From the IMG/VR virus record IMGVR_UViG_3300025674_000129, positions 1 to 38,456 of that record: a DNA stretch of 38,456 bases; one strand, written 5' to 3'. Of the stretch, positions 1-38,456 are shown piece after piece. The translations under genes were made by a program, and so were the position numbers. This stretch comes from a virus (taxonomy: Duplodnaviria > Caudoviricetes). Position 1 is the stretch's first letter, and each line of letters starts with the position of its first letter. The notes under the pieces are model-generated. The model made no database searches. It was not told the origin of the DNA and saw nothing but the letters and a program-made list of their open reading frames with translations.

Positions 1-62
1 TTGTGTACCGCTTCCAAAAGCTCTTTCTTGAAAGACGTACACATTGCAGTCGTGATAGCCAT
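1..62 (-). CDS. 5' part of a probable virion structural protein (runs off the left edge)
   Basis: ATG at 62 overlaps the upstream stop (TAATG); reads MAITTAMCTSFKKELLEAVH and stays open to the window edge. Confidence 0.65.
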   Translation of the reverse strand, partial: MAITTAMCTSFKKELLEAVH

Positions 63-352
63 TATAGACTCCTTATGATGTTCGCCATATCAGCATGGCC
101 TTGGTTTTCAAATTCAGCGGCAAGAGTGACTCTGTCACTACGAATCGCTTCTTTGATATAAAAGAAGACCGTCGCCCTGACAGCCCTCTTGAATTCGTTT
201 GCTTGTTCTGCAATTGCAGGATGGCAGTTTCCGCCAACACTAACAATCCTATCTGCGGCTGAATCAGCCCAGAAGTCTGGATCGTGACCCTTGTTATCTG
301 TCGTTGAGACAAGGACGTTGCCTATGCCCATTTCTGAAGGTGTGATAAGCAC
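62..352 (-). CDS. hypothetical phage protein
   Basis: 96-aa ORF tightly packed in the structural operon. Confidence 0.7.
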   Translation of the reverse strand: MLITPSEMGIGNVLVSTTDNKGHDPDFWADSAADRIVSVGGNCHPAIAEQANEFKRAVRATVFFYIKEAIRSDRVTLAAEFENQGHADMANIIRSL

Positions 353-356
353 TCAG

Positions 357-1001
357 CTACATCCTTTCTGAACGAACCATACCGGCTCTGTAATTATCCG
401 TTGTGCTGTAACCCTCGCCCAAAGACTTGAGGTCAGCCAAAGCCGTCTCATATCTAGTGGCGTAAAGTTGCATCATATCTTGTTCTGTCTTCAAAAACGT
501 CCCAGCCTCTATCAGGCTTCCATAAAGCAAGGCTTCTTCTGCATTAGACCCTAGCCAGCTAGTGCCGTCTGACGCCTCTGTAATTGATTGAGGCGCATAG
601 AAATAATGAAGCTCTACGGTAATGTTATCATTGGGTGTTGGGCCTAGTATGAACGTCGTATCATCAAACAGTGCGTAATACTTTGGCGTTCCCGTAGTGC
701 TTGCTACCGGATACGCCTGACGAATGAAGTTTACGTCTTTAATTATCAGATAGTCGTAACCAGACGTAGGCGTAATAGCTAGAGAATACGGAGATAAAAA
801 GTCCGAAGGAGTCTCTAGGTACGAGTTGCCTGACGTTGTAACCCCGTTAACTGCTTTGCGAAAGTTAGGCAACTGGACAGCTTTAAGTATTCTATCTTCC
901 GCCTGCCGAATAATAAGCGGTAAGTTTGATACCAGCGTGGTCTCAGTGCTCTCCAAGTAGTCCTGAATAGCAGACTTGAGTGTAGTGAATGTAAGGGCCA
1001 T
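357..1001 (-). CDS. putative head-tail adaptor / tail tubular protein
   Basis: 214 aa; GTPKYY...GPTP...ELHY...YGSL pattern typical of podovirus adaptor proteins; lies downstream of the capsid genes. Confidence 0.6.
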   Translation of the reverse strand: MALTFTTLKSAIQDYLESTETTLVSNLPLIIRQAEDRILKAVQLPNFRKAVNGVTTSGNSYLETPSDFLSPYSLAITPTSGYDYLIIKDVNFIRQAYPVASTTGTPKYYALFDDTTFILGPTPNDNITVELHYFYAPQSITEASDGTSWLGSNAEEALLYGSLIEAGTFLKTEQDMMQLYATRYETALADLKSLGEGYSTTDNYRAGMVRSERM

Positions 1002-1315
1002 CAGCTTGTTGCCACCGTGACTCGGCCTACATCACCCGTCATGCCCAAACCCACCTGACCCACAGGATCAAATGACGATAGGATTCTGCTCTCATCCAAA
1101 GATCTGTCGGGTCTTGGGTTCAAGAGAGGCTTAGGATCGTCAAGCAAAAGCTTGCCAACCTGTAGCTGCGGCTGGTCTGGATCGACAACATCTTTGCCAA
1201 TCAAGAACCCTGTAGGTCTTTGGTTAAAAATTTCAGGCACAAGATCTCTAAGCGGATACCTGAACCCAGTTCGATCACAATAGCCGTAAGCGTACTTGCC
1301 CTTTGCTCTACTCAA
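1001..1315 (-). CDS. hypothetical virion-module protein
   Basis: 104 aa with CDRTGFRYP motif; translationally coupled on both sides. Confidence 0.65.
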   Translation of the reverse strand: MSRAKGKYAYGYCDRTGFRYPLRDLVPEIFNQRPTGFLIGKDVVDPDQPQLQVGKLLLDDPKPLLNPRPDRSLDESRILSSFDPVGQVGLGMTGDVGRVTVATS

Positions 1316-2004
1316 AAGGTATACCCTCCCGGCGAAACAAACAGAGAAGCCTTGTTGCGATCAGACTCAGAGGCAAGCTTCCATTGCTCCTCGTAATCCA
1401 TCTTCAACGCTTGCGCTCTGGCCCCAGCTTGGGGGTACTTCATGCTTAACTGATACGCCAAACCGCTCACCAAGCAGGGTAAGAATCTAGCTGGAACGTC
1501 TATATTGTTCGACGCAGGGCTTCCTGCATCTTCAATCCGCTCCATGTAGTAATACCCAAACGAGTAGGTCTCTTGCGCGTCAGGCGTAGGCCACAGGTTG
1601 ATCGTGATATTGTCTGCGTTTCGATCAACGAAGTACTGAAGAGGCTTGCTTTGCGACAGCTTGTTGGGAAGGTTTGAGTACTGACTCACCGAAATGCGGG
1701 TCATCGACTGATCAAACTGCGAGTTCGTATCGCCTGCATCTGTGCGTATGAACGCTTCGATGATGTCTAAAACCTTGCCATCCAGTGTATAGGTGTTAGT
1801 ACCGGCAGTGAGTGCTTGCGTCCCAAACTCAACAGTCCAGAGATTTAACCCTCTGTTCTGCCACTCAAGCATCATCAGGTTTAGGCTGCGCCTAGCTGTC
1901 TTGTAGTCATACCCACTACGAAGCTCTAATCCTGCCCTCTCGAAAGCCTCTTCCATAGAATCGGATAGGTCGAGATTAAATGTAAATGTATTGCTAGTAG
2001 CCAC
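1312..2004 (-). CDS. putative head-tail adaptor / tail tubular protein A-like
   Basis: 230 aa, GTG start preceded by GGAGG; ARRSLNLM...W.NRG and LWPTP motifs; structural-operon position. Confidence 0.6.
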   Translation of the reverse strand: MATSNTFTFNLDLSDSMEEAFERAGLELRSGYDYKTARRSLNLMMLEWQNRGLNLWTVEFGTQALTAGTNTYTLDGKVLDIIEAFIRTDAGDTNSQFDQSMTRISVSQYSNLPNKLSQSKPLQYFVDRNADNITINLWPTPDAQETYSFGYYYMERIEDAGSPASNNIDVPARFLPCLVSGLAYQLSMKYPQAGARAQALKMDYEEQWKLASESDRNKASLFVSPGGYTF

Positions 2005-2007
2005 TTA

Positions 2008-2091
2008 CTACCTCCGATTCTTCTTAGCTTTTGGCTTCTTTGCCTTGGGCTTGTTAATTTGTTGTTTCTGTTGCGCTCGGCTTATTGGCAT
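2008..2091 (-). CDS. 27-aa Lys-rich peptide (not in the ORF track)
   Basis: MPISRAQQKQQINKPKAKKPKAKKNRR*; ATG overlaps the upstream TGA (TGATG) and the ORF fills the gap between two genes. Confidence 0.6.
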   Translation of the reverse strand: MPISRAQQKQQINKPKAKKPKAKKNRR

Positions 2092-2423
2092 CAGCTTTTA
2101 CCAAACTTCTGCTTCTGCGACTTAGGGGGGCTTTTCTTACTGCCACCTTTGCCAGACCAAAACATCTTGTTAGCCCAGTATGCGGCTGATGTCTTGCCCT
2201 TCTTAATGTTCTTTGCATGACGAGCCTTGAAGCTTTTACGAGCCTCGTCTGAGTAATTGTGGCCCATCTTCTGATCACCAAATCGGATGATCTTCATCTT
2301 GCCTGCATCACGCACAGCAACCACGCCTTTCTTTGTGGCGTGGCTTGGTGTCCTCTTGGGCTTATTCAGCCCCTGTAGACCGACCTTCTTTAGCCGGTTC
2401 TTTTCCGCATCGGTCAAGCTCAT
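2091..2423 (-). CDS. small highly basic protein (DUF6321-like)
   Basis: 110 aa, K/R-rich; IIRFG...RKSFKARH...SAAYWA motif. Confidence 0.65.
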   Translation of the reverse strand: MSLTDAEKNRLKKVGLQGLNKPKRTPSHATKKGVVAVRDAGKMKIIRFGDQKMGHNYSDEARKSFKARHAKNIKKGKTSAAYWANKMFWSGKGGSKKSPPKSQKQKFGKS

Positions 2424-2674
2424 TTACGATGCCTCGCTGTTTTCTTGGCAATCTTCTTAGGCTGGCTTGAGTGCTGCTTGCCTTTTTTTGTGTCGGCTCG
2501 TTTCTTTCTACTTGTAGCAGCGTACTCCGCATCTGATAGAGCCGCTCTAGCCTTCTTCGGGAGATACCTTTCACCTGTCGCTTTCTTTCCTTGTGTCGAT
2601 GGTTTGCCTGACTTGGTTCCCCATTCTTGCTTTGTCCACTTCTTCAGCGACTTTTGCGACTTCTTGAGAGGCAT
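2420..2674 (-). CDS. small highly basic protein
   Basis: 84 aa; QKSLKKWTKQEW and ERYLPKKA motifs; coupled start/stop. Confidence 0.7.
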   Translation of the reverse strand: MPLKKSQKSLKKWTKQEWGTKSGKPSTQGKKATGERYLPKKARAALSDAEYAATSRKKRADTKKGKQHSSQPKKIAKKTARHRK

Positions 2675-2859
2675 TAGTTTTTGTAACCCCCGCCAGATTC
2701 CTTGTAACGTTTAGCCAGCATCTGCGCTTTACGCGCAGACCACTGCCCCGGCTTGCCGCCCTTGCCGCTTGCCTTTATAGAGTTGAACAGCCTCTTGCGT
2801 AAGGCTGGCTTCGTATAGTTGCCAGCCTCGTTTACGCGAGACTTCTTCTTCTCAGCCAC
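2674..2859 (-). CDS. small basic protein (DUF5872-like)
   Basis: 61 aa; YTKP.LR...GGKPGQWSARKAQ...Y...GGGY motif. Confidence 0.65.
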   Translation of the reverse strand: MAEKKKSRVNEAGNYTKPALRKRLFNSIKASGKGGKPGQWSARKAQMLAKRYKESGGGYKN

Positions 2860-3263
2860 TAGAAGTGCTTCCTTACCTGCATAACGATAACGTACACGTT
2901 GCCCGAACTGGCACTGACAGTAGAGAACTGGATGTCTCCAGTAACGCCACTACCAGCGTTGTTAGGGATGCCTGTGAAGTCAGTGAAGTCAAACGTCCTA
3001 GCATCATCTGCCTTTAGCTGCCAAGCCAAGACATCACTCGAAGCGTCAAATAAGATCTTTACGCCCATCCCTACGGTGGTGTATTGGATCTTTTCAATCG
3101 ATACCTTGGTGCAAGCCGCGCCCGTAACAGGGTCAGCGGCCAATGCAGAAACATCGATCTTTGTTACTGCCGATTCACCAGTGCCATCACTGACATTTGT
3201 GAACCGGAATATCGCAGTACTACCATTGTCTTGAATGGTTTGTGTTGCTACTGCATCAGCCAT
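2859..3263 (-). CDS. putative virion structural protein
   Basis: 134 aa, T/S/G/V-rich, with GGAGG RBS; downstream of the capsid gene. Confidence 0.65.
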   Translation of the reverse strand: MADAVATQTIQDNGSTAIFRFTNVSDGTGESAVTKIDVSALAADPVTGAACTKVSIEKIQYTTVGMGVKILFDASSDVLAWQLKADDARTFDFTDFTGIPNNAGSGVTGDIQFSTVSASSGNVYVIVMQVRKHF

Positions 3264-3275
3264 GACAACCTCCTA

Positions 3276-3797
3276 TTAGGAATCAGCAAACGCTGGAGCA
3301 TCGGCTCCTTCAGCATAGCCCCAGACATACCAACTGTCGCCATCTTTAGCGACAAAGTTAATCTCGAAGATGCCGAAGTCGGTCAACGTAAGCTTGCGAT
3401 TTGAGTTTCCATCTGAGTAGACAGACACGTTATCTGCATCTGAATCCAGATGAACGATGCCGCCTTGGATGAAGTTAGACGTGGAACCAGTATCAAAGAT
3501 AACGTTCTCAGTCTCTTCAGCAGCGCCGCCGTAGATGAACTTGAAATTGATACCGGCAACTGGTGCTGGCAGGGTCAAGGTTCGATTTGCTGTTACCGCA
3601 GGAACAACGATAGTGCGGCTGCCATGCTCTGCTGCCGTAATAGTAGTGTCTGCATCGGTCAGTAGTACCGGCGCAGCAATAAGTCCAGAGTTATCAAGCT
3701 GGAACGAGGTGGTTACCTCTCCAGAAGTTGAGTTCTTTGAAACAACCTTGAATCCATTTTGGGAGCGTACCGCTCCTGTGAAAGTCGAATTACCCAT
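3276..3797 (-). CDS. putative virion structural (head decoration/fibre-like) protein
   Basis: 173 aa, beta-type composition, AGGAG RBS; first gene after the capsid terminator. Confidence 0.6.
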   Translation of the reverse strand: MGNSTFTGAVRSQNGFKVVSKNSTSGEVTTSFQLDNSGLIAAPVLLTDADTTITAAEHGSRTIVVPAVTANRTLTLPAPVAGINFKFIYGGAAEETENVIFDTGSTSNFIQGGIVHLDSDADNVSVYSDGNSNRKLTLTDFGIFEINFVAKDGDSWYVWGYAEGADAPAFADS

Positions 3798-3825
3798 TGT
3801 AGTCTCCTGTCTGGGTTAGTCCTTA

Positions 3826-3841
3826 TGTTCCACGTGGAACA
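3826..3841. promoter_or_regulatory. parS: parS-type centromere palindrome TGTTCCACGTGGAACA
   Basis: perfect 16-bp palindrome matching the bacterial chromosomal parS consensus TGTTNCACGTGNAACA; intergenic. Confidence 0.65.
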
Positions 3842-3851
3842 ATCGGTCAGG

Positions 3852-3879
3852 AAAAAGGGCGGCCCCCGAAGGGGCCACC
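3852..3879 (-). terminator. intrinsic terminator after the major capsid gene
   Basis: minus strand GGTGGCCCC-TTCG-GGGGCCGCC-CTTTTT, 16 nt after the capsid stop codon. Confidence 0.85.
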
Positions 3880-3895
3880 AAACTCTTCCTAGCTA

Positions 3896-4804
3896 CTAGC
3901 TAGATCCGGGTGATCCATAGATACCCAGAGGGTCAGAAACGCCGAAGCTGTAACGTTCACGCGCTTTGTAGCGCACGTTGCCAGTATCGAAGTCACCGTC
4001 CATTGAAGTTTCAAGCGAAGTACGCTCGAAGTGCTTCATGCCATTTGGCACATCAGTGATCAAGAAGAAAGCGTTGCTGTCAGTCAGGTAGTGATTGACT
4101 GCATAGCCTTCTGGGATCGCACCCATGTTGCGGATAGCATTGATGTCGTTGTCGCTGGTCGCAACACGCTGAGTCGTTTCAAGCAGACGATCTGCCGTAA
4201 ACATCAAAGCGGGTGGTACGATCAAACGGCGAGGACGCGCTGCAATAAGAAGACCACGCTCATCGGTGAACGCAGCAATCTCAATGATCGCATTTTCCAG
4301 TGACGTTTCGTTCAAGTCAGCACCAGTGGACGGACGGTTGGAGTTAGTTCCACCGTTGACCAAAGGATGTGAAGCATTGAACAGAGTTACACCGTCTCCA
4401 GATTGGAAGCTGGTGAAACCATTGTTCAACAAGTTTGCCGCCTTCACCTGCTTGGTGTACGCCATAGCGCGAGAAAGCGCCTTGGTGTAACGAGCAGAAA
4501 GTGAATCGTACAAATTGTCTTCCATCGCTTCCTCGGTGATCGCAAAGCCCATCGAAATGGTCTCGTGATTGTACCGAGCGGTGTAAGACTCTTGAGCGGA
4601 GTCGTAGCTGGTAGCCGCGCCTTCTGCTTTCACAGGGGCAGCAGCGAAGCCAGACAACTTCACTTCTTCCTCGAAAGAACGATCAGAGCTTTCAGTCTCA
4701 TAAATGAGAGTGTGCTCGTCCTCGTACTTTTCATACTCCAAACCAAAAAGAGCATTAAGCCCCGGCAGGAGTTCTTTAAGCATTTGCGCTCTTGAGATAG
4801 CCAT
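3896..4804 (-). CDS. major capsid protein (HK97 fold expected)
   Basis: 302 aa; MAISRAQMLKELLPGLNALFGLEY N-terminus and KARERYSFG.SDP.G..GSPG C-terminus are typical of this capsid family; followed by a terminator. Confidence 0.9.
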   Translation of the reverse strand: MAISRAQMLKELLPGLNALFGLEYEKYEDEHTLIYETESSDRSFEEEVKLSGFAAAPVKAEGAATSYDSAQESYTARYNHETISMGFAITEEAMEDNLYDSLSARYTKALSRAMAYTKQVKAANLLNNGFTSFQSGDGVTLFNASHPLVNGGTNSNRPSTGADLNETSLENAIIEIAAFTDERGLLIAARPRRLIVPPALMFTADRLLETTQRVATSDNDINAIRNMGAIPEGYAVNHYLTDSNAFFLITDVPNGMKHFERTSLETSMDGDFDTGNVRYKARERYSFGVSDPLGIYGSPGSS

Positions 4805-4816
4805 TGCCTAAACCTC

Positions 4817-5395
4817 CTATACGCCAGTGGTGGTAACGTACTGATGACCAACGTTAAATTTAACGATTACATCAGTGAAGCTATCACCAGCCGAACTAGT
4901 TGGCCCATCTACAAAATCAATGATTCGCAGTGGGAGTGTGTTTGTTGTTGCAGCAGTGCTTGCGTCAACAGCGTTCTTGCTTCGACCAATAGAGGTAGAA
5001 CCAGCGGTTTGAACAACCGCTGCGTTGTTACCCAGAGTAGTCTGAGCGAGAGACGCATCGCCTTGCATACGCATCAACACGTTGGGGTCATCAACCACAT
5101 AAGCCACAATGTCACTTGCAGAAGTAGACGCTGGGTATGTTTGGCTGAAAGTCTTTTGGTTTGTGTTGGGATCGGTGTACGCGCAACCAACAAAAACTCC
5201 TACAGGAGTCAAAGTTGCAGTACCCGTGTCCTTTTCAACGACACCATCAGACACCAATTTTACGAAATCTCCGTAAAAAATGGCGGTGCTATAACCACTT
5301 GCAATCTTGATGTGGCGAATCTTCCCGGTAAACGAGCCGCTCGCACTCAAGGTATCAACTGGTTCCGCACCTGTTGGGGCAGCAGAAGTAGCCAT
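4817..5395 (-). CDS. putative capsid decoration/cement protein
   Basis: 192 aa, A/T/S/G-rich, IFYGDFV and GVFVGC.YTDP motifs; directly upstream of the capsid gene. Confidence 0.6.
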   Translation of the reverse strand: MATSAAPTGAEPVDTLSASGSFTGKIRHIKIASGYSTAIFYGDFVKLVSDGVVEKDTGTATLTPVGVFVGCAYTDPNTNQKTFSQTYPASTSASDIVAYVVDDPNVLMRMQGDASLAQTTLGNNAAVVQTAGSTSIGRSKNAVDASTAATTNTLPLRIIDFVDGPTSSAGDSFTDVIVKFNVGHQYVTTTGV

Positions 5396-5436
5396 AATTG
5401 GCCTCCTAGTTAATAATAACTAACCCCTGCTAAGGG

Positions 5437-5889
5437 TTAGCCTTTTCCAAAGGTAGTCCTAGTGCTTCGCTCTGGATTGAGCATCGGCATTCTAGGATCG
5501 TTTTCTCTGAGATAGTTATTGTCAACCGAAGCCATCTGATTTTCAGCAGCCTGCTGGAAGTGTCTTGATCTAGCTTCCATTGTTTCCGCAGGAGCCTTAC
5601 ACAACAGCAATCCGCCAACCTCAATGTTTCCTTGGAAACGTGAGCCTACATCAGACTCAAGCATCAGTTCTGGATGATCTTCCGCCCTTACAGGCTCCCA
5701 TCCTTCCCTGAACATCTTGGAAACGTGAGTGTTGTCAGACTGACCTAACAGTGAAGTCTTAACCCACCGGAACACATAGCCGTCTTGCGGCTTTGGATCT
5801 GGCAGTATGGAAGCTGGCTTCCATGAATCACTTGGTCGTTCAATACTTTCACGAGATTTACTTTCTCTTGGGGTGCGCTCTTCAGACAT
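5437..5889 (-). CDS. head-module hypothetical protein
   Basis: 150 aa; FRWV...REGWEPV...GGLLLCK motifs; between scaffold and capsid genes. Confidence 0.7.
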   Translation of the reverse strand: MSEERTPRESKSRESIERPSDSWKPASILPDPKPQDGYVFRWVKTSLLGQSDNTHVSKMFREGWEPVRAEDHPELMLESDVGSRFQGNIEVGGLLLCKAPAETMEARSRHFQQAAENQMASVDNNYLRENDPRMPMLNPERSTRTTFGKG

Positions 5890-6953
5890 TACGAGGTCTC
5901 CTTAGCGAGTTGCCTCGCGTACTGTTCCGGGGTTAAACCCAGTCTCTTAGCGAGAGAGATCTGAGTAGCCGTTAACCGTAATTTGCGCGGTTTAGCACCG
6001 TTACTCCTTGCGGAGGGTGCCACCACCGACGAGGGCTGACCGGCAGTCACGGATGCGTCACGGCTATATGATTCGCCTTTATCCTGCCAGTCGTATTCTG
6101 GAAACGCGCTTCTTAGGCGCGAATCAATCTGTCTGAAGTACTCAGCACTATTGGGCTGAATACCTCTTTTAATCAATGCTGCATGGGTTCCATACGCAAG
6201 GCTAGTCATTTCTTCATAGCCTTCCTGCATAAACCACGAGTTGCGACCCGCCCAATCTTCCGCTTCAGGGCTTACCTGAGGCTCTGGTTGAGCTTGCTGC
6301 GCCACGCTTTGTGCTGCTTGTTGTGCAATCTGTTGTTGTTGCCAAGCTTCTACCTGCTGCTCTCGCTGCGCTTGATTAGAGGCTAGGTTGTTCTCATACC
6401 TCTCTGCCTCGCCAAACTCAGCTTGTGCTCGATTTAGGCTTTCTTGAGCCGAGATAAGTCGATCTGTGTCGCCTTCCTCGTATGCCTGCTTGTAATTATT
6501 ACGAGCATCTTGCAGTGAAAGTTCCGCCTTAGCCTTAATCTGAGCTACCAAGGCTGCTTCGCCTCGATTGATTAGGGCTTCATTCTCTTGATTACGCTTG
6601 TTTAACTGCTCCGCGACCCGTACCGCTTCTTCCCGCATACGCTCTGCTGCTTCACGCTTCCTGCGCTCTTCATGCTGCTCGTATCGAAGCTTGTTGATTC
6701 GCTTCTGTACCTTGTCGCTGTATCCAGCAAGCTCTTCATCATCATCGTCAATACCGACAGAAGTATCCGAAGCCTCTGCCTTTGGCGGCCTACGATCTTC
6801 TTCAGTCCTTTCATCAATGACTTCAAGCTCGAACTCACCCTGCTCTTCGGGAGACTCGCTAGATTTTTTACCAATCTGCGTCTTGATGCCAAAGAACTTA
6901 TCCTCAGAACTCATGGGCTGTTCTGGTTGTACGTCCATTTCTGCTTCACTCAT
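5889..6953 (-). CDS. putative capsid scaffolding protein
   Basis: 354 aa; acidic N-terminus, coiled-coil centre, C-terminal AKRLGLTPEQYA motif; between portal and capsid genes. Confidence 0.65.
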   Translation of the reverse strand: MSEAEMDVQPEQPMSSEDKFFGIKTQIGKKSSESPEEQGEFELEVIDERTEEDRRPPKAEASDTSVGIDDDDEELAGYSDKVQKRINKLRYEQHEERRKREAAERMREEAVRVAEQLNKRNQENEALINRGEAALVAQIKAKAELSLQDARNNYKQAYEEGDTDRLISAQESLNRAQAEFGEAERYENNLASNQAQREQQVEAWQQQQIAQQAAQSVAQQAQPEPQVSPEAEDWAGRNSWFMQEGYEEMTSLAYGTHAALIKRGIQPNSAEYFRQIDSRLRSAFPEYDWQDKGESYSRDASVTAGQPSSVVAPSARSNGAKPRKLRLTATQISLAKRLGLTPEQYARQLAKETS

Positions 6954-7327
6954 ACCTTAATAATCCCCCTTGGATCTTCTACGACGGCCTCTACGGAGTC
7001 ATCGTTGATTAATCGAAACTCTTTTCCATGAACCTTGAATCTAGTTCCAGAGTAAGAGCGCATGATTATCCAGTCGCCCTCGTTACAGTAAGGGCCATTA
7101 GGGAACCGACTAGGGTCATTGTAAGCATCTGCTCCCATCTTGAGAACCATGCCGACAATAGACCCTACTTCCTCATCGTGCAGAGTGGTTGCAGCCTTTA
7201 GGATGCCGCCCTCAGTTTTTTCGTCGGGGTTTGGTAAAGCAATTAACAGTTTGTAGCCTTGCGGCTCAGGCAACTGATTAGCCTTGCGGGATTCATCTGT
7301 CCCGATATCTTCTAATGCTTCAGACAT
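6950..7327 (-). CDS. groES: co-chaperonin GroES (Cpn10) family protein
   Basis: P.GYKLLI...KTEGGIL...G.VLKMG...GD....YSGT...G.EFRLINDD.V.AVV motifs. Confidence 0.85.
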   Translation of the reverse strand: MSEALEDIGTDESRKANQLPEPQGYKLLIALPNPDEKTEGGILKAATTLHDEEVGSIVGMVLKMGADAYNDPSRFPNGPYCNEGDWIIMRSYSGTRFKVHGKEFRLINDDSVEAVVEDPRGIIKV

Positions 7328-7339
7328 TAGCTTTCCTTT

Positions 7340-7372
7340 CGCACTGGAAATTAGCGTCCAGAGTCGCTTGCG
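7340..7372 (-). promoter_or_regulatory. candidate RNA pseudoknot abutting the groES RBS
   Basis: minus strand CGCA-AGCG-ACU-CUGGA-CGCU-AAUU-UCCAG-UGCG: three complementary segment pairs, two of them crossing. Confidence 0.45.
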
Positions 7373-7387
7373 TTACCTGACGTAACG

Positions 7388-7585
7388 TTATTCAGACTCG
7401 TACTTTTCAGCCAAGTCTAGAATCTCTCTCTCAGCGATGGCTAAACCTTCAATGATTCCACACAACTTAGTGTACTCACTGTAGTCTTTACACGCGCCAC
7501 CGCTAATGAAGTCTGCATATTCGTTCATTTTTTCGCGCAGGTTACCCTGCATGTACTGGAATACGTTCTGAGAACTACTTGTCAT
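7388..7585 (-). CDS. hypothetical protein
   Basis: probable start MTSSSQNV at 7585 overlapping the portal end; Y.EY..LCG.IEGL motif. Confidence 0.65.
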   Translation of the reverse strand: MTSSSQNVFQYMQGNLREKMNEYADFISGGACKDYSEYTKLCGIIEGLAIAEREILDLAEKYESE

Positions 7586-10022
7586 CAAGCGCATCCTGCA
7601 CAAAATCAAGGCCAAGCTTGAATCCTTCTAGCTGCTGCTCACTTTCGTCTTGCGACAGCTTGACCGCGATTCGTTTGTCTTCGATATCTTTCTGTTGCTC
7701 TAGCCGCATGCGATCAAGCTCTGCCTTAACAGCAGCCTTCTGCTGATCAAGCTCAAGCCTACCCATATCAGCTTGCATCCTGCGCTGCGCCTCCATCTCC
7801 TTGATCTGCAACTCTTTTTGCTGCATCTGAAGGATAGGATCTTCTGCCTGTTGCTGCTGCTCCGCAGCTTGCGCCTCTTGCTGGTTCTTGCCTTTGAGTT
7901 GATCCGCTGCAAGTCCTGCAAGCCTAGAGATACGGTACTCAATATCCTCAGGCAGCGGCTCTTCTGGCCCCGGTAGCTCGAATCCAAGCTCTTTCTCGAT
8001 CTCCAACCTGTACTGGAACGCTAAATGTTCCTGTACGTGAGCAGCCATCTCTGCTGCTGCCGAATCTGCGTTGGGACTTTGCGACATAAGCTCCATGACC
8101 TTTGGATCTTCCAGCATAGCCTTGTGCGCCATGATGTGAGACTCGTGATCTTGGTAAACAAACGCCTTAACCGGCTTACCATTGATGATATTCATGTTCT
8201 CAGTGATCGGATCGACTGGAGTCATGTCATCATCGGTGGGAACAAGCTTGTCTGCGTCCCGAATGTTCAGGATTTCCAGCATTTGCCGGTGCAATTGCGG
8301 CATGTCGTACATCTGAGGCGCTTGTTGCGCCAATTGCAGCGCCGCTTGGTACTGCATAATGCGTTGAGCCATCGTTCCTGCGTTAGGATCACTAACTGGA
8401 ATGATATCTACCCTGTCATCGAAGTCAGAAGCCACCAATGGCTCCTTATCTTCGTCATATGGGTACGTTTCAGGCCCAAAATCGCGCACAACGTTTGATA
8501 AAAGGCGCAGTTCCGACCTCATAGAGGCGTGTAACCGCGCTTGAACGGCGCTCATGACCTTCATTGACCGCTCAAGTATGGCTAATGTGGTGCCAACCGG
8601 CGCTTCAGCGTTCATATCGGACGCTTTTACGTCAGCAGCGGACGCAAAACGCCGTCCTTCCTCCACAATGTCGCCCATAAGCTGGTACAAAACCGTGCTT
8701 GGCTCTTTGTAGGGCAAGAAACTGATGTTTTCGCCTATGCTTCCGCCGGGAACGTCCACATCGCGGAACTCTCCGGGCATAATTGGGGTGTCATCACCCT
8801 TGATTCGCAGCCCACGGGCCTTCAAACCACCCGGAAGGTTAGCCAAAGTGCCTGCATCGACCAGTTGTCGCAGCAAAGAGGTGGCAGATTTAGCCAATCC
8901 GCCAATCATGTGGAGCAAACCGAAGCCGTAGAAGCCCAATCCGGGCATATACTGGTAGTGAACGAAGTGCTGACGAGCCATCTTCTGCTCATCTGGCTCA
9001 TACCAGTTCCGTCGAATAGATAAAATGGTGCGAGAAGAGTAATCAATCGTCACGACATACGGGAGCATGATGCCAGTCTGCTCACCCTTCGCCGTATCTT
9101 CAAAACCGGGAAGGTCTAAATGAACATTCATCTCCAATAAGACATGACGATAGTCGAGATCGTAATTGGCAGAGTCGCCAGTAAGCTCGTTGTACTTCTT
9201 TTCGATGTCATCGTAGTCGGGAGAGGGTGCTGGTAATTCCACGTCTGAGTAAAATCCAGCGACCTGAAGCTTGCGTACCTCGTTTGCGCTACGGCGCATA
9301 ACGTGTGTAGCTCTCTCGCACGTCTGTAAGTCTGAAGCTCCATAGCTAACTACAAAGTCTTCTGCCGGTACAAACATGCTGCAAGGTCTGCCCATGTTTG
9401 GATCGTAATAAATCTTGCGGAACGCAGATCCTGCAAGCGGCAAAGAGAACAGAAGTCTTTCCGTCTCGGTGCGATACTCGCTCATCCGCTCAGTCAAAAG
9501 GTAGTTCAGATAATCCTGAACCCGTTCAGCTTGCTCCTGTTTCTCATCGCTTACCCTGCCAACCACAGCGGTCTTAGCTGGGCCAGCGGCAGGGAACAAC
9601 TCTTGGATAGACTGTGACTGAAAGCGAATAACGGCTTCCGTCAAAAGCGGATGGAACACTCCGCAAGCGCCATCCCAAGGGGTGGTGCGGTCTTCATGCT
9701 TGAGTCCTAAAAGATCCAAGCCTTCAATGTACGTGCGCTCCCAGTCTGAACGACTCTCCTTGTCGGACTTGTACTGCCCCACTAGGTCAGTAGCAATGCC
9801 TCGGAGATCACCATCGTCAATGTATTCGGCTAGGTTAGCGTCATGAGGGATCATTCCCGTCAACGAGTCCTGAGGATCAAAGTCGAATATCATCCCCCCG
9901 TCCTCTGTCTCAATAGACACAGATTCTGGGTTAACGATCTCAATCTCTAGATCAGGCTCACCGTCCTGACCCTGAGAAAATATGCTTTGCTCTGGAGTCG
10001 CCAGAGGGCGGTCGATTGCCAT
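7575..10022 (-). CDS. portal protein (P22-like podovirus type)
   Basis: 815 aa downstream of TerL; SR..WE..Y..GL, GLGFYGFGL and PGEFRDVD motifs; Q-rich coiled-coil C-terminus. Confidence 0.85.
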   Translation of the reverse strand: MAIDRPLATPEQSIFSQGQDGEPDLEIEIVNPESVSIETEDGGMIFDFDPQDSLTGMIPHDANLAEYIDDGDLRGIATDLVGQYKSDKESRSDWERTYIEGLDLLGLKHEDRTTPWDGACGVFHPLLTEAVIRFQSQSIQELFPAAGPAKTAVVGRVSDEKQEQAERVQDYLNYLLTERMSEYRTETERLLFSLPLAGSAFRKIYYDPNMGRPCSMFVPAEDFVVSYGASDLQTCERATHVMRRSANEVRKLQVAGFYSDVELPAPSPDYDDIEKKYNELTGDSANYDLDYRHVLLEMNVHLDLPGFEDTAKGEQTGIMLPYVVTIDYSSRTILSIRRNWYEPDEQKMARQHFVHYQYMPGLGFYGFGLLHMIGGLAKSATSLLRQLVDAGTLANLPGGLKARGLRIKGDDTPIMPGEFRDVDVPGGSIGENISFLPYKEPSTVLYQLMGDIVEEGRRFASAADVKASDMNAEAPVGTTLAILERSMKVMSAVQARLHASMRSELRLLSNVVRDFGPETYPYDEDKEPLVASDFDDRVDIIPVSDPNAGTMAQRIMQYQAALQLAQQAPQMYDMPQLHRQMLEILNIRDADKLVPTDDDMTPVDPITENMNIINGKPVKAFVYQDHESHIMAHKAMLEDPKVMELMSQSPNADSAAAEMAAHVQEHLAFQYRLEIEKELGFELPGPEEPLPEDIEYRISRLAGLAADQLKGKNQQEAQAAEQQQQAEDPILQMQQKELQIKEMEAQRRMQADMGRLELDQQKAAVKAELDRMRLEQQKDIEDKRIAVKLSQDESEQQLEGFKLGLDFVQDALDDK

Positions 10023-10298
10023 TTAGCCGTTCTTACCAAAGTCTCGGCTACGAGCATTGCCGTTACCACGCATAACAACGTTGCCGCCTTCTTTGTTCTT
10101 CATCATGGTAGGGCCGCCATTAGCCATCATCTTCGTACTCATTCGTACCTTACCGCCGCCAGCCATCTTGCCTTCGCCATCAGCAGCGTAGAAGGGAACC
10201 ATCTTTCCGCCTTTCTCGACCATAGGCAGCTTGCCGCCAGCTTTGTAGCCTTTGGTCTTCATCTTGCCGCCAGCCATATATCCTTTAGTCTTCTTCAT
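10023..10298 (-). CDS. small basic Gly/Lys/Met-rich protein
   Basis: likely start MKKTKGY at 10298; repeated (M/Y)xxGGK units. Confidence 0.6.
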   Translation of the reverse strand: MKKTKGYMAGGKMKTKGYKAGGKLPMVEKGGKMVPFYAADGEGKMAGGGKVRMSTKMMANGGPTMMKNKEGGNVVMRGNGNARSRDFGKNG

Positions 10299-10974
10299 GG
10301 TCTTCCTTTGAGTAAAGATTATCAAAAACCTGATTAACGTCTAACGTGTAATCCAAGTCCGACTTACTGTAGTGAATATGCTGCGATGGTCTAAAGTCTG
10401 GAGCGCCTTCTCCTGTCTCAAACCACGCTGGATGAGTCACTCTAACCCGATTATTCGGTAAAGCAACGATATTTCCAGTCCATTTCCCGGCATCCAAAAG
10501 CTCCATTACATGGCTTTGCTTATGCTGCGCTGGGTCATCAGCTATTTCGTTGTCCGTGTAATCCACGGTAAACATGTATTTTGCTGGGTACATCTCGCCG
10601 TCGATCTTAGCAAGCCACGGACACGGCGTACAACGATCTAAGACATACACCGAATGATCTCTCGAACTACAATCCCACGGCTGGGCAGCCCACGTCGGCA
10701 TGGGGTCAGGCCATTCCTCAAAAGGAGTGTCACCCACTAGCGCAGTCAAAGGCATACGTGCCCACATCGCGCCACCGTGAACGTTAGGCTCGTCGGTGTC
10801 GTATGTCTCTGCGCCCGTAAAAATCACCTGAAAGCTCAGGCTCCTGCATGGCATAGTCGTTACCGCTACTGCCATCGCGTGGAGAAACTCGCCGTGATAC
10901 TTGCGGTGGTTGTATGTGTACTCTCGCCGCACCCAGCATTTGAAGTATGGGATGTTGCTTTGGAGATATGCCAT
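10285..10974 (-). CDS. hypothetical phage protein
   Basis: likely start MAYLQSNIP at 10974 coupled to the upstream stop; W/H/C-rich with PNNR motif. Confidence 0.7.
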   Translation of the reverse strand: MAYLQSNIPYFKCWVRREYTYNHRKYHGEFLHAMAVAVTTMPCRSLSFQVIFTGAETYDTDEPNVHGGAMWARMPLTALVGDTPFEEWPDPMPTWAAQPWDCSSRDHSVYVLDRCTPCPWLAKIDGEMYPAKYMFTVDYTDNEIADDPAQHKQSHVMELLDAGKWTGNIVALPNNRVRVTHPAWFETGEGAPDFRPSQHIHYSKSDLDYTLDVNQVFDNLYSKEDHEED

Positions 10975-11690
10975 TACGCAGAGTCTCCGTAGAACCTTTC
11001 TTCCCATTTCTTGTGCCTACGGATAGGCTCCTTGAAGTAGGGCAGGAATCTAGCGATGTACAAAACAAATCGGTTAACCCATCTCAACGGCATAGGCAGT
11101 GGTCTCAGGTAATCCAGAAACAACACTATACGATATCCGTTGGTCATATTCACGGCAAAATGCTCGTATGTGTCATCAAACACTACGGCCTTGCCTTCTT
11201 CCCACCGATACTCTTGCTTATCGACCACAAGGACACATCCCTTCCCATCGGTTGGAACCTGTATCCCCATGTGAATTCTTAGAACGCCGCACCACGGCCC
11301 ATTGTGTGGCATCAGCATTTTGTTTGGCCCGATCACAGAGAAGTAGGCAGATACCAAGTTCTTATCTGAATCTAGGATTTTCATGGTCTCTGGGAACTCT
11401 TGGCAGTTCCTCTCGAATCGCACATTCCCCGCTTTGAGGAAAAACATCTTCCACTTGTCATCGTCTGAGATGAACGTCTGATCCGGGCTGATCTCTTGGA
11501 ACGGAGCAAACTCATTGAGCCGATCCTGCATCTGCTCGAACTCAGCCTTGATCACATCGTAGTTCTCTTCAAGAACGTTAGTGAAAGGAAAGTCTTTATT
11601 CTCGAAGAATACCTTGTCACCAAAGGTGGAGTACCTTCGGAAGAACGGCTTCAACACCGTATCTATCACGTACCCTTTGACTTCAATCAA
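10974..11690 (-). CDS. aspartyl/asparaginyl beta-hydroxylase family (2OG-Fe(II)) protein
   Basis: W..F.L...G, FS...P....PH.G, LR.H.G, W.EG....FDDTYEH...N....R.VLFLD motifs. Confidence 0.85.
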   Translation of the reverse strand: MIEVKGYVIDTVLKPFFRRYSTFGDKVFFENKDFPFTNVLEENYDVIKAEFEQMQDRLNEFAPFQEISPDQTFISDDDKWKMFFLKAGNVRFERNCQEFPETMKILDSDKNLVSAYFSVIGPNKMLMPHNGPWCGVLRIHMGIQVPTDGKGCVLVVDKQEYRWEEGKAVVFDDTYEHFAVNMTNGYRIVLFLDYLRPLPMPLRWVNRFVLYIARFLPYFKEPIRRHKKWEERFYGDSA

Positions 11691-13192
11691 TAGTACGAGG
11701 CCCGTTTAGGGTAGTGAGGCTCATCTTCTTCATCGGAGTTTAGTCTCAAGAACCCGCCTTGGCGGAACCTAAGCAGTGCCTGTGTGGATGAGTCAACAAG
11801 GTCATCGTGCTCACCAGCCGGGAAAGCAGCGAACTCTTCGATCACTTCCTCGGCAAACCTCGTTCCGGGTGCCCATACAATGCCAGACGCAAACAGGTCT
11901 GAGACCGCATTCACACGACTGATCTTGTCGTTACCTCTGGACGGGGTGTACTCCGCAACCGGGATACCCATCGCTCGTAGCTCAAAGATCAGCGGGGTTC
12001 CCGCAGCTTTAGCTTCCACGATAGTGGCATCAGGTTGCCAGTCGTTATAGAACTCCATTGCCGCTTTCTTCAGTTCTGGAAACTCAAGACGCTCTTTGTG
12101 GGCATCCAGCAGTATGATATTCGGCTGGGTGATCCCATCACTGTCGGGTTTGTAGAAAACGCCCCACGTAGTGCAAGCAGAGAAGTCGGAACGTTGCGTC
12201 TTCAAGAACGCTGTATCCCACGACTGAATTATAAATTCACACGGCGGCGGACGATCATCGTCCCATCTTCGCCACCATTCTCTTTTGACCAGCGCCCCTT
12301 CCTCTGAGGTGGGGTCTTGCTGGTACTGGGCATTCCATTTGGGTGCCGGTAGTTCGTTCTGTAGGGAGGTTAGCTCCTCTAAAGACCAGAACTCAGGCCA
12401 CAGCGCCTTGCCAGATGGCATGATCGCTGGGAACTCAATCACCTCCCATTCATCGGTGCCTGCCCGTTGAACGGATGATTTGATGATCTGTCCCGTCAAA
12501 TCCCGCTTGTGCCATCGGGTCATAACCACAACAATGGCTCCTCCCGGCTGCAAACGCTGTCGAGGCCCAGAGGTATACCACTCGTATACTCGGTCAAACA
12601 CGCCGGGATCTGCACTCTGACCTTCTTGCTCAGAATGCGGGTCATCGATAATCAGCAAGTCGGCACCTTTACCAGTGACCGCACCACCAACACCAATAGC
12701 GAAGTATTCGCCGTTCTTACTGGTACTCCATCGACCAGCAGCCTTTGAGTCAGATCTCAAGCCTAAGTCGGGGAATACGCTCTTGTAGTCCTCTGCATCG
12801 ACAAGGTTACGAACCTTACGACCAAAACCTACAGACAACTCGGCGGTATGCGCCGTTTGGATAATCTTCTTTTCGGGGTACTTGCCAAGGAACCATGCTG
12901 GCAGGAGATACGAAGCAAACTCGGACTTCGTGTGTCTGGGCGGCATGTTAATGATTAGCCGCTTTAATTCCCCTCTAGCTACACGCTCGAAAGCATCAGC
13001 CATTATCTTGTGGTGCCGTCCCTCGATGAAGGCAGGCCAAACGTAGTTTACAAATCCCATGAACTCTTCACGGGCACGTTCTTTCTTCTCTGTCTCTTCT
13101 AAGGCTTCAAGAAGCTCTAGGATTTCTTTCTGCTCTTCTACCGGAAGATCAGTCACTCCTTTGAGCAAATCTTTGTCGATTCTTTTTGACAT
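11687..13192 (-). CDS. terL: terminase large subunit
   Basis: MPPRHTKS Walker A-like, LLIIDDP Walker B, SWDTA and HDDLVD nuclease motifs. Confidence 0.95.
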   Translation of the reverse strand: MSKRIDKDLLKGVTDLPVEEQKEILELLEALEETEKKERAREEFMGFVNYVWPAFIEGRHHKIMADAFERVARGELKRLIINMPPRHTKSEFASYLLPAWFLGKYPEKKIIQTAHTAELSVGFGRKVRNLVDAEDYKSVFPDLGLRSDSKAAGRWSTSKNGEYFAIGVGGAVTGKGADLLIIDDPHSEQEGQSADPGVFDRVYEWYTSGPRQRLQPGGAIVVVMTRWHKRDLTGQIIKSSVQRAGTDEWEVIEFPAIMPSGKALWPEFWSLEELTSLQNELPAPKWNAQYQQDPTSEEGALVKREWWRRWDDDRPPPCEFIIQSWDTAFLKTQRSDFSACTTWGVFYKPDSDGITQPNIILLDAHKERLEFPELKKAAMEFYNDWQPDATIVEAKAAGTPLIFELRAMGIPVAEYTPSRGNDKISRVNAVSDLFASGIVWAPGTRFAEEVIEEFAAFPAGEHDDLVDSSTQALLRFRQGGFLRLNSDEEDEPHYPKRASYY

Positions 13193-13201
13193 GTGAATCC
13201 A

Positions 13202-13316
13202 TAGAACGTTCTACAGATAGAACGTTCTTCTGTAGAACGTTAATCCTAAAACGATAACCTGAAGCCCCGTAGTACCCCGGAGGGGCGAATGAACGTTCAA
13301 CCTGTAGAACGTTCTA
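13202..13316. repeat. cluster 1 of TAGAACGTTCTA palindromic repeats (5 copies)
   Basis: copies at 13202, 13218, 13233, 13289 and 13305; 15-16 bp spacing within groups. Confidence 0.9.
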
Positions 13317-13330
13317 TGTCACCTTTGGTG

Positions 13331-13367
13331 ATTCTAGCAGACTGAAGACCTTGACAAAGAATGTCAA
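13331..13367 (-). promoter_or_regulatory. putative extended -10 promoter for terL/late operon with upstream inverted repeat
   Basis: minus strand TGcTAGAAT (13339-13331); inverted repeat TTGACA-aagaa-TGTCAA at 13351-13367. Confidence 0.5.
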
Positions 13368-13639
13368 CAAAAAAGTACGCCAATTTTTTTAGAAATTTTT
13401 TTTTGGCTCTGGGACTCCTAGCCTTTGTGCCACACAAAAAAGGGGTTCTTCGTTGTGCGTTATGCTATCTGTCAGAAAAAAGGGGTAATCGTTTGAGCGT
13501 TTCACTATGTATATATGGTGACGCACTCGCACGCATTAGGGGGGGTGGGGGTGTGCGTGATTTGCGCGATCCTCTCAAAAAAAGACCGCCTTACTCTAAC
13601 CGTTGTTATTCGTTGTGCGTCTTACGTTAACCGTTAGCT

Positions 13640-14089
13640 TTAGTGCAGCGGTTGGTCGTCTGCCGCTGATGCTAATCGTTTCTCGATCTCGGCTGCTATC
13701 TCGTCCGGTGATCGTTCTACCTTTTCGACTACCTGTTTGTCGGAGAATAGTGCGACAGTCCGACCCAGCAGTTGAGCCGCAGCCAGTTGAGCATTAGTTG
13801 GTTCGTCGCCTGTCGTTGGATCGATGCCATCCTCAACCCATCGCCGCAGCTTACCCACGACCAGTTCTCTGTCCGAGACCGCCTTTCGTTGAATCGCTCT
13901 CTCCTTTAGTGCAATAAGTGCATCCACCCTTGCGGAAACCTTGGGGTCTTTCATCAGCCGCGACCCCTCACTGTGAACCGTGGAGTCCTTGCCATTGCTG
14001 TTGAAAGCTTCCCGATAGGCATCCGCCTGACTGCTACCCCCAGCCACTAACTGAGCGAATCGTTCCTGTTTCGGTGTGAGCTTATCCAT
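13640..14089 (-). CDS. terS: terminase small subunit
   Basis: LTPKQERFAQ....G.SQADAYR.A HTH-type N-terminus; upstream of terL on the same strand. Confidence 0.8.
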   Translation of the reverse strand: MDKLTPKQERFAQLVAGGSSQADAYREAFNSNGKDSTVHSEGSRLMKDPKVSARVDALIALKERAIQRKAVSDRELVVGKLRRWVEDGIDPTTGDEPTNAQLAAAQLLGRTVALFSDKQVVEKVERSPDEIAAEIEKRLASAADDQPLH

Positions 14090-14249
14090 TGCGCCCTTTT
14101 TCCCGCCTATATAGATGCAGTCATTCTATCCGCCCCACGTCACCCCACCAGCCCATGACCTGCGACACAGGGCGACCGACCTATGACCAACAGGAATATA
14201 ACCCTAGCGCACATTTCATTGTTCGTTGGTCGTGATATGTGAGATCTTC

Positions 14250-14610
14250 TTGACATCGGCGACGGGGAGCCGGGGCGCAGCGCGCTCGAATCCCGCCACC
14301 TCCTCACGGTGAAGCTCGACCCCTACGGGGCAACGCTGCCGAGGTGACCCTCCCAGACTGGGCAAGTTCTGGTGCTAGATAGGACAACGTCGGCCCGTAC
14401 CGCAACGGGCAGCGCCGACAGACTCCAAGCCTAGCCGCGCCGCGCAGCGTGGAGCCTAAACTGATGGTGAAGCCTAGGGTTGAACGGCTAGTGAAGTGAG
14501 TCCCGAAACGGGCAGCACTGCTAGACCGGCCCGACAGCCTGACATCAGCCAACGAACTCCGAACCGCGCAGGATTTATCAGAGCGCACTGGCAATTGGGC
14601 TAGTGCTTTC
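14250..14610 (+). ncRNA. candidate large structured non-coding RNA / early leader
   Basis: GC-rich, no credible ORF, many nested helices (see findings); strand inferred from the downstream operon and G-U pairs. Confidence 0.5.
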
Positions 14611-14637
14611 GAGTAAGTCACAACCGGAGACCGTGCT

Positions 14638-14694
14638 ATGGAAACTCAAGATCACAATGATTTCGAGGACTTCATGCGAGAGCAAAACCTTTAA
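14638..14694 (+). CDS. 18-aa acidic peptide (not in the ORF track)
   Basis: GGAG 8 nt upstream of ATG; METQDHNDFEDFMREQNL*. Confidence 0.4.
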   Translation: METQDHNDFEDFMREQNL

Positions 14695-14725
14695 CCCAAC
14701 CCCCCACGCAAATAGGAGAAAACCA

Positions 14726-14935
14726 ATGCGTAACACTTACAACCACACCCCGCTGGAGCAGGCCCGAATGGACGTGCTGCAAGCGATCTCAGACATGGCA
14801 GAAGAGGATGTGTACCACAACCACCATGCCGAGACCGAGGGCTTCAACGCCTCCAAGCGCAAGCACCTTGCGAAGATGTACTACAAGCTCGCGGATCAGT
14901 GGGATCTCGAACCCGCTGCCGTCTTGGAAATATAG
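14726..14935 (+). CDS. hypothetical early protein
   Basis: AGGAG RBS then MRNTYNHTPL, 69 aa. Confidence 0.65.
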   Translation: MRNTYNHTPLEQARMDVLQAISDMAEEDVYHNHHAETEGFNASKRKHLAKMYYKLADQWDLEPAAVLEI

Positions 14936-14995
14936 TCGAAACCGCCTCTGGCGGTCTGCATTGACTGGCCCCGATGCACTGATGATGACAGGCCA
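14935..14995 (+). ncRNA. hammerhead ribozyme, type II, with pseudoknot
   Basis: GUC-GAAA-CCGCC(UCU)GGCGG-UC^-UGCAU(loop)AUGCA-CUGAUGA-U-GAC; loop I UGGCC complements 3' GGCCA; predicted cleavage after C14956. Confidence 0.85.
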
Positions 14996-15020
14996 AACTT
15001 AAACTTTAGGAGAACGTGCG

Positions 15021-15959
15021 ATGCGCGATGTATATCAGGAAATCACCGACAGAATCGTGGCTCAGATGGAGTCTGGCGACAGCAATTGGATCAACCCGAT
15101 GGCAGGCTCTGGCCTTGGCGGAGGCTGGCCTACAAACGCCACCACCGGCAACCGATACAACGGTATCAACGTGATGCTGCTGATGGGCCTCACGGTATTC
15201 AATGGCAAAGAACATGTACCCGCCGCCAGCCAACAATGGGCGACATTCAAGCAATGGGAGTCCAAGGGCTGCCGAGTCGTGAGTGGCAAGCGCAGCGGCA
15301 ATATGATCGTCTTTTTCAAGAAGCTGGAAGTGAAGGATCGCAAAGACCCTACCGGCGAAACCAAAATACATATTCCATATCTCAAGGCATCCACTGTCTT
15401 TTCTGCCGAGCAGGTCGAGGGCGAGTATGCCGAGCAGTTCAAGGTCGAGCGCAAGCCGCTGACTGAGGTCGAGCAGATCGCAGCCGTCAACGACTGGGTG
15501 ACCAACTACGTCAATGGCACCGATCTGACAATCGACTACAACGAGACAGGCCGTGCGTTCTACCGCCCAATCACCGACTCGATCCACATGCCACCCGCCG
15601 ATGGATTCGAGGCTACCGCAACGTCAACCGCTACCGAGTGCTTCCACTCGACCCAGCTACACGAGTTGACTCACGCCACTGGTAACAAGGCGCGTCTGAA
15701 CCGACTCGACATCAAGAACAACGACGGCTACGCCTTCGAGGAGTTGGTGGCTGAACTGGGGGCCGCGTTCCAATGCCTGACGCTGGGAGTCAGCGCCGAG
15801 CCACGCGAGGATCACGCCAAGTACCTCAACAATTGGATCGCCGCGCTGAAGAATGACAAGCGTCTGATCTACAAGGCCGCCAAGCTTGCACAGCAGGCTG
15901 TCGATCACATCGCGGAGCACCAACCCTCCGCAGAACAATCAACTGAAGAGGCCGCGTAA
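15021..15959 (+). CDS. ardC: ArdC-family antirestriction / ssDNA-binding protein with zincin-like domain
   Basis: YQEITD.I, Y.GIN...L, W.TF.QW, AFY.P..D.I..P, HELTH.TG, YAFEELVAELGAAF, HA.YL..W motifs. Confidence 0.9.
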   Translation: MRDVYQEITDRIVAQMESGDSNWINPMAGSGLGGGWPTNATTGNRYNGINVMLLMGLTVFNGKEHVPAASQQWATFKQWESKGCRVVSGKRSGNMIVFFKKLEVKDRKDPTGETKIHIPYLKASTVFSAEQVEGEYAEQFKVERKPLTEVEQIAAVNDWVTNYVNGTDLTIDYNETGRAFYRPITDSIHMPPADGFEATATSTATECFHSTQLHELTHATGNKARLNRLDIKNNDGYAFEELVAELGAAFQCLTLGVSAEPREDHAKYLNNWIAALKNDKRLIYKAAKLAQQAVDHIAEHQPSAEQSTEEAA

Positions 15960-15981
15960 GCGGCCCGAGGGCATCGAAATG
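15947..15981 (+). repeat. 35-bp gene-junction repeat, copy 1
   Basis: AGAGGCCGCGTAAGCGGCCCGAGGGCATCGAAATG; 30/35 identical to 16353-16387. Confidence 0.8.
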
Positions 15982-16365
15982 AAAGTACATGTATTCCAAT
16001 TCAACCTGACAGACATGGAACGAGTCGAGCTAGAGCACCTTGGCTGGGAAGCCACGGATCGCATCAGCCAGTGGGGTGAAAAGCGCCTGCTTCAGATCGC
16101 TGGCGACGAGGCAGTGGCAGAGTTCGCCGCCGCGAACATCGACGAGTACGAGTTGGTCGTAACCGTCGAAATGCCAGACACCGACGAATGGACTGCGCTG
16201 GAGTTGGCCTACGGTGAGATGAATCACTGGGCTAACCCAGACAACATCACCCGTCACCGGATGTGCGCCAGCATGTCTGTCGGTGACATCTGCGAGATCA
16301 ACGGGCAACTGTTTGTCTGCGCCACGTTTGGATTCGATAAGTTAAATCTAGGAGAGGCCGCATAA
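15979..16365 (+). CDS. YodL-like domain protein
   Basis: start MKVHVFQ after an RBS; C-terminal SMSVGDI.....F.C..FGF resembles the YodL signature. Confidence 0.55.
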   Translation: MKVHVFQFNLTDMERVELEHLGWEATDRISQWGEKRLLQIAGDEAVAEFAAANIDEYELVVTVEMPDTDEWTALELAYGEMNHWANPDNITRHRMCASMSVGDICEINGQLFVCATFGFDKLNLGEAA

Positions 16366-16387
16366 GCGGCCCAAGGGGATCAACATG
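16353..16387 (+). repeat. 35-bp gene-junction repeat, copy 2
   Basis: AGAGGCCGCATAAGCGGCCCAAGGGGATCAACATG. Confidence 0.8.
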
Positions 16388-16768
16388 TTAGTGACACTGA
16401 ACGATTCGCCAATCTTTGACGGGATCTGGCACTCACGAAACGGCGATGCTCACGTCATCCCTGAGGTCTGGGTGGTATGCCCGAAGTGCAGCGGTGAGGG
16501 CACCACCGGCAACCCTGCCTTCGACGGCATGAGCCTGTCAGAGATAGACGATTGTGACCGAGACGATTTCATGGATGGCTACATGTCAGGCCGATACGAC
16601 GTGGCCTGCTCCCGATGCAAAGGGCGCACCACCGTCAGAGGGTATGACCTGTCGCAGCTAACGCCAGCACTGCTCGATGAGTACTGGGCTGACGCACGGG
16701 AGATGGAAGAACAACGAGCCGCTGACTGGCGGACACATCAAGCAGAGATGGGGATAAGAGCATGGTAG
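16385..16768 (+). CDS. DnaJ-type zinc-finger protein
   Basis: CPKCSGEG and CSRCKG motifs. Confidence 0.65.
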   Translation: MLVTLNDSPIFDGIWHSRNGDAHVIPEVWVVCPKCSGEGTTGNPAFDGMSLSEIDDCDRDDFMDGYMSGRYDVACSRCKGRTTVRGYDLSQLTPALLDEYWADAREMEEQRAADWRTHQAEMGIRAW

Positions 16769-17169
16769 AGACAGTCGAAACATGGGAGGTGGTGGACGGC
16801 GATGACCGACGCCAGTTCAGCAGCAGATTCGACGCGCTACGCTTCGGCGTCAGATCGGAGGGCATGGTGAAAATCAAACTGTGGCACCACACAGGTGAGA
16901 GGCTAGCCAATGGCTTTGCTTACAAGGGTGAGCACAGCCTCAAGATGGTGGAGTCGGTGACTCTCTATGAGTATGCCGACCACCCGTGGCTGCAATTTGG
17001 ATTTGATGGGTGGCGTGATCTGCAAGAGCAGGTAGCTAAGGACATTGCGCGTGGCGAGGGTGTTATCCGTGACCCAGCGCGTGGATGGGCCGGTGTCGTG
17101 CTATTGGATTACATGCTACAGGCCCAGCAGCTAATGGATGAATCAGGAATCAGGAGGATCGATCTATGA
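16762..17169 (+). CDS. hypothetical protein
   Basis: 135-aa ORF overlapping both neighbours by a few bases. Confidence 0.6.
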   Translation: MVETVETWEVVDGDDRRQFSSRFDALRFGVRSEGMVKIKLWHHTGERLANGFAYKGEHSLKMVESVTLYEYADHPWLQFGFDGWRDLQEQVAKDIARGEGVIRDPARGWAGVVLLDYMLQAQQLMDESGIRRIDL

Positions 17170-17393
17170 ACGCATTGTATACCGATGGCGACGGGCGCTG
17201 GCACTCCCAGTACATAGCCATGACCAAGGGCATGAGCCTCGACTCACTGCTCCACGTCATGCATGACTGTGCCGAAGCGATGGCTGCCAACCCAGACAAT
17301 CCTAAGTGTGGTCAGTATGCCGACGAGCGCCACTACTGCGCGATGGAATTAGAGCGCCGACGCAAGGCATTCAATGCCAAATTTTCCAACTGA
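17166..17393 (+). CDS. hypothetical protein
   Basis: AGGAGG RBS, ATGA coupling, 75 aa; its TGA stop lies within the ribozyme core. Confidence 0.65.
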   Translation: MNALYTDGDGRWHSQYIAMTKGMSLDSLLHVMHDCAEAMAANPDNPKCGQYADERHYCAMELERRRKAFNAKFSN

Positions 17394-17444
17394 TGAGACC
17401 AGATGGTGACTGGTCGAAACGCCGCGAGGCGTCTTGGATAACCA
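17385..17444 (+). ncRNA. hammerhead ribozyme, type I, with pseudoknot
   Basis: UCCAA-CUGAUGA-GACCAG(AUGGUGA)CUGGUC-GAAA-CGCC(GCGA)GGCG-UC^-UUGGA; loop II UGGU complements 3' ACCA; predicted cleavage after C17433. Confidence 0.92.
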
Positions 17445-17458
17445 ACATAGGAGACGTA

Positions 17459-17626
17459 ATGGAAACGGATCAGTGGCTAGAGCGCCGAGAGTTCTGGCAA
17501 ACACAATACAGGGGCGACAACGACAGCGAGTACCAGATCTATCTGGGCTGCGCTGACGATGGTGAGGGCAACGACTTCACCACGGGCAAGCCCCTAAAGA
17601 CATACGAGGAATGGCTTAACAGCTAG
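17459..17626 (+). CDS. hypothetical protein
   Basis: AGGAG RBS then METDQWLERR, 55 aa. Confidence 0.65.
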   Translation: METDQWLERREFWQTQYRGDNDSEYQIYLGCADDGEGNDFTTGKPLKTYEEWLNS

Positions 17627-17670
17627 ACCTCAGTCTCGAACCCTGCGGGGGGTTTGTTACTCAACCCCGC

Positions 17671-17699
17671 TTCAAATACTACGTGAGTCGTGGTACGCT
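17671..17699 (+). promoter_or_regulatory. putative sigma70-type promoter
   Basis: TTCAAA-17 nt-TACGCT with an extended -10 TG; upstream of the RBS of 17730. Confidence 0.4.
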
Positions 17700-17729
17700 G
17701 CACTCACATTATCAATCAGGAGACGGACT

Positions 17730-18068
17730 ATGAATTTCACAGAAGACAATTACTGGAGCAGCCGAGGCCGGTATCAGAGCTTGGCAAACAGGCTTGTCGA
17801 TTTGATCCCATCAATGGGCGAGGTCGAGAACGCCGAACAGCGACCAGAGCTAGAGCTATTCCGACTGGCGCAGAACTACTACTACGACATCTTCAACAAC
17901 GGCGTATGCAATTACGAGGAAGAGATCTGGGAGATGTTCCGTGTCACACCGAAAGACGCTGACATCGAGTCAGACGATGAGAATCTTTTCAAACGAACCG
18001 AGCCAGTCATGGACTCAATCATTCTTGATGCATACGCAGCGGAGTTCACCAACAAGGGGGGTCTGTAA
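17730..18068 (+). CDS. hypothetical protein
   Basis: AGGAG RBS, 112 aa, YYDIFNNG motif. Confidence 0.7.
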   Translation: MNFTEDNYWSSRGRYQSLANRLVDLIPSMGEVENAEQRPELELFRLAQNYYYDIFNNGVCNYEEEIWEMFRVTPKDADIESDDENLFKRTEPVMDSIILDAYAAEFTNKGGL

Positions 18069-18571
18069 TGACTATCAAATCAAAGCGCGGCCCTAACGTG
18101 ACACCCGACGAGCACAAGCTCGTTGTGAAGTTTGCAAAGCAGTGCCTGCGGGAGATCTGCAAGAAGCAATATGAGGTCGAGTATCAAGGCAAGCCTGTCG
18201 TGTATGCCGAAGCTATCAAGCGGCTTCGGGTAAAGACAAAGCATAGCGGTCAAAGAAGTTACGGCTTCAGTGATCTCATTTCCATCGACATGGGTGAATA
18301 CCGCCGAGGCTTAACCTCGTTCACTGAGTACCGCTCGTTTGCTAATGACCCAGTGATCGGCAACATCAACGACTGCGATGACCGTGAACTGCTGCTCAAG
18401 TGCTTGGTTGCCCATGAGGTGGCGCACCACATCCAGATGAAGTACGGGCTGTACACCCGCTATCTCAAGAACACTTTCCACAAGCCGCATGGCGATGCGT
18501 TCAAGACGATCTATCGTGAGCTGCGGCGCACGTTGATCAACCCATACATCGAGAGCAGGGAGGCTGCGTGA
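18068..18571 (+). CDS. SprT-like zinc metalloprotease-domain protein
   Basis: HEVAHH (HExxH) followed by PHG..FK. Confidence 0.65.
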   Translation: MTIKSKRGPNVTPDEHKLVVKFAKQCLREICKKQYEVEYQGKPVVYAEAIKRLRVKTKHSGQRSYGFSDLISIDMGEYRRGLTSFTEYRSFANDPVIGNINDCDDRELLLKCLVAHEVAHHIQMKYGLYTRYLKNTFHKPHGDAFKTIYRELRRTLINPYIESREAA

Positions 18572-19767
18572 TGGAAGGAGATCTATACCAGCATGTCATG
18601 CATGCCCTTAGGAACCCTGAGAAGCGCATTCTTGGGGCCACCAAGGGGACACATCCCGATGGCCCAAGGGTATTGTCTAAGACCTTTGGCAATCGTCTGA
18701 AGGTGGCGCGCAAGTTCGACATCGATGACGCTCTGCTGGAGCGGGTGTTTCAAGAGCCTAGCTGGGCCGAGTTGACTAAGGACAACGGCAACCTGCCGAT
18801 CAAGACGATCACCCGCAACGTGGTGGAAGCCGAGCAGGAACTGAGACTGCCGTTCAAGGATTGTTGGATTGAGTTCAATGCGAAGACGTACAACGCGCAT
18901 GTATCTGATTTCGACTGGGCGACGGGGCTTGTAGGCGTTAGCGGTACCGTTGACAGGCTCTTCGAGTTTGAGAAGGCGGGTATATTCTTGACCGAGAAGT
19001 TTGATGGTCAGATAGATATGCATCTGTTCTTTAGTCTTGACGGCGACAATAGAATATACATGGCGATTCTGGGCCGGAGCGTCAGGAATGGGCCAACCGA
19101 AAAGCCGTTGAGTGAGGTGGGCATTCGGCACGTTTCGCTATTGATGTACGGCGTAGACTTTCAAAACGAGCCATTGTCTGAGGCTTGCAGCGACTACCTT
19201 GACTTGCTCCACAACTCTCGCCTCCATCAAATAAGAGAGGTGTTTGGTAATGAATACACCGACAAGGCATTCGAGAATTTTGTCGAGCCGTGGGCACCGT
19301 ACTATGTGCGGATCTCATGGGAGATACTGCGCGTTCTGAACTACCCGTGGGTAGTCAGAGAGCAGGCCCGATTCGAGAGATCAAAGAAGGGCCGCAGTCC
19401 AAAGGTCACGCCCCGTGATTCGTATTACCGCTGCAAGATCAAGCTACCCAAGCCTAATGGCGTGGAGACTCGGCAGCTAGAGCCACGCGACGAGGCATAC
19501 GGCAAGCGCCTGCATCAGGTGCGTGGGCACTGGCGTGTGTACCGTGATGAACACGGCGACTTCGTCAAGCGTACATGGATCAGAGAGCATAGGCGTGGCG
19601 ATGCCAAGCTAGGCGTAGTGCTAAAGGACTATGTGCTGACCGGCGAAGGTACGTCTTCCGCCCAAAAAGGTACATCTTGCGCCCAAAAAGGTACGTCTTG
19701 CGCCCAAACTGGCGGCAACGTATCATCAACAAACACATCACAACCAACGGAGAACGTGAATGGATAA
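18568..19767 (+). CDS. hypothetical phage protein with C-terminal 7-aa repeats
   Basis: 399 aa; RLHQVRGHWR...WI..H.RGD motif; three GTS(S/C)AQ(K/T) units. Confidence 0.7.
   Translation: MMEGDLYQHVMHALRNPEKRILGATKGTHPDGPRVLSKTFGNRLKVARKFDIDDALLERVFQEPSWAELTKDNGNLPIKTITRNVVEAEQELRLPFKDCWIEFNAKTYNAHVSDFDWATGLVGVSGTVDRLFEFEKAGIFLTEKFDGQIDMHLFFSLDGDNRIYMAILGRSVRNGPTEKPLSEVGIRHVSLLMYGVDFQNEPLSEACSDYLDLLHNSRLHQIREVFGNEYTDKAFENFVEPWAPYYVRISWEILRVLNYPWVVREQARFERSKKGRSPKVTPRDSYYRCKIKLPKPNGVETRQLEPRDEAYGKRLHQVRGHWRVYRDEHGDFVKRTWIREHRRGDAKLGVVLKDYVLTGEGTSSAQKGTSCAQKGTSCAQTGGNVSSTNTSQPTENVNG
19646..19708 (+). repeat. 3 x 21-bp tandem repeat
   Basis: AAGGTACRTCTTSCGCCCAAA at 19646, 19667 and 19688. Confidence 0.9.
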
Positions 19768-20233
19768 TGTAATTAAGCTCCCGACAAGGGACATGTGGAG
19801 AAATGCCGTCGAGATCTGGGACGGCTACCGGATGACACTTGATCCTTGCCAGCGGTGGATACCCATGCTGACAGGCACCGGCCTGTCAGAGGCTAAGGCC
19901 GAGAAGCATCTGCGAGAGATGGTCGGGATCATCCCTGACTTCTATCAAACGGCAGTGATACACACTGATCGCAACGGCACCATTGAAGAGTTCGCTCGAA
20001 TCATGGACGAGTGCTATGGCTGGGGTGGATTCAACGACTCTGTGTTCAACGGCACGGTGACCGATAGCGGCGTTTACACCAGCGAGTATGACGAGGACGA
20101 GGATCTATACCCGCTAGCCCATCTCATCATGTCAACTGAAAGCGAGGCTGACGTTGAGTGTTACATCTACGAGTATGGGATCGTCGCTCTGATTGATGCT
20201 TGGGGTGAATCAAAAGTAGCGAGGTTCGACTAA
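19760..20233 (+). CDS. hypothetical protein
   Basis: GGAG RBS, 157 aa, coupled to neighbours. Confidence 0.65.
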   Translation: MDNVIKLPTRDMWRNAVEIWDGYRMTLDPCQRWIPMLTGTGLSEAKAEKHLREMVGIIPDFYQTAVIHTDRNGTIEEFARIMDECYGWGGFNDSVFNGTVTDSGVYTSEYDEDEDLYPLAHLIMSTESEADVECYIYEYGIVALIDAWGESKVARFD

Positions 20234-20559
20234 TGAACTACAATACTTTTGAGGTGATCCATGAAGAGATCGAAGAGAAGATCGATCAGCTAGAGAAGGC
20301 GCAGTATACCCTTGCCTCCGTCGAGTCGAGCTTCAAGTCTTACGAGGCATCAACAAAGAAGGCTTACATGGACGCTGGCATGAGCGCCGTGGCAGCCGAG
20401 ACTGAGATGAGGGCGGTAGAGAAAGGCTGGCGAGACATCTACCTGAACGTTCAAGAACATTCCAGCCGAGTAGAAAAGATCAAGCGCACGATCAAGCTGC
20501 TAGAGATGCGGCACGACGCGCTTCGATCTGCCAAGGCTGACGCAAGGAGAGTGGTGTGA
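20233..20559 (+). CDS. coiled-coil hypothetical protein
   Basis: 108 aa, helical heptad pattern, TAATG coupling. Confidence 0.65.
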   Translation: MNYNTFEVIHEEIEEKIDQLEKAQYTLASVESSFKSYEASTKKAYMDAGMSAVAAETEMRAVEKGWRDIYLNVQEHSSRVEKIKRTIKLLEMRHDALRSAKADARRVV

Positions 20560-20792
20560 CAGGGAACGAGAAGAACAAGTTCAGAGATCTGCTTGCGAAC
20601 AAGAAGAATGTCTCTGAGATCCAAGAGATCCTGCTGAACAAGGCGACGATGATGGTTGCGTACCCAGATGCATCAGCAGATGAAAGTGATATGTGGGACT
20701 GGCAGGTTAGCGCCTGTCGAGTAGAACTGAGAAGGCGGTGGCAGGCCATGCACCCGCTAACAACCGTAATGCCGAAGGAGATAGTGCAATGA
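20556..20792 (+). CDS. hypothetical protein
   Basis: AGGAG RBS, GTGA coupling. Confidence 0.6.
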   Translation: MTGNEKNKFRDLLANKKNVSEIQEILLNKATMMVAYPDASADESDMWDWQVSACRVELRRRWQAMHPLTTVMPKEIVQ

Positions 20793-21013
20793 GTTTACTG
20801 AAGACCCAGTACATACAACTGACCAACGAAGAGGGGGCGCTGCTGAACAGGCTCCTGTCTAGCTCTAAAGATGATCCCCGATTGCACGGACTGATTGGCA
20901 CCTGCCTATGGGACATGGGGCACAGTCCAGAAGAAGAGGCCAACGCGAAAGCCTTGTGGACTAGCTTGCAATCAAAGGTTAAGGAGGCGTTCAATGACAA
21001 GTCTGATGGATGA
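20789..21013 (+). CDS. hypothetical protein
   Basis: AAGGAG RBS; start MSLLKTQ at 20789. Confidence 0.6.
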   Translation: MSLLKTQYIQLTNEEGALLNRLLSSSKDDPRLHGLIGTCLWDMGHSPEEEANAKALWTSLQSKVKEAFNDKSDG

Positions 21014-21221
21014 TATGGTTGAGATCATGGAACTAGCTGATGAGATTTTGTCAAGTGGTCGAGGTGATGACTACGAAGTTACAATAGTGTATCGACAAGA
21101 CCACGGGTCAAAGACAGAGACCCAAACCTTTAGAGGTGTGCGTCTTGAGGAAATCTCTGGACTCGCGCCGATCAGTGATGGCTGGCTGATCGACTCACTA
21201 ACCGCAAAAAAGTTTAGGTAA
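20994..21221 (+). CDS. hypothetical protein
   Basis: TAAGGAGG RBS; start MTSLMDD at 20994. Confidence 0.6.
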   Translation: MTSLMDDMVEIMELADEILSSGRGDDYEVTIVYRQDHGSKTETQTFRGVRLEEISGLAPISDGWLIDSLTAKKFR

Positions 21222-21246
21222 TACTGAGCCTCACGTTGTGCAGGTC

Positions 21247-21359
21247 AGCGGCGGGGTCAGTGCAAATGCGCTCTATAGGGGCGCACTCCAAAAGTGAAAT
21301 AGATGCGATGAAGTGGATGGCTCAAGTTCTTGGAAGATCCGAATCGCATCAACCGCCGC
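21247..21359 (+). ncRNA. candidate multi-helix structured RNA
   Basis: GCGGCGG/CCGCCGC closing stem enclosing UGCGCUC/GGGCGCA and GAUGCGAU/AUCGCAUC helices. Confidence 0.45.
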
Positions 21360-21362
21360 ACC

Positions 21363-21467
21363 ATGAAACTCAATGACGAAGAAACAAAGATAGGGATCAA
21401 GGTTGGCATAGGGATTGTCGTGACAACCTATGCGCTATCGTTTCTTCTGCCTTACATTATCGGATAA
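21363..21467 (+). CDS. 34-aa single-pass membrane peptide (not in the ORF track)
   Basis: MKLNDEETKIGIKVGIGIVVTTYALSFLLPYIIG*; stops 3 nt before the next gene; no clear RBS. Confidence 0.45.
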   Translation: MKLNDEETKIGIKVGIGIVVTTYALSFLLPYIIG

Positions 21468-21470
21468 CTT

Positions 21471-22181
21471 ATGCTCGACTTTACAGATCTTATCGGCTCA
21501 ATGTCTATCGTTGAGTTCGAGGCAAACCATCGTGGCAAATCCTTTGCCGTGTTCCCCCAAACCGAAGCCCGAACAGAACTGTTCGACAACATCATTGACT
21601 GGCAGCAGTTCAACAGCTATCTGAACAATGACCGCGCCACCGCTGGGATGCAGGCCATAACGCCTGAGGGTCGTAAGCTTTGCATGGAGCGGGGCAACCT
21701 TGAGCGAGAGAGCAGGCCCAACTGGAGTCGCAAGGACTACTACGAGAAGAAGTATCTGCATGATATCTGGAATCAAGGCGGGTCTATAATCATGACCAAG
21801 GCATCACTGCTTACGCCTAGAATCAGCATGATCGCTGGTGCGATTGAGCAATACTACATGGGCGCAGCCGACGCACACTTCTATTGCAGCGGCAAACCCA
21901 ACTCCTCTACCTTTCCCTTTCATATCGATCAGGACGATAACTTCTTGGTGCATGCACAGGGAGACGTTAGCTGGGAGATAGCGAACACTTTCGAGAATGA
22001 CGATGATGATGTCACGTCACTGGATCTGACCGTGGGAGATCTCCTATACATTCCCAAGGGTCTCATGCACAGAGCCATACCTAAGACCAAACGAATCTCT
22101 ATCTCCGTGCCAGTGGCAGAGCGCAAAGCAAACGAAGGCGCACTGAAGACGCAAGACAGAACGTACTACGACTTTGCATAA
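21471..22181 (+). CDS. JmjC/cupin-family 2OG-Fe(II) oxygenase
   Basis: H.D (FHIDQDDNF) and distal His (GDLLYIPKG..H.A) facial triad. Confidence 0.8.
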   Translation: MLDFTDLIGSMSIVEFEANHRGKSFAVFPQTEARTELFDNIIDWQQFNSYLNNDRATAGMQAITPEGRKLCMERGNLERESRPNWSRKDYYEKKYLHDIWNQGGSIIMTKASLLTPRISMIAGAIEQYYMGAADAHFYCSGKPNSSTFPFHIDQDDNFLVHAQGDVSWEIANTFENDDDDVTSLDLTVGDLLYIPKGLMHRAIPKTKRISISVPVAERKANEGALKTQDRTYYDFA

Positions 22182-22188
22182 GAGGGTT

Positions 22189-22300
22189 GCCCCGCACAGG
22201 TAGAAGGAGATACCTGCGCGGGGCGGGGGCAACGTCAAGGAGAGACGAGACGTTGTAGGGATTCTAGTGGACGTATGTGGATAGCGCAAGACAGCATACG
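22189..22300. other. tandem hairpins with AAGGAGA loops between convergent genes
   Basis: hairpins at 22189-22224, 22230-22255 and 22272-22300. Confidence 0.55.
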
Positions 22301-22307
22301 AATCATG

Positions 22308-22796
22308 TCAATCATCAGATCTGATGTTGATGTAGTCCTTATCGATTGCCTGAAGACCCATGCGAAACATACCCAAGTGCTCCGGTGGCGGCCTATTATC
22401 TGTCGCAATGCACTGGATAATTATCCCTGTTGATTCTTCTCCAACAATCTCTTCCAGCAAGTTACATATGTCTCTCAACTTCAAAAGACTATGCGTAAAA
22501 GTATTTCTTTTGAATCTACCTGAGGCGCTTGGCGCGGACTCCAAGTCAATGCCCCTTACAAATGCGCCAGCATCTACCATAACCTGCAACAAATACTCCG
22601 CTGCCTTGTGCTCCATGTCTGTGATCAAGCCAGTAATCAACAATTTATCGATCATTAACTGATCGGTAACCCGCGCTCTTGATACTACCTCGCCATCATC
22701 CTTCTCAAGGACAACACGATGCCGCTCATGCAGCATTGGGTTGCCCACATCATTCACAACGTCTTTACTAGATGTCCCAGTCACTTTCTCTTTCAT
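22308..22796 (-). CDS. hypothetical protein (possible transcription regulator)
   Basis: likely start MKEKV at 22796; ID.L...G.IT..EH.AA motif; downstream of the primase. Confidence 0.55.
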   Translation of the reverse strand: MKEKVTGTSSKDVVNDVGNPMLHERHRVVLEKDDGEVVSRARVTDQLMIDKLLITGLITDMEHKAAEYLLQVMVDAGAFVRGIDLESAPSASGRFKRNTFTHSLLKLRDICNLLEEIVGEESTGIIIQCIATDNRPPPEHLGMFRMGLQAIDKDYINIRSDD

Positions 22797-24594
22797 GATA
22801 ATCCTTACGTCCTCCGTATCTGCTGGCAAACGACTTCGTTTCTACCTGCTCTTCCCAGTCCTCATAGTCTTTGTATCTCCCGTTCACTGGGTCATACGAT
22901 AGCTTTGCACTCCCGACTGTACCAATCCACTTGAATCGGCACTTCCAACTGTGAACCTCTATGTATTCACCCAACCTATGGACTGTGATTCCGCAGTCAG
23001 CCTTGGCAAACCACGCCGCACTCCCGCTGATATGGTTGCCGTTGGGCACCGGCATTGTGCCGTTCTCGTTGGCCCTCATCTTTGCAGGGTGTGCGATGAA
23101 CCAGATGTGCAGATCACATGACCGTGCGAACTGAACCATACGAGTCAGCATGTCGCTGATCGCCTGATGCTCCTGATCGTTAGTGTTCTGCGCTATGTAG
23201 TTGTAAGGATCGATCACTAACCCACGACATCCCAGCCTCATCACTGCCTGCTTGGTACGGTCTATGATGTTATCGATGGTGGCGGCCTCGCCGTCTTTGC
23301 TGTCGAGGAATGCAAAGTGATCGTTGACCCAGCCCCTAGCCTCAGTCATCTCAGCCTCAGTCATACGCTCTGTCTGTCCCTCAAAGAAGGGCTTACGCAT
23401 ACGCTTCTCAGCAAGCTTAATGATGTGCATCGCTGGCGGGTTCTCAAAGCTAGCGATAGCAAACTTCCAATCGTGTTCTTCAGCGAGGTTGACCATCACA
23501 GAGTCAATCCATTCGCTCTTTCCTGATCCCGGCAGGCCGGTGACCACCGTCAACTGCCCCTCCAAGATCGTGTAAATACCGTCCAGTCCAGCGTAACCAG
23601 TGGACTTACCGTTCATCAGCCCCCTGTCATACAAGAACTGCACGTCATCTGAGTAATCGTCTGCCGAGTACACGCCCACCAATGGTGTCGGTGTAGCCTC
23701 CTCTACCAGATCTGCAAGGTACTCAGGGCCGTGCTTCATCAGCACATCATTAGCATCCTTGCAGCCTTCAGGGATCTCAAGGTGGTAGCACTTGGCTCTA
23801 CCCACGCGACGCATGATCTCTTCACCCAGAGCCTCTCCCGGCTCATCGGTGTCCATCGCTAGCACAATCTTCTCTGCCTTCTCAAAGATGTCTTTACTCT
23901 TCCACAGGTAGGCGAACTTGCGATCTTCTTCTGGATCTACCTTGCGGTTACTGACCTTCTGAGGCGCACCGTTTGGGACTGACACCACCAATGTATCATC
24001 CCGTTTGCCTATGGCATCAACGATTGATACAGCATCCATCTCACCCTCAGTGATGATCACTGTGGTAAGGGTATCGCCGGGGTCGTTCTCTATATTCCAG
24101 AGGGTTTGTGCCGCTCCATCTTGAATAAACTTCTTCCCCTCCGTGCTACGCCATTTCGCTGCGGTTGTTGTGGATAGGCCATTAGATCCCCTGTCTCCGT
24201 ACCCGAACCCAACCGCTGGCAAGTCTCCAGCACCATGAAAGTAGTGATGCCCACCCATGATCTTGAGATGTACAACCCTATCGGGAGTAATCCCACGGGA
24301 CACAAGGAAGTTGTTGAGTATGAGAGGATCTAGCTTGGCCTTGTTGGTGATCGGCCTTACCTTTACAGGCTCATCAATATCGAAGTCTCTGTCCACCGTA
24401 TCCCGATGCCTCACCTTGCCCGACATATCGCAGTGCCAGCAGTTATACAACAACCCTTCGCCGTCTTCCGTAATGCTTAGTGTTTTCTCTCCCTTCTTCT
24501 TTCGATGCGGCCCACATTCTGGGCATTGATGCCTGCCATCCCCTAGCTGGCGAATAGAATAGTCAAGATCCCCATCGTTCATTTGTGGTTCCAT
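22768..24594 (-). CDS. DNA primase-helicase (T7 gp4 / Twinkle-like)
   Basis: Zn finger CPEC...CWHC, TOPRIM ITEGEMDA and D.DEPG, KDAND, Walker A GLPGSGKS, VIDPYN, AHP motifs. Confidence 0.92.
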   Translation of the reverse strand: MEPQMNDGDLDYSIRQLGDGRHQCPECGPHRKKKGEKTLSITEDGEGLLYNCWHCDMSGKVRHRDTVDRDFDIDEPVKVRPITNKAKLDPLILNNFLVSRGITPDRVVHLKIMGGHHYFHGAGDLPAVGFGYGDRGSNGLSTTTAAKWRSTEGKKFIQDGAAQTLWNIENDPGDTLTTVIITEGEMDAVSIVDAIGKRDDTLVVSVPNGAPQKVSNRKVDPEEDRKFAYLWKSKDIFEKAEKIVLAMDTDEPGEALGEEIMRRVGRAKCYHLEIPEGCKDANDVLMKHGPEYLADLVEEATPTPLVGVYSADDYSDDVQFLYDRGLMNGKSTGYAGLDGIYTILEGQLTVVTGLPGSGKSEWIDSVMVNLAEEHDWKFAIASFENPPAMHIIKLAEKRMRKPFFEGQTERMTEAEMTEARGWVNDHFAFLDSKDGEAATIDNIIDRTKQAVMRLGCRGLVIDPYNYIAQNTNDQEHQAISDMLTRMVQFARSCDLHIWFIAHPAKMRANENGTMPVPNGNHISGSAAWFAKADCGITVHRLGEYIEVHSWKCRFKWIGTVGSAKLSYDPVNGRYKDYEDWEEQVETKSFASRYGGRKDYHERESDWDI

Positions 24595-24636
24595 AAGTTT
24601 CTCCTTCTTGTGAACCGTTTCTGATTGTGATATTTA

Positions 24637-24707
24637 TAGAACGTTCCACTGTAGAACGTCCTATTTAACCGAAGGTTATTTAGAACGTTCTACGATAGAA
24701 CGTTCTA
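24637..24707. repeat. cluster 2 of TAGAACGTTCTA palindromic repeats (4 copies)
   Basis: copies at 24637, 24652, 24681 and 24696; central hairpin TAACC-GAA-GGTTA. Confidence 0.9.
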
Positions 24708-24948
24708 TTGCCCCCCTCAGTTTTAGCACGGCATCTTTAGCAGTCTTAGTTCGTCTCGCACCAAGATCCGCCTTCGCCACCGCATAACTAATTTCTACAA
24801 AGTCCTCTTTTAACAATCCCGCTTCTTCCCAGAGATCAAACTGATCGATGTTGATCAGCCATCTAAATGCTTGCGCCCTGATCTCTTCATCTTTATCTGC
24901 CATATCCAACAGCGTTTGCTCCAGTACTGACTGGGCTAAGTTACGCAT
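24676..24948 (-). CDS. hypothetical protein
   Basis: likely start MRNLAQSV at 24948 overlapping the rusA end. Confidence 0.55.
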   Translation of the reverse strand: MRNLAQSVLEQTLLDMADKDEEIRAQAFRWLINIDQFDLWEEAGLLKEDFVEISYAVAKADLGARRTKTAKDAVLKLRGAIERSIVERSK

Positions 24949-25303
24949 CGATCTGCTCAACCAATATCTCAGACCGAGGGTTCTCTTTGTCGAGGCCGTG
25001 GAATATGTGCTTCTCTTTGACCTGTCTATCGTTGGTGTAAGCATGACCCTCAAGACAATCCAAGATCACAGACTCATCTAGGTCTGGCCTTCGCGTCTTG
25101 TAGTAGATAGTCATTGTCACCCGCACGTCTCCCTCAAGCAGCACATCTAGTGTTGGGCACTGCTTCTCAAACTCAGCGACATAGTCACGAGCCTTCTGGC
25201 TCTTGATGAATCTCGGCCTGCCACCAAACGTAACCAGCTTCCTGCTGTTCGCCTTCGATGCAGGTTCTCCGTAAATCGTTGTGTGAAAGGTGTTGTTCTT
25301 CAT
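24941..25303 (-). CDS. rusA: RusA-family Holliday junction resolvase
   Basis: GEP.SK.N, RPDLD....D.L......D.QV and D..NPR.EI.V motifs; likely start at 25303. Confidence 0.8.
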   Translation of the reverse strand: MKNNTFHTTIYGEPASKANSRKLVTFGGRPRFIKSQKARDYVAEFEKQCPTLDVLLEGDVRVTMTIYYKTRRPDLDESVILDCLEGHAYTNDRQVKEKHIFHGLDKENPRSEILVEQIDA

Positions 25304-25321
25304 GTCGATAGTCGTTATACT
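25293..25321 (+). promoter_or_regulatory. putative sigma70-type promoter for the recombination operon
   Basis: TTGTTC-17 nt-TATACT followed by AAGGAGG RBS and ATG at 25345. Confidence 0.5.
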
Positions 25322-25344
25322 CTCACGCCAGAAGGAGGAACACA

Positions 25345-25617
25345 ATGAGTAAAATCACTGATTGGATTATTGAGCAGGAGGAGAGCGGAGAGATCGCCTT
25401 CAACGAAGAGGACAACTTGTATGAACCTAGAAATCAAACGCGACGTAAACATGGACGTACCCCAGCCCGGAGAACCAATGCCCAAGATACCATTCGGGGA
25501 GATGTTTCTGAAGGACGCAGTGGATATTCCGGTGACCGAAGACGAAGTAGTCAGACGGTTGAGCGCCGTAAGGAGCGCCTACAGACGCTGGCAAGATCGA
25601 TCTGGGGCAGGAAGTGA
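25345..25617 (+). CDS. hypothetical protein
   Basis: strong AAGGAGG RBS; overlaps the next ORF by 197 nt. Confidence 0.5.
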   Translation: MSKITDWIIEQEESGEIAFNEEDNLYEPRNQTRRKHGRTPARRTNAQDTIRGDVSEGRSGYSGDRRRSSQTVERRKERLQTLARSIWGRK

Positions 25618-25756
25618 GAGGGAATTTTACATTGGTAAGCACCAACAGGGTGATCAATTAAGTATCCGCGTCTATTGCAAGAAGGGGCCAGAGCGAAATG
25701 AAAGTAACGAACAACCACAACCTACCGCCGACCATAGTTTCGGCTCTCAGTCGTGA
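25421..25756 (+). CDS. hypothetical (possibly DNA-binding) protein
   Basis: GAGG upstream of MNLEIKRDV; K.PF.EM...D pattern seen in small phage proteins. Confidence 0.5.
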   Translation: MNLEIKRDVNMDVPQPGEPMPKIPFGEMFLKDAVDIPVTEDEVVRRLSAVRSAYRRWQDRSGAGSEREFYIGKHQQGDQLSIRVYCKKGPERNESNEQPQPTADHSFGSQS

Positions 25757-26570
25757 TGACTACACCCGTGGTAAGAGCCATCGTTCTGTCACCCAGCTAA
25801 TCGATTCCCCTCAGGTACGCATCTTACGAGAGCGTCACTGGGACAGTCTTACTGAGGATGTCAGTGAAAAGATGTGGTCTGTACTGGGCACTGCTGTTCA
25901 CAAGGTGTTCGAGGATCACACTGAAGGTGATGTCATTAGCGAAGAGAGACTCTTCGTTGAGGTAGATGACTGGGTCATCAGTGGCGCTATTGATCTGCAA
26001 GATGCACGAGGCATCGTGGACTACAAATGCACCAGCGTGTGGTCAGTAATCCATGACAAGATCGAATGGGAGCTTCAATTAAACGCATACGCTTGGCTGA
26101 TGCGACATGCCAAGAACGTCAACCCGCAAGAGCTACGCATTGTGGCAGTCATGCGGGATTGGAACCGCAGACAGGCTGAGAGCGATGTCACCTATCCGCA
26201 GGCACCCATCGCTGAGTTGCCTATCACCCGATGGTCAGACGGTGATCAGGATGCCTACATGGAAGAGCGTATTGCTTTGCATCAGGACGCAGAGTTCCGA
26301 AGCTTCAGCGACGAACCCCTGCCTCCATGCACAGACGTTGATCGCTGGACACGTCCAACAACCTATGCCGCCAAGAAGACAACAAACAAACGTGCGTTGA
26401 AAGTTTTCGATTCGATGGAAGAAGCCGAGTCTTTTCTTGAGAAGCGTGGACACGCCGACAGCAAGTGGCATGAAGTAGAGGTGCGGCAGGGAACGCATGT
26501 GAGATGTGATCAAAACTGGTGCCGTGTCGCTGAGTTCTGTGAGCAGCACCAAGGGAGACCTAATGATTGA
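25698..26570 (+). CDS. PD-(D/E)XK exonuclease (Cas4/RecB-like)
   Basis: S.TQL, GTAVH, E.RL, SG.ID.....I.DYK, QLN.Y motifs and a C-terminal Cys cluster. Confidence 0.8.
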   Translation: MKVTNNHNLPPTIVSALSRDDYTRGKSHRSVTQLIDSPQVRILRERHWDSLTEDVSEKMWSVLGTAVHKVFEDHTEGDVISEERLFVEVDDWVISGAIDLQDARGIVDYKCTSVWSVIHDKIEWELQLNAYAWLMRHAKNVNPQELRIVAVMRDWNRRQAESDVTYPQAPIAELPITRWSDGDQDAYMEERIALHQDAEFRSFSDEPLPPCTDVDRWTRPTTYAAKKTTNKRALKVFDSMEEAESFLEKRGHADSKWHEVEVRQGTHVRCDQNWCRVAEFCEQHQGRPND

Positions 26571-26844
26571 GAATGACCGAGAGGTGTACGAAAAGATGGT
26601 AGCCATCTGGTCTATCACTCGGATACCACAGTTGCAGATGAATCCCACCGTCGCAAATGTTTCATTTAAGTGGGAACGAGGAGAGATCGCTGCCATACCG
26701 TTCACCATGTTTGATGAACTGGCACCGATAGAGATCGTGATTCTTTTAGAAAAACAGATGGAGAAAAACTATGGCATCAACGCCACAAAATTCAGAGCCG
26801 ACCTTTCAGGATATTTGGCAGACCCTTTCAGCAGTCAACGTTGA
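26563..26844 (+). CDS. hypothetical protein
   Basis: GGGAG RBS; start MIENDRE at 26563. Confidence 0.5.
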   Translation: MIENDREVYEKMVAIWSITRIPQLQMNPTVANVSFKWERGEIAAIPFTMFDELAPIEIVILLEKQMEKNYGINATKFRADLSGYLADPFSSQR

Positions 26845-27463
26845 ATCTTTCGTAGAGACCAAGATGGGTCTTCGCTACCTGTCATGGGCGCACGGGTGGA
26901 TGACCCTGATGGATCATTACCCCAACGCGATCATGGACTTCCCTCACAACGAAGTGCATGAGGACGGCAGCGTCACAGTACATTGCTCAATCGTGATAGG
27001 AGCGTTGGCTCGACACATGTGGCTGCCAGTGATGAACAACAAGAACCAAGCCATCGTCAGACCTAACGCACGGGACATATCCGATGCCAAGATGCGGTGC
27101 CTAGTGAAGTGCATGGCGCTGTTTGGTCTGGGCATGTACGTCTACGCTGGCGAGGATCTTCCTCAGGCAGAGCAGCCTGTTGCCGAAGTCAAAGGCAAGC
27201 CAGCCAAGAAGCCTGAACCGAAGAAGCCTGAACCTGATGAGGACGGCATCGACTATAGCCAAGAGCCTCATGCTCAAGCGTTCTTAAAGATTTGGAATGA
27301 TTGGCTACCCGAACATTCTGATGTGGCGGGTCTGTACCGAAACAACAAAGGCACAATCACCACCATTCAGAACCATCACCCTGCGATCTATGAAGAGATC
27401 AAGCAGGCTTACCAACGGCGCAAGGCTGAGATTGCTACCGCCAACACAGAAGGAGAAGGCTAA
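26771..27463 (+). CDS. Sak/Rad52-like single-strand annealing protein (DUF1071)
   Basis: L.YLSWA, LPVMN.KN and MRCLVK..A.FGLG.YVYAGEDLP motifs. Confidence 0.8.
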   Translation: MASTPQNSEPTFQDIWQTLSAVNVESFVETKMGLRYLSWAHGWMTLMDHYPNAIMDFPHNEVHEDGSVTVHCSIVIGALARHMWLPVMNNKNQAIVRPNARDISDAKMRCLVKCMALFGLGMYVYAGEDLPQAEQPVAEVKGKPAKKPEPKKPEPDEDGIDYSQEPHAQAFLKIWNDWLPEHSDVAGLYRNNKGTITTIQNHHPAIYEEIKQAYQRRKAEIATANTEGEG

Positions 27464-27798
27464 TGCCTGACTATTCACTCGCTGAAAAAAGCAAAGGAAC
27501 GCTCTACAACGAGGGCGACAAGCGCAAGTCTGACAAGGCTCCGCACTTCCGTGGCAAGGTCGTTGTCACCAGAGAGCAGGCGAAGCACATTGCGGCGCAC
27601 TTTAAGGGAGATCCTAACCTTGAGTCCGTAGACTTCCGCCTCGCGGCTTGGAAGAACCAAGGAGACAGCGGGGTTTACCTCAGTCTTAGCGGAGAGACCA
27701 TGCCGCCTGACGGCGCACAGGCCGCACCACCGCCTGTCGCAGCCCCGCAACCAGTCAGCGATGGCTTGGATGACTTCGAGGATGACATTCCGTTCTAG
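27463..27798 (+). CDS. putative ssDNA-binding protein
   Basis: K.P.FRG and AAW motifs, P/A linker, acidic DDIPF C-terminal tail. Confidence 0.7.
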   Translation: MPDYSLAEKSKGTLYNEGDKRKSDKAPHFRGKVVVTREQAKHIAAHFKGDPNLESVDFRLAAWKNQGDSGVYLSLSGETMPPDGAQAAPPPVAAPQPVSDGLDDFEDDIPF

Positions 27799-27800
27799 TC

Positions 27801-28217
27801 ATGAGACCAGTATACGAAAGTCAAAGCGACATCGATTACGAAAAGCATGTCGCTGATGTCTTTGCCAGCAGGCATCGGATGGATTGGGTGCGGAACCCAT
27901 CGAAGTATCCGATAGACATCAGCTTCATGCGAGGCGATAGCATCGTGCTATTCGGTGAGATCAAGTGCCGCAAGGTGAACAAGGATACCTATCCCACCTA
28001 CATGATATCGGTGTCAAAAATAATGGCGGCTAGGGCGCTCACGAATGCAACGGGTGTTGAGTGCCTGTTGATTGTGAAGTGGAGAGATAACTGTGGCTAC
28101 ATAAACCTAAACAAAGATCCCGACAGCGTCGGGTTTGGCGGGAGGGTGGATCGTAATGACAATCAGGACTTGGAGCCTGTTGCCTACTACGAGATCAGCC
28201 GATTTAAGGGATTTTAA
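27801..28217 (+). CDS. putative PD-(D/E)XK-fold nuclease
   Basis: Y.ID.........EIKCR motif. Confidence 0.55.
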   Translation: MRPVYESQSDIDYEKHVADVFASRHRMDWVRNPSKYPIDISFMRGDSIVLFGEIKCRKVNKDTYPTYMISVSKIMAARALTNATGVECLLIVKWRDNCGYINLNKDPDSVGFGGRVDRNDNQDLEPVAYYEISRFKGF

Positions 28218-28219
28218 TT

Positions 28220-28720
28220 ATGGAAACTAAAAGCACACAACGTGGCAAGAAGGTTAGTCGAAAGATCGTTAACCATTTGGAGTCGATGGTTGGATCAAGT
28301 GTATCTGACTGGGGCATGTCTAGAACAGCAGCGATCACTGAACTTTCCAAGAAGATTGGAGTGACGTTCAACACACTAAAGAAAGTGTTGGAGAATGATC
28401 GCAGTCGTGTCTTTGCAAAGACATATGAACGCATCATTGATTGGTACGAAATCGATACGGACGAATCGTTGGACGTACTAGAGTTGACGCCTCACGACAT
28501 AGCAAACAGCCCCGCACACTACACCGACAGCGGTATCGAATGTATCGATGCTATGGTCGCAGTGTTTGGTGAACAGCGCGTCATGGAGTATGCAGAGATC
28601 TCTGCGTTCAAGTACAAGTGGAGGGCTGGGAAGAAGGGCAGCGAGTCGGACGCTCTGTTGGATAAGGCCAAGGACATCTGGTACACCCGCTACTCAATGG
28701 GTGACGATCCACGGAAATGA
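28220..28720 (+). CDS. HTH-like N-terminus fused to a DUF3310 (T7 gp1.7-like) domain
   Basis: ELSKKIGVTFNTL helix pair; NSP.HY....IECIDA and KY.WRAG.K motifs. Confidence 0.65.
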   Translation: METKSTQRGKKVSRKIVNHLESMVGSSVSDWGMSRTAAITELSKKIGVTFNTLKKVLENDRSRVFAKTYERIIDWYEIDTDESLDVLELTPHDIANSPAHYTDSGIECIDAMVAVFGEQRVMEYAEISAFKYKWRAGKKGSESDALLDKAKDIWYTRYSMGDDPRK

Positions 28721-28902
28721 AAACGTTAACCGCCACGCTGCTAATGTTCGTTGCGATGTGCGCTTACGCGCACATCCATCAGTGGGAGTTTGTAAGTAGC
28801 TACAATGGCGCGAGTGGAGACCAGATCTGTGTCTGGTCTTGCACTTTCTCAGGACAGGATCACACGATTCAAACAGTCGGCTGCTGGAACCCTAACGACT
28901 AG
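28717..28902 (+). CDS. small exported protein
   Basis: MKTLTATLLMFVAMCAYA signal-peptide-like N-terminus; Cys residues in the mature part. Confidence 0.5.
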   Translation: MKTLTATLLMFVAMCAYAHIHQWEFVSSYNGASGDQICVWSCTFSGQDHTIQTVGCWNPND

Positions 28903-28903
28903 G

Positions 28904-31900
28904 TCACCGCAGCCCAGACCCCACATCAAATGCCGGGATCTCTATCTGCTGCCGCATCAATGGCACAACCTCAAGGTATCGACGCTTGCGTATCTCCACC
29001 TCTCTGATTCGCTCCTGCTTCTCTTCAGGAGAGATATCCATGCGGCGTATCGCCTGTTCTTCTTTCCTGAGACGCGACAAGCCACGCCGGATCTCCGCCT
29101 GCTCACGATACATTGGCAGCAGGTATTCCCTACCAGCTATGTACCTTTCGGCCTGATCTAGCTTGCCATCTTTACGCAGCTTGCTGTACGTCTTGTACAC
29201 CTGATCTACATAGGTAGCCATGTCGTAGAACTCTTCAGTTCTCCCTGCGCCAAACTCTCTTGTAAAGAATCGCCGCAGCAATGGGCTGTCGTATACAGGA
29301 CGCGCCGGTAGGATTTTGGTTTGATCTCCAGTGAGAAGCTCTGACCTCAATGCTGCGTCAGACATTGCCAGCACATAGCTACCAATCGTCCCGGTGTACC
29401 CCCTAATAAGGTGATCCATCTTGATTGGGCTGAGATCGAATGGCGCAAACTCTGCCGCCAGCTTTGCGACCTCTGAGGTGCTGCTAAGAACCTGAGCTTC
29501 TCCAGCTAAACTGCTGCTCATGTATTGAGGAACAATAGCTCTGCCAGTGAAGCCATTGTAGTTTGCTATTGTCTCAATCAACGGTGCAACTATCTGTGGC
29601 CCCGTCACAGGAACTTCCAGTGTGCTAACAATAGCCCTTTGCAGTGACTCACGAGTCTGTCTGCCGGTTGTATCGCCGGTCATCTCGCGCATCATGCGCT
29701 CTGGCAGGGTCTTAAACAGCAAGCCAACTTCAAATGGGATCGGATATTTCAATGCAGGGATGTCCCCCGGCATTGGGATGATCCAGTTGTTGTCTCGCTC
29801 TTCTTCTGTTGCCTCTTGGTAGTCCTCTGAATCGCTCACCAGCAGGTAGTACATTGCACTAGCGCCAGCAAGGATGCCTGCTCGTGCAACGAAGGAACCA
29901 AATGCTTTGCGTCTGCTCAACTCTTTGTTCGAGCTTCTGACTCCAGTCGCTGCATTCAGCAGAAGATCCAGACCTTGAATCCTTGCATTCAGGAACGGCA
30001 CCGCCGTAGTCAATAGCCGCATCACGGGGTGTGAGCCACGGCGACCAAAGTTCATTACTTCTAATGCTTGGAACTCTGCCTCTGCCCTGTCCCCTGTACG
30101 CGCAAGCACATCATCATGGACTGCCTTGCGGGTGGCAAAGTCCGATCTGGTTGTCACATCACCTAGACCATCCCAGATTTTCATCAACAACTTCGTTGTG
30201 ATGGCCCTGTCATCCTTGATTGCGCCCTGATCTCGCAGTTGCTTGGTCATAAACTTGCCGATGTCGGCTGGATCTTTCGAGAAGTCGTAACCGCCGACAA
30301 CACCAGACCGCTCAAGCTCTGACATATCTTTTGCAAACGCCCCGAGAGTGTCCGCAATCGGAATAAAGCTTGCTCCAGAGGTTTGATACGCGGACAGCGT
30401 GTCTCGCATCATGTTAGCAGCAACAAACGGCGGTGCCCTTGTAACAGTTTCGCGCAAGATGTTTGCAGGAACGCCGAAGATGGTGTTGAGGAAGTCGTAG
30501 CCAGCACCACCTTCCATCGGTTGCAGAGACGTAAAGACAAGAGGGTCTTCGATAACGAACTTCCTGTCTTTGCCTTGAACCCTGAAGGTAACAACGTTAA
30601 GACCCTTACCTGACTTGCCCTTTGGCAACTCGTAAGCAAGGCCATAACGTACCATATTCCGTACCACTCGCTGCTGGGCCACGTTGTTCATGCCCATGCT
30701 GATTGCGGCAGCCATGTTGGTCGTGATTGCATCAAGTAACGGTACGTTGAGCGCGGTATCAGTGCCTGTTATCCCCTTGAAGCTGCCTGCTGTGGTCAGA
30801 CCGCCGAACATATTGGGCGCATTGGGCACATCCCTGCCCTCTGCTTGACGATAGAACGGCACGTAGTCTGACTGAGCAGCCCATATCTCTGCCATCTCTG
30901 CATCAAGAACGCCTGTGTCTCGCATGAACTGGATGGTCTTTGCATTGTATGCCTGCCAAACCTCATACCAGTCCTTAATCTCTGGATGGTTTCGCTCTAC
31001 ATACTGGATGATTTGTAGCTGTTCTTCTGGAGTGCCGGGAGAATCTATCCCTCGTTTACGCAGCCCCTCTGCTCGTCTTGCAATGGCATAAGCTTGGGCA
31101 TCTTTCTCTAGTGAACCCTTGTCGTTGAACAGTAGACCCATGACTCCCGCCAGTCCCCTGAACTGCACGGTCTCTCCGGGCCTGCTTGAGTCTGCTGAGA
31201 AGGTGTGGCTGAAGTCCTCTACCGTGGTACGCCCATCCTTGTACACGGCGTTGCCGTACTTGATCGCAGCACCAGCGATAGCATTAGATCTGTCGGCTGC
31301 CATCAGCGCAGGCAGGGCAGCAGAGCTTGCCATGACATCTCTATCAAGCGTCTTCTCAAGCGCCTCAAACTGTGCGTACCGGAATACCGTTCCTTGCTTC
31401 AAGGCAGTAATGAAGTTGCGTATCGGCCCACGCTCAAGAACGTTTAGATATGTCTCGCCGGGAGTGATGTTGGCTGGGTTGGCAACCAGCTTGTCCATTG
31501 TCCTCTGCACATCGACGGGTCTCTCTGGCTCGTTGCCACGAGAGAACATGATCTGCTGCTCACGGGACAGCTTCTGCCCTTTGTCTGGATCAGCAGCGAC
31601 AGCCTGTGCGTATGGATCTGCGCTTGGGTTTATCTTTGGAGCGTAGCCAGAGGCAAAGTCTTTCGCCTTCTCTGCGTTAGCCTCGACAGTAGCCTTGACC
31701 TGTCCGTCAGGTATGCGCTTACGAGCTAGATCTGTATCTGCTCTGGAAGCTCCGCTTCTTCTTCGGCTGAAAGCTGGCCCTCCAGCTTCTGGTCTGGATA
31801 CGCTAGCGTAAGATACGTTGTCCTCGTAAGTGGGAGGTTGCTCGCCTTTAGGTACTGCATCACGGGGTCTATCGGCCCAGTCTGGGTTGGGGATTTGTCC

Positions 31901-34900
31901 TGCTGACGCATGTAATAGTACCTCTTGCCTAGCTTTATCTAAGTCTATCAGTCGTTTGTTGTATTGTCGCCATACGTTATCCACAAACTTAACGTTTTCT
32001 TCGTTGTTCTTGTAGCTTGGGCTGAACACCCCACGGATAGCTTCCCACGTAATCGACTGCATCTCTCTGGCTAATACGCCACGCTCCGCTGCCGCCCTGC
32101 GGTACGCCTCTTCAAACAGGGAGTAGGTGCCATTGATCCCGGTAATCTTAGAGCTTGACGCGCCAGTCTTACCTACCACACCACCACCGAAGTTGTGTAT
32201 GACAGGCTCCGACTTGCCGCTCAAAGGCTGCAACAGCCCTGCCGCTACAGCGTGGGTATCAATCGTGACAAACCCAAGATCCGACTGTGGATCAAAGATG
32301 TTGTTGTAGAAATTACGAACCTTGTTCTGGGTGCCCAAGGATGAGGAGATCACGTCGATGTCGTTTGACCTCAAAGCAACGACAGCCTTGGCGATCTCGT
32401 TCATAGACCCCCAGCCAGCGCCAGCGTCTTCGCCTTTGACCGTCTTGACGTAGTCCATGATCGTGCCGTCAGGAGATATGATCCTGTGGGCGCGGCTGTT
32501 GTATGTCTCGTCATACGTCCTGATGTAGTACGCAAGCTGCAAGTTAGTCTTGTCTGAATCGCCAGCAAGAATCTCATTGATGGTCTTGCCATCTATCTCT
32601 GGCAGGATCTTGGATGATATCGCCCTAGACTTAGCTGACGCACCCTCTTTGAGATACAGCCGCTTTGCAGTGTCCATCATCTCGCCATTGAACGGGGTGT
32701 TTGCCTGCTCAAAGAATATGTCTGCGGTGCGCTCACCCAGAGAAGCATTCATGTACCAGTCTTTCTGAGGCGATAGGTTAGCTAGCACGGCGGAAGCCTG
32801 CTCTAAGCTTATGTTGTGCTTGCCTGCCATTCGTTGGGCTAGCTTGTTTGCACCCTCGTACCAGAGCTTGGATGTTTCTCTGATAGATGGGTCAACCATG
32901 TCGTAGATGTACAGCAGGTTGTCCTTCACTGTCTCGACAAAGCTCTCTGCTTTCTGCTCGTCTGTTCTAAGAGCGCGATCCTTTCGCAGGATTGGGTATA
33001 TGCTGGCGTCCTTGATCAGCGCCATGTTCTTTGTGAAGACTGGCTTGTCGCCTGTGAACGCCTGATAGTCGTTGACCAGCAGATCATCTAGCGGATCTTC
33101 TGTCCTTCGCACAGCAGTTGGGAACCGTGTGCTTACCTGACCCTTTGCTTTACGAGAGAACACCGGCCCTGTGTAGTCCCTGTCCTTGAGAACGGGTCTC
33201 GAATCGAACATCGGGATGCCGTCTTCCGTAAAACCATACAAGTCAAACGGTATGGTCTTAGGGAACTGTAGCTGCACTTCCTCAAGAACTGACGGATCAA
33301 CCTGACCGGCGGTGACGCCCTTGCTAACCAGCCCTACATAAGCCCTATCATCTTCTTTGTATAGGGCGCTCGGTCTTGCGTCTGACTCACCAAATCTCAA
33401 CTCACCAGCCGTGCCACCAGCAGATGTCAAGGTCACTGGCATCAGCGTGTCGCCATAGCCTTGCGAGGCATAGTATCTGGCTCGGTGCCTGCCCTCGTGC
33501 CCAGTAATGCTGGCAGCGCCACGCTCATTAGCGGTGAACTGTAGGAAATTTGGTTGAAACTTCTGACCCGCAGCAGCCATTGCATCAACGCGCTCAGTCT
33601 TAGATTGGTCTACGCCTGTGGCTGCAAGCTTTAGAAACTCATTCGGGGTCATCATGGTCACGGTTGATCGTGACGATGGGTCTACAGCGTCTCTGAACTG
33701 GTAGTCAACCCTCTCTGGGTCTAAGAACTGCTGCGTTATTGGCGATGAATCCATCAACTCTCTGACCTGTGAGGTCTTGATGTCGCGCCCTCTTGAGAAG
33801 ACAGGCTGTTCAATGAAGTCAGCCATCCTTGGGCCGCCTTGCTTGCCAACCCTTGACGGATCATCTTCAGCGCCTGCTGTAGGCAGCACCTGACTGGGAG
33901 CAGTGGCGGATACACCAGCCTCTCGCTCGGTAAGTTGTAACGTGCGGACTTGATCTCTCGGTCTAGAACCAACCCGACCAGATGAGATGTCATCAATGAT
34001 GCCCTCAAACGATCTGAACCCAGAGCCATCAAGAGCATTCTTCATTGCTGACATAAAGCGTGTAGATCGACGCAGCAGGTTGGCAGGCTTGCCTGACACC
34101 AAGCTAGGGTTGGCTCGTTGATCTCGCACCATCTCAGCGACAGCTTCTTCCATCTGCTGAACTGGATTGTACTCGGCATACTCTTTAGCAGCCCACTCCG
34201 TGTATGTTTGGTTACCCTTCTTTAGCACCGCAGCCCTGTTACTAAGGATCGTCCACTCGGTCTTTGTGAATAGATCCATCATCCGCATGGCGTGAATCAT
34301 CTCGTGATTCAGGACATCAGCTAGTCGAGCTTCTACCTGCTGATCCGTAAGCGTGGGATCATTAGCCACTGCATCAACAGACAAGAAAATCTGATTCATG
34401 TCAGGGTGGTAGTACCCTTCAGTAACCTGACCCTCTTGAGCATCAGGATCTACAACGTCATCCCTGACGAACCGCTGCGAACCCATAGTCCCGCCTACAA
34501 CAAGCTCTGGATCTATCTGTTCGCCTCTTTTTATCGGCCTAATTCCATACACTAGGTTACCGTCTGCGCCCCTCACAACGTTCCTGAGGGCGTGTGAGAC
34601 GTTTACTGGCACATCCCCTACGCTCAAGCCCTGCATCTGCTTGGCTAACGCAGACTCAAACTGCTGAATCTCTATGTCTTGACGCTGATCTATGGATGGG
34701 CCTTCCAATAGCAAAGGCTCTTGCTCTGTCTTGGTAATGCCCTGCGCCTTTGCGTCTTCGAGCAGGCTGTCGAGTGCAGTAGGGGATACGTCGCCGTCAA
34801 TCTGGAAATCACCGATGGCATCGCCTAGCTGCATTGGCCCCATGTCTGGGTTTTCTTTGAGTGCCGCTACCGCCCTTCTAAATTGATCACCCGTGTATGG

Positions 34901-37147
34901 CTTGAGCTTGAATAATGGGAGTCTAGTCGGCTTGTCGAACCTTGGGAGGGAGCGCATCTTCTGCGCGAACATCTTAAATTCACCATCAGTCATATCGCTC
35001 AAAGCCGTGCCGGGAGAAACCCCGGCAAACTTCTCAGCCAAGAACTGTAACTCTGGTGAGTCGATAGGAGATATTACGTTCTTTGCATCTAGAATGTTCT
35101 GCAAGAACTGCCGCGCAGGGAACTTGTCTCGGTATACAGACTCATCAACTCGACCAATGCCTGTGTTCGCATTTAGCTGATTAGCAAAAGCTTGAGCCTC
35201 TCCAGCATCGCGCCCGAACCTCTTGATTCTAGGCATGTTTTTCTTGTCAGCGCCTGTCTCAAGATACTCTTGCTTCTCTTTATAGTTCAGCTTCCTGCCG
35301 CGAATTACTTCGCCTGCACTGCTGACTACAACATAGTCAGGCACCGTAGCGTTTTTCTTTCTGCGATCTTCTATGCGATAAGACTCAGTCTCAACCAATC
35401 CGTTGAGTCTTGTATCAACTATGTTAGGGAACTTATCGTTAAGCTCTTCTTTAACTTCCTCTAGGGTGAAGTTGTTTGATAGCGGTAACCCCTGCCCCAT
35501 GCGCCTGCGATTGATCCGCTGCGATGCAGTCATCCTAGCTTCTGGGCGCACACCATTTGCAACATCACGAATGACAGAGACTGTGTCTTCGCCCTCGTAA
35601 AACCCACGGTCAACGGTGGTCTCTGCGGCAGCATCTACAGATGGCCCAATGAACGTCATCTGTTCAGGGTCGTTAGCAGCAATGTTGTATCGCCTTAGCG
35701 TCTTCTTCTGCTGATCGTCGTAATAATTTGAGGATGATTCGACTACAGCTTCGCCAGCATCGTATACGTTGCTCAACTCCACCTGTCGATTGAGGGCACC
35801 AGCTAGTGCTGCGGCATCGCCACGACTCTCAACTGGCTGGCTGTATGCATAGCCCTCTGCATCAACAACAGAGAAGCTGTCGCCGTTGTCTTGTATTGAG
35901 AAGGTATTTCTCTTTGACGGGAACGCTCGTCCCATCTGGCGTGATATCTCAAGGGCCGTCTCATCAACAGTGCCTCTTGGCGTTATAGTTGATGCTCTGT
36001 CTCTTGCTGCGGCAGATACGTCAGCCTCTATATCAACGTCTCGTCGGCCTTCTAACTGCTGCTGCGCTTCTATGTCAGCGGCAATCTCATCTATCAGGGC
36101 GGCACCGCGCTCCATGTCGAGATCTGCGGAGAGATCAGCGTCTTGTTGCGCTATAAAGTCTTCTCGTTCCTTAATCTTTGCCTGCTCTTTTTCTAGAGCA
36201 GAGTCATAGTTGGCCTTGTTTCTGCGACCAGCAATAGCGTTAACAACTAGGTCTGCACCGGCACCAACAGCGCCACCAACAGTAAACTCATCGTATAGTG
36301 TTGGCCCAAGTAACTCGGCGTCCTCGTTGTATACGCCTTTCTCAATGGCATTCTGCGCGATACTAGCCAAGACTTCTTGAGTAGCCTCGACGCCGCCGGT
36401 TCTCAGGGCAGAGCCTAAGACTTCTCTGTATCCCTTAGGCAGCTTGATGTTTCCATCAGCGTCAATCCTCTTGAGTAGTCTTGTTGGAGCAGCTAGTTCG
36501 CTGAGTCCGACAACGCCGCTAAGAATAGCAGCGGTGTCTTCTTGATCTTCTGAGACATCAATGCCTCTTGCTCTTGCAGCTTCTACCTGCTGCATCTGTG
36601 TGCCCGTACCAGAGCCAACAGCTAAGGTTCCCGTGGCACCAGCCCCAAGAATCTTTGCGCCCTTGCCTGCCAAGCCTGCCAAACGTAACGCTGCTGCTGG
36701 GGTAAAGAACGTGGCAAACGAACCTATACCTTCACCGAACTTGGTGATCCATGTGTCTCGGTAAGCCTCATCAGCCCCAAGGTATTCGTCTATTGCCTGT
36801 CTGCCTTCGCGTGAGGCCGCTACAAGGGCGTTCTCATCGCCATCGTCTATGACATCCTCGAATCCAGCGAGGTTTGTGGCGGCGTCAGATAGCTCTCCAA
36901 CGCCCTCTCCAGCAGAGACAAAGGTGTTACCGAACCCACGAGCAATAGCTTTACCGAACTCAAAGGTCTGACCACCAACCGTGCGCTCATCTGCTAGCGG
37001 GTCTTCGTCTTGCGCGGCGACTTGATTCAGCGCCTCGTCAGGAAACTCCTGAGCAAAGATCCGATCTAGATCCGCATCTGTAGGCGGCGTATCACCAGTA
37101 AGCTTTAGCTTGCGCCCTTTAGGATCGGTAACCAGATATGTAGGCAT
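28904..37147 (-). CDS. giant polyvalent virion (likely ejected) protein with LPD38-like C-terminus
   Basis: 2747 aa; HEMIH zincin motif, GHEGRHRA, VTIDTHA, YVPFYR, VPFLNA.IQG and PIPFE.G motifs. Confidence 0.75.
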   Translation of the reverse strand: MPTYLVTDPKGRKLKLTGDTPPTDADLDRIFAQEFPDEALNQVAAQDEDPLADERTVGGQTFEFGKAIARGFGNTFVSAGEGVGELSDAATNLAGFEDVIDDGDENALVAASREGRQAIDEYLGADEAYRDTWITKFGEGIGSFATFFTPAAALRLAGLAGKGAKILGAGATGTLAVGSGTGTQMQQVEAARARGIDVSEDQEDTAAILSGVVGLSELAAPTRLLKRIDADGNIKLPKGYREVLGSALRTGGVEATQEVLASIAQNAIEKGVYNEDAELLGPTLYDEFTVGGAVGAGADLVVNAIAGRRNKANYDSALEKEQAKIKEREDFIAQQDADLSADLDMERGAALIDEIAADIEAQQQLEGRRDVDIEADVSAAARDRASTITPRGTVDETALEISRQMGRAFPSKRNTFSIQDNGDSFSVVDAEGYAYSQPVESRGDAAALAGALNRQVELSNVYDAGEAVVESSSNYYDDQQKKTLRRYNIAANDPEQMTFIGPSVDAAAETTVDRGFYEGEDTVSVIRDVANGVRPEARMTASQRINRRRMGQGLPLSNNFTLEEVKEELNDKFPNIVDTRLNGLVETESYRIEDRRKKNATVPDYVVVSSAGEVIRGRKLNYKEKQEYLETGADKKNMPRIKRFGRDAGEAQAFANQLNANTGIGRVDESVYRDKFPARQFLQNILDAKNVISPIDSPELQFLAEKFAGVSPGTALSDMTDGEFKMFAQKMRSLPRFDKPTRLPLFKLKPYTGDQFRRAVAALKENPDMGPMQLGDAIGDFQIDGDVSPTALDSLLEDAKAQGITKTEQEPLLLEGPSIDQRQDIEIQQFESALAKQMQGLSVGDVPVNVSHALRNVVRGADGNLVYGIRPIKRGEQIDPELVVGGTMGSQRFVRDDVVDPDAQEGQVTEGYYHPDMNQIFLSVDAVANDPTLTDQQVEARLADVLNHEMIHAMRMMDLFTKTEWTILSNRAAVLKKGNQTYTEWAAKEYAEYNPVQQMEEAVAEMVRDQRANPSLVSGKPANLLRRSTRFMSAMKNALDGSGFRSFEGIIDDISSGRVGSRPRDQVRTLQLTEREAGVSATAPSQVLPTAGAEDDPSRVGKQGGPRMADFIEQPVFSRGRDIKTSQVRELMDSSPITQQFLDPERVDYQFRDAVDPSSRSTVTMMTPNEFLKLAATGVDQSKTERVDAMAAAGQKFQPNFLQFTANERGAASITGHEGRHRARYYASQGYGDTLMPVTLTSAGGTAGELRFGESDARPSALYKEDDRAYVGLVSKGVTAGQVDPSVLEEVQLQFPKTIPFDLYGFTEDGIPMFDSRPVLKDRDYTGPVFSRKAKGQVSTRFPTAVRRTEDPLDDLLVNDYQAFTGDKPVFTKNMALIKDASIYPILRKDRALRTDEQKAESFVETVKDNLLYIYDMVDPSIRETSKLWYEGANKLAQRMAGKHNISLEQASAVLANLSPQKDWYMNASLGERTADIFFEQANTPFNGEMMDTAKRLYLKEGASAKSRAISSKILPEIDGKTINEILAGDSDKTNLQLAYYIRTYDETYNSRAHRIISPDGTIMDYVKTVKGEDAGAGWGSMNEIAKAVVALRSNDIDVISSSLGTQNKVRNFYNNIFDPQSDLGFVTIDTHAVAAGLLQPLSGKSEPVIHNFGGGVVGKTGASSSKITGINGTYSLFEEAYRRAAAERGVLAREMQSITWEAIRGVFSPSYKNNEENVKFVDNVWRQYNKRLIDLDKARQEVLLHASAGQIPNPDWADRPRDAVPKGEQPPTYEDNVSYASVSRPEAGGPAFSRRRSGASRADTDLARKRIPDGQVKATVEANAEKAKDFASGYAPKINPSADPYAQAVAADPDKGQKLSREQQIMFSRGNEPERPVDVQRTMDKLVANPANITPGETYLNVLERGPIRNFITALKQGTVFRYAQFEALEKTLDRDVMASSAALPALMAADRSNAIAGAAIKYGNAVYKDGRTTVEDFSHTFSADSSRPGETVQFRGLAGVMGLLFNDKGSLEKDAQAYAIARRAEGLRKRGIDSPGTPEEQLQIIQYVERNHPEIKDWYEVWQAYNAKTIQFMRDTGVLDAEMAEIWAAQSDYVPFYRQAEGRDVPNAPNMFGGLTTAGSFKGITGTDTALNVPLLDAITTNMAAAISMGMNNVAQQRVVRNMVRYGLAYELPKGKSGKGLNVVTFRVQGKDRKFVIEDPLVFTSLQPMEGGAGYDFLNTIFGVPANILRETVTRAPPFVAANMMRDTLSAYQTSGASFIPIADTLGAFAKDMSELERSGVVGGYDFSKDPADIGKFMTKQLRDQGAIKDDRAITTKLLMKIWDGLGDVTTRSDFATRKAVHDDVLARTGDRAEAEFQALEVMNFGRRGSHPVMRLLTTAVPFLNARIQGLDLLLNAATGVRSSNKELSRRKAFGSFVARAGILAGASAMYYLLVSDSEDYQEATEEERDNNWIIPMPGDIPALKYPIPFEVGLLFKTLPERMMREMTGDTTGRQTRESLQRAIVSTLEVPVTGPQIVAPLIETIANYNGFTGRAIVPQYMSSSLAGEAQVLSSTSEVAKLAAEFAPFDLSPIKMDHLIRGYTGTIGSYVLAMSDAALRSELLTGDQTKILPARPVYDSPLLRRFFTREFGAGRTEEFYDMATYVDQVYKTYSKLRKDGKLDQAERYIAGREYLLPMYREQAEIRRGLSRLRKEEQAIRRMDISPEEKQERIREVEIRKRRYLEVVPLMRQQIEIPAFDVGSGLR

Positions 37148-38456
37148 TTATGGCACTCGCTCCACTTGATACTTGGAATCGCCATCCTTAGCAGGCGGCT
37201 TACCAATCTGGCTAAACTTTGGGCCTTTGTATATAACGCCCATCATTGATGTTGCTTGTTGTATCAAGAAGTCCGCTATGTCTGTCTTCTGATCTGGGGT
37301 CATTCCGTCTGAGATCAAATCATCCATAGCAGACGTGACGTATTGCAGAACCGCCCTTTCGTTAAGAGCTTCCCTATCAAGCCTGTCACCCTCTTCCTTA
37401 TCAACCTTGAGCAAGAACTCTTGGAGGTTGGCCTGCATTCCAAGAACAGTCTTTTCTGCTGCGGCTTGACTGACATTGTAGTCCTTCAGCCCAGCGATCC
37501 GAACTTTCTGAGCCTCGACCTCACGCTTCTGCTTGTCTATCTCAGAAGCAAACGCCGCGTCCATCTCTGATTTCTTCAGGCCGAGTCTGGCTGCACGATC
37601 CTTAGCTTCAACTGCACGTTTCTGCGCGTTGGATGCCGCAACAACCTTGCCTGCCTCAGACAATCCTTCACCCAACTTGCCACGAGCAATGCCTGCGCCT
37701 AACGCAATCAACGACTGAGCACCTCGCTCACTCTTGATGTCTGCTAACTGCTTCTGAGTCTCTGCTTCGTACTCATCTACCAAGGCTTTGTATGATAGCG
37801 TTGGACGCTTCTGATTTTCTATCAGATCAGCCAAGCCCAATGCTTCGCCGTATAGATCTGACGCATTAAAGATGTCATCGCCAGCAGCCTTCATCTGCTG
37901 CTCGACTATCTTTTCATAGTTCGACTTTAAGCCTGTGGCCCCTGTGCCTTGAACACTGGTGCCTGCATCGCCACCTCTGTTTCTGTCCTTTGTCTCTGTG
38001 TAGTCAGTCAGGTTTATGCCGAACTGTTGGTTGAAGGTTTGCTGCGGGGCGTTACCAGCGGCATTCGGAGCCAAGATTGCACTGAGAGCGTCAGGAGTTA
38101 AATCCTCAGGTTTGACTCTGCTAGCGTCAGTTTCCTGAGCATTCGTGGCGACTGGCTTTGGCGATGCAGAGTCAACCAAAGCTTCCTGCTCTGCCCTGCG
38201 CCGAGCCATTATCTCTTGCTTGGTTCCGCTCAAGGTAGGGTTTTGTTTTCTTTCGGCTATCCTGTCCATAATGGCTCTCATTTGAGCCTTAGGCGTATCA
38301 CCAATAGCAGGGCCAGCCACCTCTGCATCCCGTCTTGCTTGGGATTGCTGACGCAACAGATCCCCGTATTCGTTTAGCTGCAACTGTCTAGTACGCGCTG
38401 CCAGCTTAGGATCTGTACCCTGAGGAGTCACTGTCTCGCCAGTCATCTTGGAAAGC
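37148..38456 (-). CDS. probable internal virion protein (5' end likely outside the window)
   Basis: at least 432 aa, A/Q/E/K-rich helical; frame open to the window edge; directly upstream of the giant gene. Confidence 0.65.
   Translation of the reverse strand, partial: LSKMTGETVTPQGTDPKLAARTRQLQLNEYGDLLRQQSQARRDAEVAGPAIGDTPKAQMRAIMDRIAERKQNPTLSGTKQEIMARRRAEQEALVDSASPKPVATNAQETDASRVKPEDLTPDALSAILAPNAAGNAPQQTFNQQFGINLTDYTETKDRNRGGDAGTSVQGTGATGLKSNYEKIVEQQMKAAGDDIFNASDLYGEALGLADLIENQKRPTLSYKALVDEYEAETQKQLADIKSERGAQSLIALGAGIARGKLGEGLSEAGKVVAASNAQKRAVEAKDRAARLGLKKSEMDAAFASEIDKQKREVEAQKVRIAGLKDYNVSQAAAEKTVLGMQANLQEFLLKVDKEEGDRLDREALNERAVLQYVTSAMDDLISDGMTPDQKTDIADFLIQQATSMMGVIYKGPKFSQIGKPPAKDGDSKYQVERVP

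Follow-up and report, generated by a model that had tools for sequence, protein, structure and literature searches.

What is encoded by the 361 nt at the head of this phage's early operon, and what might the product do? The window (the whole stretch of DNA analysed, 38,456 nt) is a 38-kb tailed-phage fragment with a CheckV completeness figure of 67%, and contains genes for terS, terL, portal, capsid, primase-helicase, and Sak. The nearest relatives of its TerL are from DSL-LC04 (60%) and Pelagibacter phage HTVC027P (55%). Near-identical DNA is present in 20 aquatic runs, seven of which are flagged as a possible source, and no cultured phage gave a DNA match to the window at useful E-values. 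The region lies between a divergent terS and the early operon, which it heads and which includes an ArdC-like gene. An earlier note, made from the letters of the window, proposed an undescribed structured early RNA here, and this proposal is backed by covariation, promoter position, and the balance of G-U over A-C cells. Judged by its homologues, the region is a real, conserved, covarying structured-RNA gene of an uncatalogued family. The features around it are listed by window position:

13640 to 14089, minus strand: terminase small subunit (terS; phrog_51, PF03592), divergent from the RNA
14219 to 14248, plus strand: likely sigma-70-type early promoter (-35-like 14219-24, -10-like 14243-48), placed by positional homology
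about 14256 to 14612, plus strand: structured RNA gene, with predicted 5′ and 3′ ends
14638 to 14694, plus strand: conserved 18-aa acidic ORF, the first gene after the RNA
14726 to 14935, plus strand: 69-aa ORF without a Pfam match, missing from L005 and L008
14934 to 14997, plus strand: type II hammerhead ribozyme (Rfam RF02276, 41.9 bits), predicted to cut after 14956
15021 to 15959, plus strand: ArdC-like anti-restriction gene (phrog_7245; PF08401, PF18818)

The core of the hammerhead is intact and its score exceeds the gathering score of 37. The 18-aa acidic ORF is a possible DNA-mimic-type peptide, and L012 and L019 carry a 46-aa acidic version of it. The region of the 69-aa ORF (14690-14933) is an indel among close relatives, and contigs of run X12 break at either end of this ORF. 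At two loci (L292:1165-1314 and L365:3169-3333) the RNA is followed by a different kind of first gene, an ORF of 49-54 aa that is rich in arginine/lysine, lacks a Pfam match, and could encode an RNA-binding peptide. The window also contains a 28-nt inverted repeat (93%) made up of palindromic 11-mers between terS and terL (13200-13318). Around terS there are direct repeats (13433-13508; 13606-13627 and 14219-14240) that feature runs of A/G and the motif TCGT and are possibly packaging-start or regulator sites. A 40-nt element that includes a short palindrome occurs twice in intergenic DNA between early genes (15947-15986 and 16353-16392).

All of the helical arms drawn in the earlier note are found in the window where it placed them. 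Taken as a whole, the 361 nt gains nothing in folding over its dinucleotide shuffles (z +0.49 on the plus strand, -1.11 on the minus strand); when six sub-domains were folded separately, three gave z -2.2 to -3.3 and the other three did not. The earlier note could not match the region to tRNA, tmRNA, RNase P, or intron cores; Rfam 15 has no match inside the region at E<=10 and ARAGORN returned nothing. Given the z of +0.49, the lack of an Rfam match inside the region, and the empty ARAGORN result, the evidence for an RNA rests on homologues.

These were gathered through relatives of TerS and ArdC and by motif scans with a strict pattern for the 5′ pseudoknot (pk1), which has 81 distinct matches. 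In 49/81, the two bases just before the pattern are complementary to the end of stem 1 (CG/CG 33, UG/CA 10, CA/UG 3, GG/CC 2, AG/CU 1); of these four bases, the search pattern leaves three free and restricts the other to C or U. The remaining 32 matches are mostly unrelated coding-like DNA, and at least four of them (L294, L303, L296, L325), excluded from the member counts, resemble true members with the end pair broken. Counted by the first 330 nt there are 50 members, five of which are cut off by contig ends.

Two alignments were built, A1 from 22 members with the full layout of the window (identity minimum 58%, mean 72%; six clusters at 88%) and A2 from 21 long arms. Both sides of a pair changed together in 16/33 pairs of A1 (94.5% of cells paired) and 17/26 pairs of A2 (92.8%); neither count is reached in any of 500 shuffles, and sliding the register drops pairing to 20-45%, in controls that ignore relatedness and with structures drawn from the window. 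For this reason two further results carry weight. RNAalifold, an independent prediction, has compensatory change in 29 of its 60 predicted pairs, and the long arm is closed by 12 different complementary hexamer pairs among 21 sequences. A measure of further pair types was not above shuffles (65/500 and 480/500). Chance pairing in GC-rich non-coding DNA would agree with the whole-region z, but is scarcely credible against those hexamer pairs and compensatory change far above the shuffled and slid controls.

G-U cells outnumber A-C cells 29 to 4, which favors an RNA made from the plus strand. The earlier note had also seen no RBS-supported ORF, and no reading frame is conserved: in 16 of the 22 aligned members stops interrupt every one of the six frames, and length differences among them are non-triplet.

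The RNA appears to be built from the following parts, all on the plus strand:

14257 to 14296, plus strand: pk1, a 5′ H-type pseudoknot (stem 1 14257-60/14269-72; stem 2 14263-67/14291-95)
14297 to 14346, plus strand: hairpin domain carrying the tandem U-G/G-U motif with its 2-nt bulge (14309-14/14336-39) and, at 14317-33, GGGCA module 1
14348 to 14372, plus strand: pk2, a second H-type pseudoknot (14348-50/14360-62 and 14353-58/14366-72)
14374 to 14435, plus strand: domain closed by 14374-78/14431-35, containing GGGCA module 2 (14396-14412)
14436 to 14460, plus strand: variable hairpin (14436-14451) and invariant A-rich linker (14456-60), from the homologue alignment
14461 to 14553, plus strand: long arm (14461-14548) that contains GGGCA module 3 (14499-14515) besides two wobble/bulge motifs, then an invariant 4-nt linker
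14580 to 14610, plus strand: end hairpin, fully paired in 7/7 distinct variants, the likely 3′ border

The outer pairs of pk1 stem 1 covary. Stem 2 is complementary and invariant, without covariation, in 24/24 members in a scan that left it free, so its support is conservation; a relaxed scan for stem-2 covariation returned 31 loci, comprising the 24 members (all GGG/CCC) and 7 unrelated ones. Both stems of pk2 covary (16 distinct variants). The helix 14374-78/14431-35 is paired in 110/110 cells, with two of five pairs compensatory, and the outer helix of the long arm is 100% paired, with five of six compensatory. The long arm is missing from L005, L018, and L374. Model R1 matches the hairpin domain as a second hit (E 0.0075), and GNRA/UNCG-type loops are present in the sequences.

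Homologues support most of the helices first drawn from the window: CACCUC/GAGGUG, CCAGA/UCUGG, GUCGGC/GCCGAC, the 14436-14451 hairpin, the end hairpin, and the CUGAUG/CAUCAG long arm with its inner helices. The proposed GGGCGC/GCGCUC hairpin exists in the window (14273-87) but is an optional insert in the pk1 linker, found in six distinct members and absent from most. An alternative CUAGCCG/CGGCUAG pairing was not kept (91/130 cells paired versus 110/110 for the helix 14374-78/14431-35), and that helix and the two pseudoknots had been missed.

The RNA is predicted to begin at an early promoter. A -10 hexamer with at least 4/6 matches lies 4-10 nt before pk1 in 28/42 member upstream regions versus 2/31 of the other pattern matches, a result seen in 0/1000 shuffles, and TAnnnT in member upstream regions peaks 7-9 nt upstream of pk1. 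The window's own -10 match is weak (3/6), and a separate promoter prediction on the window found none. Because -10-like hexamers sit at this distance in members, we infer a transcription start 1-2 nt before pk1.

The 3′ border appears to take more than one form. A hammerhead core lies directly 3′ of the last domain, ahead of any gene, in 10/50 members, and also directly follows the last domain in three long forms of the RNA (described below); three of the abutting sites, one of them in a long form, score as Hammerhead_3, below the gathering score. The earlier suggestion that a downstream hammerhead releases the RNA fits these relatives; the window's own ribozyme sits behind two small ORFs. Since the 18-aa and 69-aa ORFs separate it from the RNA, the end hairpin is the nearer 3′ border in the window, and may be a processing site or weak terminator. 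L494 has a long-form head joined to a window-type end hairpin at a position where its relatives have a hammerhead, so either kind of border can stand in for the other.

These ends bear on two alternatives. A single-stranded DNA structure acting in genome entry or packaging, raised in the earlier note, would suit a position adjoining terS, and hairpins can form in single-stranded DNA; the start at a promoter, hammerhead ends in relatives, GNRA/UNCG-type loops, and the G-U excess on one strand make it highly improbable. A leader that only stabilizes, in which pk1 protects the first mRNA at its 5′ end and everything else is a tolerated insertion, would explain why the 5′ end is paired within 1-2 nt of the predicted start, and the window's two ORFs do remain attached up to the hammerhead. 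However, an abutting hammerhead would sever the RNA from the mRNA (10/50 members), and the strong covariation of the body indicates that it is under selection, so we consider this reading quite unlikely.

Two small motifs recur within the RNA. The tandem U-G/G-U plus 2-nt bulge motif brings GUGAAG three times into the window RNA (0/1000 shuffles reach three), and an internal loop with the 3′ strand GGGCA occurs four times, three of them within modules (4/1000 shuffles reach four). The module is defined loosely, because a strict detector scored just one of the window's three. Several pk1 members (L018, L374, L302, L308, L328, L365) have no recognizable module, so it is not required in all members. 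The opposite extreme is found in long forms of about 730-780 nt with about 10-12 GGCAG modules:

L022, 2604 to 3379, minus strand: long form
L470, 1021 to 1751, minus strand: long form
L493, 1411 to 2141, minus strand: long form

The long forms lack pk1 and span from promoter-like sequence to a type III-like hammerhead; those in L022 and L470 adjoin terS and match no Rfam family. GGCAG is counted 13 times in L022 and 11 times in L470, versus shuffle means of 1.6 and 1.8, although one L022 count overlaps another and not all counts are full modules. A 45-nt module hairpin occurs, among the long forms, in L022 only. Covariation in 26/234 predicted pairs is weak with so few (three) sequences. Model R1, built without the long forms, matches their modules at E 5e-4 to 0.17, which is weak but specific. 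An intermediate form, L494, has about 330 nt before the first gene and 4-5 modules. A module scan of viral contigs gave 19 loci, made up of seven already known as members or a long form, one new long form, and 11 others, five of which were inspected and appear unrelated.

The slot occupied by the RNA is mosaic among relatives. There were 23 close TerS loci, three of which were dropped for too little upstream DNA. Of the 20 scored, 11 have a pk1 RNA and one has a long form. In three the slot is taken by another, short RNA that a hammerhead closes, and the remaining five are without a long RNA (a short hairpin in one, nothing comparable in four). Two further long forms were located by motif, beyond the 20. 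L003, with a TerS 97% identical to that of the window, matches the window on either side of a swapped middle.

Upstream of terS in L013, L014, and L015 there is a third, short structured RNA with about 120 nt before its hammerhead, and the gene behind this hammerhead resembles the PAPS-reductase-like gene of L374. pk1 itself heads unlike bodies of 150-450 nt (L298, L330, L317, L358; L291, L297; L302, L308, L355, L328, L340, L365).

pk1 is found beside terS, endolysin, or other genes, and is single-copy in 5/5 near-complete records. The first genes downstream include ArdC-like, PAPS-reductase-like, ATPase, and unknown families, and this lack of a constant downstream gene argues against a gene-specific cis regulator. 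The exact pk1 pattern has 13 matches in genome contigs, one of which is a true member, on a 2.2-kb MAG contig. R1 was not found in 151 genomes of one phylum, in a search without a positive control, and gave no match in the examined stretches of DSL-LC04, 023Pt_psg01, and MinM2. Two metatranscriptome contig sets had no match to the RNA, which carries no weight for or against expression.

The modular uncatalogued family occupies the first-transcribed slot of aquatic phages, and its most likely role is that of a decoy. We tentatively propose, at somewhat less than even confidence, that it acts as a free multivalent decoy that would titrate a putative RNA-binding protein of the host within minutes of the start of infection. 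Host RNA polymerase would start 1-2 nt before pk1, pk1 would bury the 5′ end against decay, and a hammerhead or the end hairpin would free or bound the 3′ end. Each GGGCA module would be a putative binding site, and the target may be a host defense or regulatory protein. In its favor, module copy number changes as in the titrating RNAs CsrB and pseudo-ToxI, and among related phages domains are exchanged, the number of modules differs, and the RNA may be missing altogether. Against it, the module could instead provide a docking contact within the folding RNA, and no ribozyme abuts the RNA in the window. The functions of pk1 and of the body may be distinct.

The head of the RNA also suggests a cis antiterminator like HK022 put, in which the nascent pk1 and first hairpin bind host RNA polymerase and allow read-through of the early operon. 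The RNA would begin at +1 of the predicted promoter, much as putL lies just downstream of its own (PMC9378689), there is one pk1 copy per near-complete record, and pk1 is near-invariant over unlike bodies and contexts, as if a conserved host machine binds it. According to the same paper, put works untethered to the transcript, so hammerhead cleavage is compatible with antitermination. However, put has two stem-loops in about 70 nt and the phage RNA has pseudoknots in 150-780 nt, the long forms have no pk1, 5/20 relatives have no long RNA in the slot, and module amplification is left unexplained. This alternative is unlikely.

An RNA-only architecture like GOLLD, ROOL, and OLE, with modules and A-rich linkers as tertiary or intermolecular contacts in a compact or multimeric particle, would make use of the two pseudoknots, the invariant A-rich linkers, and the repeated internal loops. 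Phage-borne ornate RNAs form A-minor-stabilized multimers (10.1101/2024.12.08.627333). Here the domains are freely swapped, lost, and multiplied, unlike a fixed cage, there is no Rfam match to GOLLD, ROOL, or OLE, and no tRNA island; we regard such an architecture as unlikely.

A new-class aptamer or ribozyme, such as a sponge for an immune signaling nucleotide, could explain the invariant pk1 core and its conserved unpaired nucleotides. Without a riboswitch or ribozyme match in Rfam, an expression platform, or a constant downstream gene, it is very improbable.

Known families were searched more widely. Rfam, run on 30 further loci (20, plus 10 at E<=1), returned hammerheads and one sub-threshold miRNA match, outside the RNA only; hammerheads aside, no tmRNA, RNase P, group I/II, GOLLD, ROOL, OLE, riboswitch, or ribozyme model matched. 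A tmRNA, including a two-piece one, was rejected since ARAGORN found none and no frame is conserved; a T-arm-like stretch is made up of the optional hairpin and pk1 stem 2. Pairings or invariant bases needed for an HDV-like ribozyme and for group I P4-P6 are not kept in homologues. Kink-turns have conserved tandem G-A/A-G pairs; here tandem U-G/G-U is kept instead, A, C, or G can occupy the partner position, and the bulge is AA, CC, or CA. The sarcin-ricin loop has a GAGA tetraloop on a bulged-G motif, and a mimic of it was rejected because module loops vary in length and sequence. A type III antitoxin mimic (pseudo-ToxI) was rejected by sequence, with no tandem unit in the region and no Rfam match. 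The T7 A1-A2 interval (L466:150-240) has a superficial likeness to pk1 in a forced alignment, and pk1 stem 1 is not kept.

Full-text literature searches for the pk1 motif and searches by topic found no description of the motif or the RNA family. Fremin et al. 2023 (PMC10690425) derived 8,495 predicted motifs, 29-151 nt in length, from IMG/VR, and single domains of the RNA may already be present, unnamed, in that set or in Weinberg et al. 2017 (PMC5737381).

One genomic slot gives a natural series, from no RNA through 0-3 modules to about a dozen, which makes the titration model directly testable. The family may reveal a host protein or defense system that RNA is not yet known to counter. To our knowledge, a function has been established for few phage non-coding RNAs, and RNA-based counter-defense amounts to a handful of cases. 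Even without a decoy role, the family adds a new class of large covarying RNA, in which two pseudoknots are combined with a repeated loop motif that is also new. A broader idea, which we think doubtful but worth stating, is that the first-transcribed slot is an exchangeable anti-defense RNA cassette: a capped scaffold with up to a dozen copies of a new protein-binding loop that would be freed by a hammerhead and swapped like small anti-defense genes.

The protein-titrating sRNAs CsrB, RsmY, and RsmZ contain many copies of one small motif, a GGA in hairpin loops that binds CsrA. The phage RNA likewise has multiple motif copies (three in the window; about 10-12 in L022, L470, and L493). It is unlike them in that its motif is an internal loop with GGGCA or GGCAG, it has no Rfam match, and it is phage-encoded.

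Pseudo-ToxI of phage PhiTE is a precedent for repeat expansion in a phage decoy RNA (PMC3475682): in both, a unit of a phage non-coding RNA is expanded in copy number and a decoy logic is proposed. The window RNA differs in having modules inside a branched fold, with no tandem near-identical repeats, Rfam ToxI match, or recognized host counterpart.

Like GOLLD, ROOL, and OLE (10.1101/2024.12.08.627333), it is a large covarying phage-borne RNA with pseudoknots; unlike them, it matches none of their models, is smaller, has no tRNA island, sits at an early promoter, and swaps and multiplies its domains.

It is already known that hammerheads cut prophage operons, also next to ardA (PMC3088659), and the window's type II hammerhead ahead of an anti-restriction gene fits this pattern. 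In the passages of that paper examined, no upstream structured RNA to be released by such a ribozyme is described.

Like putL and putR of HK022, the phage RNA is a structured RNA that would open an early transcript made by host polymerase, here from a predicted promoter. Compared with the put sites, which have two stem-loops in about 70 nt (PMC9378689), it is longer (150-780 nt), contains pseudoknots, and is both accessory and mosaic.

What the first reader, a model, noticed from the sequence alone, without database searches (positions are those of the whole stretch)
14935..17444. Ribozyme-punctuated early operon: two different hammerheads bracket a five-gene anti-host cassette
Seen: two hammerheads of different topology and unrelated stem sequence, on the same strand, each overlapping a stop codon and followed by an RBS. 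Cleavage after 14956 and 17433 would excise a 2477-nt RNA encoding ArdC, the YodL-like protein, the Zn-finger protein and two unknowns. Established: such a fragment has 5'-OH and 2',3'-cyclic phosphate ends, the substrate of RtcB ligase; T7 segments its early mRNA with host RNase III. Inference: host-independent processing of the early transcript, possibly yielding a circular, exonuclease-resistant polycistronic mRNA. Phage hammerheads are known, but their role is largely unexplained.
Basis: partly seen in the sequence, partly recalled or inferred. Interest (0 to 1): 0.88.

Follow-up and report, generated by a model that had tools for sequence, protein, structure and literature searches.

The report
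Two hammerheads punctuate phage early operon
A tailed phage carries two hammerhead ribozyme sequences at gene boundaries of its predicted first operon, where they likely cut the long early message into shorter linear ones with standard new front ends; this layout has been known in phages since 2011, and the proposed RNA circle found no support here.

Summary
Observation confirmed: a type II (14935-14995) and a type I (17385-17444) hammerhead, both with full cores and pseudoknots, both on a stop codon and ahead of an RBS; predicted cuts after 14956 and 17433 (2477 nt). The reading is only partly supported. Segmenting the early mRNA is the best explanation, but it is published: Perreault 2011 showed clustered prophage hammerheads, including three around the anti-restriction gene ardA, cleaving in vitro and in E. 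coli, and found no circles. The block is not a fixed cassette: its genes are gained, lost and reordered in relatives, and only ArdC has an anti-defence annotation. In 14 relatives picked by a leader motif all have a hammerhead, but 7 have only one. Types I, II and III replace each other at the first site, often in front of unrelated ArdC genes. The fragment ends pair no better than foreign ends, and no RtcB was found in 5 related viral records. Circularisation: about 6%. Possibly new: neighbouring type I copies in other phages keep an interchangeable open stem (24 of 40 pairs). This scan has reported the same kind of array on other DNA several times. New member of a known kind.

The parts
14257..14295 (+). 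Invariant motif at the predicted 5' end of the early transcript (hairpin with possible pseudoknot); relatives have a sigma-70 -10 box just upstream, the window's own -10 is weak
   Evidence: TATAAT ends 6-8 nt before the motif in 10 of 25 loci that carry it; no + strand promoter called in the window
14257..14637 (+). Conserved non-coding early leader, no Rfam family
   Evidence: fold no more stable than shuffles (z 0.01)
14638..14694 (+). 18-aa micro-ORF; in L004 and L006 its stop codon abuts HH1 directly
14726..14935 (+). 69-aa ORF of unknown function; its TAG overlaps HH1 by one base; absent here in L004/L005/L006, moved downstream of HH2 in L006
14935..14995 (+). HH1: type II hammerhead; stem III 6 bp, stem I 5-7 bp, open stem II 3 bp, one extra U after A9, 5-bp pseudoknot (14966-14970 with 14991-14995); predicted cut after 14956
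15021..15959 (+). ArdC-family protein, 312 aa (ssDNA-binding N domain plus zincin domain, HELTH motif)
   Evidence: PF08401 and PF18818 over cut-off, phrog_7245, PDB 6I89/6SNA E 6e-47 over residues 3-303
15947..15986 (+). First copy of a 40-nt repeat with a GC hairpin over the stop codon
   Evidence: D4
15979..16365 (+). 128-aa ORF, YodL-like as a lead only; absent in L005 and L006, the gap running between the two repeats
16353..16392 (+). Second copy of the 40-nt repeat (83% identical, 406 nt on)
16385..16768 (+). 127-aa ORF with two CxxCxG motifs (likely Zn-binding); replaced in L005
16762..17169 (+). 135-aa ORF of unknown function
   Evidence: no family in Pfam, PHROGs, NCBIfam, PADLOC
17166..17393 (+). 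75-aa ORF of unknown function; its TGA lies in the core of HH2; travels with a type I ribozyme in L095
17385..17444 (+). HH2: type I hammerhead; open stem I 5-6 bp, stem II 6 bp, stem III 5 bp, loop II/tail pseudoknot of 4 bp; predicted cut after 17433
17459..17626 (+). 55-aa ORF whose message would start 25 nt upstream after the HH2 cut

Best explanation
The two motifs are hammerhead ribozymes that likely cut the phage's early polycistronic mRNA at gene boundaries, so that each downstream gene block would get a standard 5'-OH front end joined to its own ribosome-binding site; the 2477-nt piece between them would be a linear by-product of two independent cuts, not a designed cassette. Steps. 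Shown in sequence: full cores, covarying stems and pseudoknots; position on a stop codon and 25-64 nt ahead of a start; same strand as the early genes. Inferred: one transcript from a promoter near 14250; cleavage during or soon after transcription; the new ends (5'-OH, with the stem I hairpin left on the ardC message) slow 5'-end-dependent decay and shield translation from whatever gene lies upstream, as the synthetic RiboJ part does. This would let the phage swap early genes freely and still express ArdC fast. The role parallels RNase III sites in T7 messages, without the host enzyme.
For: Motifs. Covariation in 10 type I homologues: 140 of 140 cells paired, 10 of 14 pairs with changes on both sides, including a pseudoknot pair; slid controls 24-46% paired. 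Own loop-tail pairing of 4 bp or more in 116 of 179 type II motifs against 18% with foreign tails. Geometry: 116 of 232 unique phage hammerheads both abut a stop and have an RBS-start within 45 nt, against 1-2% for random positions; 2 of 232 lie inside a long ORF. Placement: 11 of 11 calls in terminase loci lie on the early side (234 kb), 0 on the structural side (371 kb); 39 of 39 calls in ardC loci are on the ardC strand. Type exchange at the first site among 25 leader-bearing loci: II in 10, I in 7, III in 4, none in 4 that are cut short, so the cut is kept and the topology is not. ArdC genes only 33-39% alike follow types I, II and III. Same ribozyme with different neighbours: L016/L019/L022/L030, L103/L107, window against L004/L006. 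Prior experiments: three tandem arrays cleaved in vitro, the ardA array in E. coli (PMC3088659); RiboJ raises transcript about twofold and protein two- to tenfold (PMC6206723).
Against: No cleavage, transcript or end was observed for this phage. The window's own promoter is weak by consensus. HH1's predicted minimum-energy fold is an alternative (-19.3 against -18.0 kcal/mol without the pseudoknot), and HH2 scores under the Rfam cut-off. Folding predicts no change in RBS accessibility on cleavage (0.45 to 0.48; 0.57 to 0.57), so a translation gain by unmasking is not supported. Many related phages do without: 9 of 15 terminase loci with 5 kb or more of early side had no call, 28 of 38 ArdC clusters had none, 4 of 4 cultured-phage stretches had none. 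Cleavage can also speed decay, as for glmS (PMC6765202), and the host is unknown. Stabilisation by 5'-OH ends is my recalled knowledge of E. coli RNase E, not a result here.
Confidence: 0.6

Rival explanations
1. The cuts act as timers: they would expose ends that speed decay of one side and so shut early genes down or set their relative levels.
For: glmS cleavage lowers expression (PMC6765202, passages); T7 RNase sites give both falls and rises in read cover downstream (PMC6938266, passages); fragments might differ in stability, as proposed in the review.
Against: The cut-to-start distance is tight (type I median 30 nt, type II 56 nt) and the spacer is A-rich with an RBS, which looks built to translate the 3' product; hairpins are left on both products (sequence).
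Confidence: 0.15
2. The motifs are kept mainly as DNA joints: short repeats at which early gene modules would recombine (the phage encodes a Sak annealing protein), with cleavage a side effect.
For: Same ribozyme, different neighbours; a gene indel between 40-nt repeats inside the block; Sak at 26771-27463; 105 of 109 adjacent pairs are of one type; neighbouring type I copies keep an interchangeable open stem in 24 of 40 pairs against 8 and 7 of 40 for the hairpin stems, as chimeras made by crossover would need.
Against: Catalytic cores and pseudoknots are kept by compensatory change, which recombination alone does not need; the window's two motifs share little sequence; single hammerheads are common.
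Confidence: 0.1
3. The 2477-nt fragment would be ligated (host RtcB or a re-formed ribozyme) into a stable circular polycistronic mRNA.
For: End chemistry fits RtcB (established). The junction could re-form a chimeric type II hammerhead with a 3-bp stem II. A second lineage brackets an ardC-led 2242-nt block with types III and I. Open stem I is interchangeable within type I arrays of other phages.
Against: One hammerhead only in 7 of 14 leader-picked loci with 3.5 kb or more downstream (6 of 10 distinct layouts) and in 3 of 3 near-complete relatives. Native ends pair at -20.5 kcal/mol; 66 of 127 and 146 of 175 foreign partners pair as well or better. The chimeric junction is 7.7 kcal/mol worse than HH2's own stem II; in L442 it would have a 1-bp stem. 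No RtcB in 5 of 5 viral records, 3 of them 90% complete or more. Circles and spliced products were sought and not detected in 2011 (data not shown).
Confidence: 0.06
4. The first cut serves the upstream piece: it would release the conserved structured leader as a discrete RNA, and later hammerheads are optional copies.
For: All 14 leader-bearing loci with enough sequence have a hammerhead downstream; in 20 of 21 loci with a call the first cut lies 190-1230 nt from the motif.
Against: The distance varies sixfold and usually takes in one or more ORFs; one locus has its first at 2894 nt; arrays of up to 9 elsewhere flank single genes.
Confidence: 0.06
5. One or both motifs are inactive relics in this genome.
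For: Competing fold for HH1; L004 has a changed base in stem II.
Against: Both are conserved while flanking genes diverge to 78-93%; the extra U after A9 occurs in 50 of 179 type II motifs and a U there sped cleavage in a viroid hammerhead (PMC3705267, passage).
Confidence: 0.03

Closest known systems
Clustered hammerheads flanking genes in prophages (Perreault et al. 2011, PMC3088659; sections 6 and 8 read whole, other passages by search)
   Same: Several hammerheads on one strand around single genes or short blocks with inconstant gene identity; pseudoknotted type II; an anti-restriction gene right behind a ribozyme (ardA in Agrobacterium tumefaciens and three Legionella strains); processing, splicing and circles all proposed.
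   Different: Here the anti-restriction gene is ardC, an unrelated family; the carrier is a free phage contig; the pair is of mixed type (4 of 109 adjacent pairs in my sample); activity is untested.
Rfam Hammerhead_II (RF02276) and Hammerhead_1 (RF00163)
   Same: Core, three stems, topology; HH1 passes the family cut-off.
   Different: HH2 is under the cut-off (30.8 against 34 bits); HH1 has an extra U after A9.
RiboJ insulator (synthetic; PMC6206723, passages read)
   Same: A hammerhead ahead of an RBS that removes upstream RNA and leaves a standard hairpin 5' end.
   Different: Engineered, placed behind a promoter; here natural and placed between genes. Works like it; not a member.
T7 RNase III processing sites (PMC6938266, passages read; the role of the site before gene 0.3 is recalled, from no call)
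   Same: Cuts that divide phage polycistronic messages.
   Different: Needs a host enzyme and leaves 5'-phosphate/3'-OH ends; hammerheads need none and leave 5'-OH/cyclic phosphate.
Retrozymes (PMC4918200, abstract read)
   Same: Two hammerheads delimit an RNA that, in retrozymes, becomes circular.
   Different: There the ribozymes lie in two long direct repeats around non-coding RNA in eukaryotes; here they are unrelated, of two types, around coding genes, with no repeat.
ArdC of IncW plasmids R388/pSa (PDB 6I89, 6SNA; PMC8744291, passage read)
   Same: Both domains over the whole length, HExxH motif.
   Different: Phage-borne; anti-restriction activity untested here.

Membership tests
Hammerhead ribozyme (HH1, type II) | CUGANGA and GAAA core, UH cut site, three stems | tested here: met
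   one extra U after A9, a known tolerated variant
Hammerhead ribozyme (HH1, type II) | Rfam RF02276 gathering score | tested here: met
   41.9 against 37 bits
Hammerhead ribozyme (HH1, type II) | Loop I to 3' tail pseudoknot | tested here: met
   5 bp; compensatory change in L060
Hammerhead ribozyme (HH2, type I) | Core, UH site, three stems with covariation | tested here: met
Hammerhead ribozyme (HH2, type I) | Rfam RF00163 gathering score | tested here: not met
   30.8 against 34 bits, E 7.7e-4; class membership rests on the descriptor and covariation, not on this family's cut-off
Hammerhead ribozyme (both) | Self-cleavage at the predicted site | not testable with these tools
   needs an assay or raw RNA reads
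Clustered phage/prophage hammerheads (Perreault 2011) | Several hammerheads, one strand, between genes of a phage operon | tested here: met
Clustered phage/prophage hammerheads (Perreault 2011) | Flanked genes not constant | tested here: met
Clustered phage/prophage hammerheads (Perreault 2011) | One polycistronic transcript across the sites | tested here: inconclusive
   promoter inferred from relatives; no terminator-like site on + before 17634; no RNA data
Retrozyme / ribozyme-made circular RNA | Two like ribozymes in direct repeats so that the junction re-forms one | tested here: not met
   types differ; no repeat spans them
Retrozyme / ribozyme-made circular RNA | Ends held together for ligation | tested here: not met
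Retrozyme / ribozyme-made circular RNA | Junction seen in RNA | not testable with these tools
   no RNA run holds the stretch
ArdC | ArdcN plus zincin-like domain, similarity to solved ArdC | tested here: met
ArdC | Relief of type I restriction | not testable with these tools
   needs an assay
YodL (PF14191) | Pfam match | tested here: not met
   no hit at E<=10; Atlas lead only

The most novel reading that the evidence does not exclude
Phage hammerheads are cut-and-rejoin joints: the released gene blocks are re-ligated into circular or gene-skipping messages, which is why neighbouring type I copies keep their open stem interchangeable while their hairpin stems diverge, and the ardC block here becomes a 2477-nt circular mRNA that keeps an anti-restriction protein in production.
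Probability: 0.06. Interest if true: 0.88.

Novelty: new member of a known kind. Interest (0 to 1): 0.35.

Why it matters
The purpose of self-cleaving ribozymes in bacteria and phages is still open (PMC6765202). This locus does not settle it, but its clade is a useful natural experiment: three hammerhead topologies replace each other at one operon position, unrelated ardC genes keep landing behind that position (echoing ardA in the 2011 paper), and sister genomes with one or two ribozymes exist. A two-construct reporter test (active or dead HH1 ahead of ardC) would tell stabilisation from decay. The open-stem pattern in type I arrays was not in the passages I read and gives a testable handle on re-ligation or recombination.

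Tried and rejected
RNA evidence: no RNA holder listed for 14400-18100. Four runs laid as contigs: one 261-nt contig at depth 2.1 from a library that may be DNA covers 17379-17639, no joints; on 1-13200 only short diverged pieces of other genomes. Neither says anything about expression or junctions. Promoter scan: 1 site against 7.3 expected, none on +. Other ribozyme classes: none at E<=1 in the window and none over cut-off in 8 related loci, which also missed three type I motifs that the descriptor finds there, so Rfam is the less sensitive tool here. HDV-like, twister and pistol readings of the leader were considered by eye from recalled consensus and dropped, as the loops are not conserved. 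Cultured phages: no hammerhead in four stretches (DSL-LC04, 023Pt_psg01, CRP-804, EXVC031P), so no ready model host. A special hammerhead-ArdC link from the ribozyme side: only 1 of 201 pattern-picked loci had a hit to this ArdC; among 130 downstream ORFs Pfam named 16, with ArdA 2, DUF932 4, phi29-type SSB 3. RBS unmasking by cleavage: not predicted. RNAalifold of the leader on an automatic alignment of 17 rows gave almost no consensus. The 69-aa ORF was first scanned one base out of frame (and the gene maps); Pfam, PHROGs and tblastn were redone in frame, NCBIfam and PADLOC were not. A paper search for T7 early mRNA processing found nothing.
Full report
1. What the window is. The 38,456-base window is the whole of its virus record. 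It holds capsid, portal and terminase genes on the minus strand, a block of small plus-strand genes from about 14,640, and primase-helicase, exonuclease and Sak genes. The nearest cultured terminases are those of Pelagibacter phage HTVC027P, DSL-LC04 and 023Pt_psg01 at 55-60%. The host is unknown. A record with identical proteins is 50.2 kb and rated 87% complete (G001), so the window is a fragment.

2. Rfam finds a type II hammerhead at 14934-14997 (41.9 bits, over the cut-off) and a type I at 17384-17439 (30.8 bits, under it). My descriptor finds the same two at score 16; 0 of 200 shuffles reach 14. Cuts fall after 14956 and 17433, 2477 nt apart. HH1 has a 3-bp open stem II, an extra U after A9 and a 5-bp pseudoknot; HH2 has a 4-bp loop II/tail pseudoknot. 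The extra U occurs in 50 of 179 unique type II motifs; in a viroid hammerhead a U at that place raised the rate three- to fourfold (PMC3705267, passage). In 10 hand-picked type I homologues all 140 cells pair and 10 of 14 pairs show two-sided changes (related sequences, so not a probability). Caveat: HH1's predicted minimum fold is an alternative, 1.3 kcal/mol better than the hammerhead fold without its pseudoknot. Both motifs sit on stop codons and ahead of an RBS as described.

3. The genes. ArdC is secure. Its plasmid relative counters a type I restriction system (PMC8744291, passage). The other four have no family over cut-off in Pfam, PHROGs, NCBIfam or PADLOC; YodL is a lead from the Atlas only. 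'Anti-host cassette' therefore rests on one gene. The block is unstable: L005 and L006 lack the YodL-like gene, the gap running between two 40-nt repeats; L005 has another gene in place of the Zn-finger; the 69-aa upstream gene is absent before HH1 in L004, L005 and L006, where a micro-ORF's stop abuts the ribozyme instead. In L095 the 75-aa gene and its type I ribozyme stand first in the operon, with no hammerhead upstream.

4. The clade. To sample relatives without selecting on ribozymes I used the terminase (80 loci kept of 600 matched, scan cut short), ArdC (80 of 114) and a leader motif (24 stretches). In terminase loci 11 of 11 hammerhead calls lie on the early side and strand, 0 in 371 kb of the structural side; 6 of 15 loci with 5 kb or more of early side have one. 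Three relatives 98-99% complete have exactly one hammerhead each, between the small terminase and the primase-helicase. Of 25 sequences with the leader motif (window included; L428 dropped for lacking it), the first hammerhead is type II in 10, type I in 7, type III in 4, and missing in 4 that end within 1.2 kb. Of the 14 with 3.5 kb or more downstream, 14 have one or more and 7 have two; as distinct layouts, 4 of 10 have two. Ten of the 25 show TATAAT 6-8 nt before the motif, which places the early promoter near 14250; the window's own -10 is weak. ArdC genes 33-39% alike lie directly behind types I (L107), II (window family, L447) and III (L442, L443). Among 38 ArdC clusters, 9 have a hammerhead within 250 nt of the gene and 10 within the locus (flanks are short in some). 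From the ribozyme side the link is weak: 1 of 201 loci. L442 is the one independent case of an ardC-led block between two different types (2242 nt, other genes unrelated).

5. The wider pattern. Of 232 unique motifs with enough flank, 167 have an RBS and start within 45 nt, 143 abut a stop, 116 both (1-2% at random), and 2 lie inside a long ORF (simple ORF rule). The unit is thus 'stop, ribozyme, A-rich spacer, RBS, start', and the window's 2477-nt piece is near the long end of the range (183-2765 nt).

6. The circle. For: the end chemistry; a chimeric type II could form at the junction; L442; and the open-stem pattern of type I arrays (24 of 40 against 4% between loci; hairpin stems 8 and 7 of 40; 12 of 19 families). 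Against: single hammerheads are as common as pairs; the ends pair no better than foreign ends (66 of 127 and 146 of 175 as good or better); the chimera is 7.7 kcal/mol worse than HH2's own stem II; no RtcB in 5 of 5 viral records (host RtcB stays possible); the open-stem pattern is equally expected from DNA crossover between copies, is uninformative for type II (62% within, 67% between) and does not apply to this mixed pair. No RNA data bear on it.

7. What is known. Perreault et al. 2011 (PMC3088659; sections 6 and 8 read whole, other passages by search; figures and supplements not seen, and they hold the types and contexts of the tested arrays) state that multiple hammerheads flank genes or short blocks in prophages, propose processing to operon- or gene-length mRNAs, name spliced or circular products as alternatives that they could not detect, show three arrays cleaving in vitro and the ardA array in E. 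coli, and note ardA behind a hammerhead in three Legionella strains. A 2019 review (PMC6765202, passages) and a 2023 paper (PMC10085705, passages) say the purpose is still unknown. My searches listed no paper showing circles from phage hammerhead pairs, nor one on ardC or on open-stem matching; I saw most of these only as listings, and the library lacks most subscription journals. This scan has noted the same kind of array on other DNA and a look-alike of the leader; I formed my reading before those look-ups, and they are not evidence.

8. Mechanism and verdict. Most likely (0.6) each ribozyme cuts on its own and gives the next gene block a standard front end that shields it from upstream context and from 5'-end-dependent decay, as RiboJ does (PMC6206723, passages), in the role that RNase III sites have in T7 (PMC6938266, passages). 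Shown: motifs, covariation, placement, exchange of types and neighbours. Inferred: co-transcription, cleavage, effect on stability. Rivals: decay timer 0.15, DNA joints 0.10, circle 0.06, leader release 0.06, inactive 0.03. The finding is real and well read, but it is a new member of a kind described in 2011, and a sparse one. Interest 0.35.

Noticed in passing
window 14257-14637: Conserved non-coding leader at the predicted start of the early transcript: invariant 16-nt hairpin plus a 7-nt motif that could form a pseudoknot, a second hairpin with variable loop, and two copies of an internal motif. Found in 24 viral stretches by pattern; no Rfam family.
   Followed up: partly
type I arrays, e.g. 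L063, L069, L095, L165, L169, L228: Neighbouring type I hammerheads keep an interchangeable open stem I (24 of 40 pairs; 12 of 19 families) while stems II and III diverge (8 and 7 of 40); between loci 4%, or 22% when matched on the first 3 nt against 24 of 28 within. Fits RNA re-ligation or DNA crossover alike.
   Followed up: partly
L169, L335 (9 each), L333, L286, L060: Dense hammerhead arrays, fragments from 183 to 2765 nt, mostly one small gene each.
   Followed up: partly
L442 962-3215: Second lineage with an ardC-led block between a type III and a type I hammerhead; the block also holds a PAPS-reductase-like gene.
   Followed up: partly
window 15947-15986 and 16353-16392: GC hairpin repeats over stop codons of genes ending in EAA; a similar hairpin follows ardC in G002; the YodL-like gene is gained or lost between them.
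   Followed up: partly
window 14934-14939 with 14961-14966: A helix that competes with HH1's stem I and includes the upstream stop codon; a terminating ribosome could shift the balance. The hammerhead fold is the minimum in L006 and L091 but not in the window or L005.
   Followed up: partly
window 13200-13318 and 13433-13508: 28-nt inverted repeat (93% complementary) and a 36-nt direct repeat between the two terminase genes; possible packaging or origin signals.
   Followed up: no
window 3795-3852 (-): Weak Mu-gpT-DE match after the capsid gene (25 bits); the homologue in L107 passes the cut-off.
   Followed up: no
window 28904-37147 (-): 2747-aa ORF matching only PHROGs of unknown function.
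   Followed up: no
window 19646-19708: Three tandem 21-nt repeats in the 3' end of the 399-aa early gene.
   Followed up: no
CRP-804 gene 1 (L410), HTVC011P 577-1461: ArdC homologues stand at or near the start of the genome record in two cultured phages; in CRP-804 it is labelled a MarR regulator.
   Followed up: no
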